A DNA stretch of 32,000 nucleotides from an uncultured Erysipelotrichaceae bacterium (lineage in GTDB: Bacteria; Bacillota_I; Bacilli_A; Erysipelotrichales; Erysipelotrichaceae): assembly GCA_942493105.1 (NCBI GenBank), contig OW818668.1, forward strand, positions 930,001 through 962,000. Direction: 5' to 3'. The notes under the pieces are model-generated. The model was not told where the DNA came from. It worked only from the letters and a program-made list of their open reading frames with translations, and searched no databases. A program made the translations under genes and the position numbers. This document shows positions 1 to 32,000 of this stretch, in pieces (positions within the stretch are counted from its first letter, which is position 1; every line of letters begins with the position of its first letter).

Positions 1-22
1 AAGATCATAAGCAAGGAGCTCT

Positions 23-1366
23 ATGTTTGATTTAAATTTCAATATCGATGCCTGGGTCAACCATGTCAAAGATCAGTTAAAACTCAATGCTACAGAACGG
101 CATTTGTTGGAAGAACAGATTAGACAAAGAACCAAGGATCTATCACAGCAATGGTTAAGTGAAGAAGAAGCCTTCTTGATTGCAGTAAAGCGTGTTTCAC
201 TTGAGCGAGGCTATCATCTTATGGTTGATGAGTCCTTGATTTGGAAGCAAGTCAGTATAAAACCCATGGAAAGACCTCTTGAATCAAATTCTTTGAGATC
301 GATTCTTATGGTGGTTTTCTTTTCGCTTATTGCGGGAACCATGAGTAAATTACCCAGTTGGATTTGGTATGATTATCAAGGATTTGCTTATGAAATGATG
401 GTGTTTAAGAACACAAGTTTATTTATCTTGCCTTTGGTTGCTTTGTATTTACTGATTCAACATAAAACCAGTCGAAAGATGCTGTTGACGATTTTAGGAA
501 TCTTTGCGATGACGATCCTTTTGATCAATATCTATCCTTATACAGGACAGCGTCATACTGAAATCTTAACTGGACTACATGTTCCTTTATTAATGTGGTT
601 GATCATAGGCGTAGCATATTTAGGCAATGAATTCAAGAATACGAAACGAAGAATGGACTTTATTCGTTTCTCAGGAGAAGCCTTTATTTATGGTGTTTTG
701 ATTTTCTGTGGTTTGATGGTTCTGTCTTTGTTTATCCTGCTCATCTTCTCATCCATTCAAGTCGATGTATCCAATTTTGTAACAGAATATCTGATCGTTT
801 ATGGTTCGTGTGCAGTTGTATTGGTAACGGTATATCAGGTTGAAAAGAAAAATCTCATGGAGAATTTCGCACCGATCTTGGCGAGAATCTTTAGTCCTTT
901 GTTTTTGGTTTCTATGGTTTTGTTTCTGGTAACAATTCTACTTACAGGTCGTAATCCTTTGGTAGATCGAAATTATCTGATTGCTTTTGATGCGATGCTG
1001 GTCCTTGTGTTGGCACTGGTCCTCTATGTGATATCTGCTCGCAAAGAAAATGACAAGATTGGCACTTTTGATTATTTAAATATTGGACTCATCAGTGCTG
1101 CTTTGATCATTGATGGGATTGCGTTAGTTGAGATCATCATTCGATTGTCGACCATGGGCATCACTCCAAATAAAATGGCTGCCTTAGGTGAAAACATCGT
1201 GGTGTTTATCAATTTGGCAGGTTTGATTTTTGCTTATTATAAAATCATCAAACACAAAAACACCTTTGAGCAACTCGAGCGTTTTCAAACCAACTATTTA
1301 AATATTTATGCGGGCTGGCTTGCCTGTGTTGTGTTTATATTTCCACTGATCTTTGGATTCAACTAA
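23..1366 (+). CDS. Polytopic membrane protein of unknown function: soluble helical N-terminal ~90 aa, then about ten hydrophobic segments (DUF4153-like by recollection only)
   Basis: 447-aa ORF. The N-terminus MFDLNFNIDAWVNHVKDQLKLNATERHLLEEQIRQR is hydrophilic. The rest is runs of hydrophobic residues (LRSILMVVFFSLIAGT, LFILPLVALYLLI, LLTILGIFAMTILLINI and others). A hairpin terminator follows at 1365-1388. Confidence 0.6.
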   Translation: MFDLNFNIDAWVNHVKDQLKLNATERHLLEEQIRQRTKDLSQQWLSEEEAFLIAVKRVSLERGYHLMVDESLIWKQVSIKPMERPLESNSLRSILMVVFFSLIAGTMSKLPSWIWYDYQGFAYEMMVFKNTSLFILPLVALYLLIQHKTSRKMLLTILGIFAMTILLINIYPYTGQRHTEILTGLHVPLLMWLIIGVAYLGNEFKNTKRRMDFIRFSGEAFIYGVLIFCGLMVLSLFILLIFSSIQVDVSNFVTEYLIVYGSCAVVLVTVYQVEKKNLMENFAPILARIFSPLFLVSMVLFLVTILLTGRNPLVDRNYLIAFDAMLVLVLALVLYVISARKENDKIGTFDYLNIGLISAALIIDGIALVEIIIRLSTMGITPNKMAALGENIVVFINLAGLIFAYYKIIKHKNTFEQLERFQTNYLNIYAGWLACVVFIFPLIFGFN

Positions 1367-1388
1367 AAAACCACGACGTGGTTTTTTT
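1365..1388. terminator. Bidirectional rho-independent terminator between convergent genes
   Basis: aaaaaaccac-gac-gtggttttttt forms a ~10-bp stem with an A-run on one side and a T-run on the other. Confidence 0.7.
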
Positions 1389-3141
1389 AGTTATTGGTGG
1401 TAGATTGACGTAATACTTTTTCTATGAACAAATCAGCCAAATGTGGATCAAATTGTGTTCCCATATTACGTTTAATTTCTTCTATGGCTTCTTCTCGTGA
1501 CTTACGAGGCTTATATGAACTTTGAGTAATCATCGTATCATAACTATCTGCGATCGCAATGATACGGGCTGCGGTTGGGATTTCTTCCCATGTGATCCCT
1601 GAGGGATAACCAGAACCGTCATATCGTTCATGATGATATAGGATTGCTTTCCCAACATCATTCATGGCATCTGTATTGCCTACGACTTTGGCTCCGATTT
1701 CGGTGTGTGATTTGACTTGTTCCCATTCATCAATGGTCAATGGGGTTTTCTTTTGAAGGATATCGGTACTGATCGCAATCTTACCTATGTCGTGAAGCAA
1801 ACCAGCTAAAGTTAATTTTTGAATATCATCTTTATTCAACTTTAAGGCATGTCCCATTTCTTGACACAAGAAACTTACACGCTTGGCATGTTGTTCTTCA
1901 TAGGGGATCTTACTAAATAGAGTGGCCGCAATTACATCGATGATGTCTTTACGGCTTCTTTCGCCTTCTTTCGCCTTTGCCTTATACATTGCATCTTCAG
2001 CCAATCGCATTTGTTCATTCATAGATTCATTGAGGAATGACTTTGTGGAAAGACCAAAAGCAATACTGACACTAATGGAGTTGACACTTTTTTGAGCACA
2101 AATCGCGTGAATTCGATCAACGATTTTTTGAGCATCCCCAAAGTTTGTTTTAGGTAAAAAGATCATGAATTCATCTCCACCCCAACGTGCAATCAAATCT
2201 TCAGGTCGACAACTGTTTTTAATGGACTCTGCGGCTTTGATGATCAGTTCATCACCTTTTTCATGACCAAAGGCATCATTGACAAGCTTAAGCCGATTTA
2301 CATCACCCATGATGATGCTTAAAGGTAAATTACGCGGAACATCCAAACGCTTGATTTCTTCTTCAAGAAAGCGACGATTGTATAAACCAGTCAACATATC
2401 ATGGAAGCTTAAGTATTCAATTTGGGCCTCTTTTAGGTTACGTTCAGTGATGTCTCGAGCTACTGCATACACTTTTTGGCCATCACTTTGAGCATCCCAC
2501 TCCATCACACGAAAGGTTCCATCTTTATGTCGATATCGATTGACGAAACTGATGACCTGCTGATTGTTCTCTAATTGTCTAAGAATGGACTTATTGTTGG
2601 TTAAGTCATCGGGATGTAGAAATTGCCAACTGTATTTGCGCTCAACTTCATTGGGCTCATAACCCAACACTTTTTTCCAAGCTGGGTTTACTTTTAAATA
2701 GAGTCCATCTGTATGGGATATGCTTAATAAATCGGGACTAATTCTAAAGAAGACATCCATATCACTTAGGTTTTTAACCGAAGCTGTAATATCTGTATAA
2801 AAGAGATAAATAAAGTTGGCTTCTGGTGAATAAACACTGACTTTATAATGAGACTCACTTTTTGAGACATACACATTAAAAAGCTCAGTACCACCATTTA
2901 GCGCAACATTGACCACGCGTTCAAAGAAACCATTCTCTTCTAAATTAAAACCTGGATTGATCACACTCAATCTTTTACCTAGGACTTGATCTCGCTTAAG
3001 AATGATCATATCTTCATAGGCACCATTGATTTGTACATACTCAAAATCACAAGGAATTCCTTGATCATTAAACATCAAATGGAGATATGAAAAACCAATG
3101 GGAAACTGTTCAATGATGGATTCACAGAAATGGACAGACAT
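1387..3141 (-). CDS. Signal-transduction protein: PAS-like sensor region + GGDEF diguanylate cyclase + HD-GYP phosphodiesterase
   Basis: Motifs in the translation: RWGGDEFMIF (GGDEF), RPED five residues upstream (RxxD I-site), LLHDIGK and HHERYDGSGYP (HD-GYP). The ORF track starts at 3174, but the ATG at 3141 (MSVHFCES...) has an aaagggga SD 6 nt upstream, so the start is placed there. Confidence 0.85.
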   Translation of the reverse strand: MSVHFCESIIEQFPIGFSYLHLMFNDQGIPCDFEYVQINGAYEDMIILKRDQVLGKRLSVINPGFNLEENGFFERVVNVALNGGTELFNVYVSKSESHYKVSVYSPEANFIYLFYTDITASVKNLSDMDVFFRISPDLLSISHTDGLYLKVNPAWKKVLGYEPNEVERKYSWQFLHPDDLTNNKSILRQLENNQQVISFVNRYRHKDGTFRVMEWDAQSDGQKVYAVARDITERNLKEAQIEYLSFHDMLTGLYNRRFLEEEIKRLDVPRNLPLSIIMGDVNRLKLVNDAFGHEKGDELIIKAAESIKNSCRPEDLIARWGGDEFMIFLPKTNFGDAQKIVDRIHAICAQKSVNSISVSIAFGLSTKSFLNESMNEQMRLAEDAMYKAKAKEGERSRKDIIDVIAATLFSKIPYEEQHAKRVSFLCQEMGHALKLNKDDIQKLTLAGLLHDIGKIAISTDILQKKTPLTIDEWEQVKSHTEIGAKVVGNTDAMNDVGKAILYHHERYDGSGYPSGITWEEIPTAARIIAIADSYDTMITQSSYKPRKSREEAIEEIKRNMGTQFDPHLADLFIEKVLRQSTTNN

Positions 3142-3458
3142 TAGGGTCCCCTTTACTTGTGTCATAAAGAACAACTCATAGTTAAATTTAGTTTAGCACG
3201 CTTATAATAAAACATCAAACAGCTCATTGAAAGATTAAGAGCGTCGATAATAATGTACTCCCTTCTTATATGAACGGGCAAGAGATGGACAACTTTTTGG
3301 ACAGTACGCATCAATAGAAGATGATTTCAAGACTGCAATCAATGATTATCCTCAGTCATTTAAATTAACATCGCTATAACCAATGAAGGGGGATAGAATT
3401 CGGCAGATTGATTTTCAATTAAACAAGGTTATAATAAAAACAAAAGGATAGGCACCCC

Positions 3459-4388
3459 ATGAAACTCTTTAAAATAGGTCTGTGTTGTTTGATTTTAAGT
3501 ATTTTGATCAGTGGATGTGGAACTTCGGATACAAAGAAGTGGGTCCCTTCGGAAATGGCAGGATTGGCTAATCCTGGTTTCACTTTGACTTCAAAAACTG
3601 TTTCAAATTCAGAAGTAAGATACAACTTTTCAAACATCAGTGAACAAAAGGCAAGTGATTTCTTAAGTGTTTTATATCAGTCATCCTTCATAACAAGTCA
3701 AAATTACATCGCTGAAACAAACTATATCAGTTATGCAGCCTTTAATACATCGGGTGAAAGTCTCCATTTTGTATATACTCCAAGTGATAAGACCGGTGTT
3801 TTGATTTATGGGAAAGCCAGCTCTAATCGCTTTGTTCCTGGAGCTAGAGATGTGGGCTATTTCATTGAATCAAACTTTGAATATGAGTCTAATGCGGAGG
3901 CAACAAAATACAATGCGACTTTGTGGTATTCAGTAAGTCTCAATGTGAAATTAAGCGACTATTTAGAAACTGTAGATTCATGTAAGATCAGCAGTTTTAC
4001 AGTCAAAACCAAATCTAGAGTTGGAACATTGAGTTTTGGCAATGATGCATGGTCAAGCAGTTCTGCGAATTTTAGTAAAACATGCAGTGGTTTAAGCGGG
4101 CTAAGTTTTGTGGTTCGTCAAAGAAACATTGGTTCTTATCCTGTAACCATGGCTTTCAGTCAAGACAAAAAACCTTATTTTGAAGCCATGGGATTATCTC
4201 AAGCAGATTTGAATTTCACGATCACCTTTAAGGTCACTGTCACGACAGATAAACACACCTATATAAAAAACTATGAACTTCAGATCCTGCCTTCAGGGTT
4301 TGATACCACCAAGATGAATAAACAAACCTACAGCGCTGATCAACTCATAACCGACTTTACTCTTGGGATTCCTTTTATGAAAGAATGA
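3459..4388 (+). CDS. Lipoprotein, unknown function
   Basis: MKLFKIGLCCLILSILISGCG is a signal peptide plus lipobox (LISGC). The mature part is Ser/Thr/Asn-rich. TGA stop; terminator follows. Confidence 0.7.
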   Translation: MKLFKIGLCCLILSILISGCGTSDTKKWVPSEMAGLANPGFTLTSKTVSNSEVRYNFSNISEQKASDFLSVLYQSSFITSQNYIAETNYISYAAFNTSGESLHFVYTPSDKTGVLIYGKASSNRFVPGARDVGYFIESNFEYESNAEATKYNATLWYSVSLNVKLSDYLETVDSCKISSFTVKTKSRVGTLSFGNDAWSSSSANFSKTCSGLSGLSFVVRQRNIGSYPVTMAFSQDKKPYFEAMGLSQADLNFTITFKVTVTTDKHTYIKNYELQILPSGFDTTKMNKQTYSADQLITDFTLGIPFMKE

Positions 4389-4410
4389 AAACCGCAAACG
4401 CGGTTTTTTT
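4388..4410. terminator. Bidirectional rho-independent terminator
   Basis: aaaaccgc-aaac-gcggttttttt hairpin between convergent genes 3459-4388 (+) and 4425-5144 (-). Confidence 0.7.
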
Positions 4411-4424
4411 GAGTCGATGATTCT

Positions 4425-5144
4425 TTAAATCGAAGTACGATAGGCAGCTTGTGTGATACTGAAACGATCTGGTCTATAATAGGTTGACGTAAATTCAAAG
4501 GCAACCCCATTTTTTAAATATGAGATATTTGTGATCTTAAGTAAAGGTTTACCTTCGTTAACATGAAGTAATTTTGCGATCTCACGGGATGCTTCTACAG
4601 CTTCGATTTCTTGATTGGAGTAGGTGATGACTAAGCCTACCTTTTTCTCTAGGTGTTGATAGATGGATCCGTTTAAGATGTCTAGGTTACAATCCCCAAA
4701 GACGGAGGCCAAATAGTATGAGTCTTCAAAGGCATATGGCTCATTGTCTACATTTCTTACCCTTTGGATTTTCCATACTTGTTTATTGACGTTGACTCCT
4801 AATTTCATAGCGACCATGGCACTGGCCTTTTCTTTCTTGAAGTCAATGATGGTATTGGTTACCGTTAATCCACGGCGTGTTGCTTCTTCAGTAAAACATA
4901 AGTAACTTTGCAGATCTTTGAAGTGTGGACGTTGGGATACGAAAGAACCTTTTCCGTGATAGCGATGAAGTAAACCCAATACGACCAACTCATCGATGAC
5001 TTTACGGGCTGTCATACGGGAAACTTCAAATCGTTTTGCTAATTCATTTTCGGATTCGATGGGTTCATCCGGCAGGATTTCTTTTCGATTGATTCGACCT
5101 ACGATATATTCTTTGATTTCTTCATGTTTATTGATTCTGGCCAT
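4425..5144 (-). CDS. GntR-family transcriptional regulator, HutC subfamily (wHTH + UTRA effector domain)
   Basis: The N-terminal block PIESENELAKRFEVSRMTARKVIDELVVLGLLHRYHGKGSFV is the GntR wHTH signature. The ~240-aa length and C-terminal half fit UTRA-type HutC regulators. Confidence 0.85.
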   Translation of the reverse strand: MARINKHEEIKEYIVGRINRKEILPDEPIESENELAKRFEVSRMTARKVIDELVVLGLLHRYHGKGSFVSQRPHFKDLQSYLCFTEEATRRGLTVTNTIIDFKKEKASAMVAMKLGVNVNKQVWKIQRVRNVDNEPYAFEDSYYLASVFGDCNLDILNGSIYQHLEKKVGLVITYSNQEIEAVEASREIAKLLHVNEGKPLLKITNISYLKNGVAFEFTSTYYRPDRFSITQAAYRTSI

Positions 5145-5329
5145 GAGTGCTCACTTTCCTTCTGCCATGCATATTCTATTTACATTGATATATTATATCA
5201 TATCGATACCATGGCATTTTGCTCATTAAGTAACGCTAAAACTCTAAATATGAAGTTGAAATGATGGGACTTTATGACATATATGATTCTTATAAAAAAG
5301 TTAAGGTTAAGATTGAAACCAGCCAAAAC

Positions 5330-5365
5330 AGTTGTATACTTAAGTTGTGGTTATATATACAACTT
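5330..5365. promoter_or_regulatory. Putative GntR/HutC operator (inverted repeats built on TTGTATA / TATACAA)
   Basis: agttgtata (5330-5338) is the reverse complement of tatacaact (5356-5364). A nested pair aagttgt (5342-5348) / acaactt (5359-5365) lies inside. The site is in the divergent intergenic region between the regulator and the ceramidase-like gene. Confidence 0.45.
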
Positions 5366-5479
5366 GGTTTGTTAAATCAATACAAGACAGAATTGGAGGG
5401 CACTTTATCGAAGAATAACTCAAACAAACCCTTACCTATGAATCGTATTTTATGAACAGATGCTTGATTAAGAGTATCT

Positions 5480-6793
5480 GTGAGAAAGGAACTCAAACTC
5501 ATTATGTTAAAAGGATCAAGTAAGAAAGTAAACATCACTCCCCCAATCGGTTTAAGAATGGCGGGCTATGGCGCAAGAAAACATGCTAATGAAGGCATCT
5601 TAAATCAACTGTATGCGAATATTTTGGTTTTAGATGATGAAAACACAAAGGTTGCTTTTGTGACCTTAGATTTGATTGGAGTCGATAAAGCATTGGCTCA
5701 TGAAGTAAGAACGATCGTCAGTGAAAAAACAGATATTCCATATCATTCGATCATGTTGGTTGGATCTCATACGCATTCAGGACCTGAAGCTGCTCGTTTT
5801 GGAGACATGGGTAGATTATCACGTCGTATTGAACCAACACCAATTGATTCAGCTTATAATACCTTGCTTCCGCAATTGATAGCCAATGGGGTTGTTTGGG
5901 CCAATGCGCACTTAGAACCTGTAACCTTCGGGGTTGTTCAAAGTCAGTTACAAGGCTTAGGAAGCAATCGAATCGATCCATCAAGATATGTTGATAATAC
6001 AGTCACCGTATTTAGATTTGATCGTTTAAATGCTGAACCCTTATGTATCATGACTCAATATACCTGTCATCCAACGGTTTTAAATGCTGACAGTTATCTA
6101 TATTCCGGAGACTTTGTATCTTTCTACCAAGAAACGGTTGAGAAAGTATATCAAGGATCTGTTGCAATGTTTATTCAAGGTTGTGCAGGGGATGTCAGTA
6201 CACGTCACAATCGCAAATTTATCAATGTCCCTGAAGTAACACGTATGGGCAGAATGTTGGCTGGCGAAGTCATTAAAGATGTCACTTGGATCGATACAGT
6301 GGCCGATGTTAAGATAAGTGCTGCCATAGAACCTTTAAGATTGGATGTTCGTAAGTTTGCCTCTGATGAAGACTGTGAGTCTAGAATCAATGCTGCACAA
6401 GCAGAATGTGATCGTTTAGTTGCTGAAAATGCACCTGAGCCTTTACAAAGAACAGCCTTTGTAAGCTTAGATGGAGCAAAACGCTATTTAGCCTTTAAGA
6501 AATCCATCGATATCGATCATATTGATATTGAAATGCAAAGAATCAGTATTGGGGATTGGAACATCATCACAACGCCTGGTGAAACCTTTGGTGAAATCGG
6601 TCAACGTATCCGTGAACTAGATCCTCATCGCAAGACTGTCGTTACAGGCTATTCAAATGGTTATGTCGGCTATATCCCAACCAAGGTCACTTATGAAGAT
6701 CCGATGGGTTATGAGATTGCCAGTGCCATCGTCGATGAGCATTCTGAAGACAATATGGTAGAAGCTGCCAAGAAACTGTTGGCCAGTAAATAA
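5480..6793 (+). CDS. Neutral/alkaline ceramidase-like N-terminal-domain hydrolase
   Basis: VNITPPIGLRMAGYGAR near the N-terminus and LVGSHTHSGPEA are signatures I associate with the neutral ceramidase family. The start is uncertain: GTG at 5480 per the track, alternative ATG at 5504 (MLKGSSKK...). Confidence 0.6.
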   Translation: MRKELKLIMLKGSSKKVNITPPIGLRMAGYGARKHANEGILNQLYANILVLDDENTKVAFVTLDLIGVDKALAHEVRTIVSEKTDIPYHSIMLVGSHTHSGPEAARFGDMGRLSRRIEPTPIDSAYNTLLPQLIANGVVWANAHLEPVTFGVVQSQLQGLGSNRIDPSRYVDNTVTVFRFDRLNAEPLCIMTQYTCHPTVLNADSYLYSGDFVSFYQETVEKVYQGSVAMFIQGCAGDVSTRHNRKFINVPEVTRMGRMLAGEVIKDVTWIDTVADVKISAAIEPLRLDVRKFASDEDCESRINAAQAECDRLVAENAPEPLQRTAFVSLDGAKRYLAFKKSIDIDHIDIEMQRISIGDWNIITTPGETFGEIGQRIRELDPHRKTVVTGYSNGYVGYIPTKVTYEDPMGYEIASAIVDEHSEDNMVEAAKKLLASK

Positions 6794-6795
6794 CT

Positions 6796-6829
6796 AAAAA
6801 AAGTGTTCACCTTAGAAGCGAACACTTTT
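6796..6829. terminator. Bidirectional rho-independent terminator
   Basis: aaaaagtgttc-(11-nt loop)-gaacactttt, flanked by A-run and T-run, between convergent genes. Confidence 0.65.
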
Positions 6830-6841
6830 ATTTACATGAGA

Positions 6842-8110
6842 TTAACCGTGTTTGATTGGTTTAGGTAATTTAGGTAGGATGAGTGACATCAATGAAGCAT
6901 ATAGAGACATGACTGCGGCAACTGAGAAGACCACATTCCAACCATAAGTATTGGCCAAATAAGCACCTAAACCTCCGCCTAAGATGGCAGCAAATCCTTT
7001 TGAACTATTAAGGAAACCATTGTTGGCAGCTGAGAAAGTAGAACCAAAAAGGTCAGCATTAAGCGAAGGGAATAAACTGAATAGTTGACCCCATGTAAAC
7101 ATGACCAACATTAAAGCTAATACATAAAGAACCTCACCTTGCGCTCCAACGATCGGTAAGATAAACAAGAATATCGCATTGAGTCCAAAGGATATAAACA
7201 TGGTTTTTGAACGACCTAAACGATCAGAGACCCAACCCCAAAATACACGTCCTATCCCATTGGCAAGACTGGTCATCATGACCGCCAAGACGATGGTTGC
7301 GGGTGAAATCAGCAAACTTTTCCCAAATGCTTTTGAGTTTGCGGTAATGATCAAACCACCGACGTTGACCGCAAAAGCCATGGTCCATATGAGCCAAAAA
7401 TGAGGAGTCCTCAACATCTGTAAAGGATTGAAACTAGGCTTGGCTTGTTTTTGATCCTTTTTCTCATCACCTTTTTTAACAACTGCATTCACAGGATTAC
7501 GTAAGATAAAAGCTGCAAAGATAATAACGATGGCTTGTAGTAATCCGATGATCCCAAAGGCATTGGTTACCCCACTGGTATAAATGATCTTATCGATCAA
7601 AGGTACGAAAGGCATGGATCCTAATCCAAAAGCCCCCGCAATGATCCCTGTCGCCAATCCTCTTTTATCAGGAAACCATTTGATCGATATCCCAACACAA
7701 CCACTGTAGATCACAGCTGCACCAACTCCAGACATTGAATAAAAGAAATATAGGGCTTGTAGCGTTGTCACTCGTCCCATCATGGCCCATCCGATACTGA
7801 CCAATAAACCTGATATCGTAAAGACCAATTTTGATCCGAAACGATCAAAAAGATAGCCTCCAGCAGGCTGTATAAAGGTCTGAAACATCACAAATAAGGT
7901 AAAGGCATATTGGATTGCCACAAGGTTAGAATCAAGTTTATCGACCAAAGGTGTGGTGAAAAGGGTCCACGAATACTGCAGATTTGAAATCATCATCATT
8001 GCTGCAGAAGCAACGATCAACTGTAGCCAACGATTGGTTAAGTTTCTTTCTAGCCAGGATTTGTTTGTGTTGTTTTCCATCTTAATGTCTCCAAGGGTTA
8101 TGTTATTCAT
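6842..8110 (-). CDS. MFS transporter, oxalate/formate antiporter (OFA)-like
   Basis: About 12 hydrophobic segments with a central hydrophilic loop (KKGDEKKDQKQAKPS). The N-terminal RWLQLIVASAAMMMISNLQYSWTLF is typical of OFA-type MFS proteins. The internal ATG at 8080 (MENNTNKSW...) has a ggaga SD and may be the true start. Confidence 0.75.
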   Translation of the reverse strand: MNNITLGDIKMENNTNKSWLERNLTNRWLQLIVASAAMMMISNLQYSWTLFTTPLVDKLDSNLVAIQYAFTLFVMFQTFIQPAGGYLFDRFGSKLVFTISGLLVSIGWAMMGRVTTLQALYFFYSMSGVGAAVIYSGCVGISIKWFPDKRGLATGIIAGAFGLGSMPFVPLIDKIIYTSGVTNAFGIIGLLQAIVIIFAAFILRNPVNAVVKKGDEKKDQKQAKPSFNPLQMLRTPHFWLIWTMAFAVNVGGLIITANSKAFGKSLLISPATIVLAVMMTSLANGIGRVFWGWVSDRLGRSKTMFISFGLNAIFLFILPIVGAQGEVLYVLALMLVMFTWGQLFSLFPSLNADLFGSTFSAANNGFLNSSKGFAAILGGGLGAYLANTYGWNVVFSVAAVMSLYASLMSLILPKLPKPIKHG

Positions 8111-8211
8111 ATTGATATGTAAGCCTATAACGATAAAATTATACCTTATTATCAGTCCTAAAGAACATTTTTCAAGCTTATAAATTTATCCTGAATTATT
8201 TTACCATATCT

Positions 8212-8241
8212 ATACAAGATTGTATTGTAAAAACAATACAA
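8212..8241. promoter_or_regulatory. Putative GntR-type operator upstream of the PTS operon
   Basis: atacaa-ga-ttgtat (8212-8225) overlaps ttgtattg-taaaaa-caatacaa (8220-8241). It uses the same TTGTAT/ATACAA half-site as 5330-5365. Confidence 0.4.
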
Positions 8242-8311
8242 GAGGTATAAAATATAGGTAATCGCAAATGCGACCATCACTTTAAAAAGTGAAAAGAAAG
8301 GGGAGAATAGA

Positions 8312-9085
8312 ATGATTGAAGGCTGGCAAATTTTTCTAATTACGCTATATGCTTTTATTCAGCCAACGGACCAAAGCTCATTTAATTTAGGTATGAGTAT
8401 GCCTATATTTGCGGGTTGGTTCACAGGTATGGTGTTAGGGAACCCAGAGACTGGTTTGTTTATTGGGGGATCGTTGACACTGATGACTTTGGGTGTTGCT
8501 ACTTATGGAGGAACCTCGATTCCTGATACAGTTGTCGGGGCTATCGTAGGGACATCATTGGCCTTGAATACGACACCTGAATTAGCGCTGTCTATCGCTA
8601 TTCCAGTTGCCTTGTTCATGATTCAGTTGGATATCTTACGCAGATACGTTACGATTTATTATCAACACAGAGCTGATAAATATGTCGCTGAGAGAAAATA
8701 TGACTTGGCGATGAGACAAAATATTTGGGGTATCTTCCCTAAAGCATTGTCTCGTGCTATTCCTGTTCTGTTGGTCTTGTGGTTAGGCCCACAGTTTATT
8801 GATCAAGTCATGGCGGCAGTTCCGGCCTGGTTGGTTAATGGACTTAAAGTTTCTGGCGGTATCATTCCTGTCGTCGGGATCGGGATCTTATTAAGTTACT
8901 TGCCTACAGCTCAAAAATACATGTTCTTGGTTTTGGGCTTCTTGTTGGTTGCTTACTTGAAACTGCCAATGTTGGCTGTTGCAGGTATCGGTGTGGTCGT
9001 TGCTGGTGCTGACTACATGTATGCTGTACGTCTTGATCAAAAGTTAGGTGTCGCTAGAAATGTAGGAGGAGACGTCGATGAGTAA
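8312..9085 (+). CDS. PTS mannose/fructose/sorbose-family IIC component
   Basis: Integral membrane protein. GLFIGGSLTLMTLGVATYGGTSIPD parallels the ManY block IIGGTLE..ALG....G....PD. Strong SD (aaagggga). Confidence 0.85.
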   Translation: MIEGWQIFLITLYAFIQPTDQSSFNLGMSMPIFAGWFTGMVLGNPETGLFIGGSLTLMTLGVATYGGTSIPDTVVGAIVGTSLALNTTPELALSIAIPVALFMIQLDILRRYVTIYYQHRADKYVAERKYDLAMRQNIWGIFPKALSRAIPVLLVLWLGPQFIDQVMAAVPAWLVNGLKVSGGIIPVVGIGILLSYLPTAQKYMFLVLGFLLVAYLKLPMLAVAGIGVVVAGADYMYAVRLDQKLGVARNVGGDVDE

Positions 9086-9875
9086 CTCAATTTTTACTAA
9101 AAGAGAACTAAGAATGATTAATATACGTCATATTTGGGGTCTGCAATTAGGCTGGAACTATGAACGTATGCAAGCATTGGGTTATTTATATGCAATTTAT
9201 CCTGCTTTAAAGAAAATCTATAAGAATGATCCAGAAGCATTACAGAAATCATGCGAAACGCATTTACAATTCTATAATACAAATCCTTCAATGTCAGAAA
9301 TCATCATTGGGATGGATATTGCTATTGAAGAAAGAGAAGGCGCTAATTCAATCGATACAGTTGCTCCTTTGAAAGTTGCTTTGATGGGCCCATTCGCCGG
9401 TATCGGTGACACCATCTTTGCTTTGATCGCTGCGACTATTTTCGGTGCTATTGCTGGGAATATGGCTGTTGAAGGCAATCCAGCTGGGATGTGGATGTGG
9501 ATCGCTTGGAACTTTGTTGTTATCTTCATTAGAACAAGATTGTTCGATTTAGGTTACAGCTCAGGTATTCGTATTGTTACTGATTTGAAAGATCAATTTG
9601 CTTATATCACCAATGCAGCATCCATTTTGGGTCTTGTCGTTGTTGGTGGTTTGATCCCTACCGTTGTTAAATTCAAGATTCCTTACGTATTCGTATCCGG
9701 TGAAGTCAAACTGTCTGTCCAAGACAACTTGGATAAAATCATGCCTTTCCTTCCTCAGGTCATCCTTATGGTTGGTGTCTATTGGTTGGTTAAACGCAAG
9801 ATGAGTATCAGTAAACTGATCGGTATCGTTATGTTAGGTGCCATCGTATTGACTTACTTTAAAGTTATTGCTTAA
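9078..9875 (+). CDS. PTS mannose-family IID component
   Basis: LGWNYERMQALGYLY...HLQFYNTNP...LMGPFAGIGDTIF matches the ManZ-type blocks (WNFERMQ, FFNTHP, LMGPLAGVGD). The start overlaps the IIC stop (ggagga SD). Confidence 0.9.
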   Translation: MSNSIFTKRELRMINIRHIWGLQLGWNYERMQALGYLYAIYPALKKIYKNDPEALQKSCETHLQFYNTNPSMSEIIIGMDIAIEEREGANSIDTVAPLKVALMGPFAGIGDTIFALIAATIFGAIAGNMAVEGNPAGMWMWIAWNFVVIFIRTRLFDLGYSSGIRIVTDLKDQFAYITNAASILGLVVVGGLIPTVVKFKIPYVFVSGEVKLSVQDNLDKIMPFLPQVILMVGVYWLVKRKMSISKLIGIVMLGAIVLTYFKVIA

Positions 9876-9895
9876 TTGAAAGGAATGGTACCCCA

Positions 9896-10600
9896 TTGAA
9901 AGACAGATATTTTAAATTTATCGTTGATATGCTGACCAAAATGGAAGCAGATCAATCGGAGAATATCGCAAAGGCAGCTGAATTGATCGCAGATTCGATC
10001 ATGAAAGGTGGAATCATCCAATCTTTCGGTAGTGGGCATTCATATGCCGCCGCCATAGAAGTTGCCAATCGTGCCGGTGGATTGTTTGCTGCCAAATTGA
10101 TCAGAGACCCTGCGATGGGGCTTTATGAGTCATTAGAAGGAACTGGCGACATTCTGTTAAGAAAAGTCGAGATCCTGCCTGAAGACTGTGTCATTATCAT
10201 TTCGAATTCTGGTAGAAATCCACTGACCATTGAGATGGCCATGAAGATCAAAAAGATTGGTGCTAAACTGATCGTTGTGACTTCAACAGCTGCGTCGAAA
10301 AATTTGAAGTCTCGCCACAGCAGCGGTAAGCTCTTATATGAGTTTGCGGATGTGATTTTAGATAATCATTCTGTTGATGGAGATGCTGCTATTGAAGTTA
10401 AGGGACTTGATGCTAAGGTATGTGGAACTTCCTCAATTGGTTCAGCCGCTTTGCTTCAAGCAACCATTTTAAGTGCCATAGAGCTGATGATTTCCAGAGG
10501 ATTTAATCCTCCGGTAAGAATCAGTGCGAATGTAGATGGTGGTACTGAACGCAGTCTCGAAATCGAAAAGAAGTATACTCATAGAATTAATCATCTATAA
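9896..10600 (+). CDS. SIS (sugar isomerase) domain protein
   Basis: GGIIQSFGSGHSYAAA and CVIIISNSGRNP are phosphosugar-binding SIS motifs. TTG start per the track; the start is uncertain (alternative ATG at 9929). Confidence 0.7.
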   Translation: MKDRYFKFIVDMLTKMEADQSENIAKAAELIADSIMKGGIIQSFGSGHSYAAAIEVANRAGGLFAAKLIRDPAMGLYESLEGTGDILLRKVEILPEDCVIIISNSGRNPLTIEMAMKIKKIGAKLIVVTSTAASKNLKSRHSSGKLLYEFADVILDNHSVDGDAAIEVKGLDAKVCGTSSIGSAALLQATILSAIELMISRGFNPPVRISANVDGGTERSLEIEKKYTHRINHL

Positions 10601-10625
10601 GCAAAAATAGATCATATCTCCTAAA

Positions 10626-10682
10626 AGCACATAAGGTATCTCTGTATTCTCGATGTTGAGCTATGGAGCTACCTTATGTGCT
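10626..10682 (+). other. Perfect 13-bp stem-loop in the intra-operon gap between the SIS and IIB genes
   Basis: agcacataaggta (10626-10638) pairs with taccttatgtgct (10670-10682) across a 31-nt loop. No T-run follows. A second smaller hairpin is gggtta (10761-10766) / taaccc (10781-10786). Confidence 0.5.
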
Positions 10683-10807
10683 AAAGGGAGAGTTTAGTTG
10701 GAGTTTCGCCTATTCAAAATGATGAACATTTGATAAATGATTTTGGGAAGTGTTAAAATGGGGTTAAGGTGAATTCTCAGTAACCCATAACCAATGAAGG
10801 AGAAAAA

Positions 10808-11293
10808 ATGCAAACAATAGTAAATATTAGAATTGATGAACGTCTAATTCATGGACAGGTAGCTTCAGCATGGACCAATACACTTAAAGCAAATCGTATC
10901 ATGGTGGTCGATGATCTTGCAAGCCAAGATGAAATCCAAAAGGTTGCGCTTAAAATGGCTTGTCCTTCAAGTTGCAAACTGTCGATCTTGCCAATTGCAC
11001 GTGCTGTAGAAAACTTATTGGCTCAGAAATATGATGGAGATCGTATCTTCATGGTATGTAAAGGTCCGGAAGTTTTGGTTAAAATACTGGAACTTGGTTT
11101 TAAATTTGATGAAATCAATGTTGGAAATATGTCCAGTGCACCTGGAACAAAGCAAATCAAACGTTCGGTCAGTGTGTCTGTAGAGGATGTTGCTAATTTT
11201 AGAAAATTGCAGAGCTTGGGCATTAAAATGCATGCGCAAATGGTACCAAGCGAAAGCGATATTGACTTTATGACACTCATCGATAAGATGTAA
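10808..11293 (+). CDS. PTS mannose-family IIB component
   Basis: IRIDERLIHGQVASAWT carries the phosphorylatable His of ManX-type IIB domains. About 160 aa. aaggag SD. Confidence 0.9.
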   Translation: MQTIVNIRIDERLIHGQVASAWTNTLKANRIMVVDDLASQDEIQKVALKMACPSSCKLSILPIARAVENLLAQKYDGDRIFMVCKGPEVLVKILELGFKFDEINVGNMSSAPGTKQIKRSVSVSVEDVANFRKLQSLGIKMHAQMVPSESDIDFMTLIDKM

Positions 11294-11373
11294 GAGTTTT
11301 ATAAACTAAATAAAATAATCATTATATCTTTTCAAAGCCATGATTCAGTTGTGGCTCTTTCCAAGGAGGAAAA

Positions 11374-12561
11374 GTGAAATACACCTTAAAATCGACTCAA
11401 ATCATGACTCCAAATGGATTTGTAGATGGCTATTTGACCATTGAAGATGGAAAAATAGTACGTTTATCCCCATTATGCAATGAACCTTTTGAGTCCGTAA
11501 AAGATTTAGGAAATCAAAAGATCCTACCAGGAATCATTGACATACACAATCATGGATATGGAGGTTGGTCAATGACAGATCCTGCTACCATCAATGATGT
11601 TAAAGGTTATTTAAAGGCTTTGGTATCAATTGGGGTCACAGGTATCTTACCGACAGCCCGTGAAGAAGCTTTTGAAGCCATTGCCGATACGATGGATTTT
11701 GAGAATGATGGTGCCAGAATCTTTGGGATCCATAGTGAAGGACCTTTCTGGGCTCGTGGTGGAGAGAATTCTGTTGATGAACATTATCCCTTACCCAGCA
11801 TAGAAGAGACGCACCGCTACTTAACAAAAGCTAAAAACAAAATTGTATTGATGGCCATAGCTCCAGAACTTCCAAAAGCCTATGACGTCATTTCTTACTT
11901 ACACGATCAACATGTGTTGGTTTCTTTGTGTCATACTGCAGCTTATGCAAAAGATATTTATCAAGCCATTAATGAAGTTGGGATCGATTTGGTGACCCAT
12001 ACTGGAAACGGAATGCGCGGTATTCATCACAGAGATGTCGGTGTTTTAGGGGCTGCTCTATTATCAGAAGGTTTGACTTATGAAATCATTACCGATTTGA
12101 ATCATATCTGTGCAGATATGTTGAAGATCATGTTTAAACTGCAGCCTTATGAAAAATTCGTGCTCATATCAGATTCTAATTATATGGCAGGTTTACCTAC
12201 AGGACGCTATATGCGTTATGGCAGAGCCATGAATTCGTATGAGACAGGTTTGATCAAAGATGATCATGGAAGAATCATGGGCAGCGGTAAATATGTCTTA
12301 TTCAACATGAAACAATTGGTTGAAAAAGTAGGTGTCAACATCATCGAAGTCTCAAAGATGGCTTCATTGAATCCAGCCCGTTTCTTAAAAATAGATTCAT
12401 TTACTGGATCTCTTGAAGTCGGCAAAGATGCAGACTTTATGGTCATCAATGATGCCTTTGAATGTCAATTGACCTACGTCAAAGGAAAACTTATGTTTGA
12501 TTTTGAGACAGACAAAGCTTTCTTGAACCTTGAAGCTTTAAACCGCAGGATATCTGATTAA
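11374..12561 (+). CDS. N-acetylhexosamine-6-phosphate deacetylase-like amidohydrolase (NagA/AgaA family)
   Basis: PGIIDIHNHGYGG, GIHSEGPFW, SLCHTAA and THTGNGM line up with the NagA metal- and substrate-binding blocks. GTG start 7 nt after aaggagg. Confidence 0.75.
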   Translation: MKYTLKSTQIMTPNGFVDGYLTIEDGKIVRLSPLCNEPFESVKDLGNQKILPGIIDIHNHGYGGWSMTDPATINDVKGYLKALVSIGVTGILPTAREEAFEAIADTMDFENDGARIFGIHSEGPFWARGGENSVDEHYPLPSIEETHRYLTKAKNKIVLMAIAPELPKAYDVISYLHDQHVLVSLCHTAAYAKDIYQAINEVGIDLVTHTGNGMRGIHHRDVGVLGAALLSEGLTYEIITDLNHICADMLKIMFKLQPYEKFVLISDSNYMAGLPTGRYMRYGRAMNSYETGLIKDDHGRIMGSGKYVLFNMKQLVEKVGVNIIEVSKMASLNPARFLKIDSFTGSLEVGKDADFMVINDAFECQLTYVKGKLMFDFETDKAFLNLEALNRRISD

Positions 12562-12628
12562 CTTGAGTTGGTGACTTTGTTAAATAGATAAAGAAGTAGC
12601 ATAACCAACCAAGAACAGGAACCCATGA

Positions 12629-13447
12629 ATGAATGACATTAGATTAGTAATGTGTGATCTTGACGACACACTTAAAAGTAAAGACGGTGGTCTTAGTGAT
12701 TTTACAAAAAGAGCGATTGTTGCCTTAAGAAACAAAGGCATCTTTTTTGGGATCGCAACCGGTAGATCATCAAACTCGGTCAGACGTACTCTAAAAGAAA
12801 TCCATCTTTTAGAGTTATGTGATGTGATCATAACGATGAACGGTGCCCAGGAATATGATATGAAGTTTGATCGAAAACATAGTTTTTATCCACTAGATAA
12901 AAAGACATTGATTGACTTAGGCAAGATCTTAGAACCGCTAGATTTGAACTATTGTTTGTATGACAATGATTATCAATATGCAAAACGGGATGATCATGCG
13001 ATCCAAAGAATCGGTAGGAATAATCTTTCGACTCCAACTTTCTATGAATTAAAAGATTTACCTGACATTCTTTATTCAAAAATAATGTTTCTTGCACCAT
13101 CAGAAAAAAAAGAAACTGCCATGGCTTTATTCAATCAACATAAACCAGCTCATGTGCGCGGCTTCTTCTCTGATCCAGACTTAATTGAGATTGTGGATAG
13201 TAGGGTATCAAAATCTTATGCGATAGAACAATTTTGTATTCAACATGGATTTACAATTGCCAATGTAATGGCTTTTGGCGATCATAATAATGACATAGAA
13301 ATGTTAAAAGATTGTGGTATCGGTGTTTGTGTAAGCAATGGTAATCCAGAAGCCAAAGCAGCTGCGGATTATATAGCGTTATCTTGTGAGGAAAATGGGG
13401 TAGCCCACTTCCTAAATGATTATTTAAAGCTTGAGCTTACTCATTAA
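12629..13447 (+). CDS. Cof-type HAD-IIB sugar phosphatase
   Basis: HAD motif I is MCDLDDTL and motif IV is FGDHNNDIEML. About 270 aa with a cap region. The 3' end overlaps the convergent regulator gene by 11 nt. Confidence 0.8.
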   Translation: MNDIRLVMCDLDDTLKSKDGGLSDFTKRAIVALRNKGIFFGIATGRSSNSVRRTLKEIHLLELCDVIITMNGAQEYDMKFDRKHSFYPLDKKTLIDLGKILEPLDLNYCLYDNDYQYAKRDDHAIQRIGRNNLSTPTFYELKDLPDILYSKIMFLAPSEKKETAMALFNQHKPAHVRGFFSDPDLIEIVDSRVSKSYAIEQFCIQHGFTIANVMAFGDHNNDIEMLKDCGIGVCVSNGNPEAKAAADYIALSCEENGVAHFLNDYLKLELTH

Positions 13448-14156
13448 GATTTCTGATCAATGACAGTTTAACTCGATCTGTTCTGTGATAACTGAATGAG
13501 ATCTCAAACGCAATATGATCAGTATCCATGATGATCATGGTGGATCTTAATAAAGGAAAACCCACCTGAACTTCTAATTCTTTAGCTAATTCTTCATCCG
13601 CAACGACCGCATCTAAATCTTGTTTTGCTTCCTTAGGATTTATGCCTAAAGTCTTGATGTAAGTAAACATAGAGCCTTCGGCAATCTTATAAGTAATGGG
13701 TGTGACTAACTTGCTGACCCAAAAAGATTCTTCAAAAATCAGTGGGAAACCATTGGTATAACGGACTCGTTTGATCTGCCACACCTTATCGCTGAAGTCG
13801 ATGTTGAGCACTTTCGCAATATAGACTGAAGGCTCTATGAGTTGGACTAAGATGACTCTGGTTGAAGGTTGTTCATTCCTCAGTAAAGATGCTTTTGTAA
13901 AACTAACCACTTCATTAAGTTTCTTATCTACGATCTGGTTGCTTATGATGGTACTTCTGCCTTGAGATTTTGTGATGATCCTAGATAAAACCAATTCACT
14001 CAGTGCTTTACGTACGGTTATTCGAGATACATTATAAATCTCTGATAAGTCATTCTCAGAGGGCAATTGTTGATTAGGTTTGAGTCTTCCTGATTCGATG
14101 TCTGCAGTAATTCCGTTGATGACTTTCTGATACTTCTTGATTTTTCTTGTATCCAA
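13437..14156 (-). CDS. GntR-family transcriptional regulator, HutC subfamily (UTRA)
   Basis: LPSENDLSEIYNVSRITVRKALSELV is a GntR wHTH. 239 aa. Divergent from the 14320-17117 operon. Confidence 0.85.
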   Translation of the reverse strand: MDTRKIKKYQKVINGITADIESGRLKPNQQLPSENDLSEIYNVSRITVRKALSELVLSRIITKSQGRSTIISNQIVDKKLNEVVSFTKASLLRNEQPSTRVILVQLIEPSVYIAKVLNIDFSDKVWQIKRVRYTNGFPLIFEESFWVSKLVTPITYKIAEGSMFTYIKTLGINPKEAKQDLDAVVADEELAKELEVQVGFPLLRSTMIIMDTDHIAFEISFSYHRTDRVKLSLIRNLNE

Positions 14157-14319
14157 TAGTTAAGACCCCCTAACATGTATATTTTAACATAACAAGTACC
14201 ACATAAAAGCAAACAAGATTAGATATTTAAGTGTATGAAGGACTTAAGTAATCATACAAGTGGAAACTTAGAAACAAAGGAAACTAGACCCTATTAGAGT
14301 CTAGGTGAAGGAGAAAGAA

Positions 14320-15330
14320 ATGAAAGTTAGAAGTGTGATCGTCCATGGTGTAAAAGATGTAAGTGTCGTAGAAGAAGATTTAAATATAGATGAGTTGAAA
14401 CCAACAGAGTGCCTTATCGAAAACACAGTATCTTTTATTAGTCCAGGCACGGAGCTTTCACGTGTCTTTGGTTTAAAAGTTGGGGCAACTTATCCGGTAA
14501 GACCTGGTTATTGTTCATTAGGCACAGTCATAAAAAAAGGGGATAAGATCAAGCATGTAGAAATTGGAGACAAGGTCATCCATTCTGGACATCATTCAAG
14601 TGTTTATCTTTATGACCAAGCCAGCTCTGAAAGCGGAAACCTTTATAAAATGGACCCTCGTTTAAATGATCGCGAAGGGGCAGTCCTCAAAATGTGTTGG
14701 ATCTCCATGAATGGCATCTTAAGTGTCGACGTGAAGATCTTTGATACGGTTGTCATCTTCGGTTTAGGGATCTTAGGTCAAGTTTTAGCACTGTTGTATA
14801 AACAGATGGGTGTAAAAATCATCGTTGTCGATCCGGTTCAATCTCGTTGCGAACAAGCCAAAGATCTAGGATTAACAAACATCATCAATTGTCCTGTTGA
14901 TGAACAAATCAAAGCTGTGATGAATTTAACCAAAAACAAAGGGGCTAATATCGTAGTTGATGCGACAGGTATCAGTGCTGCCATTGACACCGCCATTCAA
15001 TGTGCCGCGAAAAATGCTCAAGTGGTTTTACTGGGCTCACCGCGCGTTGATTATGTCACCAACATTACTCCAATGCTCAATGCGATCCATATGAAAAACA
15101 TCAGAGTCATCGGGGCTTTAAATAGACTTTATCCTTTTGAAGAGAAAGAAGGATCCAGTTTAAGTGTCAAAAGAGGCTTAGATTATCTCTCTGAACTCAT
15201 GATCAATAAGACCATTGACGTAGAGAAATTTATCACCCATACGATCAAACCAGAAGACATCATGCAAGCCTATGAAGGCTTAATGAACAACAAAGAAGTG
15301 TATCGTGGTGTTATTATTAATTGGAAGTAG
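14320..15330 (+). CDS. Medium-chain dehydrogenase/reductase (zinc-type alcohol/polyol dehydrogenase family)
   Basis: Rossmann motif VVIFGLGILGQ followed by VVD, with a GroES-like N-terminal half. The ATG at 14320 (MKVRSVIV...) follows a gaaggag SD; the track ORF begins at GTG 14305. Confidence 0.7.
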   Translation: MKVRSVIVHGVKDVSVVEEDLNIDELKPTECLIENTVSFISPGTELSRVFGLKVGATYPVRPGYCSLGTVIKKGDKIKHVEIGDKVIHSGHHSSVYLYDQASSESGNLYKMDPRLNDREGAVLKMCWISMNGILSVDVKIFDTVVIFGLGILGQVLALLYKQMGVKIIVVDPVQSRCEQAKDLGLTNIINCPVDEQIKAVMNLTKNKGANIVVDATGISAAIDTAIQCAAKNAQVVLLGSPRVDYVTNITPMLNAIHMKNIRVIGALNRLYPFEEKEGSSLSVKRGLDYLSELMINKTIDVEKFITHTIKPEDIMQAYEGLMNNKEVYRGVIINWK

Positions 15331-15369
15331 TTTGTTATATCACTGAAATGTCAAGAAAAGGAGACCATC

Positions 15370-16101
15370 ATGATAGATTCACATTGCCATGTCTTATTTG
15401 GAGTAGACGATGGCCCAAAAATAATTGAGGATTCAATCACGATGCTCAAAGATGCTGCTGCAGACGGCATAAAAAAAGTTATATGTACCAGTCATTGTGT
15501 ACCTGGAATTAAATTTGAGAATGATTATGCCATATTGAAACCTGTTTATGATCAACTTGTAGAAGAATTGAAACATCAAAATATTGACATAGAACTCTAT
15601 TTAGCCTGTGAGTTAATGGCAACCCCTTTATCCCTAGAATGGTTAAAGGAAAACAGGATTGCCTCCTATAATCAAACCAAATGGCTTTTAGTTGAGATCC
15701 CTTATTTAAGCGATGTGCAGTTTGAAATAAATGTGGAAGATACTTTTAAAACTTTGCTTTCAATGGGCTATAAAATATTGATTGCCCATCCTGAACGCTA
15801 CAAACAGATTCAAAACGATTATAGTTTGATGGCCGTTTGGAGATCCATCGGGTGTAAGTTTCAAATCAACCGAACCAGTTTATTGGATACTGCCAGAGAA
15901 GTTGAAAGAAATCTGTCCTGGAAATTCATTGAGGATGATTATTGCGATGTCATCGCAACTGATGCGCATCGAACCAGTGTCAGAAACATCAAATTGAGTG
16001 ATGCTTATGCGATGGTAGAAGCAAGATTTGGAAGTGAAAAAGCAAAGCGTTTGTTTAATGATAATCCACAACGTTTGATCGATGGACTCGATCTCTTATA
16101 A
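15370..16101 (+). CDS. CpsB/YwqE-like PHP-domain metal-dependent phosphoesterase (protein-tyrosine-phosphatase family)
   Basis: MIDSHCHVLFGVDDGP, TSH, IAHPERY and ATDAH match the His/Asp metal-ligand blocks of pneumococcal CpsB across the whole length (243 aa). Confidence 0.8.
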   Translation: MIDSHCHVLFGVDDGPKIIEDSITMLKDAAADGIKKVICTSHCVPGIKFENDYAILKPVYDQLVEELKHQNIDIELYLACELMATPLSLEWLKENRIASYNQTKWLLVEIPYLSDVQFEINVEDTFKTLLSMGYKILIAHPERYKQIQNDYSLMAVWRSIGCKFQINRTSLLDTAREVERNLSWKFIEDDYCDVIATDAHRTSVRNIKLSDAYAMVEARFGSEKAKRLFNDNPQRLIDGLDLL

Positions 16102-16139
16102 AACATCTGACTTTTGAGTCAGAGAAAGCGAGGGTGTTT

Positions 16140-17117
16140 ATGCTTAATGTTGGTATCGTAGGAACAGGTATGATCAGTGAATCGTTTGTTAAGGCAGCCC
16201 ATCAACTCAGTGAAGTCAAAGTCATCGCGATTCAAAGTCGCACAATGGAATCTGCTTTAGAGTTTGCTAAACAACATCAAATTGAAAAGGCATATGACAG
16301 TTACGAATTGATGTTGAAAGATGAAGAAATTGATACGATCTACATTGGTTTACCAAACAGTCTACATTTCGACTATGGGATCAAAGCTTTAAAAGCCCAT
16401 AAGACCACCATCTTAGAAAAACCTTTCTTATCCAATATGAAAGAATATGATGCTTTGATGGCTGTCTCACGTGAATTCAAAACCCGTGTCTTTGAGATGA
16501 ACCGTGTCCTTCAACTCCCAAATTTTAAAGTCATCCAAGACCATTTAAAAGACATCGAACCTGTTAGTATGATCACCATGAACTTCAGTCAATACTCTCG
16601 CAAATATAATGATTATTTGGCTGGCAGGATCCTTAATGTCTTCTCAGATGAATATTCTGGAGGTGCTTTAGTAGATTTAGGGGTCTATGCGGTTCACTTC
16701 CTGGTGGGCTTATTTGGGTCTCCTAAAGAGCTGACTTATATTGCCTCACTACTGCCCAATACGATCGATGTGGGAGGTAACTTGATCTTAAAATACGATG
16801 GCTTTATCGCCAGTGTCGTACAAAGTAAGAACTCTAAATGTGATAATCGTATTTGTATCCAAGGAGAAAAAGGAACGATCTATGCCTCTCCTACAGCCTC
16901 AGCTTTACGTAAAGTAGAACTGGATACCACAGAAAAGAAAGACATCACTTTACCTCATGACCTAGAAGGTATGGCATATACTTTAAAAGATATCAACGAC
17001 ATCGTTGAAACAAACAACGAAGCATTATATCAAATCCGAGTTGAACAATCGCTTAAAGTCATGGAAGTTTTAGTTAAAGCAAGACAAAGTGCAGGAATCG
17101 TTTTCAAAGCTGATTAG
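16140..17117 (+). CDS. Gfo/Idh/MocA-family NAD(P)-dependent oxidoreductase
   Basis: N-terminal VGIVGTGMISESF dinucleotide fold and the EKP motif (ILEKPF). The ATG at 16140 is preferred over GTG at 16134. Confidence 0.8.
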   Translation: MLNVGIVGTGMISESFVKAAHQLSEVKVIAIQSRTMESALEFAKQHQIEKAYDSYELMLKDEEIDTIYIGLPNSLHFDYGIKALKAHKTTILEKPFLSNMKEYDALMAVSREFKTRVFEMNRVLQLPNFKVIQDHLKDIEPVSMITMNFSQYSRKYNDYLAGRILNVFSDEYSGGALVDLGVYAVHFLVGLFGSPKELTYIASLLPNTIDVGGNLILKYDGFIASVVQSKNSKCDNRICIQGEKGTIYASPTASALRKVELDTTEKKDITLPHDLEGMAYTLKDINDIVETNNEALYQIRVEQSLKVMEVLVKARQSAGIVFKAD

Positions 17118-17133
17118 TAGATCCATGATATAT

Positions 17134-17164
17134 AAAAAACGGAATCTTAATAGATTCCGTTTTT
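17134..17164. terminator. Bidirectional rho-independent terminator
   Basis: aaaaaacggaatct-taat-agattccgttttt. It marks the end of the metabolic block. Confidence 0.75.
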
Positions 17165-17171
17165 AGTACGA

Positions 17172-17438
17172 TTATTTAGTCACAGGTCTTTTAAAGATGT
17201 ATTCATCTCCGACATTATATCGATCATACTCTGTCTGATTTTTAACTTTGATGGTAGCCTCAAAGTCTCCATCCATCCCTGTAATTTTGTATGTCACATA
17301 AAAATAATATTGATTGGAACTAACAACTTCCTTATTGACGATGATGCTTTTTGTATCCACAGTTTTAGGACTACCAGAACACCCACCAATCAATAAAACA
17401 CCTATAACCAATACAGAAATCAAGATGAGCTTTTTCAA
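17172..17438 (-). CDS. Small lipoprotein, unknown function
   Basis: MKKLILISVLVIGVLLIGGCSG has a lipobox (LIGGC). TTG start with an aaagga SD. 88 aa. Confidence 0.6.
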   Translation of the reverse strand: MKKLILISVLVIGVLLIGGCSGSPKTVDTKSIIVNKEVVSSNQYYFYVTYKITGMDGDFEATIKVKNQTEYDRYNVGDEYIFKRPVTK

Positions 17439-17569
17439 AGGTTTATTCCTTTCGTTAATCTAATAATAGCACCATCATCATGAAAAACTACGAAAAATAG
17501 TGATGATTTTTTAAAGTAAAAAGGATTGTTTTTCTCAACAAACTTGTACCTTTTCACTAGATGTTTACT

Positions 17570-18061
17570 CTATTTATTCTTGAATATTTGAATATAACCT
17601 CTAAATAAAATCACAATAGCGGCCAGTATATACAGATAGCGATCATTGGAATATGCATATTGAGTAAAACTCAAATAAACAACAACACCTGCCAATAACA
17701 CATAGAAAGCACCATTAAAGATCTTACTGTTGAGACTGGTGGGTACTTTGAGCTTCACATCAGCCACTTTATAGTTTTTTAGCTTCGTTAATTTATTGAT
17801 GAAAATAAATCGATAATATAATTCTACGATGATGGTCAATCCAACTAGGAAGACAGCATCATAGATCAAATCAAAACCCAAGGCATAAAAGAAAACCGAG
17901 GCTACCAAGACAATAGTGTAGCGATTTCTAAAAAAGAACAAGCTTGTCATTTGATCTAAAGGAATCACATAGGCTGCATTTTCTTTTGGGATAGGTAAGA
18001 TATATCTTCCGTTTTTTTCTTTTATAACGCCCATCGATTCTATTGTTTTAGTGGATATCAT
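17570..18061 (-). CDS. Membrane protein, unknown function
   Basis: 163-aa ORF with a strong SD (gaggtgag) and about four hydrophobic segments. No recognisable motif. Confidence 0.5.
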   Translation of the reverse strand: MISTKTIESMGVIKEKNGRYILPIPKENAAYVIPLDQMTSLFFFRNRYTIVLVASVFFYALGFDLIYDAVFLVGLTIIVELYYRFIFINKLTKLKNYKVADVKLKVPTSLNSKIFNGAFYVLLAGVVVYLSFTQYAYSNDRYLYILAAIVILFRGYIQIFKNK

Positions 18062-18248
18062 AACTCACCTCAGCATTCATTATATCTTAAATATAACCTT
18101 AATTCTATGCATATATATACAAGCGGTGAACTTGATTTTAGTGCTATAATGAGTTCAAAAGAGGATAGTGGGAACAATCATACTTTTAAGCATTTATGAT
18201 CGATCATGATTCAAGTTTTTAAACAATCATGATCAGAAAGGTATTAAA

Positions 18249-18899
18249 ATGCCCCAACCTCTGAATACAAAAAATGTTAATATTGAAGAACCTTTGACGA
18301 TTCATTTTGAATGCGAAAATTGCGGTCATGAGTTTACGCGAGAAGGAAAGATCACTTGTAGTGGAAAAGCACAAAGCAATATTGATGATCAAAATGATCC
18401 TTCTCAACAAGCCCACAATTATGCCTTAGGCAGATTAAGCTTAGCCCATGATCTTTTAGATTCAATGATCTCTGAAGGTATTGTACAAACCAACACAGAT
18501 GAGAAAGACATCACCATCACCATCCATGGAAACAATAAATGTCCCAACTGTGGTTACACTCAAAGAATCATCCCTAAAAAAGTTAATCAAAAGAAAAAGA
18601 AAAAATTTACGACTCAAAGAATGCTGATGTGGACGTGGGGAACCATCTTGCTTACCATGTTTATCTTTACGTATGTTTTCTATACTTACGCTCAACTTAG
18701 AACTTTTTTAAATACCTTTAAACTGGTACCTTTACTTGTTGGGTTACTCTTAGTATTGGTTCCAATTACCTTACTGATGATCAACTACTATTTTAAAGAT
18801 CGAAAGCAAAATAAAAGAGCTAAGAATAGACTTAAAGAGGAAGCTTTACCTACCCCAAAGATGCCTGCAGTAACATTTGGTCAGCAAAAGACATTCTAG
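18249..18899 (+). CDS. Zinc-ribbon membrane protein, unknown function
   Basis: CENCG ... CPNCG cysteine pairs, a poly-Lys tract (KKVNQKKKKK), two C-terminal hydrophobic helices, and a gaaagg SD. Confidence 0.55.
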   Translation: MPQPLNTKNVNIEEPLTIHFECENCGHEFTREGKITCSGKAQSNIDDQNDPSQQAHNYALGRLSLAHDLLDSMISEGIVQTNTDEKDITITIHGNNKCPNCGYTQRIIPKKVNQKKKKKFTTQRMLMWTWGTILLTMFIFTYVFYTYAQLRTFLNTFKLVPLLVGLLLVLVPITLLMINYYFKDRKQNKRAKNRLKEEALPTPKMPAVTFGQQKTF

Positions 18900-18924
18900 C
18901 TAATTAGCTAATCACGATTATAGA

Positions 18925-18956
18925 AACGTAACTCAAGATCGAGTTATGTTTTTTTT
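18925..18956 (+). terminator. Rho-independent terminator
   Basis: cgtaactc-aagatc-gagttatg followed by tttttttt. Confidence 0.65.
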
Positions 18957-19017
18957 GTGATATAGGAATATCTGGTAGTAATTTCTTGTATAGAATCCGC
19001 ATAAGATATTTTAACAA

Positions 19018-19039
19018 ATGATACCATATGTAGTATCAT
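19018..19039. promoter_or_regulatory. Palindrome upstream of hicB-like gene (candidate autoregulatory operator)
   Basis: atgatac-catatgta-gtatcat is a 7-bp inverted repeat about 35 nt upstream of the ATG, next to the -10-like tataag. Confidence 0.35.
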
Positions 19040-19073
19040 ATAAGTATGTCAACTATAAATAAAGGAGAAGAAA

Positions 19074-19421
19074 ATGAACAAATATAAGATGATCGTTTAT
19101 ACAATGAAACAAGGTGACTCCGAGGAATATGTTGCGGAGTATCCTGCTTTAAAAGGGGTTGCTGGAGTTGGATCAAGTCCATTTGAAGCAATCGAAAATT
19201 TAATGGAAAGTGCTGAGGTCAATGTTGCAGCGCTAATTGAAGCAGGTCTTCTTGTTCCAGAAAGTGATTCACAAACAAGAAATGAATACAGCGGCAAACT
19301 ATCTGTACGATTATCAAGTAAGTTACATAGGATGGTTGCGGAGCTTTCGAAACAAGAAGGTGTTAGTATCAATCAATGTATTGTTGAAGCTGTTTCAATG
19401 TATGTAGGCAAGGTATATTAG
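19074..19421 (+). CDS. hicB: HicB-family antitoxin-like protein (HicB fold + C-terminal ribbon-helix-helix)
   Basis: YVAEYPALKGVAGVGSSPFEAIENL is a HicB-type N-terminal domain. GKLSVRLSSKLHRMVAELSKQEGVSINQCIVEAV is an RHH/Arc-like DNA-binding tail. Strong SD. Confidence 0.7.
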   Translation: MNKYKMIVYTMKQGDSEEYVAEYPALKGVAGVGSSPFEAIENLMESAEVNVAALIEAGLLVPESDSQTRNEYSGKLSVRLSSKLHRMVAELSKQEGVSINQCIVEAVSMYVGKVY

Positions 19422-19426
19422 TAGAA

Positions 19427-20311
19427 CTAAATTCCCAACTCATTGAATGTTAAAGACTCTGATATGCGGGTATAGATCCTTTTTTCATGAGTAGATTCAT
19501 GAGAACTGAACTCATAGATGCCGATGAAACGGTATAACCTTCTCCCCAAAACATCTTTACTTCGTGCAAAGGTGATTCGCAAATAATTATCTTGTCTTTC
19601 AAGCCCTTCCATTTCATTTGGATCCAGGCGATACTCTAAGATTTTGTTTCGATTATCAGCTAAAACATTAAGCCAACCATGGCTACCCTGTGATCGCAAC
19701 TCACCTTCTACAGTAGTTGCTAAATTTGGACACCAAATCCAATATTTTCCATTTAATTTGAAATATCCAGATTGTCTTTTAAAACGTACAAGACCAAATC
19801 CATTCGCAATCTCTTCGATGCGTCTAAAACGAATCTCATCTGAAACAGATAAATTTCTCTTCGTTTGTAATAATGTCGATGGGTTTTGATCAAAGTTCCA
19901 TGCTGGAACTTTTGACAGTTGAATAATTGCTTTTAGTTCCGAAACAACAGAATTGATCTGCTGATCTACGTTTTCAAAACTTTGATCCAAATCAATTCTT
20001 CTTAATATAAATTGTTTGGGTTCATCAAGGATTTCGATACTGGTTTGTATATCAAGCTGTCGGATCATATCCAAAGTGATTGTTGTCTTGTGATGAGGTT
20101 CATCGACTTCTAACCCAAAATTGATTTGAGGAAAATACATATCTAGGAGTGCGTAACTACCATTGGTGCGCTTGATGTATTGTTGAGTAACAGGCTTGAT
20201 ATCTAGGTTTCCTAATCTCTGCCAAATCGCATTGACGACATAATTCTCATAGTCTTTCTTTTTAGTTCTAGATAACGTTTTGATTAAGTAGTCGAGTTTT
20301 AGATCAATCAT
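19427..20311 (-). CDS. PvuRts1I/AbaSI-like modification-dependent (5hmC-type) restriction endonuclease, tentative
   Basis: 294 aa. The N-terminal block LLDMYFPQINFGLEVDEPHH (Asp ... E-x-D-E-x-H-H) and the C-terminal RRLYRFIGIYEF match my recollection of this family, which has a Vsr-like nuclease domain plus an SRA-like reader domain and is about 290-320 aa. Not verified by search. Confidence 0.5.
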   Translation of the reverse strand: MIDLKLDYLIKTLSRTKKKDYENYVVNAIWQRLGNLDIKPVTQQYIKRTNGSYALLDMYFPQINFGLEVDEPHHKTTITLDMIRQLDIQTSIEILDEPKQFILRRIDLDQSFENVDQQINSVVSELKAIIQLSKVPAWNFDQNPSTLLQTKRNLSVSDEIRFRRIEEIANGFGLVRFKRQSGYFKLNGKYWIWCPNLATTVEGELRSQGSHGWLNVLADNRNKILEYRLDPNEMEGLERQDNYLRITFARSKDVLGRRLYRFIGIYEFSSHESTHEKRIYTRISESLTFNELGI

Positions 20312-20340
20312 GGGTGTTTATCATAATTTCGTTTGTTTCA

Positions 20341-21726
20341 TTATAGTAATTCAAACCCTGCAGTAAAGTGTCTTAAGGATTGTATAGGTCCTTCATAGGT
20401 CAGCTTAAGACCCTTATAGGAGTCTCTGTTGGCGTAAATATCTCTTAAGGCATTGGCAATACAATCCATATGGTTATTGGTGTATACGCGTCTGGAAATG
20501 GCGATACGCATGGTTTCTAGTTCTGGCCAAACAGCTTCACCTGTCACAGGATCTTTGGATCCAAAAGCACAGGCACCTAACTCTACACAACGAATTCCAG
20601 CGAGTTCATATAAGGCAACAACCAATCTTTGAGAAGGGAATTCACTTTGTGGAATATGTGGGAAGAAACGTCTTCCATCGACATAAACTCCGTGTCCTCC
20701 AGTAGGTTCAATAATGGGGACACCCGCTTCTTTAAGTTTATTTCCCAGGTATTCAACTTGTTTGATTCGATACTCAAGATAATCATAATCACAGACTTCT
20801 TTTAAACCAACCGCCAATGCATCTAAGTCTCTGCCAGCCAAGCCGCCATAGGTAATGAAGCCTTCATGGACGATGGCAAGCTGATTGGCCATTTGAAAGA
20901 TGTTGAGTTTACGGGTTAAGAATAAACCACCTATATTGACTAAACCATCTTTCTTCGCACTCATCACGGCTGTTTCACAGTAAGATAAGGTTTCTAGAAT
21001 AATGCTTTGAATAGAAGCATCCTTGAACTCTGCTTCTCTGGTTTTGATGAAGTAAGCATTCTCTGCGATACGAGCAATATCCATACACATTGGGATCTCA
21101 TATTTTTGTGCCAAGGCTGCTGTTTCACGAATGTTTTTCATGGATACAGGTTGACCGCCATTGTTGTTGCAAGTGATTGTCAGCATGATCAAGCCAATGT
21201 TTTCTTTACCTTTGTCTAGAATAAAAGCTTCACAAGCTTTGATGTCTAGGTTACCTTTAAAGGCTTGTGGAGCACTGGAAGCATCTTTACCTGCTTCTAT
21301 GACTAAATCTGCTACTTGTGCACCTAAGACTTCCGCATTGCCTCTAAAGGTATCAAAATGCATATTGCCTATGGCAATCTGTCCAGGTTTACAATAGATC
21401 TTCGCAATCAAATAATCGGCAGCTCTGCCTTGATGAACCGGTTGAACATAAGGCATATCAAAGACTTCATGAACACTCTTCTCAAGTCTGAAGTAACTGT
21501 CACAACTGGCATAGGATTCATCACCCATCATCAAGGCTGCCCATTGATTCTTACTCATGGCGGAAGTACCGCTGTCGGTCAAGCAATCAATATAGACATT
21601 TTCAGCTTTGACTTTAAAGACATTGTATCCGGCTTCTTTAAGCCAGGCTCGTCTTTGATCAATGGTTGTCTTTTTGACGTGTTCAATCATTTTTATACGG
21701 AATGGTTCTGCGGTTTGATAGTTCAT
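20341..21726 (-). CDS. tnaA: Tryptophanase (PLP-dependent beta-eliminating lyase; a tyrosine phenol-lyase alternative is not excluded)
   Basis: Full-length collinearity with E. coli TnaA blocks: EPFRIKMIEHVKKTT, LTDSGT, AENAYFIK.REAE.KD, the PLP-lysine motif MSAKKD, and PHIP..FP.Q.L...LY..AGIR.VE.G. The ATG at 21726 (MNYQTAEPF...) follows a ggag SD; the track ORF starts at TTG 21744. Confidence 0.8.
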   Translation of the reverse strand: MNYQTAEPFRIKMIEHVKKTTIDQRRAWLKEAGYNVFKVKAENVYIDCLTDSGTSAMSKNQWAALMMGDESYASCDSYFRLEKSVHEVFDMPYVQPVHQGRAADYLIAKIYCKPGQIAIGNMHFDTFRGNAEVLGAQVADLVIEAGKDASSAPQAFKGNLDIKACEAFILDKGKENIGLIMLTITCNNNGGQPVSMKNIRETAALAQKYEIPMCMDIARIAENAYFIKTREAEFKDASIQSIILETLSYCETAVMSAKKDGLVNIGGLFLTRKLNIFQMANQLAIVHEGFITYGGLAGRDLDALAVGLKEVCDYDYLEYRIKQVEYLGNKLKEAGVPIIEPTGGHGVYVDGRRFFPHIPQSEFPSQRLVVALYELAGIRCVELGACAFGSKDPVTGEAVWPELETMRIAISRRVYTNNHMDCIANALRDIYANRDSYKGLKLTYEGPIQSLRHFTAGFELL

Positions 21727-21850
21727 ATGTGCTCCAGGGGTCAACTTAAGACCTGTTTACTTCCAATATTTAAGTACTATGCTACTAAGTTATGACAATA
21801 AATGAAGTTGGGCTGAAGTAGTTTAATAAGTTATAGCCTTTTACTTTATC

Positions 21851-22096
21851 TTAGAGTGATAATAAACCAAGTTCTTTAAGTGCTCCTTCTAAAACGATCA
21901 TGGTGAATTTTGTTGGAAGTCAGTTCATTTCAATCATTTCAAATCAACTTGAGGATGTCCAGCAAAAAAACCACTGGGATTCAAATATACTTTATCTACT
22001 ATAAAAGCATCGACTCGTGTTGAACATTGTGTAAAGAGTCTAGCTAAAGTATCTTGCATAGCGAGCGGTTGCCATACAGTACGGGTTCTTACTCAT
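21851..22096 (-). pseudogene. Decayed 5' portion of an acyltransferase-like gene (NeuD/PglD-type N-terminus, tentative), belonging to repeat copy A
   Basis: From the ATG at 22096 it reads MSKN then frameshifts: 1 nt is missing relative to copy B, and TAG sits where B has TAT. Piecing frames together gives ...KTVLYGNRSLCKIL*LDSLHN...VDKVYLNPSGFFAGHPQVD(L)FEMIEMN.LPTKFTMIVLEG. No frame is open. Confidence 0.45.
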
Positions 22097-22147
22097 AAGA
22101 GCTTCCTCTCCAACTTTGGAGATCCTTGTTGATTTTATTATAACTGA
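21985..22147 (-). repeat. Cassette-boundary repeat, copy A
   Basis: The core 22030-22147 (tgtaaagagtc...ccttgttgattttatt.taactga) is near-identical to 25744-25862 and 29174-29290. About 45 nt further left is shared with copy B only. Confidence 0.9.
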
Positions 22148-22269
22148 TAGGGTTAGTAGTTCTAACATTGTTTAATATAAACAAGGAATAATAATGAATT
22201 TAAGTGAAGATTCATGAGGATTTGAAATGGTGTTTTAAGTGGTTTCTTTGAAGACTAAGCATTGATTGT

Positions 22270-22297
22270 AAAAAAGGACTGTTACACGTAACAGTCC
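22270..22297 (-). terminator. Minus-strand rho-independent terminator with no annotated gene upstream
   Basis: On the minus strand it reads ggactgttacgtgtaacagtcc followed by tttttt. There is no T-run on the plus-strand side. Confidence 0.6.
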
Positions 22298-22817
22298 GGA
22301 TTATAGTAGTCTTTCACATTAAGTACTTACCTGGATTTGATGGCTCTTTTGTGGAAATTATAACGATATACATACTACCCCAGTGTCACTTTGACTGAGA
22401 TATCCTTTTTAACAAGTTTATCGACATAGGTTTATAAGAATCACAACGAAGTTTAAAAGATGTTCTATAGCGATTTTGGGATAAGGATGGAACTTGGCTA
22501 TAGGAGATGTTGTCCCATGTACTGGCACATTTAGCAGGTCATATCAATGTCAATTCAGCCTCTACAAATAGACCATTACGATTGTATAAAAACCTTGACT
22601 CTATAATATAGAAGACTTAGAATTAAAGACAGGCGAAAGCTATATTTCTATACCAATAATGGTTTGTTACTCATTGGTTAGGTGGCTTCAATTGGAATTT
22701 TTAGATTTTGATAATTTTGCGTTCATGAGTGATTTTGGTTTTGGTTTTAAAACGCATATATTTAGAAAATATACATGAGTCGGTAACTATGTTTAACAAC
22801 TAAAAAGGGTGGGAAAA

Positions 22818-23603
22818 ATGCCATATTGTCAAAATTGTGGAAAGTCAGTATCAGGAAACGCAAAGTTTTGCATTGATTGTGGTGTCACTTTAAACCTAAC
22901 AGAAGATAACGCAACTAGAAAACAAGAATTTGTGGGAAAAATATCAAAATGTCCTTCTTGTGGTGCGGGAATACCAAGTTTTACAGCGATGTGTCCGGTC
23001 TGTGGACATGAGATCAATTCTGCTCGTGTAACATCATCTATTAAGGATTTTGCAGAAAAGATGATTCAATGTGACTTAGAAATTGCTAATAGCCCTGTCA
23101 AACTTAAAAAAGGATGGAGCTCGTGGGGAAAATGGGGAAAAATCGGATGGGTTTTTCTTAACATTTCCACATTTGGAGGACCTGTAATTATTCCTTACAT
23201 ATTCAAATCATTTGGTGTTGGTGGGATTCCTACATTGACTGCAGCAGAAATGAAAAAGCTTACAATGATAGATAACTTTGCTTTCCCAAATGATCGAGAG
23301 AGTATTCTTGAAGCGCTTTTATTTATCAAATCTCAAGTATCATCACTTTCGTCTGGAAAAGTTGATCGAAGTACACAACGATGGATAGGAATCTGGAAAA
23401 ACAAAGCAGACCAGCTTTTTCAAAAAGCAGACATCATGTTTAAGGGTGACAAGATTGCTATAGATGCATATGATGTCATTGTTGAAATAGAGAAGAAAGT
23501 TAAAAAATCGCTTGGCAAAAAAAGAATTATAGGAATTGTCCTAATAATTATATTCGTCATTATAATACTTTCATACTATGCTACAAGAGAACCTTCAGTT
23601 TAA
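22818..23603 (+). CDS. Double zinc-ribbon membrane protein (YdjG-like architecture)
   Basis: MPYCQNCGKSVSGNAKFCIDCG and KCPSCGAGIPSFTAMCPVCGHEI are two CxxC...CxxC ribbons. Hydrophobic segments are GWVFLNISTFGGPVIIPYIF and the C-terminal IIGIVLIIIFVIIILSYY. The ATG at 22818 follows aagggtggg; the track ORF starts at GTG 22809. Confidence 0.65.
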   Translation: MPYCQNCGKSVSGNAKFCIDCGVTLNLTEDNATRKQEFVGKISKCPSCGAGIPSFTAMCPVCGHEINSARVTSSIKDFAEKMIQCDLEIANSPVKLKKGWSSWGKWGKIGWVFLNISTFGGPVIIPYIFKSFGVGGIPTLTAAEMKKLTMIDNFAFPNDRESILEALLFIKSQVSSLSSGKVDRSTQRWIGIWKNKADQLFQKADIMFKGDKIAIDAYDVIVEIEKKVKKSLGKKRIIGIVLIIIFVIIILSYYATREPSV

Positions 23604-23731
23604 TTCACATCAACAAACGATTGAAATCCATCATTGATGTGAGGCTTGAATAAGGTTAAAAAGCTGAACTTATTTTTGGGACAACATAAGTTTTAACAGG
23701 TAGAAATACCAGTGAAAAGGGAGGTCTAAAT

Positions 23732-25096
23732 ATGGGATTATTTGGTAAACAGAAGGCAGGTGGATTTATGGATGAAATTCGATGTGATGAACCCTCATAC
23801 TTGATTTGGAAATGGCATCCAACCGGTTCTCAACAAGGATCAAATAATAGAGAGAATGCAATAAGGTGGGGTTCTAGTCTACGTGTAAAAGATGGAGAAG
23901 CGGCTGTGTTTGTATATAATCAGAAAGATGATACGATGCAAGATTTCATCGTAGGTCCGCATGATCAGATACTGAAGACAGACAATCTACCGATCTTGGC
24001 CAGTATTGTAGGGTTGGCTTATAAGGGCGGTACTCCGTTTCAAGCTGAAGTCTATTTCATTAACTTAGCAAAAGTGATTCAAGTTCCGTTTGCGGTTCCT
24101 TTCTTTGATTTATATGACCCAAGATTCTTGGACTTTGGAATACCAACCGCTGTAAGAGGAAGAATAACATTTAATATTGCAAACTACAGAGAATTTATTA
24201 AACTACACAGACTTTCCAATTTTGACTTAAATTCATTCCAGATTCAAATACGTGATGCTGTCGCAAGATATGTTAAGGGCATTGTTACAAATGCACCATC
24301 AGAAAACAATATTCCCGTTGTACAGATCGAGCGTGAAATTCTAAAAATTAATGAGTTAGTTGAAGAAAATATTAAAGAACGATTTGAAAGAGACTTTGGT
24401 GTGAATATTACTTCTGTGGATATTACCGCTATTGAAGTAGATAAATCTAGTGTTGGTTATCATCAGTTAAAGAGTGTGACACAAGATGTTGCCTCAGCAA
24501 CTGTAAAAGCCCAAGCAGAAGTAAACATTAAGAATCTGCACGATACACAAAGAATTAATGCCGTGAATTTAGAAGAAACGATGCGTATTCAAAGAGAAGA
24601 AGCACAATATGCTCAAAGAAAGCAGTCAGAAACCTCCAATTTTGCAGCTTATCAACTTGAAAAACAAGTAGAGTTTGGTATTGCTGGTGCGGATGCATTG
24701 GGTCAGATGGGCGCAAATGGTGCCACTGAAATATCTGGCGGTGGAGGAATGAACCCGGTAGGTTTGATGACTGGAATGGCAATGGGCGGAGCTATAGGTC
24801 AAAATATGGCAGGTATGATGAATAATATGATGGGCGGAGCAAAACAAGCAGATCCTGAACTGACACCACCTCCTGTTATTGCTTCTGTGTATTATGTCGC
24901 TGTTAATGGTCAAGCAACCGGTCCATATGATATCCGTACGTTAGCTCAGATGGCAACAGTCGGGACATTTTTAAAGACAAGTTTGGTATGGAAACAAGGA
25001 ATGACAAATTGGATTTCTGCAGACACTGTCCAAGAGTTGCAATTGGTCTTTGGCAGTGAACCTTCCTCTATACCTCCAGTTCCACCAACGATTTAA
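23732..25096 (+). CDS. SPFH/Band-7 (YdjI-like, virion-core-protein-like) protein with Gly/Met-rich linker and C-terminal GYF_2 (DUF4339) domain
   Basis: The N-terminus MGLFGK...FMDEIRCDEPSYLIWKWHP and the following ~270 aa resemble B. subtilis YdjI-type SPFH proteins. The low-complexity linker is GGGGMNPVGLMTGMAMGGAIGQNMAGMMNNMMGG. The C-terminal VYYVAVNGQATGPYDIRTLAQMATVGTFLKTSLVWKQGMTNWISADTVQEL is a GYF_2 pattern. Strong SD (aagggagg). Confidence 0.7.
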   Translation: MGLFGKQKAGGFMDEIRCDEPSYLIWKWHPTGSQQGSNNRENAIRWGSSLRVKDGEAAVFVYNQKDDTMQDFIVGPHDQILKTDNLPILASIVGLAYKGGTPFQAEVYFINLAKVIQVPFAVPFFDLYDPRFLDFGIPTAVRGRITFNIANYREFIKLHRLSNFDLNSFQIQIRDAVARYVKGIVTNAPSENNIPVVQIEREILKINELVEENIKERFERDFGVNITSVDITAIEVDKSSVGYHQLKSVTQDVASATVKAQAEVNIKNLHDTQRINAVNLEETMRIQREEAQYAQRKQSETSNFAAYQLEKQVEFGIAGADALGQMGANGATEISGGGGMNPVGLMTGMAMGGAIGQNMAGMMNNMMGGAKQADPELTPPPVIASVYYVAVNGQATGPYDIRTLAQMATVGTFLKTSLVWKQGMTNWISADTVQELQLVFGSEPSSIPPVPPTI

Positions 25097-25109
25097 AGGA
25101 GTCGTTACA

Positions 25110-25460
25110 ATGAGCGATAATAATTTCTACTCAATGGATAAACTTATTGAATTTGGTATGAGTATTTCGATTGCCAGCCAAATGGCACAGTCAATGAATC
25201 GAACGATAAACCAAATGACTATTCCAGGCTCATCTAATGCTATGCTTACTCAAATAGAAACAGTTTATTATGCTGTGATAAATGGTAAGCAAGCAGGACC
25301 TTATTCATTAACTGAGTTGTCAAGATTGATTAAAGATAAGATCATTTTAAAGGAAACTTATATCTGGAAACCTGGCATGGTTCAATGGGATCTTGTAGAA
25401 AATGTTGATGTGTTATTAAGACTTGTGGCAGTAACTCCACCACCGATACCTAACCTTTAG
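25110..25460 (+). CDS. Small GYF_2 (DUF4339) domain protein
   Basis: The ATG at 25110 (MSDNNFYSM...) follows an aaaggag SD, 13 nt after the previous stop. The C-terminal VYYAVINGKQAGPYSLTELSRLIKDKIILKETYIWKPGMVQWDLVENV repeats the GYF_2 pattern. The track ORF begins further upstream, at 25050. Confidence 0.65.
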   Translation: MSDNNFYSMDKLIEFGMSISIASQMAQSMNRTINQMTIPGSSNAMLTQIETVYYAVINGKQAGPYSLTELSRLIKDKIILKETYIWKPGMVQWDLVENVDVLLRLVAVTPPPIPNL

Positions 25461-25474
25461 TAGGTGTTTGAAAC

Positions 25475-25503
25475 AACCTGCAACACTTTATTGCAGGTTT
25501 TTT
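25475..25503 (+). terminator. Rho-independent terminator closing cassette 1
   Basis: aacctgcaa-cacttta-ttgcaggtt followed by ttttt. Confidence 0.75.
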
Positions 25504-25695
25504 GTAGTCGCAATCAAGCATTTCTGTCTAAAAATAAACTAAAAACGATAAATTTACTGAGAAGTTTGCATAACGTTATATTTCATCAAATCATTTTTAA
25601 TGAATTTTCTCGATGATACCCACATTTGAATAGGTCGACTTTTTTATCGTCACAATGTGAAAGTTGTATGTGTAAAAATAAAAGACTATTCCACC

Positions 25696-25862
25696 TAATA
25701 CACTTTATCTACGACAAAAGCAACGACCTCGATTTGATCATTGTGTAAAGAGTCCAGATAAAGCATCTTGCATAGCGAGCGGTTGCCATACAGTACGGTT
25801 TTCTTACTCATAAGAGCTTCCTCTCCAACTTTGGAGATCCTTGTTGATTTTATTTTAACTGA
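25696..25862 (-). repeat. Cassette-boundary repeat, copy B (contains a 38-codon relic ORF at 25695-25811)
   Basis: On the minus strand: SD ggagagg, then ATG, then MSKKTVLYGNRSLCKMLYLDSLHNDQIEVVAFVVDKVY*. Near-identical to copies A and C. Confidence 0.9.
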
Positions 25863-26206
25863 AAGACTAAAGGAAACTCAAAAACCCATTCTCAAAAATG
25901 CATGATTATATTTTTGGTTTCATGTAATAAAAAATCGTAACTGAATAAATATCTATAAAGCGTGGTTAATAAGCGAAGTATTGCATTATACGTTAATGTT
26001 TAAAAATTCTGCAGATGTATCTAAACTCAACCAAAAACTTGATTAAGTATGCTTTTTACTGATATCATAAATATACGAGAATTGTTTAATTTAAATGACT
26101 GAATACTATCTTATGTAGATCAAAAAACTCGTATCTATACAATCAATGCTTATTAAATTGAGAAAATTGTATACATTCAGTTTGTTAAATATTGTGGGGT
26201 AATACA

Positions 26207-28378
26207 ATGGTTAGGAAAGAGCCGATTTATTATCATTTGATCTTTGGGTCACTTCAGTGTAAAGAGACTTTTGGGGTTGATCTTTTATATGGTGACTACG
26301 AGTATATTATCAACCTCAATTCATCACTAATTAGTAAACTTTATTTTGAGAATTACAGTGAAGTAAAAACATATTATTGCAGTGAACTAATCAATAAATC
26401 AGAATATGAAGAACTAACACTTCTGGAATACACATTTCATAATAAAAAAGCTTTTGATTTATTACACAATCTAGCAGAAAGGCTACTTTTTCGTAATGAG
26501 GTTCAATATCTGTTTCTATGTATCGATTGCTTGTGGGTTATTGATAAATTACTAGGTTTTTATGATTTAGTTGATGAGTCTGTGTACTTAACTGTCAACT
26601 CTCGTTTAAAAAATGAGTATGATGTAGATCTTAGGTTCCACTATGCACTAACTTTTACAAGATATAAATATTTAAACGAAATGATTGCGATCGAAACAAG
26701 AAAAAAATTCAAAATTGAAAAGCTTATTCGTACTGCAATTACCACCATCGCTATCGCACATTCAATAGCAGAAGCGTTTAGACCGAATTTATACAAAATT
26801 GGGTTTCGTATTCTTGAACAAATCGATACAATTGAACTTCAAAAAATAGTTAATGAGGATAATCTGAAAACGATTATTAACGAAATATTACAATCTACTG
26901 TTTCGATCAATGAAGATGCTTTAAATTTTTATGTAACAAGACGGCTAAGTTTGAAACTAGATATGACGTTAGGTAAAAACCTCCCAAACAAAATCAAGAT
27001 TAACTACATTCAAGATAACTTAGATTTTGTATCAGCTTTAATTAAAGGCAAGATTCCTCAATCTTTTATTGCATTACAAAAAATCCTTGAAATTCTTGAA
27101 AATGACAGAATTGAGGACTTAGGTGAGAAATATAAATATCATAATTTTAATATAGGATCTTTGGTAATATATTTATTAAAGATTGATAATAGTTACACCA
27201 TTATAAGACTCTTTACAGTTCTTAAAATAATTGAGTTTGACCAGATGTATAAAGTCTGGGATCAATCAATAGGGTCAAATTATCTTGATCTATGTTATAA
27301 CTATTTAATATACAAATCAAAGACCGAAAAACACTTTAAATTAAGTAAGAATGATAAAACGTGGTTGCTATGCCTTTTAAAAGCGTTAAGGAGCGAAAAT
27401 GATTTGACTCAACCAGTTGATAGAATAGTTTTTTTGTTTAATAATATTGACTTCCTTTCCATTGATATGGAGACCATTATAGAAATATGCAAACATATTT
27501 ATGACACTGAAAAATATAAATCAACACACGATAGTATTCAATTGGCGCTAGAAGCTAGACAGTATGAACTTGTCAAATACCTAGATGCAAATAGGGAAGT
27601 AATTGATTTACTTGTTTCTAAATTCAATATTGAAAAACTTAATAAAACCAAACGATTTGTGATTATGAGACAACTTGAAAAGAATTGTGAGAGATACTTT
27701 TCTCAAATTCAAGATAGTCCTTTGGGCTATAAGATAATTGTTGCTCGAAATGCGAATGATATTCAAAAACATCAGCGTACATGTTTGTATATTGATCAGA
27801 TAAAATACATGATGAGAGAGCTAAAGGTTAGAAATATCACAGATCTTTTCCATTTCACACCAATTGATAATCTTGCGAGTATTCTTGAAAAAGGAATTAT
27901 ACCCAGAAGTTATCACAGACAACTAAAAGTTCGGTCTATTTGTACAGATTCTGAACGTTATGATCATAGATTGGAATACACTAGTTTATCAATAATGAGG
28001 CCGAATAGTAGAATGCTTTACTATAAGAGGGCTGAAAAGATTATAGTGATTTTAAGGATTGATGCTCAGATTTTGCTTAATGTAACGAACCATCCGTTAT
28101 TCTTTCAAGAAAATGCTTCTCGTTTGATATATAAAGAAAAGCCCTCAAAAGATTTTATGAATGTATCAAAATTCACAAGTTTGTTTCCAACACCGGAATC
28201 AAATATAACGTTGAGTGACCAAGCAGAGATTTTATTACCTGATATTATAGACAAGAGGTATATCAAAGAGATTATTTTTTTCACGAATTCAGATCTCCAA
28301 TTTGTGTTGAGTCATATTAAGCAAGAAAGTTTGAATGGGATAAATTTACTTATCAAGGAGGTAAGAAATGGCATCTAG
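26207..28378 (+). CDS. Large fusion protein: ~545-aa uncharacterised helical N-terminal region + C-terminal DarT-like (DUF4433) ADP-ribosyltransferase domain
   Basis: The C-terminal block (nt ~27835-28378) reads LFHFTPIDNLASILEKGIIP (compare DarT H-x-T...NL..IL), YTSLSIMRPNSRMLYY, PLFFQENAS and SDQAEILLPDII (the ARTT-type QAE glutamate, codon 28226-28228). The ATG at 26207 follows a gtggggt SD; the track ORF starts at TTG 26192. Confidence 0.65.
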   Translation: MVRKEPIYYHLIFGSLQCKETFGVDLLYGDYEYIINLNSSLISKLYFENYSEVKTYYCSELINKSEYEELTLLEYTFHNKKAFDLLHNLAERLLFRNEVQYLFLCIDCLWVIDKLLGFYDLVDESVYLTVNSRLKNEYDVDLRFHYALTFTRYKYLNEMIAIETRKKFKIEKLIRTAITTIAIAHSIAEAFRPNLYKIGFRILEQIDTIELQKIVNEDNLKTIINEILQSTVSINEDALNFYVTRRLSLKLDMTLGKNLPNKIKINYIQDNLDFVSALIKGKIPQSFIALQKILEILENDRIEDLGEKYKYHNFNIGSLVIYLLKIDNSYTIIRLFTVLKIIEFDQMYKVWDQSIGSNYLDLCYNYLIYKSKTEKHFKLSKNDKTWLLCLLKALRSENDLTQPVDRIVFLFNNIDFLSIDMETIIEICKHIYDTEKYKSTHDSIQLALEARQYELVKYLDANREVIDLLVSKFNIEKLNKTKRFVIMRQLEKNCERYFSQIQDSPLGYKIIVARNANDIQKHQRTCLYIDQIKYMMRELKVRNITDLFHFTPIDNLASILEKGIIPRSYHRQLKVRSICTDSERYDHRLEYTSLSIMRPNSRMLYYKRAEKIIVILRIDAQILLNVTNHPLFFQENASRLIYKEKPSKDFMNVSKFTSLFPTPESNITLSDQAEILLPDIIDKRYIKEIIFFTNSDLQFVLSHIKQESLNGINLLIKEVRNGI

Positions 28379-29036
28379 ACCAGTATTTGTAGCAGCCTCA
28401 TTTAAAGAACCAATTCAAGAGGTACAAACAAGTTTCACATTCTTCAGTGGCTTTTCACTAGACCAAAAGAGAAAATCAATACAATCACTACACAATTCTT
28501 ATCTTGAGAATAATCCCAATAAGAGGATCTTAGAGATATCAACAAAATCACCCGATGAATTAGGAAGAAAACTGAGTGCTTTTAATTTGTGTGTTCAAGT
28601 AAATCAGAGAATCCTTCCGCTTGAGTGCGTGTTTCAATCGTCAAAAATTTTTGAGAATGGCGGACCTTATTCTGAACTTATGTATCTTGATCCGGTTTCT
28701 GCGAAAAAGGATATGAGACTTAGAAACTCAGGCAGGTTGGTCAGTTTCAGATTTGATAACAAGGTTTTTCCCCTTGAACCAAAATCATACTTTTATGACT
28801 GTTTATATATAGAAGCAGTTCTCAACTCAACGAGTTTAGTTGATGAATTAATGTGCTATGACGCATTTACGGATATAGAGTTTAATCCCAAAAAATCATA
28901 TAATTGCCAAGCGAGATCTGCAGCCCTTTTCGTCACATTGTACAAAACAAATGAATTGAACAAATTCTTGAATGATATAGATTTTGCAAAGAAATTTTAC
29001 GATAAGGAGAACTTTCAGACATCACTCAACTTATAG
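28368..29036 (+). CDS. Candidate cognate antitoxin/reversal enzyme: 222-aa protein with a NADAR (DUF1768)-like core motif, tentative
   Basis: The ATG overlaps the upstream stop by 11 nt and has a perfect SD (aaggaggt). KLSAFNLCVQVNQRILPLECVFQSSKIF parallels the YbiA-type NADAR block FSNF-x(14-17)-SEHYFQAQKF. No macrodomain motifs are present. Confidence 0.35.
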   Translation: MASRPVFVAASFKEPIQEVQTSFTFFSGFSLDQKRKSIQSLHNSYLENNPNKRILEISTKSPDELGRKLSAFNLCVQVNQRILPLECVFQSSKIFENGGPYSELMYLDPVSAKKDMRLRNSGRLVSFRFDNKVFPLEPKSYFYDCLYIEAVLNSTSLVDELMCYDAFTDIEFNPKKSYNCQARSAALFVTLYKTNELNKFLNDIDFAKKFYDKENFQTSLNL

Positions 29037-29173
29037 TTTTAGAATTAAACTTAACACAGTTGCTTATAGAAATTTAAATAGAATGTTATAACACTTTAGA
29101 AGGTTTTCAAATTTACTATCATAATTTGGATCATCAATGCCTATTAATTAGTAATGATCTCAACTAATTTTAA

Positions 29174-29290
29174 TGTAAAGAGTCCAGATAAGGCGTCTTG
29201 CATAGTGAGCGGTTGACATACAGTACGGTTTTCTTACACATAAGAGTTGCTCTCCAACATTGGAGATCCTTGTTGATTTTTTATAGCTGA
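29174..29290 (-). repeat. Cassette-boundary repeat, copy C (contains a 23-codon relic ORF at 29170-29241)
   Basis: On the minus strand: SD ggagagc, then ATG, then MCKKTVLYVNRSLCKTPYLDSLH*. This is the shortest copy; homology starts at tgtaaagag. Confidence 0.9.
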
Positions 29291-29379
29291 TGATTGTAAT
29301 AGATTGATGTTGAATAACAGAATCAATGAGAAAATACAGAAAACTAATGGTGTATAATTAAAAATGGAGTAGGTATTCT

Positions 29380-29694
29380 ATGAAAGAAACAAAAGATAAA
29401 GTCATTAAGTTCACACATGATCGTGATTGGGATCAATTTCACTCACCTGAAAACTTAGCTAAATCAATCTCAATTGAAGCAGCTGAACTTTTAGAGTGCT
29501 TCCAATGGAACAATGACTTCAAAAAAGAAGAAGTTATTGATGAGTTGGCTGATATTGTCAATTACTGCATCCTCTTATCTGATAAGCTAGATGTTGATCT
29601 GGAAGATATTGTTTTAAGCAAACTTAAGAAGAATGAAGAAAAGTATCCAATAGAAAAATCAAAAGGGAAAAGCGACAAATATAATAAGTTGTAA
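29380..29694 (+). CDS. MazG-like all-alpha nucleoside-triphosphate pyrophosphohydrolase (DCTPP1/RS21-C6-like)
   Basis: FTHDRDWDQFHSPENLAKSISIEAAELLECFQW ... DELADIVNYCILL matches the R.W.QFH.P.NL....E..EL.E.FQW / E.AD signature of the dCTP-pyrophosphatase-type MazG family. 104 aa. Confidence 0.75.
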   Translation: MKETKDKVIKFTHDRDWDQFHSPENLAKSISIEAAELLECFQWNNDFKKEEVIDELADIVNYCILLSDKLDVDLEDIVLSKLKKNEEKYPIEKSKGKSDKYNKL

Positions 29695-29708
29695 AAGGGG
29701 GATTTCTT

Positions 29709-31385
29709 TTGGAGACCAAACTGTTTAATTTTACAGATGATGTCTTAACTAAAATAAGCGACACTGATTTTGCTGAGAAATGGCCAGTCGTTTATTTTAT
29801 TCATAATGAAAATGAAGCGTATATTGGAGAAACCACCAATATCTTAATTAGAGTTTTACAGCACAGAAAAAATCCAGAACGCAAAGAATTGAAAAAGATT
29901 TTAGTTATTACCGATAAAATGTTTAATAAATCAGCAATTATGGATATTGAGTCGCAACTTATTAAATACATAGCAGCTGATGGAAAATTCAAACTACAAA
30001 ATTTGAATTCTGGACTCCAAAATCATAATTATTACCAAAAGGATACTTATGAGAAAATATTTCGTGATTTATGGAAACATCTAAAGAAAGAGCATCTTGC
30101 GGTTTTTGATATTCAACAAATTGAAAACTCTGATCTATTCAAATATTCACCATATAAGTCATTAACAACAGATCAATATTTTACAGTAGACCTAATTCTG
30201 GATGATTTAGCAAGAAACTTTGATCAGAAAACCACAACAATTGTCAATGGTGGAGCTGGAACTGGGAAGACAGTTTTAGCAGTTTATCTCATTAAGTTGT
30301 TAAAAACTTATGATAATGTGTCACAGATCTTTGATGATGAGTTTGAAGAAGATTATGTTAAAAACATTGTTGAAATTCTTAGACAGAAACAAAACCTCAA
30401 AATTGCACTTGTCGTACCGATGACATCACTTAGGAAGACACTGAAGAAAGTGTTTAGGGGTGTAAAGGGCTTATCGGCCAGTATGGTTATTGGACCAAAT
30501 GATGTGTCTAGAGACGATTATGATATTTTGATCGTTGATGAAGCTCATCGACTAAGAAGAAGACTTAATATTACAAATTACGCAGCTTTCGATAAAATCA
30601 ATGCTGAATTAGGGTTTGGAAACGAAGGAACAGAACTAGATTGGATTATGGCTAAAAGTAAACACCAGATTTTGTTTTATGATTCAGCTCAAACAATTCG
30701 ACCAGCAGATATTAGGGAAAGTCAGTTTAGTAATTTGTATAACCAAAATGATCTGTTTAAACAGTACGATCTGACTTCTCAGATGAGAAGTATGGGTGGG
30801 CAAGATTATATTAATTACGTTAAGCAAATGTTTGCTTGTAACCCTAATCTGCAGAGAATTGTATTTGAAAATTATGAATTCAGAATCTTTGATAATGTAA
30901 AAGATATGTATGACGAAATCAAAAAGAAAGATAGCGAAGTTGGATTATCTAGAATGGTTGCTGGATATGGTTGGGAATGGATTTCAAAAGGTAAATCATT
31001 AGAGTCAATTGTGAACAATGATCTATTCGATATCAGAATTCAAGGTCAGAAGTTTATTTGGAATACCACCAATAAAGACTGGGTTAACTCAAAAAATGCA
31101 TTAAATGAAATTGGGTGTATTCATACTACTCAGGGATATGATTTGAACTATGTTGGTATTATCATAGGAAATGAACTTACTTTTGATCCAATAGCGAATC
31201 AAATGGTGATAGATAAAGAACACTACTATGATCGAAATGGATTGACTAACATCGAAAACTATCAAGAATTGAAAGATTACATACTAAATATCTATTCAAC
31301 TCTATTCCTTCGCGGAATAAAGGGGACATATGTTTATGTTTGTCACAAAGATTTGAGGGAGTATTTAAGGAAATTCCTTGGATAA
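29709..31385 (+). CDS. GIY-YIG nuclease domain + DUF2075 (Schlafen-type) P-loop ATPase/helicase-like protein
   Basis: N-terminal VVYFIHNENEAYIGETTNILIRVLQH...IESQLI is a GIY-YIG pattern. Walker A is GGAGTGKT (nt 30249-30272) and Walker B is ILIVDEAHRL. TTG start 7 nt after aaaggggg, 14 nt after the MazG stop. Confidence 0.7.
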   Translation: METKLFNFTDDVLTKISDTDFAEKWPVVYFIHNENEAYIGETTNILIRVLQHRKNPERKELKKILVITDKMFNKSAIMDIESQLIKYIAADGKFKLQNLNSGLQNHNYYQKDTYEKIFRDLWKHLKKEHLAVFDIQQIENSDLFKYSPYKSLTTDQYFTVDLILDDLARNFDQKTTTIVNGGAGTGKTVLAVYLIKLLKTYDNVSQIFDDEFEEDYVKNIVEILRQKQNLKIALVVPMTSLRKTLKKVFRGVKGLSASMVIGPNDVSRDDYDILIVDEAHRLRRRLNITNYAAFDKINAELGFGNEGTELDWIMAKSKHQILFYDSAQTIRPADIRESQFSNLYNQNDLFKQYDLTSQMRSMGGQDYINYVKQMFACNPNLQRIVFENYEFRIFDNVKDMYDEIKKKDSEVGLSRMVAGYGWEWISKGKSLESIVNNDLFDIRIQGQKFIWNTTNKDWVNSKNALNEIGCIHTTQGYDLNYVGIIIGNELTFDPIANQMVIDKEHYYDRNGLTNIENYQELKDYILNIYSTLFLRGIKGTYVYVCHKDLREYLRKFLG

Positions 31386-31793
31386 ATGTTTGAAAGGTTA
31401 AATATGGAAACAATCAAAGTAGTGGCTGCCTTAATTAAGGATGCAGATAAATATCTCATTGGATTAAGGTCAACTGGTAAGTACAAAGGATTTTGGGAAT
31501 TCCCTGGGGGAAAAATTGAGGAGAATGAAGAACTCGAAGATGCATTAATGCGTGAGATTTATGAAGAGTTTGAAATCAATATAAGTATAGAAAAACTTCT
31601 TTTCAAAATCGAATACACTTATCCAGAGTTTATTCTTGAGATGTATTGTTTCTTGACTACCTCTTTAGACAAAGAATTTGTATTAAATGACCATAGTGAA
31701 ACAATGTGGTTTGACCCTAAAAACGATATCGAGATCAATTGGTTACCAGCGGATCTCAAAATTGTTGAATTATTGAAATGTGCTAATTTTTAG
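31386..31793 (+). CDS. Nudix hydrolase, MutT/NudG-like (deoxy)nucleoside-triphosphate pyrophosphohydrolase
   Basis: Nudix box GGKIEENEELEDALMREIYEEFEI (GX5EX7REUXEEXGU). The ATG abuts the upstream TAA. An alternative ATG at 31404 (METIKVV...) has a gaaagg SD. Confidence 0.8.
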   Translation: MFERLNMETIKVVAALIKDADKYLIGLRSTGKYKGFWEFPGGKIEENEELEDALMREIYEEFEINISIEKLLFKIEYTYPEFILEMYCFLTTSLDKEFVLNDHSETMWFDPKNDIEINWLPADLKIVELLKCANF

Positions 31794-31980
31794 TGTTTCC
31801 AATATTAGTTGTTAATTCTGAATACAAATTCTGAGGAATTTCGTTTTCGAATTTCAAAATAATCGTAATAGGTCGGTTGCTTTTTTTATCATAATCAACC
31901 GTATTTGCTTTTCCCAAATATATAGGGTTCTGAAGTTCCATCAATTTTCTTGAACTTGCGGACAAAAATATGTAGTACAT
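31783..31980 (-). CDS. Hypothetical 65-aa protein (weak call)
   Basis: ORF only. An in-frame stop lies just upstream of the ATG, there is no recognisable motif, and it overlaps the Nudix 3' end by 11 nt. Confidence 0.2.
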   Translation of the reverse strand: MYYIFLSASSRKLMELQNPIYLGKANTVDYDKKSNRPITIILKFENEIPQNLYSELTTNIGNTKN

Positions 31981-32000
31981 AGCCGTTATCTAAATTGAAT

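Follow-up and report, generated by a model that had tools for sequence, protein, structure and literature searches.

SPFH proteins are universal membrane organisers, and in plants HIR-type members act in immune cell death. The YdjG, YdjH and YdjI proteins of B. subtilis form a stress module which recruits PspA and alters membrane fluidity (Scholz et al. 2021, PMC8581546; Ravi et al. 2024, PMC11237479), and in which YdjI, a soluble Band_7 protein, depends on zinc-ribbon and transmembrane (TM) partners to reach the membrane (PMC8581546). The GYF domain of GltJ from Myxococcus binds a proline-rich sequence at micromolar affinity, and a zinc ribbon is paired with GYF in ~44% of bacterial GYF proteins (Attia et al. 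2024, PMC11135422). The combination of SPFH and GYF has itself been known since 2007, when an SPFH/Band 7+GYF architecture was catalogued with a planctomycete example, and proline-rich stretches flanking bacterial GYF domains, as well as links to TM proteins, were noted (Balaji and Aravind, PMC2034487). That survey gave the architecture only, without operon partner, mobility, context or function.

Here, we analysed three genes encoding a zinc-ribbon membrane protein (A), an SPFH-GYF protein (B) and a mini-GYF protein (C) in a 32,000-nt stretch of the genome of an uncultured Erysipelotrichaceae bacterium (OW818668.1, positions 930,001 to 962,000; hereafter the window). We found no literature on the function of the A+B pair, nor any tying SPFH proteins to bacterial immunity or mobile-element conflicts, while searches for COG4260 or 'virion core protein' returned poxvirus papers only.

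Results

A, B and C are real open reading frames, all on the + strand at 22818..23603 (A, 261 aa), 23732..25096 (B, 454 aa) and 25110..25460 (C, 116 aa), and they form a single operon ending at an intrinsic terminator (25475..25506, + strand). The latter consists of a 9-bp stem (25475-25499; 4 GC pairs, 7-nt loop), then TTTTTGT; our scan recovered 5 terminator-like sites as compared to 1.6 expected. The first-pass annotation had described three co-oriented genes closed by a terminator and had assigned them zinc ribbons, an SPFH/Band-7 domain and two GYF_2 domains: the coordinates, strand and 9-bp stem with its T-run were confirmed, and the domain assignments were right according to Pfam profile matches. 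A promoter-like site lies ~195 nt 5' of A (22595..22623, + strand; TTGACT, 17 nt, TAGAAT; 10/12 consensus matches), and as the consensus scan found such sites at or below the shuffle expectation, it is weak evidence only.

Gene A, which begins with an ATG at 22818 preceded by GGGTGGG, encodes a tail-anchored double-zinc-ribbon adaptor, as judged by Pfam (DZR, E 3.4e-8; Zn_Ribbon_1, E 9.7e-9), by four CxxC pairs (residues 4-7, 18-21, 45-48 and 59-62) and by an AF2 model. Its ribbons (ZnR1, residues 3-22; ZnR2, 44-65) are followed by a hydrophobic hairpin (110-129), a helical bundle (142-207) bearing the FPNDRESILEALLF motif in conserved alignment columns, and a C-terminal hydrophobic TM helix (237-255) with KKVKKSLGKKR directly before it; the predicted topology is N-in/C-out. 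The AF2 model has a pLDDT of 76 overall and ~90 in the helical bundle, and outside the ribbons it is all-helical. Foldseek gave no significant PDB match to this model (best E 0.58), leaving the bundle without a fold-based clue. An NfeD domain was matched neither in A nor in ten long A variants, and A also lacks a protease domain. Most relatives of A carry a variable extracellular domain, with ectodomains swapped between variants (DUF6591 twice, a BspA-type LRR, and others), and A sequences diverge fast, at a median identity of 27% versus 63% for B.

Gene B encodes a soluble SPFH-GYF protein with no TM, which we defined by Pfam, an alignment of 34 homologues, AF2 and Foldseek. Band_7_1 (PF13421) matched residues 40-237 (E 7.2e-19; 68.7 bits, above the cutoff of 24), and this profile match together with an SPFH fold places B in the SPFH superfamily. 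The SPFH region (residues 1-237) leads into a long helix (241-326), a Gly/Met-rich helix (336-369), a PPP motif (379-381), the GYF_2 domain (PF14237; 387-436, E 1.2e-15) and a PPVP tail (448-451). As had been proposed, GYF_2 stands where YdjI-type proteins carry a zinc ribbon: B has GYF_2 at its C-terminal end and contains no CxxC pair. Proline motifs flank the domain in most homologues; of 82 B proteins, 78 have PPP ahead of GYF and 69 have a PPxP tail. The Gly/Met-rich helix carries GxxxGxxxG, found by strict regex in just 50/82 B proteins, and G348, G352 and G356 are invariant in the 34-sequence alignment.

The AF2 model of B was poor (pLDDT 58, with residues 1-113 below 50), the alignment behind it being shallow. 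We therefore used it solely for the SPFH core, the long helix and GYF, treating residues 1-113 and the linker as low-confidence. Within these bounds, it matched stomatin, prohibitin, flotillin, HflK/C and QmcA (Foldseek, E 5e-6 to 2e-3, probability 1.0). The GYF domain of GltJ (7z3c) was matched both by the GYF_2 sequence profile (E 3.2e-7) and by fold, and B and C both qualify as bacterial GYF_2 proteins by profile and by comparison with this solved bacterial structure.

Gene C starts at an ATG at 25110 with the RBS AAAGGAG, 13 nt past the TAA of B; a TTG at 25050, which would give a longer frame, is unlikely to be the start. Its product combines a Met-rich helix (residues 15-36), a GYF_2 domain (53-100, E 1.2e-13) and a PPPIP motif (110-114), and all 13 C homologues end in a PPP/PPxP motif. 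BLASTP aligned C with residues 351-451 of B (32% identity, E 4e-14), and by sequence C is a free-standing paralogue of the B tail.

Across 77 distinct loci, a double-zinc-ribbon gene was found just upstream of B in every case (median gap 17 nt). Because this adjacency recurs in 77/77 independent loci, the arrangement is not due to chance; a natural fusion also exists, with three zinc ribbons and SPFH-GYF in one protein (P0236). Of the conserved trio suggested earlier, only the pair stood. C was present in 10/77 loci and a small HTH_26 gene directly before A in 36/77, and these frequencies rule out both as core components. The conserved unit is thus the A+B pair, with C as an accessory.

B is 59-83% identical across Bacillota, Actinomycetota and one Treponema, and its patchy occurrence over three phyla at this level of identity indicates horizontal transfer of the module. 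Its relatives occur in 495 species-level genomes and form >8000 clusters at 90% identity, and the hosts are mostly gut or rumen anaerobes. No informative NCBIfam match was obtained for A, B or C, and no PHROG for B or C. The module was found in 1 of 50,697 phage records and 3 of 2.9 million IMG/VR contigs, and 72,556 plasmid records held only distant SPFH matches. On these counts we rejected a phage or plasmid origin.

We located the matching locus in related strains through tryptophanase homologues, and in two of these the cassette is missing. In the window, it is bracketed by two copies of a ~160-nt repeat, 91-97% identical to each other and both on the - strand, which were delimited by direct-repeat families D1-D3 and alignments. 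Copy 1 (21984..22153) preserves, in degenerate form, a 5' part of a hexapeptide acetyltransferase gene and the region upstream of it; homology with the intact gene continues as far as 21815, and copy 1 matches locus L099 at 7428-7770. Copy 2 (25697..25868) separates the A-B-C terminator from the DarT gene, encodes MSKKTVLYGNRSLCKMLYLDSLHNDQIEVVAFVVDKVY* and is 89% identical to L099 7429-7586. The boundary repeat had 0 matches in JGI metagenomes.

In the window, the cassette is accompanied by a PvuRts1I-like type IV enzyme, by a DarT-NADAR pair and by the trio MazG/DUF2075/NUDIX (PDC-S07). Elsewhere, the most frequent families around the module are integrase, resolvase, TnpV and Mob_Pre, defence genes near it include Gabija, Septu, Abi and type IV restriction, and individual loci adjoin GmrSD with Gabija, a PLD nuclease, ResIII/HD or RM. 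We compared PADLOC family counts between the 253 nearest genes and 126 distal genes (>6.5 kb) of the same loci. Among the nearest neighbours were GajA (5e-191), PtuA (2.5e-120), mREase_IV (1e-233), AbiLi, AbiD, LmuB and Cas3; the distal control likewise held defence genes (Cas1, a type I S subunit, SspH and type IIG), and the comparison amounts to no rigorous enrichment. A, B and C themselves matched no family of PADLOC-DB v2.0.0 (2023 library) at E <= 0.01. Taken together, A-B-C is a cassette that varies between strains and sits in an anti-phage defence hotspot: the placement in a defence island made by the first-pass annotation is borne out by the absence from two related strains, the bracketing repeats and the defence neighbours.

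Discussion

Our best, tentative explanation is that the module is a mobile, PspA-independent SPFH scaffold, carried as cargo of defence hotspots and integrative elements and protecting the host or the element at the envelope level against phage or foreign DNA. As a candidate new envelope-level defence system, A+B is plausible but unproven. As a tail-anchored adaptor with two cytoplasmic zinc ribbons, A would recruit B to the cytoplasmic side of the membrane, where the SPFH domain and the long helix of B may drive its oligomerisation into a ring or cage, as in the solved SPFH complexes that it matched. The GYF domains could bind the flanking proline-rich motifs, which accompany almost every GYF of the family, leaving the assembly cross-linked or auto-inhibited, while the Gly/Met-rich glycine-zipper helix of B might pack against or enter the bilayer. 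Where present, C, as a free copy of the B tail, may compete for GYF-proline contacts and so tune assembly; such a model of regulation does not extend to every locus, because C and the HTH gene are dispensable. Protection would come from exclusion or from abortive membrane perturbation, with the variable ectodomain of A as the putative sensor. The conservation of B is unusually high for a conflict protein, and counts against a defence reading.

A bolder version, which we consider unlikely, has A+B as a new form of SPFH-cage immunity against phages and mobile genetic elements and as a prokaryotic counterpart of plant HIR proteins. Here, A would sense phage adsorption or DNA entry through its fast-evolving ectodomain or its cytoplasmic ribbons and free a membrane-docked B ring from GYF-proline auto-inhibition, the glycine zippers would seal or permeabilise the affected patch, giving exclusion or abortive infection, and C would restrain B as a decoy.

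The rival that survives best, although we rate it as somewhat improbable, is that the module is an envelope-stress or membrane-maintenance accessory with no phage role. A and B would then stabilise or fluidise the membrane, maybe feeding a PspA/ESCRT-III-like protein encoded elsewhere, and make cells tolerant of bile, antimicrobial peptides or bacteriocins. YdjG/H/I, the nearest characterised analogue, is a PspA-recruiting stress module (PMC8581546; PMC11237479). A structural scaffold would fit the high conservation of B, and the predominance of gut and rumen anaerobes among the hosts is in keeping with such a role. B also belongs to Band_7_1, presumably the family of YdjI as well.

PspA itself, however, was found neither in the window nor within ~10 kb in 85 loci, nor among the neighbour families listed for the 253 nearest genes, and a phmmer search of 1836 ORFs, with an E. 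coli PspA query, also returned none. These results agree with the claim of the first-pass annotation that pspA is absent, and speak against the possibility, which it had also raised, of a housekeeping operon beside pspA in relatives. The likeness to YdjG/YdjI suggested there holds in part: a soluble Band_7_1 protein does have a two-zinc-ribbon membrane partner, whereas YdjH/TPM is missing and, judging by the AF2 model of A, the NTF2-like domain apparently is too. No YdjH/TPM gene separates A from B, which are directly adjacent, and the 25 most frequent neighbour families listed do not include TPM_phosphatase. Furthermore, the module varies between strains and is carried alongside integrases and defence genes, not envelope genes, and the variable ectodomains of A suggest recognition of diverse external ligands.

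We regard as distinctly improbable a selfish function for a mobile element, whereby the module would act as an entry/surface exclusion or maintenance device, for example blocking a second, related element at the membrane. In many loci, it does sit at one end of a small integrative element, beside rumA (often directly upstream), TnpV, Mob_Pre, and serine or tyrosine recombinases, and in many cases it has an HTH_26 regulator of its own ahead of it. By contrast, the window and three other loci (L001-L003) contain no accompanying integrase or mobilisation gene, and the module was absent from the 72,556 plasmid records, in which only distant SPFH matches occurred. A quality-control cage resembling HflK/C or QmcA, in which B encloses a protease or client encoded elsewhere and A is the client or adaptor, is very improbable: the fold of B does match the HflK/C-FtsH and QmcA-YbbJ complexes, but no locus has a linked protease or NfeD gene, A has neither domain, and B lacks the N-terminal TM of HflK/C.

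The module is abundant, small (two core genes), unstudied and placed where new defence systems usually turn up. If defensive, it would extend prokaryotic immunity by a membrane-scaffold mechanism and offer a tractable model for bacterial GYF-proline signalling; if not, it would represent a PspA-free branch of the YdjG/YdjI-type stress machinery, spread through gut bacteria by mobile elements.

With the cage-forming SPFH complexes (stomatin, prohibitin, flotillin, HflK/C-FtsH and QmcA-YbbJ), B shares the SPFH core and long helix. It differs from them in having neither an N-terminal TM or hairpin nor a linked NfeD or protease partner, and the Gly/Met-rich and GYF tail is unique to the B family; NfeD is not among the neighbour families listed, which sets the module apart from SPFH-NfeD operons (QmcA-YbbJ, YqiK-YqiJ). 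GltJ resembles the A+B module in placing a bacterial GYF_2 domain and a zinc ribbon at the cytoplasmic face of the membrane. In GltJ, however, both belong to one polypeptide of a gliding-motility machine, whereas the module splits the ribbons (A) from GYF (B and C), fuses GYF to SPFH and has no motility genes nearby. As compared with the chromosomal stress operon of B. subtilis, A+B is mobile, strain-variable and found in defence and mobile-element contexts without pspA and YdjH/TPM. YdjI ends in a zinc finger where B has GYF, and YdjG, compared here by its description, has an NTF2-like/YpeB-related domain (PMC11237479) where A, as modelled, appears to have an all-helical bundle and a tail anchor. 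B and YdjI are nevertheless alike in being soluble SPFH proteins without a membrane anchor, in which a low-complexity region precedes a small C-terminal adaptor domain, and in both cases the gene lies downstream of one for a membrane protein with two zinc ribbons at its N-terminus.

An operon encoding zinc-ribbon, SPFH-GYF and mini-GYF proteins

The three co-oriented genes of the first-pass annotation were all confirmed as ORFs on the forward strand. The first, A (ATG at 22818, end at 23603, preceded by the RBS GGGTGGG), encodes a 261-aa membrane protein with four CxxC pairs and Pfam matches to DZR and Zn_Ribbon_1. The second, B (23732-25096, 454 aa), matches Band_7_1 (residues 40-237, E 7e-19) and GYF_2 (residues 387-436, E 1e-15), whilst the third, C (25110-25460, 116 aa), starts at an ATG 13 nt after the B stop with the RBS AAAGGAG and matches GYF_2 at residues 53-100; the domains originally read in both proteins are thus borne out. 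B is a genuine member of both the Band_7_1 and the GYF_2 families. As also claimed, a terminator closes the A-B-C unit, consisting of a 9-bp hairpin with a T-run (25475-25506).

A and B form a conserved pair

Relatives of B are encoded in 495 species genomes and form at least 8000 clusters at 90% identity, in a compact family of only 196 clusters at 50% identity with E ≤ 1e-30. We fetched 85 loci, called ORFs with a simple longest-ORF caller, and based the gene-content counts on the 77 distinct loci with a full-length B, whose median identity to the window protein is 63%. A double-zinc-ribbon gene lies directly upstream of B in 77/77 (median gap 17 nt; partner assigned by clustering in 76 loci and by Pfam in L081), with two such genes upstream in 12/77 and an additional one downstream in 12/77. 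The trio first proposed therefore holds for A and B, hereafter the module, but not for C, which is present in only 10/77 loci, all of the clade closest to the window. An HTH_26 gene of 70-100 aa precedes A in 36/77 loci. In one B-family representative, P0236 (595 aa), three zinc ribbons are naturally fused to the N-terminus of a complete SPFH-coiled-coil-Gly/Met-GYF protein, and this Rosetta-stone link between A-type and B-type proteins supports a physical A-B partnership.

A small protein without a Pfam match (cluster c9, ~120-160 aa) recurs inside the module in about seven loci, including L017, L034, L043, L045, L046 and L053. It lies either between the HTH gene and A or downstream of B/C, and is possibly a further accessory component.

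Variable A proteins and constrained B proteins

The AF2 model of A (mean pLDDT 76) shows two poorly ordered zinc ribbons and an amphipathic helix, together with a hydrophobic helix-turn-helix (residues 105-131) whose short length, as modelled, would not allow it to cross the bilayer twice. A three-helix bundle predicted with confidence (residues 142-207, pLDDT about 90) harbours the near-invariant FPNDRESILEAL motif. A structure search with the A model found no counterpart of this helical bundle in the PDB. A has one long helix, the final 19 residues forming the TM segment, with KKVKKSLGKKR directly before it. We infer a tail-anchored, N-in/C-out topology, in agreement with longer homologues that carry DUF6591 repeats or BspA-type LRRs after the TM. 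Across the 77 loci, A-type proteins range from 210 to 790 aa, with a median identity to the window A of only 27%. Homologues in four loci (L003, L060, L070 and L075) have an extra ~120-residue N-terminal domain ahead of the ribbons, which has no Pfam match and which we guess from sequence to be PH/GRAM-like; the L003 homologue (438 aa) is without any TM. Given this TM-less protein and the extra domains, A may reach the membrane in more than one way.

B has no TM segment. Structure comparison, using a model that is weak outside the core, matched its SPFH core and 85-residue helix to stomatin, prohibitin, flotillin, HflK/C and QmcA, and its GYF domain to that of GltJ. Between the long helix and the GYF domain lies a conserved Gly/Met-rich segment in which G348, G352 and G356 are invariant among aligned homologues (GxxxGxxxG). 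A PPP sequence upstream of the GYF domain is present in 78/82 homologues, and a PPxP tail follows it in 69/82. In C, a Met-rich helix likewise leads into a GYF domain and then a PPPIP tail; the protein is 32% identical to the C-terminal ~100 residues of B (351-451; E 4e-14).

A-B-C is a strain-variable cassette in a defence hotspot

In the window, A-B-C is preceded by a HicB-like gene, a PvuRts1I/SRA type IV restriction enzyme and a tryptophanase, and followed by a 728-aa DarT-domain protein with a NADAR antitoxin, then by MazG-like, GIY-YIG/SLFN-type helicase and NUDIX (PDC-S07) genes. A 120-170-nt repeat in three copies (21984-22153, 25697-25868 and ~29150-29290) separates three successive cassettes, namely A-B-C, DarT-NADAR and the MazG-like, helicase and NUDIX genes. 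We located contigs of relatives through homologues of the tryptophanase gene. L099, whose tryptophanase is 89% identical, has the order tryptophanase, GT2, BKACE and hexapeptide acetyltransferase, with the MazG-like, helicase and NUDIX genes divergent from the latter. The repeat corresponds to the 5' end and upstream region of this acetyltransferase gene, intact in L099 (7480-8151), and includes the hairpin TCTCCAAAGTTGGAGA from the upstream region. By comparison with L099, GT2, BKACE and the greater part of the acetyltransferase are lost from the window, and ~7 kb has been gained between the first and third copies of the acetyltransferase fragment, comprising A-B-C, repeat copy 2 and DarT-NADAR in that order. 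L097 and L098 (tryptophanase 96% identical) carry two large helicases and a DprA-like gene on the same flank in place of the window's content. A-B-C is therefore a strain-variable cassette in a hotspot exchanging defence genes, upholding its earlier placement in a defence island. The repeat arrangement suggests serial cassette gain by recombination at the acetyltransferase junction; no recombinase was found near the three copies in the window.

Other genes of this region have features of their own. The DarT (26192-28378) and antitoxin NADAR-DarT1 (28368-29036) genes overlap; the DarT domain is limited to residues ~550-716, the N-terminal ~550 residues having no match in Pfam or the PDB, and the protein is an unusually long DarT1-type toxin. 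The MazG-like (104 aa), helicase (558 aa; GIY-YIG and SLFN-g3/DUF2075) and NUDIX (135 aa; PADLOC PDC-S07, E 9e-41) genes at 29380-31793 form a conserved trio shared with L099. At 19074-20311, no HicA ORF was detectable next to the HicB-like antitoxin gene, and the PvuRts1I-N and SRA restriction enzyme comes after it on the opposite strand; L097 and L098 have a 146-aa gene in place of this restriction gene. A second zinc-ribbon and TM protein (18249-18899, 216 aa), conserved in L097 and showing no homology to A by BLAST, adjoins a 163-aa gene that has no annotation and is read from the opposite strand (region 17570-18899). In L097, the closest relative, positions 365-7097 encode an AAA_11/AAA_12 and DUF2726 helicase (1015 aa), a DEAD/ResIII helicase (823 aa) and the DprA-like gene, a set that may be another defence module of the same hotspot.

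The module is co-located with defence genes across genomes

Elsewhere, the module is flanked by GmrSD and a Gabija-like pair in Bacillus sp. FJAT-27445, and preceded by PLD nuclease, DUF5677 and DUF6946 genes in Neobacillus and by ResIII/RE and HD genes in L003; in one widely recovered metagenomic lineage (present in 170 collection blocks) it directly follows rumA, and the surrounding island includes an RM system. The 253 nearest neighbour genes are extremely heterogeneous in Pfam content, the commonest families being Phage_integrase, Resolvase/Recombinase, TnpV, Mob_Pre, rumA-type methyltransferase, AAA_21/AAA_15, Abi_2, ResIII and HicB. Strong PADLOC matches among neighbours include GajA, PtuA, AbiLi, AbiD, mREase_IV, PDC-S01/S22, REase_I, Cas3 and LmuB. 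Since a control set drawn from these loci, at distances above 6.5 kb, likewise contained Cas1, a type I S subunit, SspH and type IIG enzymes, we claim co-location and not enrichment. Phage, IMG/VR and plasmid collections contain almost no copies of the module. At 59-83% identity, B is encoded in Clostridia, Bacilli, Streptococcus, Coriobacteriia, Gardnerella, Actinomyces and a Treponema, a distribution that indicates horizontal transfer under strong purifying selection.

Proposed role and comparison with known systems

The analysis establishes the gene linkage, domain content, conserved motifs, the fusion protein and mobility; the mechanism that follows is an inference. A would dock B at the membrane, where B would form an SPFH ring or cage; GYF-proline contacts might cross-link or auto-inhibit this assembly, the glycine-zipper helix would engage the bilayer, C could act as a decoy tail, and the variable ectodomain of A would be a sensor. 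Given the company the module keeps, we tentatively favour this mechanism in the service of envelope-level defence or exclusion. The main rival, a PspA-independent role in membrane stress, appears to us somewhat less likely. On sequence grounds, the module is a credible candidate for a new mechanism of defence, and one that lends itself to experiment.

The module matches no PADLOC model (library of 2023), and a literature search on SPFH proteins with anti-phage defence or defence islands returned nothing relevant. The combination of SPFH and GYF, like the proline-rich sequences on either side of bacterial GYF domains, was recorded in 2007 with no function attached (PMC2034487); in GltJ, the GYF domain uses its beta-sheet to bind a proline-rich sequence, and a zinc ribbon is adjacent in ~44% of bacterial GYF proteins (PMC11135422). 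YdjI depends on YdjG and YdjH for its membrane localisation and for organising PspA (PMC8581546), and YdjG combines two zinc ribbons with an NTF2-like domain and a TM (PMC11237479). Among neighbours in the loci examined, neither Pfam families nor a search with an approximate PspA query revealed PspA, matching the absence of pspA first noted. The proposed GYF domain in place of the zinc finger of YdjI-type proteins is likewise found in B. The module nevertheless lacks YdjH as well as pspA, and the body of A appears to differ from that of YdjG; it is therefore not a member of the YdjGHI-PspA system and resembles it in logic only.

Follow-up and report, generated by a model that had tools for sequence, protein, structure and literature searches.

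The window analysed here is a 32,000-nt stretch of an uncultured Erysipelotrichaceae bacterium (contig OW818668.1, positions 930,001 to 962,000). On its plus strand lies a DarT1-NADAR gene pair that consists of a 723-aa fusion toxin gene (26207-28378) and a 222-aa antitoxin gene (28368-29036). The pair occupies one of three cassettes of ~3.5 kb, with a direct repeat of ~120-170 nt between them. A repeat search placed copy 1 (21984-22150) at the left edge of the neighbouring upstream cassette, whose genes Pfam assigns as Zn-ribbon, SPFH+GYF and GYF. Copy 2 (25697-25865; repeat families D1-D4) and copy 3 (29174-29280; repeat search) form the left and right boundaries of the DarT1-NADAR cassette, both confirmed in a three-copy alignment. 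The repeat core gives 3 matches against 0 expected. GC content is 0.29-0.33 at the locus versus 0.37-0.40 elsewhere in the window, and genes of defence type are found near the pair.

Translation of repeat copy 2 on the minus strand reveals a Shine-Dalgarno sequence, an ATG (25811) and then a decayed 5' gene fragment. The repeat was also considered as an integron attC site and rejected, since its single-stranded DNA folds no better than shuffled sequences (z ~0.2) and its translation is that of the 5' part of a gene. Pfam detects no integrase among the ORFs at 13437-31793. The repeat has no match in Rfam or in metagenome, viral and plasmid collections, and searches with the gene fragment returned no identification and gave no support for a resemblance to the N-termini of NeuD/PglD-type acyltransferases.

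The toxin gene begins with the ATG at 26207 and extends to 28378, stop codon included, and encodes the 723 aa given in the initial annotation. No Shine-Dalgarno sequence precedes an alternative TTG start at 26192. The length of the ORF is far above chance expectation. Its frame contains no in-frame stop, compared with 42-102 in each of the other five frames, and when the N-terminal DNA was shuffled 1000 times, no open stretch exceeded 128 codons. Residues 1-535 are certainly coding.

Over its C-terminal ~190 aa, the toxin is a DarT-type ADP-ribosyltransferase (ART), as first proposed. The Pfam DarT model (PF14487) matches residues 548-711 (27848-28339) with an E-value of 1.1e-15 and 58.4 bits, well over the cutoff of 22.5, and the only PDB match is DarT1 of E. 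coli C7 (8BAQ, 1e-9). The PADLOC DarT model gives no more than a weak match (6e-7). The four motifs originally pointed out, LFHFTPIDNLASIL, YTSLSIMRPNSRMLYY, FFQENAS and SDQAEILLP, are present in that order within the last ~180 aa. A family profile that includes the window toxin (A2) reaches 3.5e-64 against 8BAQ versus 1e-9 against DarT2-DarG (7OMU). All 13 of the 13 invariant columns in alignment A2 are kept in the toxin: H549, F550, T551, I559, D581, R584, D586, S595, P599, N600, N636, Q672 and E674. The last two are the QAE Gln and Glu, numbered Q146 and E148 in the alignment, and profile alignment places E674 (codon 28226-28228), the glutamate singled out in the initial annotation, at the E152A position of 8BAQ, that is, at catalytic E152 of the C7 enzyme. 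N636 lies within FFQENAS and aligns to N105 of the 8BAQ chain, while M603, outside the invariant columns, aligns to C7 M71.

Mutagenesis of C7 DarT1 has established that R52, D54, M71, N104 and E152 are needed, and H17 contacts NAD+ (PMC11543638). H17 and these five residues correspond to H549, R584, D586, M603, N636 and E674 of the window toxin, all of them present. The Ser that replaces the Tyr of the H-Y-E triad in DarT1 (Ser63 in C7 numbering) is found as S595, and the guanine-coordinating Asn (N104 in C7; His in DarT2) is kept as N636. By alignment, every catalytic and guanine-specifying DarT1 residue is retained.

The domain nevertheless departs from most relatives in two places: the loop just before QAE is ~10-12 residues shorter, and the C-terminal F..R.D...W motif is missing in the A2 alignment. 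Substrate binding could therefore differ. Together with an identity of only ~27-30% to characterised DarT1, these departures might suggest that the ART domain has drifted to RNA, another base or protein, or is catalytically impaired by the short loop, so that the pair no longer acts as a guanine-ssDNA system. Such drift or impairment appears very unlikely, given that the guanine-coordinating N636 and the DarT1-specific D586 are retained, that another DarT1 (L077) shares the shortened loop, and that the cognate hydrolase is predicted to be of the guanine-ADP-ribose-specific NADAR type with its active site intact. Nor is the domain an outlier within its family, since it averages 29% identity to other DarT1s and the family-wide mean is 30%.

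The 222-aa gene is coupled to the toxin gene in the way originally described: it overlaps the toxin stop by 11 nt, and a Shine-Dalgarno sequence, AAGGAGG (28355-28361, plus strand), read directly within the toxin gene's 3' end, ends 6 nt before its ATG. Its product matches the Pfam NADAR-DarT1 model (PF22397) over residues 2-205 with an E-value of 7.8e-82 (274 bits, where the cutoff is 27), and the Geobacter lovleyi NADAR (8BAT) over residues 1-194 at 1.8e-44. The NADAR-core segment noticed at the outset, KLSAFNLCVQVNQRILPLECVFQSSKIF, is indeed present, but the accompanying statement that the rest of the protein does not obviously match NADAR does not hold at this coverage. An AlphaFold2 model of the partner (pLDDT 92.4) superimposes on 8BAT in Foldseek with a TM score of 0.89 and an rmsd of 1.8, followed by YbiA (2B3W). 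Macrodomain and ARH structures are absent from these Foldseek matches, and Pfam detects no macrodomain in the partner, as initially noted, or in the neighbouring genes. Assignment of the pair to DarTG2 was rejected on these grounds, with no macrodomain found beside the toxin.

Residues E86, K93, K113 and D169 of the partner are invariant in an alignment of 30 family members (A1). They correspond to E88, K95, K115 and D171 of the E. coli C7 NADAR, where E88, K95 and D171 plus K115 are the catalytic residues (PMC11543638). The partner has 1,677 homologues at E<=1e-10, the closest of them 56% identical, and its 46-56% identity to relatives is the normal spread inside the DarT1-associated NADAR family. 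The initial annotation had called it a reversal enzyme or antitoxin that is either highly divergent and NADAR-like or entirely new; on that reading the locus would be a new kind of DarT system. The raw sequence showed one short NADAR-like segment only, and PADLOC 2.0 models give no match for the protein, but the full-length profile match, the many homologues with invariant catalytic residues and the modelled fold already refute that proposal. The partner is a typical DarT1-associated NADAR whose active-site residues are intact by alignment, and it is predicted to hydrolyse guanine-ADP-ribose. NADAR and DarT1 are likewise linked in 56 of 79 reference loci, and NADAR loci overall exceed 593.

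Judged by its sequence, the locus is very probably a DarTG1-type (DarT1-NADAR) toxin-antitoxin and anti-phage module, carried on a low-GC, horizontally acquired cassette in an Erysipelotrichaceae-like genome, a host placement drawn from the cluster name of one NagA protein. It shares with DarTG1, as characterised through E. coli C7 DarT1 (8BAQ) and G. lovleyi NADAR (8BAT) (Schuller et al. 2023, PMC11543638), the two domains, the toxin-then-NADAR order and the overlapping genes. Also in common are the catalytic residues of both enzymes, the guanine Asn, the extra Asp (D586), the Ser in place of Tyr, and the beta-beta-alpha extension that DarT1-associated NADARs typically carry at the N-terminus. 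Besides the short loop and the missing C-terminal motif, the difference is one of size, with a toxin of 723 aa instead of ~208 aa. The system itself is an ordinary member of the DarT1-NADAR group and is unusual only in the toxin's 535-residue orphan N-terminus.

Two other systems provide a wider frame. DarTG2 (DarT2-DarG) has a homologous ART toxin fold and, as predicted for the window system too, a toxin-antitoxin logic of reversible ADP-ribosylation of ssDNA bases. Unlike the window pair, DarTG2 uses a macrodomain antitoxin, modifies thymidine and coordinates the base through His instead of Asn. DarHTG (Liu-DS3; PMC13069673) combines DarT with a UvrD-like helicase and the ARH-like antitoxin DarG3, and its extra module is needed for defence. 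Because a DarT core there has gained an additional defence module, accessory parts are not without precedent in DarT systems. The module in DarHTG is a separate helicase protein, whereas that of the window toxin is fused to the toxin and has no recognisable fold; the antitoxins likewise differ, being ARH-like in one and NADAR in the other.

The N-terminal orphan region (residues 1-535; 26207-27811, plus strand) has no detectable homologue. A phmmer search with residues 1-545 against 1.84 billion protein representatives retrieved only the query itself, and the region yields nothing in Pfam, PHROGs or the PDB at E<=10 and no homologue in PADLOC. Matches from tblastn searches of plasmids and phages are confined to residues 531-699 or lacking altogether. 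A word-index search, too insensitive for AT-rich, low-identity sequences such as this toxin, recovered only self with the full toxin and nothing with the DarT domain alone. Peptide-pattern scans of genome and metagenome contigs with the toxin or its N-terminus as query gave no match, and no contig record encoding the exact 723-aa protein was found. Residues 1-535 contain no recognisable motif, no transmembrane segment by Kyte-Doolittle analysis and no internal repeat. A single-sequence AlphaFold2 model of the full 723-aa toxin has a pLDDT of 36.6, which makes it unusable for a fold search. DSSP assigns helices throughout the region in this low-confidence model, the sole basis on which it looks all-helical. 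The helical N-terminal domain of ~545 aa described at first thus stands as a fusion of ~535-545 aa, its helicity being a feature of that model.

The architecture itself is not the one-off it was first taken for. N-terminal extensions of 86-443 aa occur in 17 of 58 reference-genome DarT1 genes that are linked to NADAR, and a further extended DarT1 stands beside a NADAR in Acetoanaerobium noterae (L081, 407 aa in total). Examples with the same layout as the window pair, in which an unannotated extension precedes a C-terminal DarT1 domain and a NADAR is adjacent, include this protein and those of Butyrivibrio (L044, 601 aa), Martelella radicis (L060, 588 aa), Collinsella (L056, 570 aa) and Chryseomicrobium aureum (L002, 460 aa), along with a 685-aa protein (L042). 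The extensions are genuine reading frames, since 0 of 300 shuffles stay open for 16 of them and 2 of 300 for the shortest (86 aa). The extensions are mutually unrelated in sequence, with L042 and L044 as the sole exception. The window's extension, at 535 residues the longest seen, is unrelated to all others compared; against the L042/L044 family, the only one that can be aligned, hhalign gives a probability of 0.15%. Transmembrane helices or coiled coils rich in E and K occur in some of the other extended DarT1s and are lacking in the window toxin. No description of an N-extended DarT1 was found in PMC11543638, PMC11125620, PMC11825919, PMC8120803 or PMC13069673.

Alternatively, the N-terminal 535 residues could be an evolutionary leftover: loss of a stop codon would have joined an orphan gene upstream to an ordinary DarT1, the C-terminal ~190 aa would do the work, possibly from Met535 or Met536 (27809-27814), and the extension would have no role. 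These methionines lie ~13 residues before the HFT motif, where standalone DarT1s start, and an N-terminus without homologues or relatives among the other DarT1 extensions would fit this origin. However, no Shine-Dalgarno sequence precedes the two internal ATGs, which were rejected as a start, and a 535-codon open frame in DNA of 29% GC argues for ongoing selection or a very recent origin. The independent recurrence of extensions in ~30% of DarT1 genes further suggests that they are useful. A functionless extension is accordingly improbable.

By analogy with the enzymes characterised from E. coli C7 and G. lovleyi, the DarT1 domain would use NAD+ to add ADP-ribose onto the N2 of guanine in ssDNA. 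This modification would block phage DNA replication and, when unchecked, that of the host, while the NADAR would protect the host by hydrolytic removal of guanine-ADP-ribose. The 535-residue N-terminus may be an accessory part through which the toxin is gated or guided. Our preferred guess, a tentative one, is a domain that senses phage or inhibits the toxin in cis; such a role is plausible, and it fits the N-termini of DarT1s, which vary from genome to genome and are unrelated to one another. A function in targeting or scaffolding ranks next in likelihood.

A broader, rather doubtful possibility is that DarT1s form a modular sensor-effector family, in which a conserved guanine ART is combined with fast-evolving, interchangeable N-terminal domains that sense phage cues or inhibit in cis. 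If so, these domains would supply the protein-level neutralisation that the C-terminal domain of DarG gives in DarTG2 and that NADAR is not known to provide; nor is NADAR known to bind its toxin (PMC11825919). The locus adds a further DarT1-NADAR pair, well preserved and from a Bacillota genome of low GC content, and its toxin is the extreme case among NADAR-linked DarT1s, ~30% of which carry unrelated extensions. Such extensions are obvious candidates for the layer of regulation or specificity that is missing from DarTG1 activation in infection, and they can be approached directly by truncation and domain swaps.

The toxin and its partner are encoded on the same strand (+), exactly as the initial annotation described, by a 723-aa ORF with an ATG start (26207-28378) and a 222-aa ORF (28368-29036). 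The partner gene starts 11 nt ahead of the toxin stop codon, with a Shine-Dalgarno sequence, AAGGAGG (28355-28361, +), 6 nt 5' of its ATG; the overlap and ribosome-binding site already recognised thus hold, and by sequence the two genes are translationally coupled. Chance does not explain the open 723-aa frame: in-frame stops are absent, against 42-102 in the five alternative frames, and the longest open stretch in 1000 shuffles of its N-terminal 1635 nt was 128 codons. A GGGG-containing Shine-Dalgarno-like stretch lies just 5' of the ATG at 26207, and none precedes the alternative upstream start, TTG 26192.

The partner is a canonical DarT1-associated NADAR, as judged from family, structure, catalytic-residue and model matches. 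Pfam PF22397, "DarT1-associated NADAR antitoxin", spans residues 2-205 (E 7.8e-82), including the part that had seemed not obviously NADAR, and Geobacter lovleyi NADAR (8BAT) matches at E 1.8e-44. There are 1,677 homologues at E≤1e-10, and the closest non-self ones are 46-56% identical, the usual spread for this family, so the protein is a typical member and not the highly divergent one first supposed. Residues E86, K93, D169 and K113 correspond to the catalytic E88, K95, D171 and K115 of the E. coli C7 enzyme (PMC11543638) and are invariant in 30 family members. A confident AlphaFold2 model built with the NADAR alignment (pLDDT 92.4) retrieves 8BAT from the PDB by Foldseek (TM 0.89, rmsd 1.8 Å), with E. 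coli YbiA as the next match. These matches include neither a macrodomain nor an ARH structure, in keeping with the original reading on macrodomains; the PF22397 and 8BAT matches rule out an entirely new reversal enzyme or antitoxin.

The toxin C-terminus is DarT-like, as proposed, with all four motifs in order in its last ~180 residues. Pfam DarT (PF14487) covers residues 548-711 (E 1.1e-15), and the sole PDB sequence match is E. coli C7 DarT1 (8BAQ). In an alignment of this domain with 23 NADAR-linked DarT genes from reference genomes, the toxin retains 13 of 13 invariant columns: H549, F550, T551, I559, D581, R584, D586, S595, P599, N600, N636, Q672 and E674, the last being the QAE glutamate encoded at 28226-28228, as annotated. 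Mutagenesis of C7 DarT1 found R52, D54, M71, N104 and E152 essential, N104 coordinating guanine and H17 contacting NAD+ (Schuller et al. 2023, PMC11543638). The equivalents of R52, D54, N104, E152 and H17 are among the retained columns, and M603 pairs with M71 in a pairwise alignment. S595 is the DarT1-specific Ser63, replacing the Tyr of the H-Y-E motif. The alignment profile matches 8BAQ far better (E 3.5e-64) than the DarT2-DarG structure 7OMU (1e-9), which places the toxin in DarT1. Its mean identity to other DarT1s is 29%, against a mean pairwise 30% among those, and by divergence the domain is an ordinary DarT1. By sequence, both active sites, toxin and NADAR, are intact. Compared with most relatives, the loop directly before QAE is shortened by ~10-12 residues, which would fit a drifted substrate, an improbable reading. 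The C-terminal F..R.D...W motif is missing.

The N-terminal 535 residues are the sole unusual part of the pair. Run with residues 1-545, phmmer returned only the protein itself from 1.84 billion cluster representatives, and so did a word-index homologue search with the whole toxin, which is a singleton. Pfam, PHROGs and the PDB gave no match to the region even at E≤10, PADLOC recognised only the DarT domain, and tblastn matches on plasmids were confined to residues 531-699, with none on phages. Neither transmembrane segments nor significant internal repeats occur in the region. The ~545-aa helical domain initially annotated stands as a long region, 535 residues in an open frame; its helical character is weakly suggested, since the only model, a single-sequence AlphaFold2 prediction whose DSSP string is helical over residues 8-538, is unusable (pLDDT 36.6). 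Standalone DarT1 proteins begin at the position of Met535-Met536 (27809-27814), and no Shine-Dalgarno precedes this internal pair. The main rival reading, and an unlikely one, takes the extension for a recent gene fusion with no function.

A survey of other genomes shows that the architecture is not a one-off; this N-terminal sequence is an orphan in the searches above. The NADAR alignment recovered 80 loci from one-genome-per-species reference contigs, where at least 593 exist, and their ORFs were searched with an iterated DarT1 HMM. Of the 79 loci in which a NADAR ORF was called, 56 have an adjoining DarT1 gene; two of these hold two DarT1 genes, giving 58 intact genes, mostly of 172-244 aa. 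In 17 of the 58, 86-443 residues precede the DarT domain. Examples are L042 (685 aa), Butyrivibrio L044 (601), Martelella radicis L060 (588), Collinsella L056 (570) and Chryseomicrobium aureum L002 (460), all upper bounds because the farthest upstream start codon was taken. These frames are real: none of 300 shuffles stayed open for 16 of them, and two of 300 for the shortest (86 aa). Acetoanaerobium noterae carries a further extended DarT1 of 407 aa with an overlapping NADAR gene. In the ten longest, DarT is the sole Pfam match. The extensions are mutually unrelated save those of L042 and L044, which share 36% identity across 308 aa, and none is similar to that of the window toxin. By DarT domain, the window toxin is closest (36% identity) to Bacillota MAG genes whose extensions measure 93-136 aa. 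Small, apparently beta-rich segments occur among the extensions. By eye, L002, L024, L045 and L060 start with hydrophobic, transmembrane-like helices, and L030, L042, L044, L056 and L081 (A. noterae) have E/K/R-rich coiled-coil stretches immediately before the DarT domain. No description of extended DarT1 proteins was found in the searchable DarT1/NADAR literature; the nearest published concept is DarHTG (PMC13069673), in which a DarT system has taken on a helicase as a separate protein.

Gene order varies between loci. NADAR precedes an extended DarT1 in L042 (257-1054, then 1205-3262) and L063 (5001-5699, then 5715-7034), the Gammaproteobacteria-type L033, L046, L053 and L061 have DarT1 downstream in the opposite orientation, and L051 is an apparent DarT1-NADAR fusion in one 472-aa ORF. 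A DarT1-type (PF22397-like) NADAR without a detectable DarT gene alongside occurs in 23 of 79 loci (L006, L007, L014, L016, L029, L032, L034, L038-L041, L048-L050, L052, L055, L057-L059, L069, L071, L079, L080). Their neighbours are mutually unrelated (PALP/ACT, WYL, ORF6N, DprA, IrrE-like peptidase, resolvase, RNase T, isochorismatase), and these NADARs may be orphan antitoxin-like proteins, some on mobile elements.

GC content drops from 0.37-0.40 to 0.29-0.33 over the pair and downstream genes. An Erysipelotrichaceae host is suggested by the name of a single NagA cluster. A direct repeat of ~120-170 nt, present at about 21984-22150, about 25697-25865 and 29174-29280 (spacings 3714 and 3430 nt; core 3 matches, 0 expected), divides the region into ~3.5-kb cassettes, the pair lying between copies 2 and 3. 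On the minus strand, all three copies read as a Shine-Dalgarno followed by an ATG and the decayed 5' portion of a single shared gene, whose remnant in copy 2 translates as MSKKTVLYGNRSLCKMLYLDSLHNDQIEVVAFVVDKVY*; a search for that gene's identity returned none. The copies share a right edge and vary at the left, and the array looks like serial insertion at a single hotspot. The repeat is not attC-like, Rfam and metagenome, viral and plasmid collections gave no match, and no integrase occurs among the Pfam-scanned ORFs (13437-31793). The cassette before copy 2 (22809-25460) holds genes for a protein with a double zinc ribbon (22809-23603), for an SPFH/Band-7 protein that ends in a GYF_2 domain (23732-25096) and, overlapping the latter, for a small GYF_2 protein (25050-25460); a strong terminator-like hairpin (25475-25499) comes next. 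After copy 3, tightly packed genes (29380-31793) encode a MazG-like protein (29380-29694), a GIY-YIG plus Schlafen-group-3/DUF2075 helicase (29709-31385; its GIY-YIG part matches PADLOC PDC-S14) and a NUDIX protein (31386-31793; PADLOC candidate PDC-S07, 8.6e-41). Together they probably form a candidate defence module of their own, built around nucleotide pyrophosphatases. Upstream, a HicB-family antitoxin-like gene (19074-19421, +) adjoins a PvuRts1I-like N-terminal plus SRA-domain gene (19427-20311, -), whose domain layout is that of modified-cytosine-dependent type IV restriction enzymes; these two genes support a predicted defence island in the window's right half.

By analogy with characterised homologues, the DarT1 domain would ADP-ribosylate guanine N2 in ssDNA using NAD+, and NADAR would strip the modification; their balance would protect the host, with phage DNA modified during infection (PMC11543638, PMC11825919). 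The N-terminal region may gate or direct the toxin. Hypervariability is common in specificity modules of defence proteins. Because DarT1 N-termini are hypervariable across the family, we tentatively favour cis autoinhibition or phage sensing over the other readings; binding of NADAR to its toxin has not been shown (PMC11825919), so that a further level of control is conceivable. By sequence, the pair belongs to DarTG1, the known anti-phage toxin-antitoxin system of DarT1 and NADAR, and its antitoxin is canonical. What makes the toxin a new variant is the great length of its orphan N-terminal region, the extreme of a recurrent class of extensions that, as far as we found, is undescribed.

Follow-up and report, generated by a model that had tools for sequence, protein, structure and literature searches.

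A MazG/nuclease-helicase gene pair meets a Nudix/type IV restriction module in a bacterial defence island: a candidate anti-phage arrangement

Introduction

Do three closely packed genes, encoding a nuclease-helicase flanked by two nucleotide hydrolases, constitute one defence system, and what would such hydrolases contribute to a DNA-cutting enzyme? The question is raised by a locus near the end of a 32,000-nucleotide stretch of contig OW818668.1, from an uncultured Erysipelotrichaceae bacterium, which is referred to here as the window. The first-pass annotation of the window described the locus as a single cassette, in which a MazG-like NTPase, a GIY-YIG/DUF2075 ATPase and a Nudix hydrolase would together degrade phage nucleotides and cut phage DNA. 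By combining domain searches, structure prediction and gene-neighborhood analysis, we found that the locus is the junction of two two-gene modules, and not an ancestral three-gene system.

Results

Layout and genomic setting of the locus

All three open reading frames are present on the forward strand (table 1), co-oriented and closely spaced. The gap of 14 nt between genes 1 and 2 agrees with the first-pass annotation, whereas the gap between genes 2 and 3, given there as 0 nt, is probably 18 nt: the public annotation of the source genome carries a Nudix product of 129 aa, and the Nudix homologues begin at the Met equivalent to the ATG at 31404. A GAAAGG sequence is also found 7 nt upstream of this ATG. 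The TATAAT hexamer that had been attributed to the group as its own promoter box does exist, one base off the reported position, but no usable −35 element goes with it. Since the promoter scan returned 16 promoter-like sites in the region against 15.2 expected from shuffling, which is the chance level, a private promoter was discarded as evidence for a separate unit. Separate transcription is better supported by the spacer of 343 nt that follows the NADAR gene, together with the terminator-like hairpin and T-run lying within it, which likely represent the end of the upstream DarT/NADAR unit.

Table 1. Positions of the genes, domains, motifs and putative signals in the window
Feature	Position	Strand	Remarks
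Terminator-like hairpin and T-run	29251-29276 (hairpin 29251-29266)	+	From consensus scan and sequence; weak, pattern-only
TATAAT, −10-like hexamer	29353-29358	+	21 nt before the start of gene 1
Gene 1, MazG-like	29380-29694	+	104 aa
Gene 2, GIY-YIG/SF1B (DUF2075) nuclease-helicase	29709-31385	+	TTG start, 558 aa
GIY-YIG nuclease domain	29787-30002	+	Y29, Y38-I-G40, R48, E81 and N98 intact
SF1B helicase core (predicted fold)	30231-31343	+	PF09848, invariant columns, structure matches
Walker A, GGAGTGKT	30249-30272	+	
DEAH	30537-30548	+	
Gene 3, NudG-like Nudix hydrolase	31404-31793	+	129 aa, or 135 aa from an alternative start at 31386
Nudix box	31509-31577	+	REIYEEFEI
SauUSI-type type IV restriction gene, 3' end	31783-32000	-	PLD nuclease, SF2 helicase and DUF3427

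The defence-island setting also held up on inspection. Genes for DarT and NADAR lie directly upstream of the trio and a PvuRts1I/SRA enzyme is encoded 10 kb upstream, the GC content of the island drops to 0.29-0.33, and the flanks of the trio vary between relatives; the island is horizontally acquired. Neighbors in the window or in homologous loci comprise a type IV enzyme, UvrD, Abi_2, AAA_21 with RloB, Fic/SoFic, AIPR and retron reverse transcriptases, which are named as examples and not as an enrichment statistic, given that the 149 flanking proteins come with no count of those hit.

Domain architecture of the three products

Gene 1 matched the MazG-like family PF12643 with an E-value of 7e-20 (71.5 bits against a cut-off of 27), the mouse and human DCTPP1 (RS21-C6) structures in the PDB at 1.3e-16 and the archaeal structure 4qgp at 1.1e-16, in line with the DCTPP1-type signature first read from it. 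The ExxE...ExxD metal site of the all-alpha MazG-like fold family is present, and residues E33, E36, E39, E55, D58, W17, H21 and W43 were conserved at 95% or more across 79 MazG proteins that partner gene 2 homologs. By homology, gene 1 is thus classified as an all-alpha NTP pyrophosphohydrolase of the DCTPP1/RS21-C6 type, for which a preference for dCTP or 5-modified dCTP would be expected. MazG also figures among the defence domains predicted, without validation, by DefensePredictor.

Gene 2 aligned with PF09848 (SLFN-g3 helicase/DUF2075) over residues 175-545 at 1.4e-62, and with the GIY-YIG family PF01541 over residues 27-86 at 1.2e-4, barely above the gathering score. The nuclease and ATPase positions Y29, Y38/G40, R48, E81, N98, K187, D277/E278 and H280 were invariant in an alignment of 28 homologs, and the helicase motifs IHTTQG and RG follow 3' of the DEAH, so that the proposed combination of a GIY-YIG motif with Walker A and DEAH in a DUF2075 core is upheld. 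Since a search of PDB sequences with the gene 2 family profile produced no match at E<=0.01, the structure was predicted and then compared by fold. The AlphaFold2 model (pLDDT 85, pTM 0.85) retrieved Upf1, Dna2, SLFN14, Dda and RecD2 as its best Foldseek matches, and the modelled helicase is of the SF1B fold. No modified-base reader domain was recognizable in gene 2, which moreover represents a shorter version of the protein, lacking the S24 peptidase domain that many homologs carry at their C-terminus.

The first-pass annotation had described DUF2075 as the helicase module of Schlafen proteins, and with respect to the fold this is true: PF09848 is common to gene 2 and the Schlafens (SLFN11/14, prokaryotic Slfn), SLFN14 being among the best structural matches. 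The likeness ends there, however, for PF09848 was the only Schlafen-type domain detected with Pfam and an AlbA_2-type ribonuclease domain was absent from gene 2, whereas what defines the bacterial Schlafen systems described in the literature is their tRNA-cleaving nuclease and not the helicase. A phage origin of the gene 2 family was considered as well and rejected, the gene being rare among viruses: 6 of 2.9 million viral contigs contained it, in addition to four weak phage records.

Gene 3 matched NUDIX_4 at 5e-14 and NUDIX at 1e-12 in Pfam. Its Nudix box, previously called perfect, retains all catalytic residues but replaces the last consensus G with E. Assignment as a NudG or MutT equivalog was rejected, its scores of 68 bits and 63.5 bits falling below the respective NCBIfam cut-offs of 156 and 148. 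The closest solved relative (6e-23; 39% identity) is Bacteroides fragilis Q5LBB1 (PDB 3GWY), an enzyme that hydrolyzes 5-Me-dCTP and 5-hydroxymethyl-dCTP with a kcat/Km of about 5e6 M-1 s-1, which suggests a similar range of 5-methyl- and 5-hydroxymethyl-dCTP for gene 3. The leaning of both hydrolases toward cytosine nucleotides, anticipated by the earlier reading, is therefore consistent with the resemblance of the MazG protein to DCTPP1 and of the Nudix protein to Q5LBB1. Genes 1 and 3 appear homologous to the 5-modified-dCTP pool sanitizers DCTPP1/RS21-C6, Escherichia coli NudG and Q5LBB1; those are stand-alone housekeeping genes, whereas genes 1 and 3 sit in mobile nuclease-helicase modules. 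The suggestion of canonical dNTP-pool depletion found no support: both families are known as sanitizers of non-canonical NTPs, and PADLOC revealed no homology to depletion enzymes (dCTP deaminase, dGTPase) in either hydrolase.

The PADLOC scan that had been advised as a check gave a divided answer. Gene 3 matched PDC-S07 over its full length at 8.6e-41 (residues 6-131 spanning positions 2-129 of the 135-position profile) and nothing else; PDC-S14 covered the GIY-YIG part of gene 2 only (3.8e-9), leaving its helicase part without a match; and the MazG protein of gene 1 had zero matches.

Conservation of gene neighborhoods

A pair-centred set of 80 loci was assembled from the highest scores among at least 597 matches, and is therefore no random sample. 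In 78 of these 80 genomes the MazG gene lies directly upstream of the nuclease-helicase gene and is co-oriented with it, the gap in homologous loci having a median of about 20 nt, and catalytic residues are retained in both proteins of the pair. Carriers belong to Bacilli, Clostridia, Bacteroidota, Patescibacteria and Gammaproteobacteria, along with one archaeon; the combination of MazG with GIY-YIG/DUF2075 amounted to 421 clusters at 50% identity (E<=1e-30) in many phyla, and the pair is present at 32% identity on Bacillus megaplasmids. Orthologous MazG proteins (51-56% identity) also pair with DUF2075 proteins bearing other nuclease domains. Neighbor clustering in the 80 best-scoring genomes detected no conserved third gene by the pair, the 149 flanking proteins being distributed over 135 different Pfam families, and no relatedness was detectable between the HNH genes that adjoin the pair in Bacillus and the HNH-HIT gene of four other loci.

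The Nudix gene presented a different set of partners. It abutted the pair in none of the 80 best-scoring loci (of at least 597) and lay within 6 kb in three, where, as also in L081 and L082, it abuts a SauUSI-like gene. Conversely, MazG/DUF2075 genes occurred near the Nudix gene in only 3 of 80 Nudix-centred loci. In that second set, 38 of 80 loci have a SauUSI-like gene next to the Nudix gene, a figure that becomes 24 of 42 when only loci extending 1.5 kb or more to either side are counted; other partners are helicase-nucleases, namely PDC-S41 (a DUF2075 protein) and MkoC-like (Mokosh-like) proteins. The Nudix subfamily of gene 3 is hence mainly a partner of SauUSI-like type IV enzymes, and in a survey of Streptococcus suis PDC-S07 was found within 20 genes of a type IV R-M system in 23 of 23 cases. 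Although PADLOC lists PDC-S07 as a single gene, here it again stands beside a SauUSI-type gene.

This latter gene, outside the three originally noted, runs toward the Nudix gene from the opposite strand, with an 11-nt overlap at the Nudix stop; the window covers only its last ~70 codons. A tblastn comparison with the L081 protein, a homolog matching mREase_IV at 8.5e-152, located it in two frames. Alignment of the DNA with L081 and L082 and the frame translations exhibited a 2-nt gap in a TATATA run near 31920, and the gene is apparently frameshifted by a 2-nt deletion. SauUSI itself is reported to cleave 5mC and 5hmC DNA (PMC3141236).

These patterns bear directly on the possibility that the three genes form one integrated defence system in which the nuclease-helicase requires both hydrolases. 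The co-orientation and gaps of 14 nt and 18 nt, the retention of the trio, at 78-80% identity, in two relatives whose left flanks differ, and the proximity of MazG and Nudix-family genes at L094, L109 and L115 and on pBMB431 (a Nudix-family gene 3.5 kb upstream of the pair) would all suit such a system, which we nevertheless consider unlikely in view of the Nudix gene adjoining none of the best-scoring 80 pairs, its constant position beside a SauUSI-like gene where it does come near, and the scarcity of MazG/DUF2075 genes around it elsewhere. The trio as one evolutionary unit was thus not sustained: of the co-occurrence asked for, only the part concerning MazG and helicase (78 of the best 80 of at least 597) was recovered, the Nudix part being zero. 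Because of these two counts, 0 of 80 from the side of the pair and 3 of 80 from the side of the Nudix gene, the trio is regarded as lineage-specific.

The family's enzymology also invites a reading as housekeeping or SOS-linked genome maintenance, in which dNTPs would be sanitized, damaged DNA or stalled forks processed, and the nuclease-helicase regulated in many species through RecA-stimulated self-cleavage of its S24 domain. Of the 80 best-scoring gene 2 homologs (of at least 597), 47 carry a Peptidase_S24 (LexA-type) domain, in which the Ser-Lys dyad is conserved alongside a LexA-like AAG/CG site, and this domain could equally point to an SOS or repair role; MazG/DCTPP1 and NudG/MutT-type proteins are established house-cleaning enzymes, a related pair conferred no defence, and some pair loci lie amid core genes. 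We judge this rather unlikely for the family at hand, which is patchy over phyla at 45-52% identity and carried on plasmids, is located in an island of lowered GC whose changing flanks abound in DarTG, type IV, Abi, Fic and retron genes, and has a helicase core akin to those of Nhi and AbiO; gene 2 of the window, besides, has no S24 domain.

Comparison with known defence systems

The gene 2 homolog L011 matched the PADLOC models of Nhi (3e-16) and AbiO (5e-14) in the helicase core only, which points to a distant relationship; Nhi, AbiO and PDC-S41 are the nearest defence relatives of gene 2. Like Nhi (Staphylococcus epidermidis SERP2475; Bari et al. 2022) and Nhi-like (SG141; Millman et al. 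2022), gene 2 joins an N-terminal nuclease to a DUF2075 SF1 helicase with intact ATPase motifs, and its family shares with Nhi the SF1B structural neighbors Dda, Upf1 and Dna2 and an occurrence in defence islands and on plasmids. In contrast, Nhi is a single gene with a PD-(D/E)XK (HsdR-like) nuclease, whereas gene 2 has GIY-YIG in that place and an almost obligate MazG partner, and the PADLOC Nhi model did not recognize gene 2 itself at E<=0.01. The presence of MazG beside it in 78 of the 80 best-scoring genomes (of at least 597) speaks against the gene 2 family acting as a single-gene unit.

A closer precedent is the 'Pyrophosphatase' candidate of Millman et al. (2022, Table S2), a pyrophosphatase with DUF2075 chosen by the Sorek laboratory as a defence-island candidate and built as constructs SG192 and SG193. 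It follows the same two-gene logic of MazG and DUF2075, the SG193 pyrophosphatase being 51% identical to gene 1, which likewise adjoins its DUF2075 partner (14 nt). The DUF2075 proteins belong to different subfamilies, with 26% identity in the helicase core only and a PD-(D/E)XK-like N-terminus in theirs. SG192, which is of the PD-(D/E)XK type and comes from Bacillus firmus, did not protect, and SG193 could not be cloned (Millman et al. 2022). That supplementary table was the sole earlier mention of the pairing to be found, full-text searches having retrieved nothing on MazG with DUF2075 or Nhi, or on S24 with helicase and GIY-YIG.

The cloning failure lends itself to a toxin/antidote interpretation, an abortive infection in which a self-toxic nuclease-helicase would be held in check by MazG, for example by destroying a nucleotide that activates it, for as long as the nucleotide pool is not upset by infection. 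The pairing is obligate with the small gene first, E. coli MazG is located in the mazEF toxin-antitoxin operon, and one Staphylococcus aureus homolog of Nhi was toxic upon induction. We hold this to be very unlikely, as the catalytic and base-pocket residues of MazG fit DCTPP1-type dNTP sanitizers and not a signalling hydrolase, no signal-generating enzyme is conserved near the pair in the 80 best-scoring loci, and a cloning failure is weak evidence.

Discussion

With moderate confidence, we favor the view that two mobile two-gene modules meet in a defence island and share a logic of ATP-driven nuclease plus modified-dNTP pyrophosphatase, predicted to be anti-phage. Module A, a widespread operon, would consist of the DCTPP1-type MazG and the GIY-YIG/SF1B helicase, the latter acting as effector: like its distant relative Nhi, gene 2 would most likely load onto DNA, translocate with ATP and cut with its N-terminal nuclease, its targets being phage DNA or replication intermediates. 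MazG would act on non-canonical pyrimidine dNTPs, with 5-modified dCTP as the likeliest substrate. Module B would contribute the Nudix (PDC-S07), hydrolyzing 5-methyl- and 5-hydroxymethyl-dCTP. The usual companion of this Nudix is a SauUSI-type restriction enzyme that depends on 5mC/5hmC and whose gene is here convergent and apparently frameshifted, the Nudix gene in this lineage now presumably being co-transcribed with module A. The clearing of modified dCTP may have two effects: phages that build modified-cytosine DNA would be starved, and salvaged modified cytosine would be kept from the host chromosome so that the nuclease is not drawn onto the DNA of the cell itself.

A defence role of the candidate module is likely, judging from its sequence and context, and it is probably aimed at modified-cytosine viruses. 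As the one test published for a related pair came out negative, the claim is put forward as a hypothesis. We counted against it the negative result of the related pair SG192, the lack of a PADLOC match in the helicase part of gene 2, the lack of a recognizable modified-base reader domain in gene 2 and the S24 domain of many homologs. The MazG and Nudix families, being classic housekeeping sanitizers, were also entered on that side.

Nhi, Hna, Mokosh and the type IV enzymes are familiar examples of defence proteins of the nuclease-helicase kind; the question raised here is why some of these proteins accompany a nucleotide pyrophosphatase. The same pairing is found twice with unrelated hydrolase folds, MazG with DUF2075 on the one hand and Nudix with SauUSI-like, PDC-S41 or Mokosh-like proteins on the other, and its having been built twice in this manner argues for real functional coupling. 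A more far-reaching proposition, which we regard as doubtful, is that modified-dNTP pyrophosphatases are dedicated partners of ATP-driven defence nucleases, averting self-restriction and starving modified-DNA phages, and that the pair is an unrecognized, widespread type IV-like restriction system, about half of whose members are switched on by RecA-stimulated LexA-type self-cleavage.

Being common and yet absent from the PADLOC 2023 models, the MazG and GIY-YIG/DUF2075 pair offers a concrete, clonable candidate, and the proposed logic, if true, would also explain the orphan PADLOC candidate PDC-S07. Should pool clearing shield the host from its own modification-dependent nucleases, it would represent a new kind of immunity factor; should it starve modified-cytosine phages, it would constitute a new layer of defence.

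Domain Architecture and Boundaries of the Three Genes

The observation of three genes proved sound, and the three ORFs of the first-pass annotation were confirmed at their coordinates. The MazG-like product of gene 1 exhibited its highest similarity among solved structures to mouse/human dCTP pyrophosphatase 1 (RS21-C6; 1.3e-16) and to the archaeal pyrophosphatase 4qgp (1.1e-16). In the gene 2 product, residues 27-86 correspond to a GIY-YIG domain (PF01541), with a score barely over the cut-off, and the helicase domain corresponds to PF09848 (1.4e-62). An alignment of 28 homologs revealed invariant GIY-YIG catalytic residues (Y29, Y38/G40, R48, E81, and N98), and the Walker A (GGAGTGKT), DEAH, and later helicase motifs were likewise invariant. 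The AlphaFold2 model of this protein was confident (pLDDT 85, pTM 0.85), and its top PDB matches were SF1B helicases, namely Upf1, Dna2, SLFN14, Dda, and RecD2. One gene 2 homolog, P0147 (730 aa), carries ~170 additional N-terminal residues before the GIY-YIG domain, which by eye look like an HsdR-N-type PD-(D/E)XK nuclease and would give one helicase two nucleases.

The boundaries of the cluster required several corrections. The TATAAT box assigned to gene 1 lies at 29353-29358 and lacks a -35 element, and promoter-like sites in the region occur at chance level (16 found versus 15.2 expected). The 343-nt spacer and the terminator-like hairpin (29251-29266) that precede gene 1 make a stronger case for a transcription unit of its own. 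Genes 2 and 3, previously described as directly abutting, are separated by 18 nt under the most likely Nudix start, and the Nudix box, previously considered perfect, has its final G replaced by E.

Features of the window and of comparison loci (L numbers)
Feature	Position	Strand	Evidence
Gene 1, MazG-like all-alpha NTP pyrophosphohydrolase, 104 aa	29380-29694	+	PF12643, 7e-20
Gene 2, GIY-YIG + DUF2075 / "Schlafen group 3" helicase, 558 aa, TTG start	29709-31385	+	Pfam
Gene 3, small Nudix hydrolase, 129 aa	start 31404	+	PDC-S07, full length, 8.6e-41
SauUSI-like type IV gene, C-terminal part	31783-32000	-	same C-terminus as L081/L082 protein
DarT protein (728 aa) and NADAR antitoxin, directly upstream of the trio	26192-29036	+	domain matches
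Double zinc-ribbon gene, then SPFH/Band-7 + GYF_2 gene, short GYF_2 ORF	22809-25460	+	
PvuRts1I-like N-terminal + SRA enzyme	19427-20311	-	
HicB-family neighbor of the PvuRts1I-like enzyme	19074-19421	+	
S24-bearing gene 2 homologs (loci include L003, L011-L014, L016-L018, L020, L022, L023, L025-L031)	L011:5995-8013; L026:5974-8166 (examples)		
HNH endonuclease-HIT hydrolase fusion	L009:7586-8566; L064:7698-8666; L078:8162-9136; L007:3378-3578		
MazG gene, then Nudix fusion protein	L094:379-1714		
Nudix fused into operon with PDC-S41	L113:687-2807; L156:1815-3803		

Conservation of the MazG and Nuclease-Helicase Pair

The gene 2 survey covered the best 80 of at least 597 matching loci in one-genome-per-species contigs. 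These 80 loci, with 44-52% identity to gene 2, spread through Bacilli, Clostridia, Bacteroidota, Patescibacteria, Gammaproteobacteria, and one archaeon. In 78 of these loci, the gene immediately 5' of the gene 2 homolog, in the same orientation, encodes a MazG homolog, at a median distance of ~20 nt; the loci without a MazG homolog include contigs ending at that point. All-versus-all clustering of all ORFs within 4 kb revealed that the MazG and gene 2 families alone exceed a handful of loci, and the 149 immediate neighbors match 135 different Pfam families, none of which appears in more than six loci. The MazG partners retain the metal-binding glutamates and aspartate as well as the aromatic pocket residues. 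A Nudix homolog adjoined the pair in none of the 80 loci and lay within 6 kb in three. Since the pair is conserved and Nudix genes are rarely near, it is the pair and not the trio that forms the evolutionary unit; what had been read as one three-gene system is, in the window, the junction of two joined modules.

Megaplasmids of the Bacillus cereus group also carry the pair, at 32% identity, annotated there as "nucleotide pyrophosphohydrolase" and "DUF2075 domain-containing protein." The gene 2 family is sizeable, with 421 clusters at 50% identity reaching E ≤ 1e-30, and is almost missing from viral collections.

Other nuclease and hydrolase genes were observed beside the pair. An HNH endonuclease-HIT hydrolase fusion directly 3' of the pair in four loci represents a third arrangement in which nuclease and nucleotide hydrolase are linked. 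On the B. thuringiensis HD-1 plasmid pBMB431 (L174, 309362-322921), genes for a Nudix protein annotated "(deoxy)nucleoside triphosphate pyrophosphohydrolase," a zeta toxin, an HNH endonuclease, MazG, and DUF2075 lie within 6 kb, and on the B. mycoides plasmid p419 the pair is flanked by HNH genes on either side.

A C-terminal Peptidase_S24 domain (LexA/UmuD-type, 150-173 aa) was found in 47 of the 80 best gene 2 homologs and is missing from the gene 2 protein of the window. The Ser-Lys dyad, whose serine sits in G[DE]SM, is conserved in these domains, with a LexA-like AAG/CG site just upstream, which suggests that the S24-bearing homologs may undergo RecA-stimulated self-cleavage. An SOS/repair role, in favor of which these fusions speak, remains a rival to the anti-phage reading.

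The Nudix Gene and Its SauUSI-Like Partner

Two relatives, L081 and L082 (78-80% identity), keep a block of MazG, helicase, Nudix, and a convergent gene of ~950 aa overlapping the Nudix stop by 11 nt, with left flanks that differ between them; a truly integrated three-gene system remains an alternative. The convergent product, harboring PLD-nuclease, SF2-helicase, and DUF3427 domains, matches the PADLOC model mREase_IV (8.5e-152), and this is the domain set of SauUSI. PMC3141236 describes SauUSI as a 5mC/5hmC-dependent enzyme. In the window, the final 218 bases code for the matching C-terminal part in two frames, owing to a 2-nt deletion relative to L081/L082 in a TATATA run near 31920, ~47 codons ahead of the stop; the frameshifted gene would be a pseudogene or phase-variable, unless the shift reflects an assembly error.

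A Nudix-centered scan of metagenome contigs (80 loci, 36-46% identity) placed a SauUSI-like gene adjoining the Nudix gene in 38 loci; in 31 of these it immediately precedes the Nudix gene in the same orientation, and in many further loci such a gene ends just 20-50 nt before the Nudix start. Where at least 1.5 kb was available on each side, the neighbor was present in 24 of 42 loci. MazG or DUF2075 genes were near in just 3 of the 80. Elsewhere, the Nudix gene is abutted by a different DUF2075 protein (PADLOC PDC-S41, 1e-249 and 1e-233) or by a Mokosh-type helicase-nuclease (MkoC, 1e-294, or SF1 helicase + DUF2726).

The PDC-S07 model matched by gene 3 is a PADLOC single-gene candidate. The closest solved relative is B. 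fragilis Q5LBB1 (PDB 3GWY; 39% identity over 123 residues, 6e-23), which hydrolyses 5-Me-CTP, 5-Me-dCTP, and 5-hydroxymethyl-dCTP with kcat/Km of 4-7e6 M-1 s-1 and exhibits far lower activity on canonical NTPs. As a candidate NudG or MutT equivalog, gene 3 fell below both NCBIfam cut-offs.

In L094, a MazG gene is immediately followed by a 327-aa protein with an N-terminal PDC-S07 Nudix half (5e-48) and a C-terminal half matching PADLOC mad2. In L113 and L156, the Nudix is fused into an operon with PDC-S41, of a different DUF2075 subfamily, without MazG. MazG and Nudix seem interchangeable as DUF2075 partners.

Genomic Island Context

The DarT domain occupies the last ~170 residues of its protein, after a long uncharacterized N-terminal region, and the NADAR (DarT1-associated) antitoxin gene overlaps the DarT gene end by 11 nt. 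The zinc-ribbon, SPFH, and GYF_2 genes, located between a core Beta_elim_lyase gene and DarT, may represent another island cassette. The PvuRts1I-N + SRA layout is that of a 5hmC-dependent type IV enzyme, the second modified-cytosine-directed nuclease in the window; ordinary metabolic genes lie beyond it. From ~0.38 across the first 25 kb, GC content falls to 0.29-0.33 over 26000-32000, as would be expected had the block running from DarTG to the type IV gene been acquired horizontally. The Beta_elim_lyase gene borders the island in the window, L081, and L082 alike, and the genes inserted in L081 and L082 differ (UvrD helicase, Abi_2, AAA_21-type ATPase, UvrD_C_2 + DUF2290).

Other members of the pair are found near AAA_21 + RloB, Fic/SoFic, AIPR, a second DUF2075 gene, PLD-helicases, retron reverse transcriptases, AbiEii, a PADLOC "dCTPase" match, MazF-type toxins, and several PADLOC candidates, and some pair loci are small insertions amid core genes. 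Judged from such example neighbors rather than from a statistic, these neighborhoods look like defence islands.

Comparison with Known Systems and Proposed Roles

Nhi of S. epidermidis, a validated single-gene defence, fuses a PD-(D/E)XK nuclease to DUF2075, requires both activities, and restricts phage DNA accumulation; a "Nhi-like" protein of unrelated sequence and the same layout was validated by Millman et al. Gene 2 produced no match to the PADLOC Nhi model, and its homolog in L011 matches the Nhi and AbiO models in the helicase core only. The "Pyrophosphatase" candidate of Millman et al. (Table S2) consists of a MazG-like and a DUF2075 protein: SG192 (Bacillus firmus) gave no defence, and cloning of SG193 (B. 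thuringiensis) failed. The SG193 pyrophosphatase is 51% identical to gene 1, whereas the SG192 helicase core is just 26% identical to gene 2, with different N-terminal domains. Lutz et al. (2019) described DUF2075 NTPases beside DUF3427 modification-dependent enzymes as well as GIY-YIG/DUF2075 fusions, and in DefensePredictor (2026) MazG appears as one of the predicted defence domains not yet validated by experiment. Our literature search found no paper on the GIY-YIG/DUF2075 + MazG pair or the S24 variants.

Homology and context thus point to a putative anti-phage role, and the only tested cousin, SG192, was negative. From the initial interpretation, the defence island, the nuclease-helicase, and the modified-cytosine nucleotide hydrolases are retained, the single unit gives way to two joined modules, and dNTP depletion is unsupported. 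Considering its homology and intact motifs, gene 2 would be the effector, an ATP-driven SF1B translocase bringing a GIY-YIG nuclease to DNA, analogous to Nhi with a different nuclease. Gene 1, given its DCTPP1 similarity, would clear non-canonical pyrimidine dNTPs, probably 5-substituted dCTP, and gene 3, by its characterized homolog, 5-methyl- and 5-hydroxymethyl-dCTP.

The genomic linkage of the gene 3 family with modification-dependent nucleases indicates a probable functional tie. For the pairing of hydrolase and nuclease in general, two non-exclusive purposes are compatible with the data. The hydrolase may starve phages replicating with modified cytosine, or it may block re-incorporation of salvaged modified dCMP into host DNA, where it would draw the cell's own modification-dependent nucleases; a toxin-antidote arrangement is a further rival to the reading as a whole. 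Nuclease-helicases of several types have come to be paired with hydrolases of two unrelated folds, an argument that DNA attack generally needs to be coupled to the clearing of modified dNTPs.
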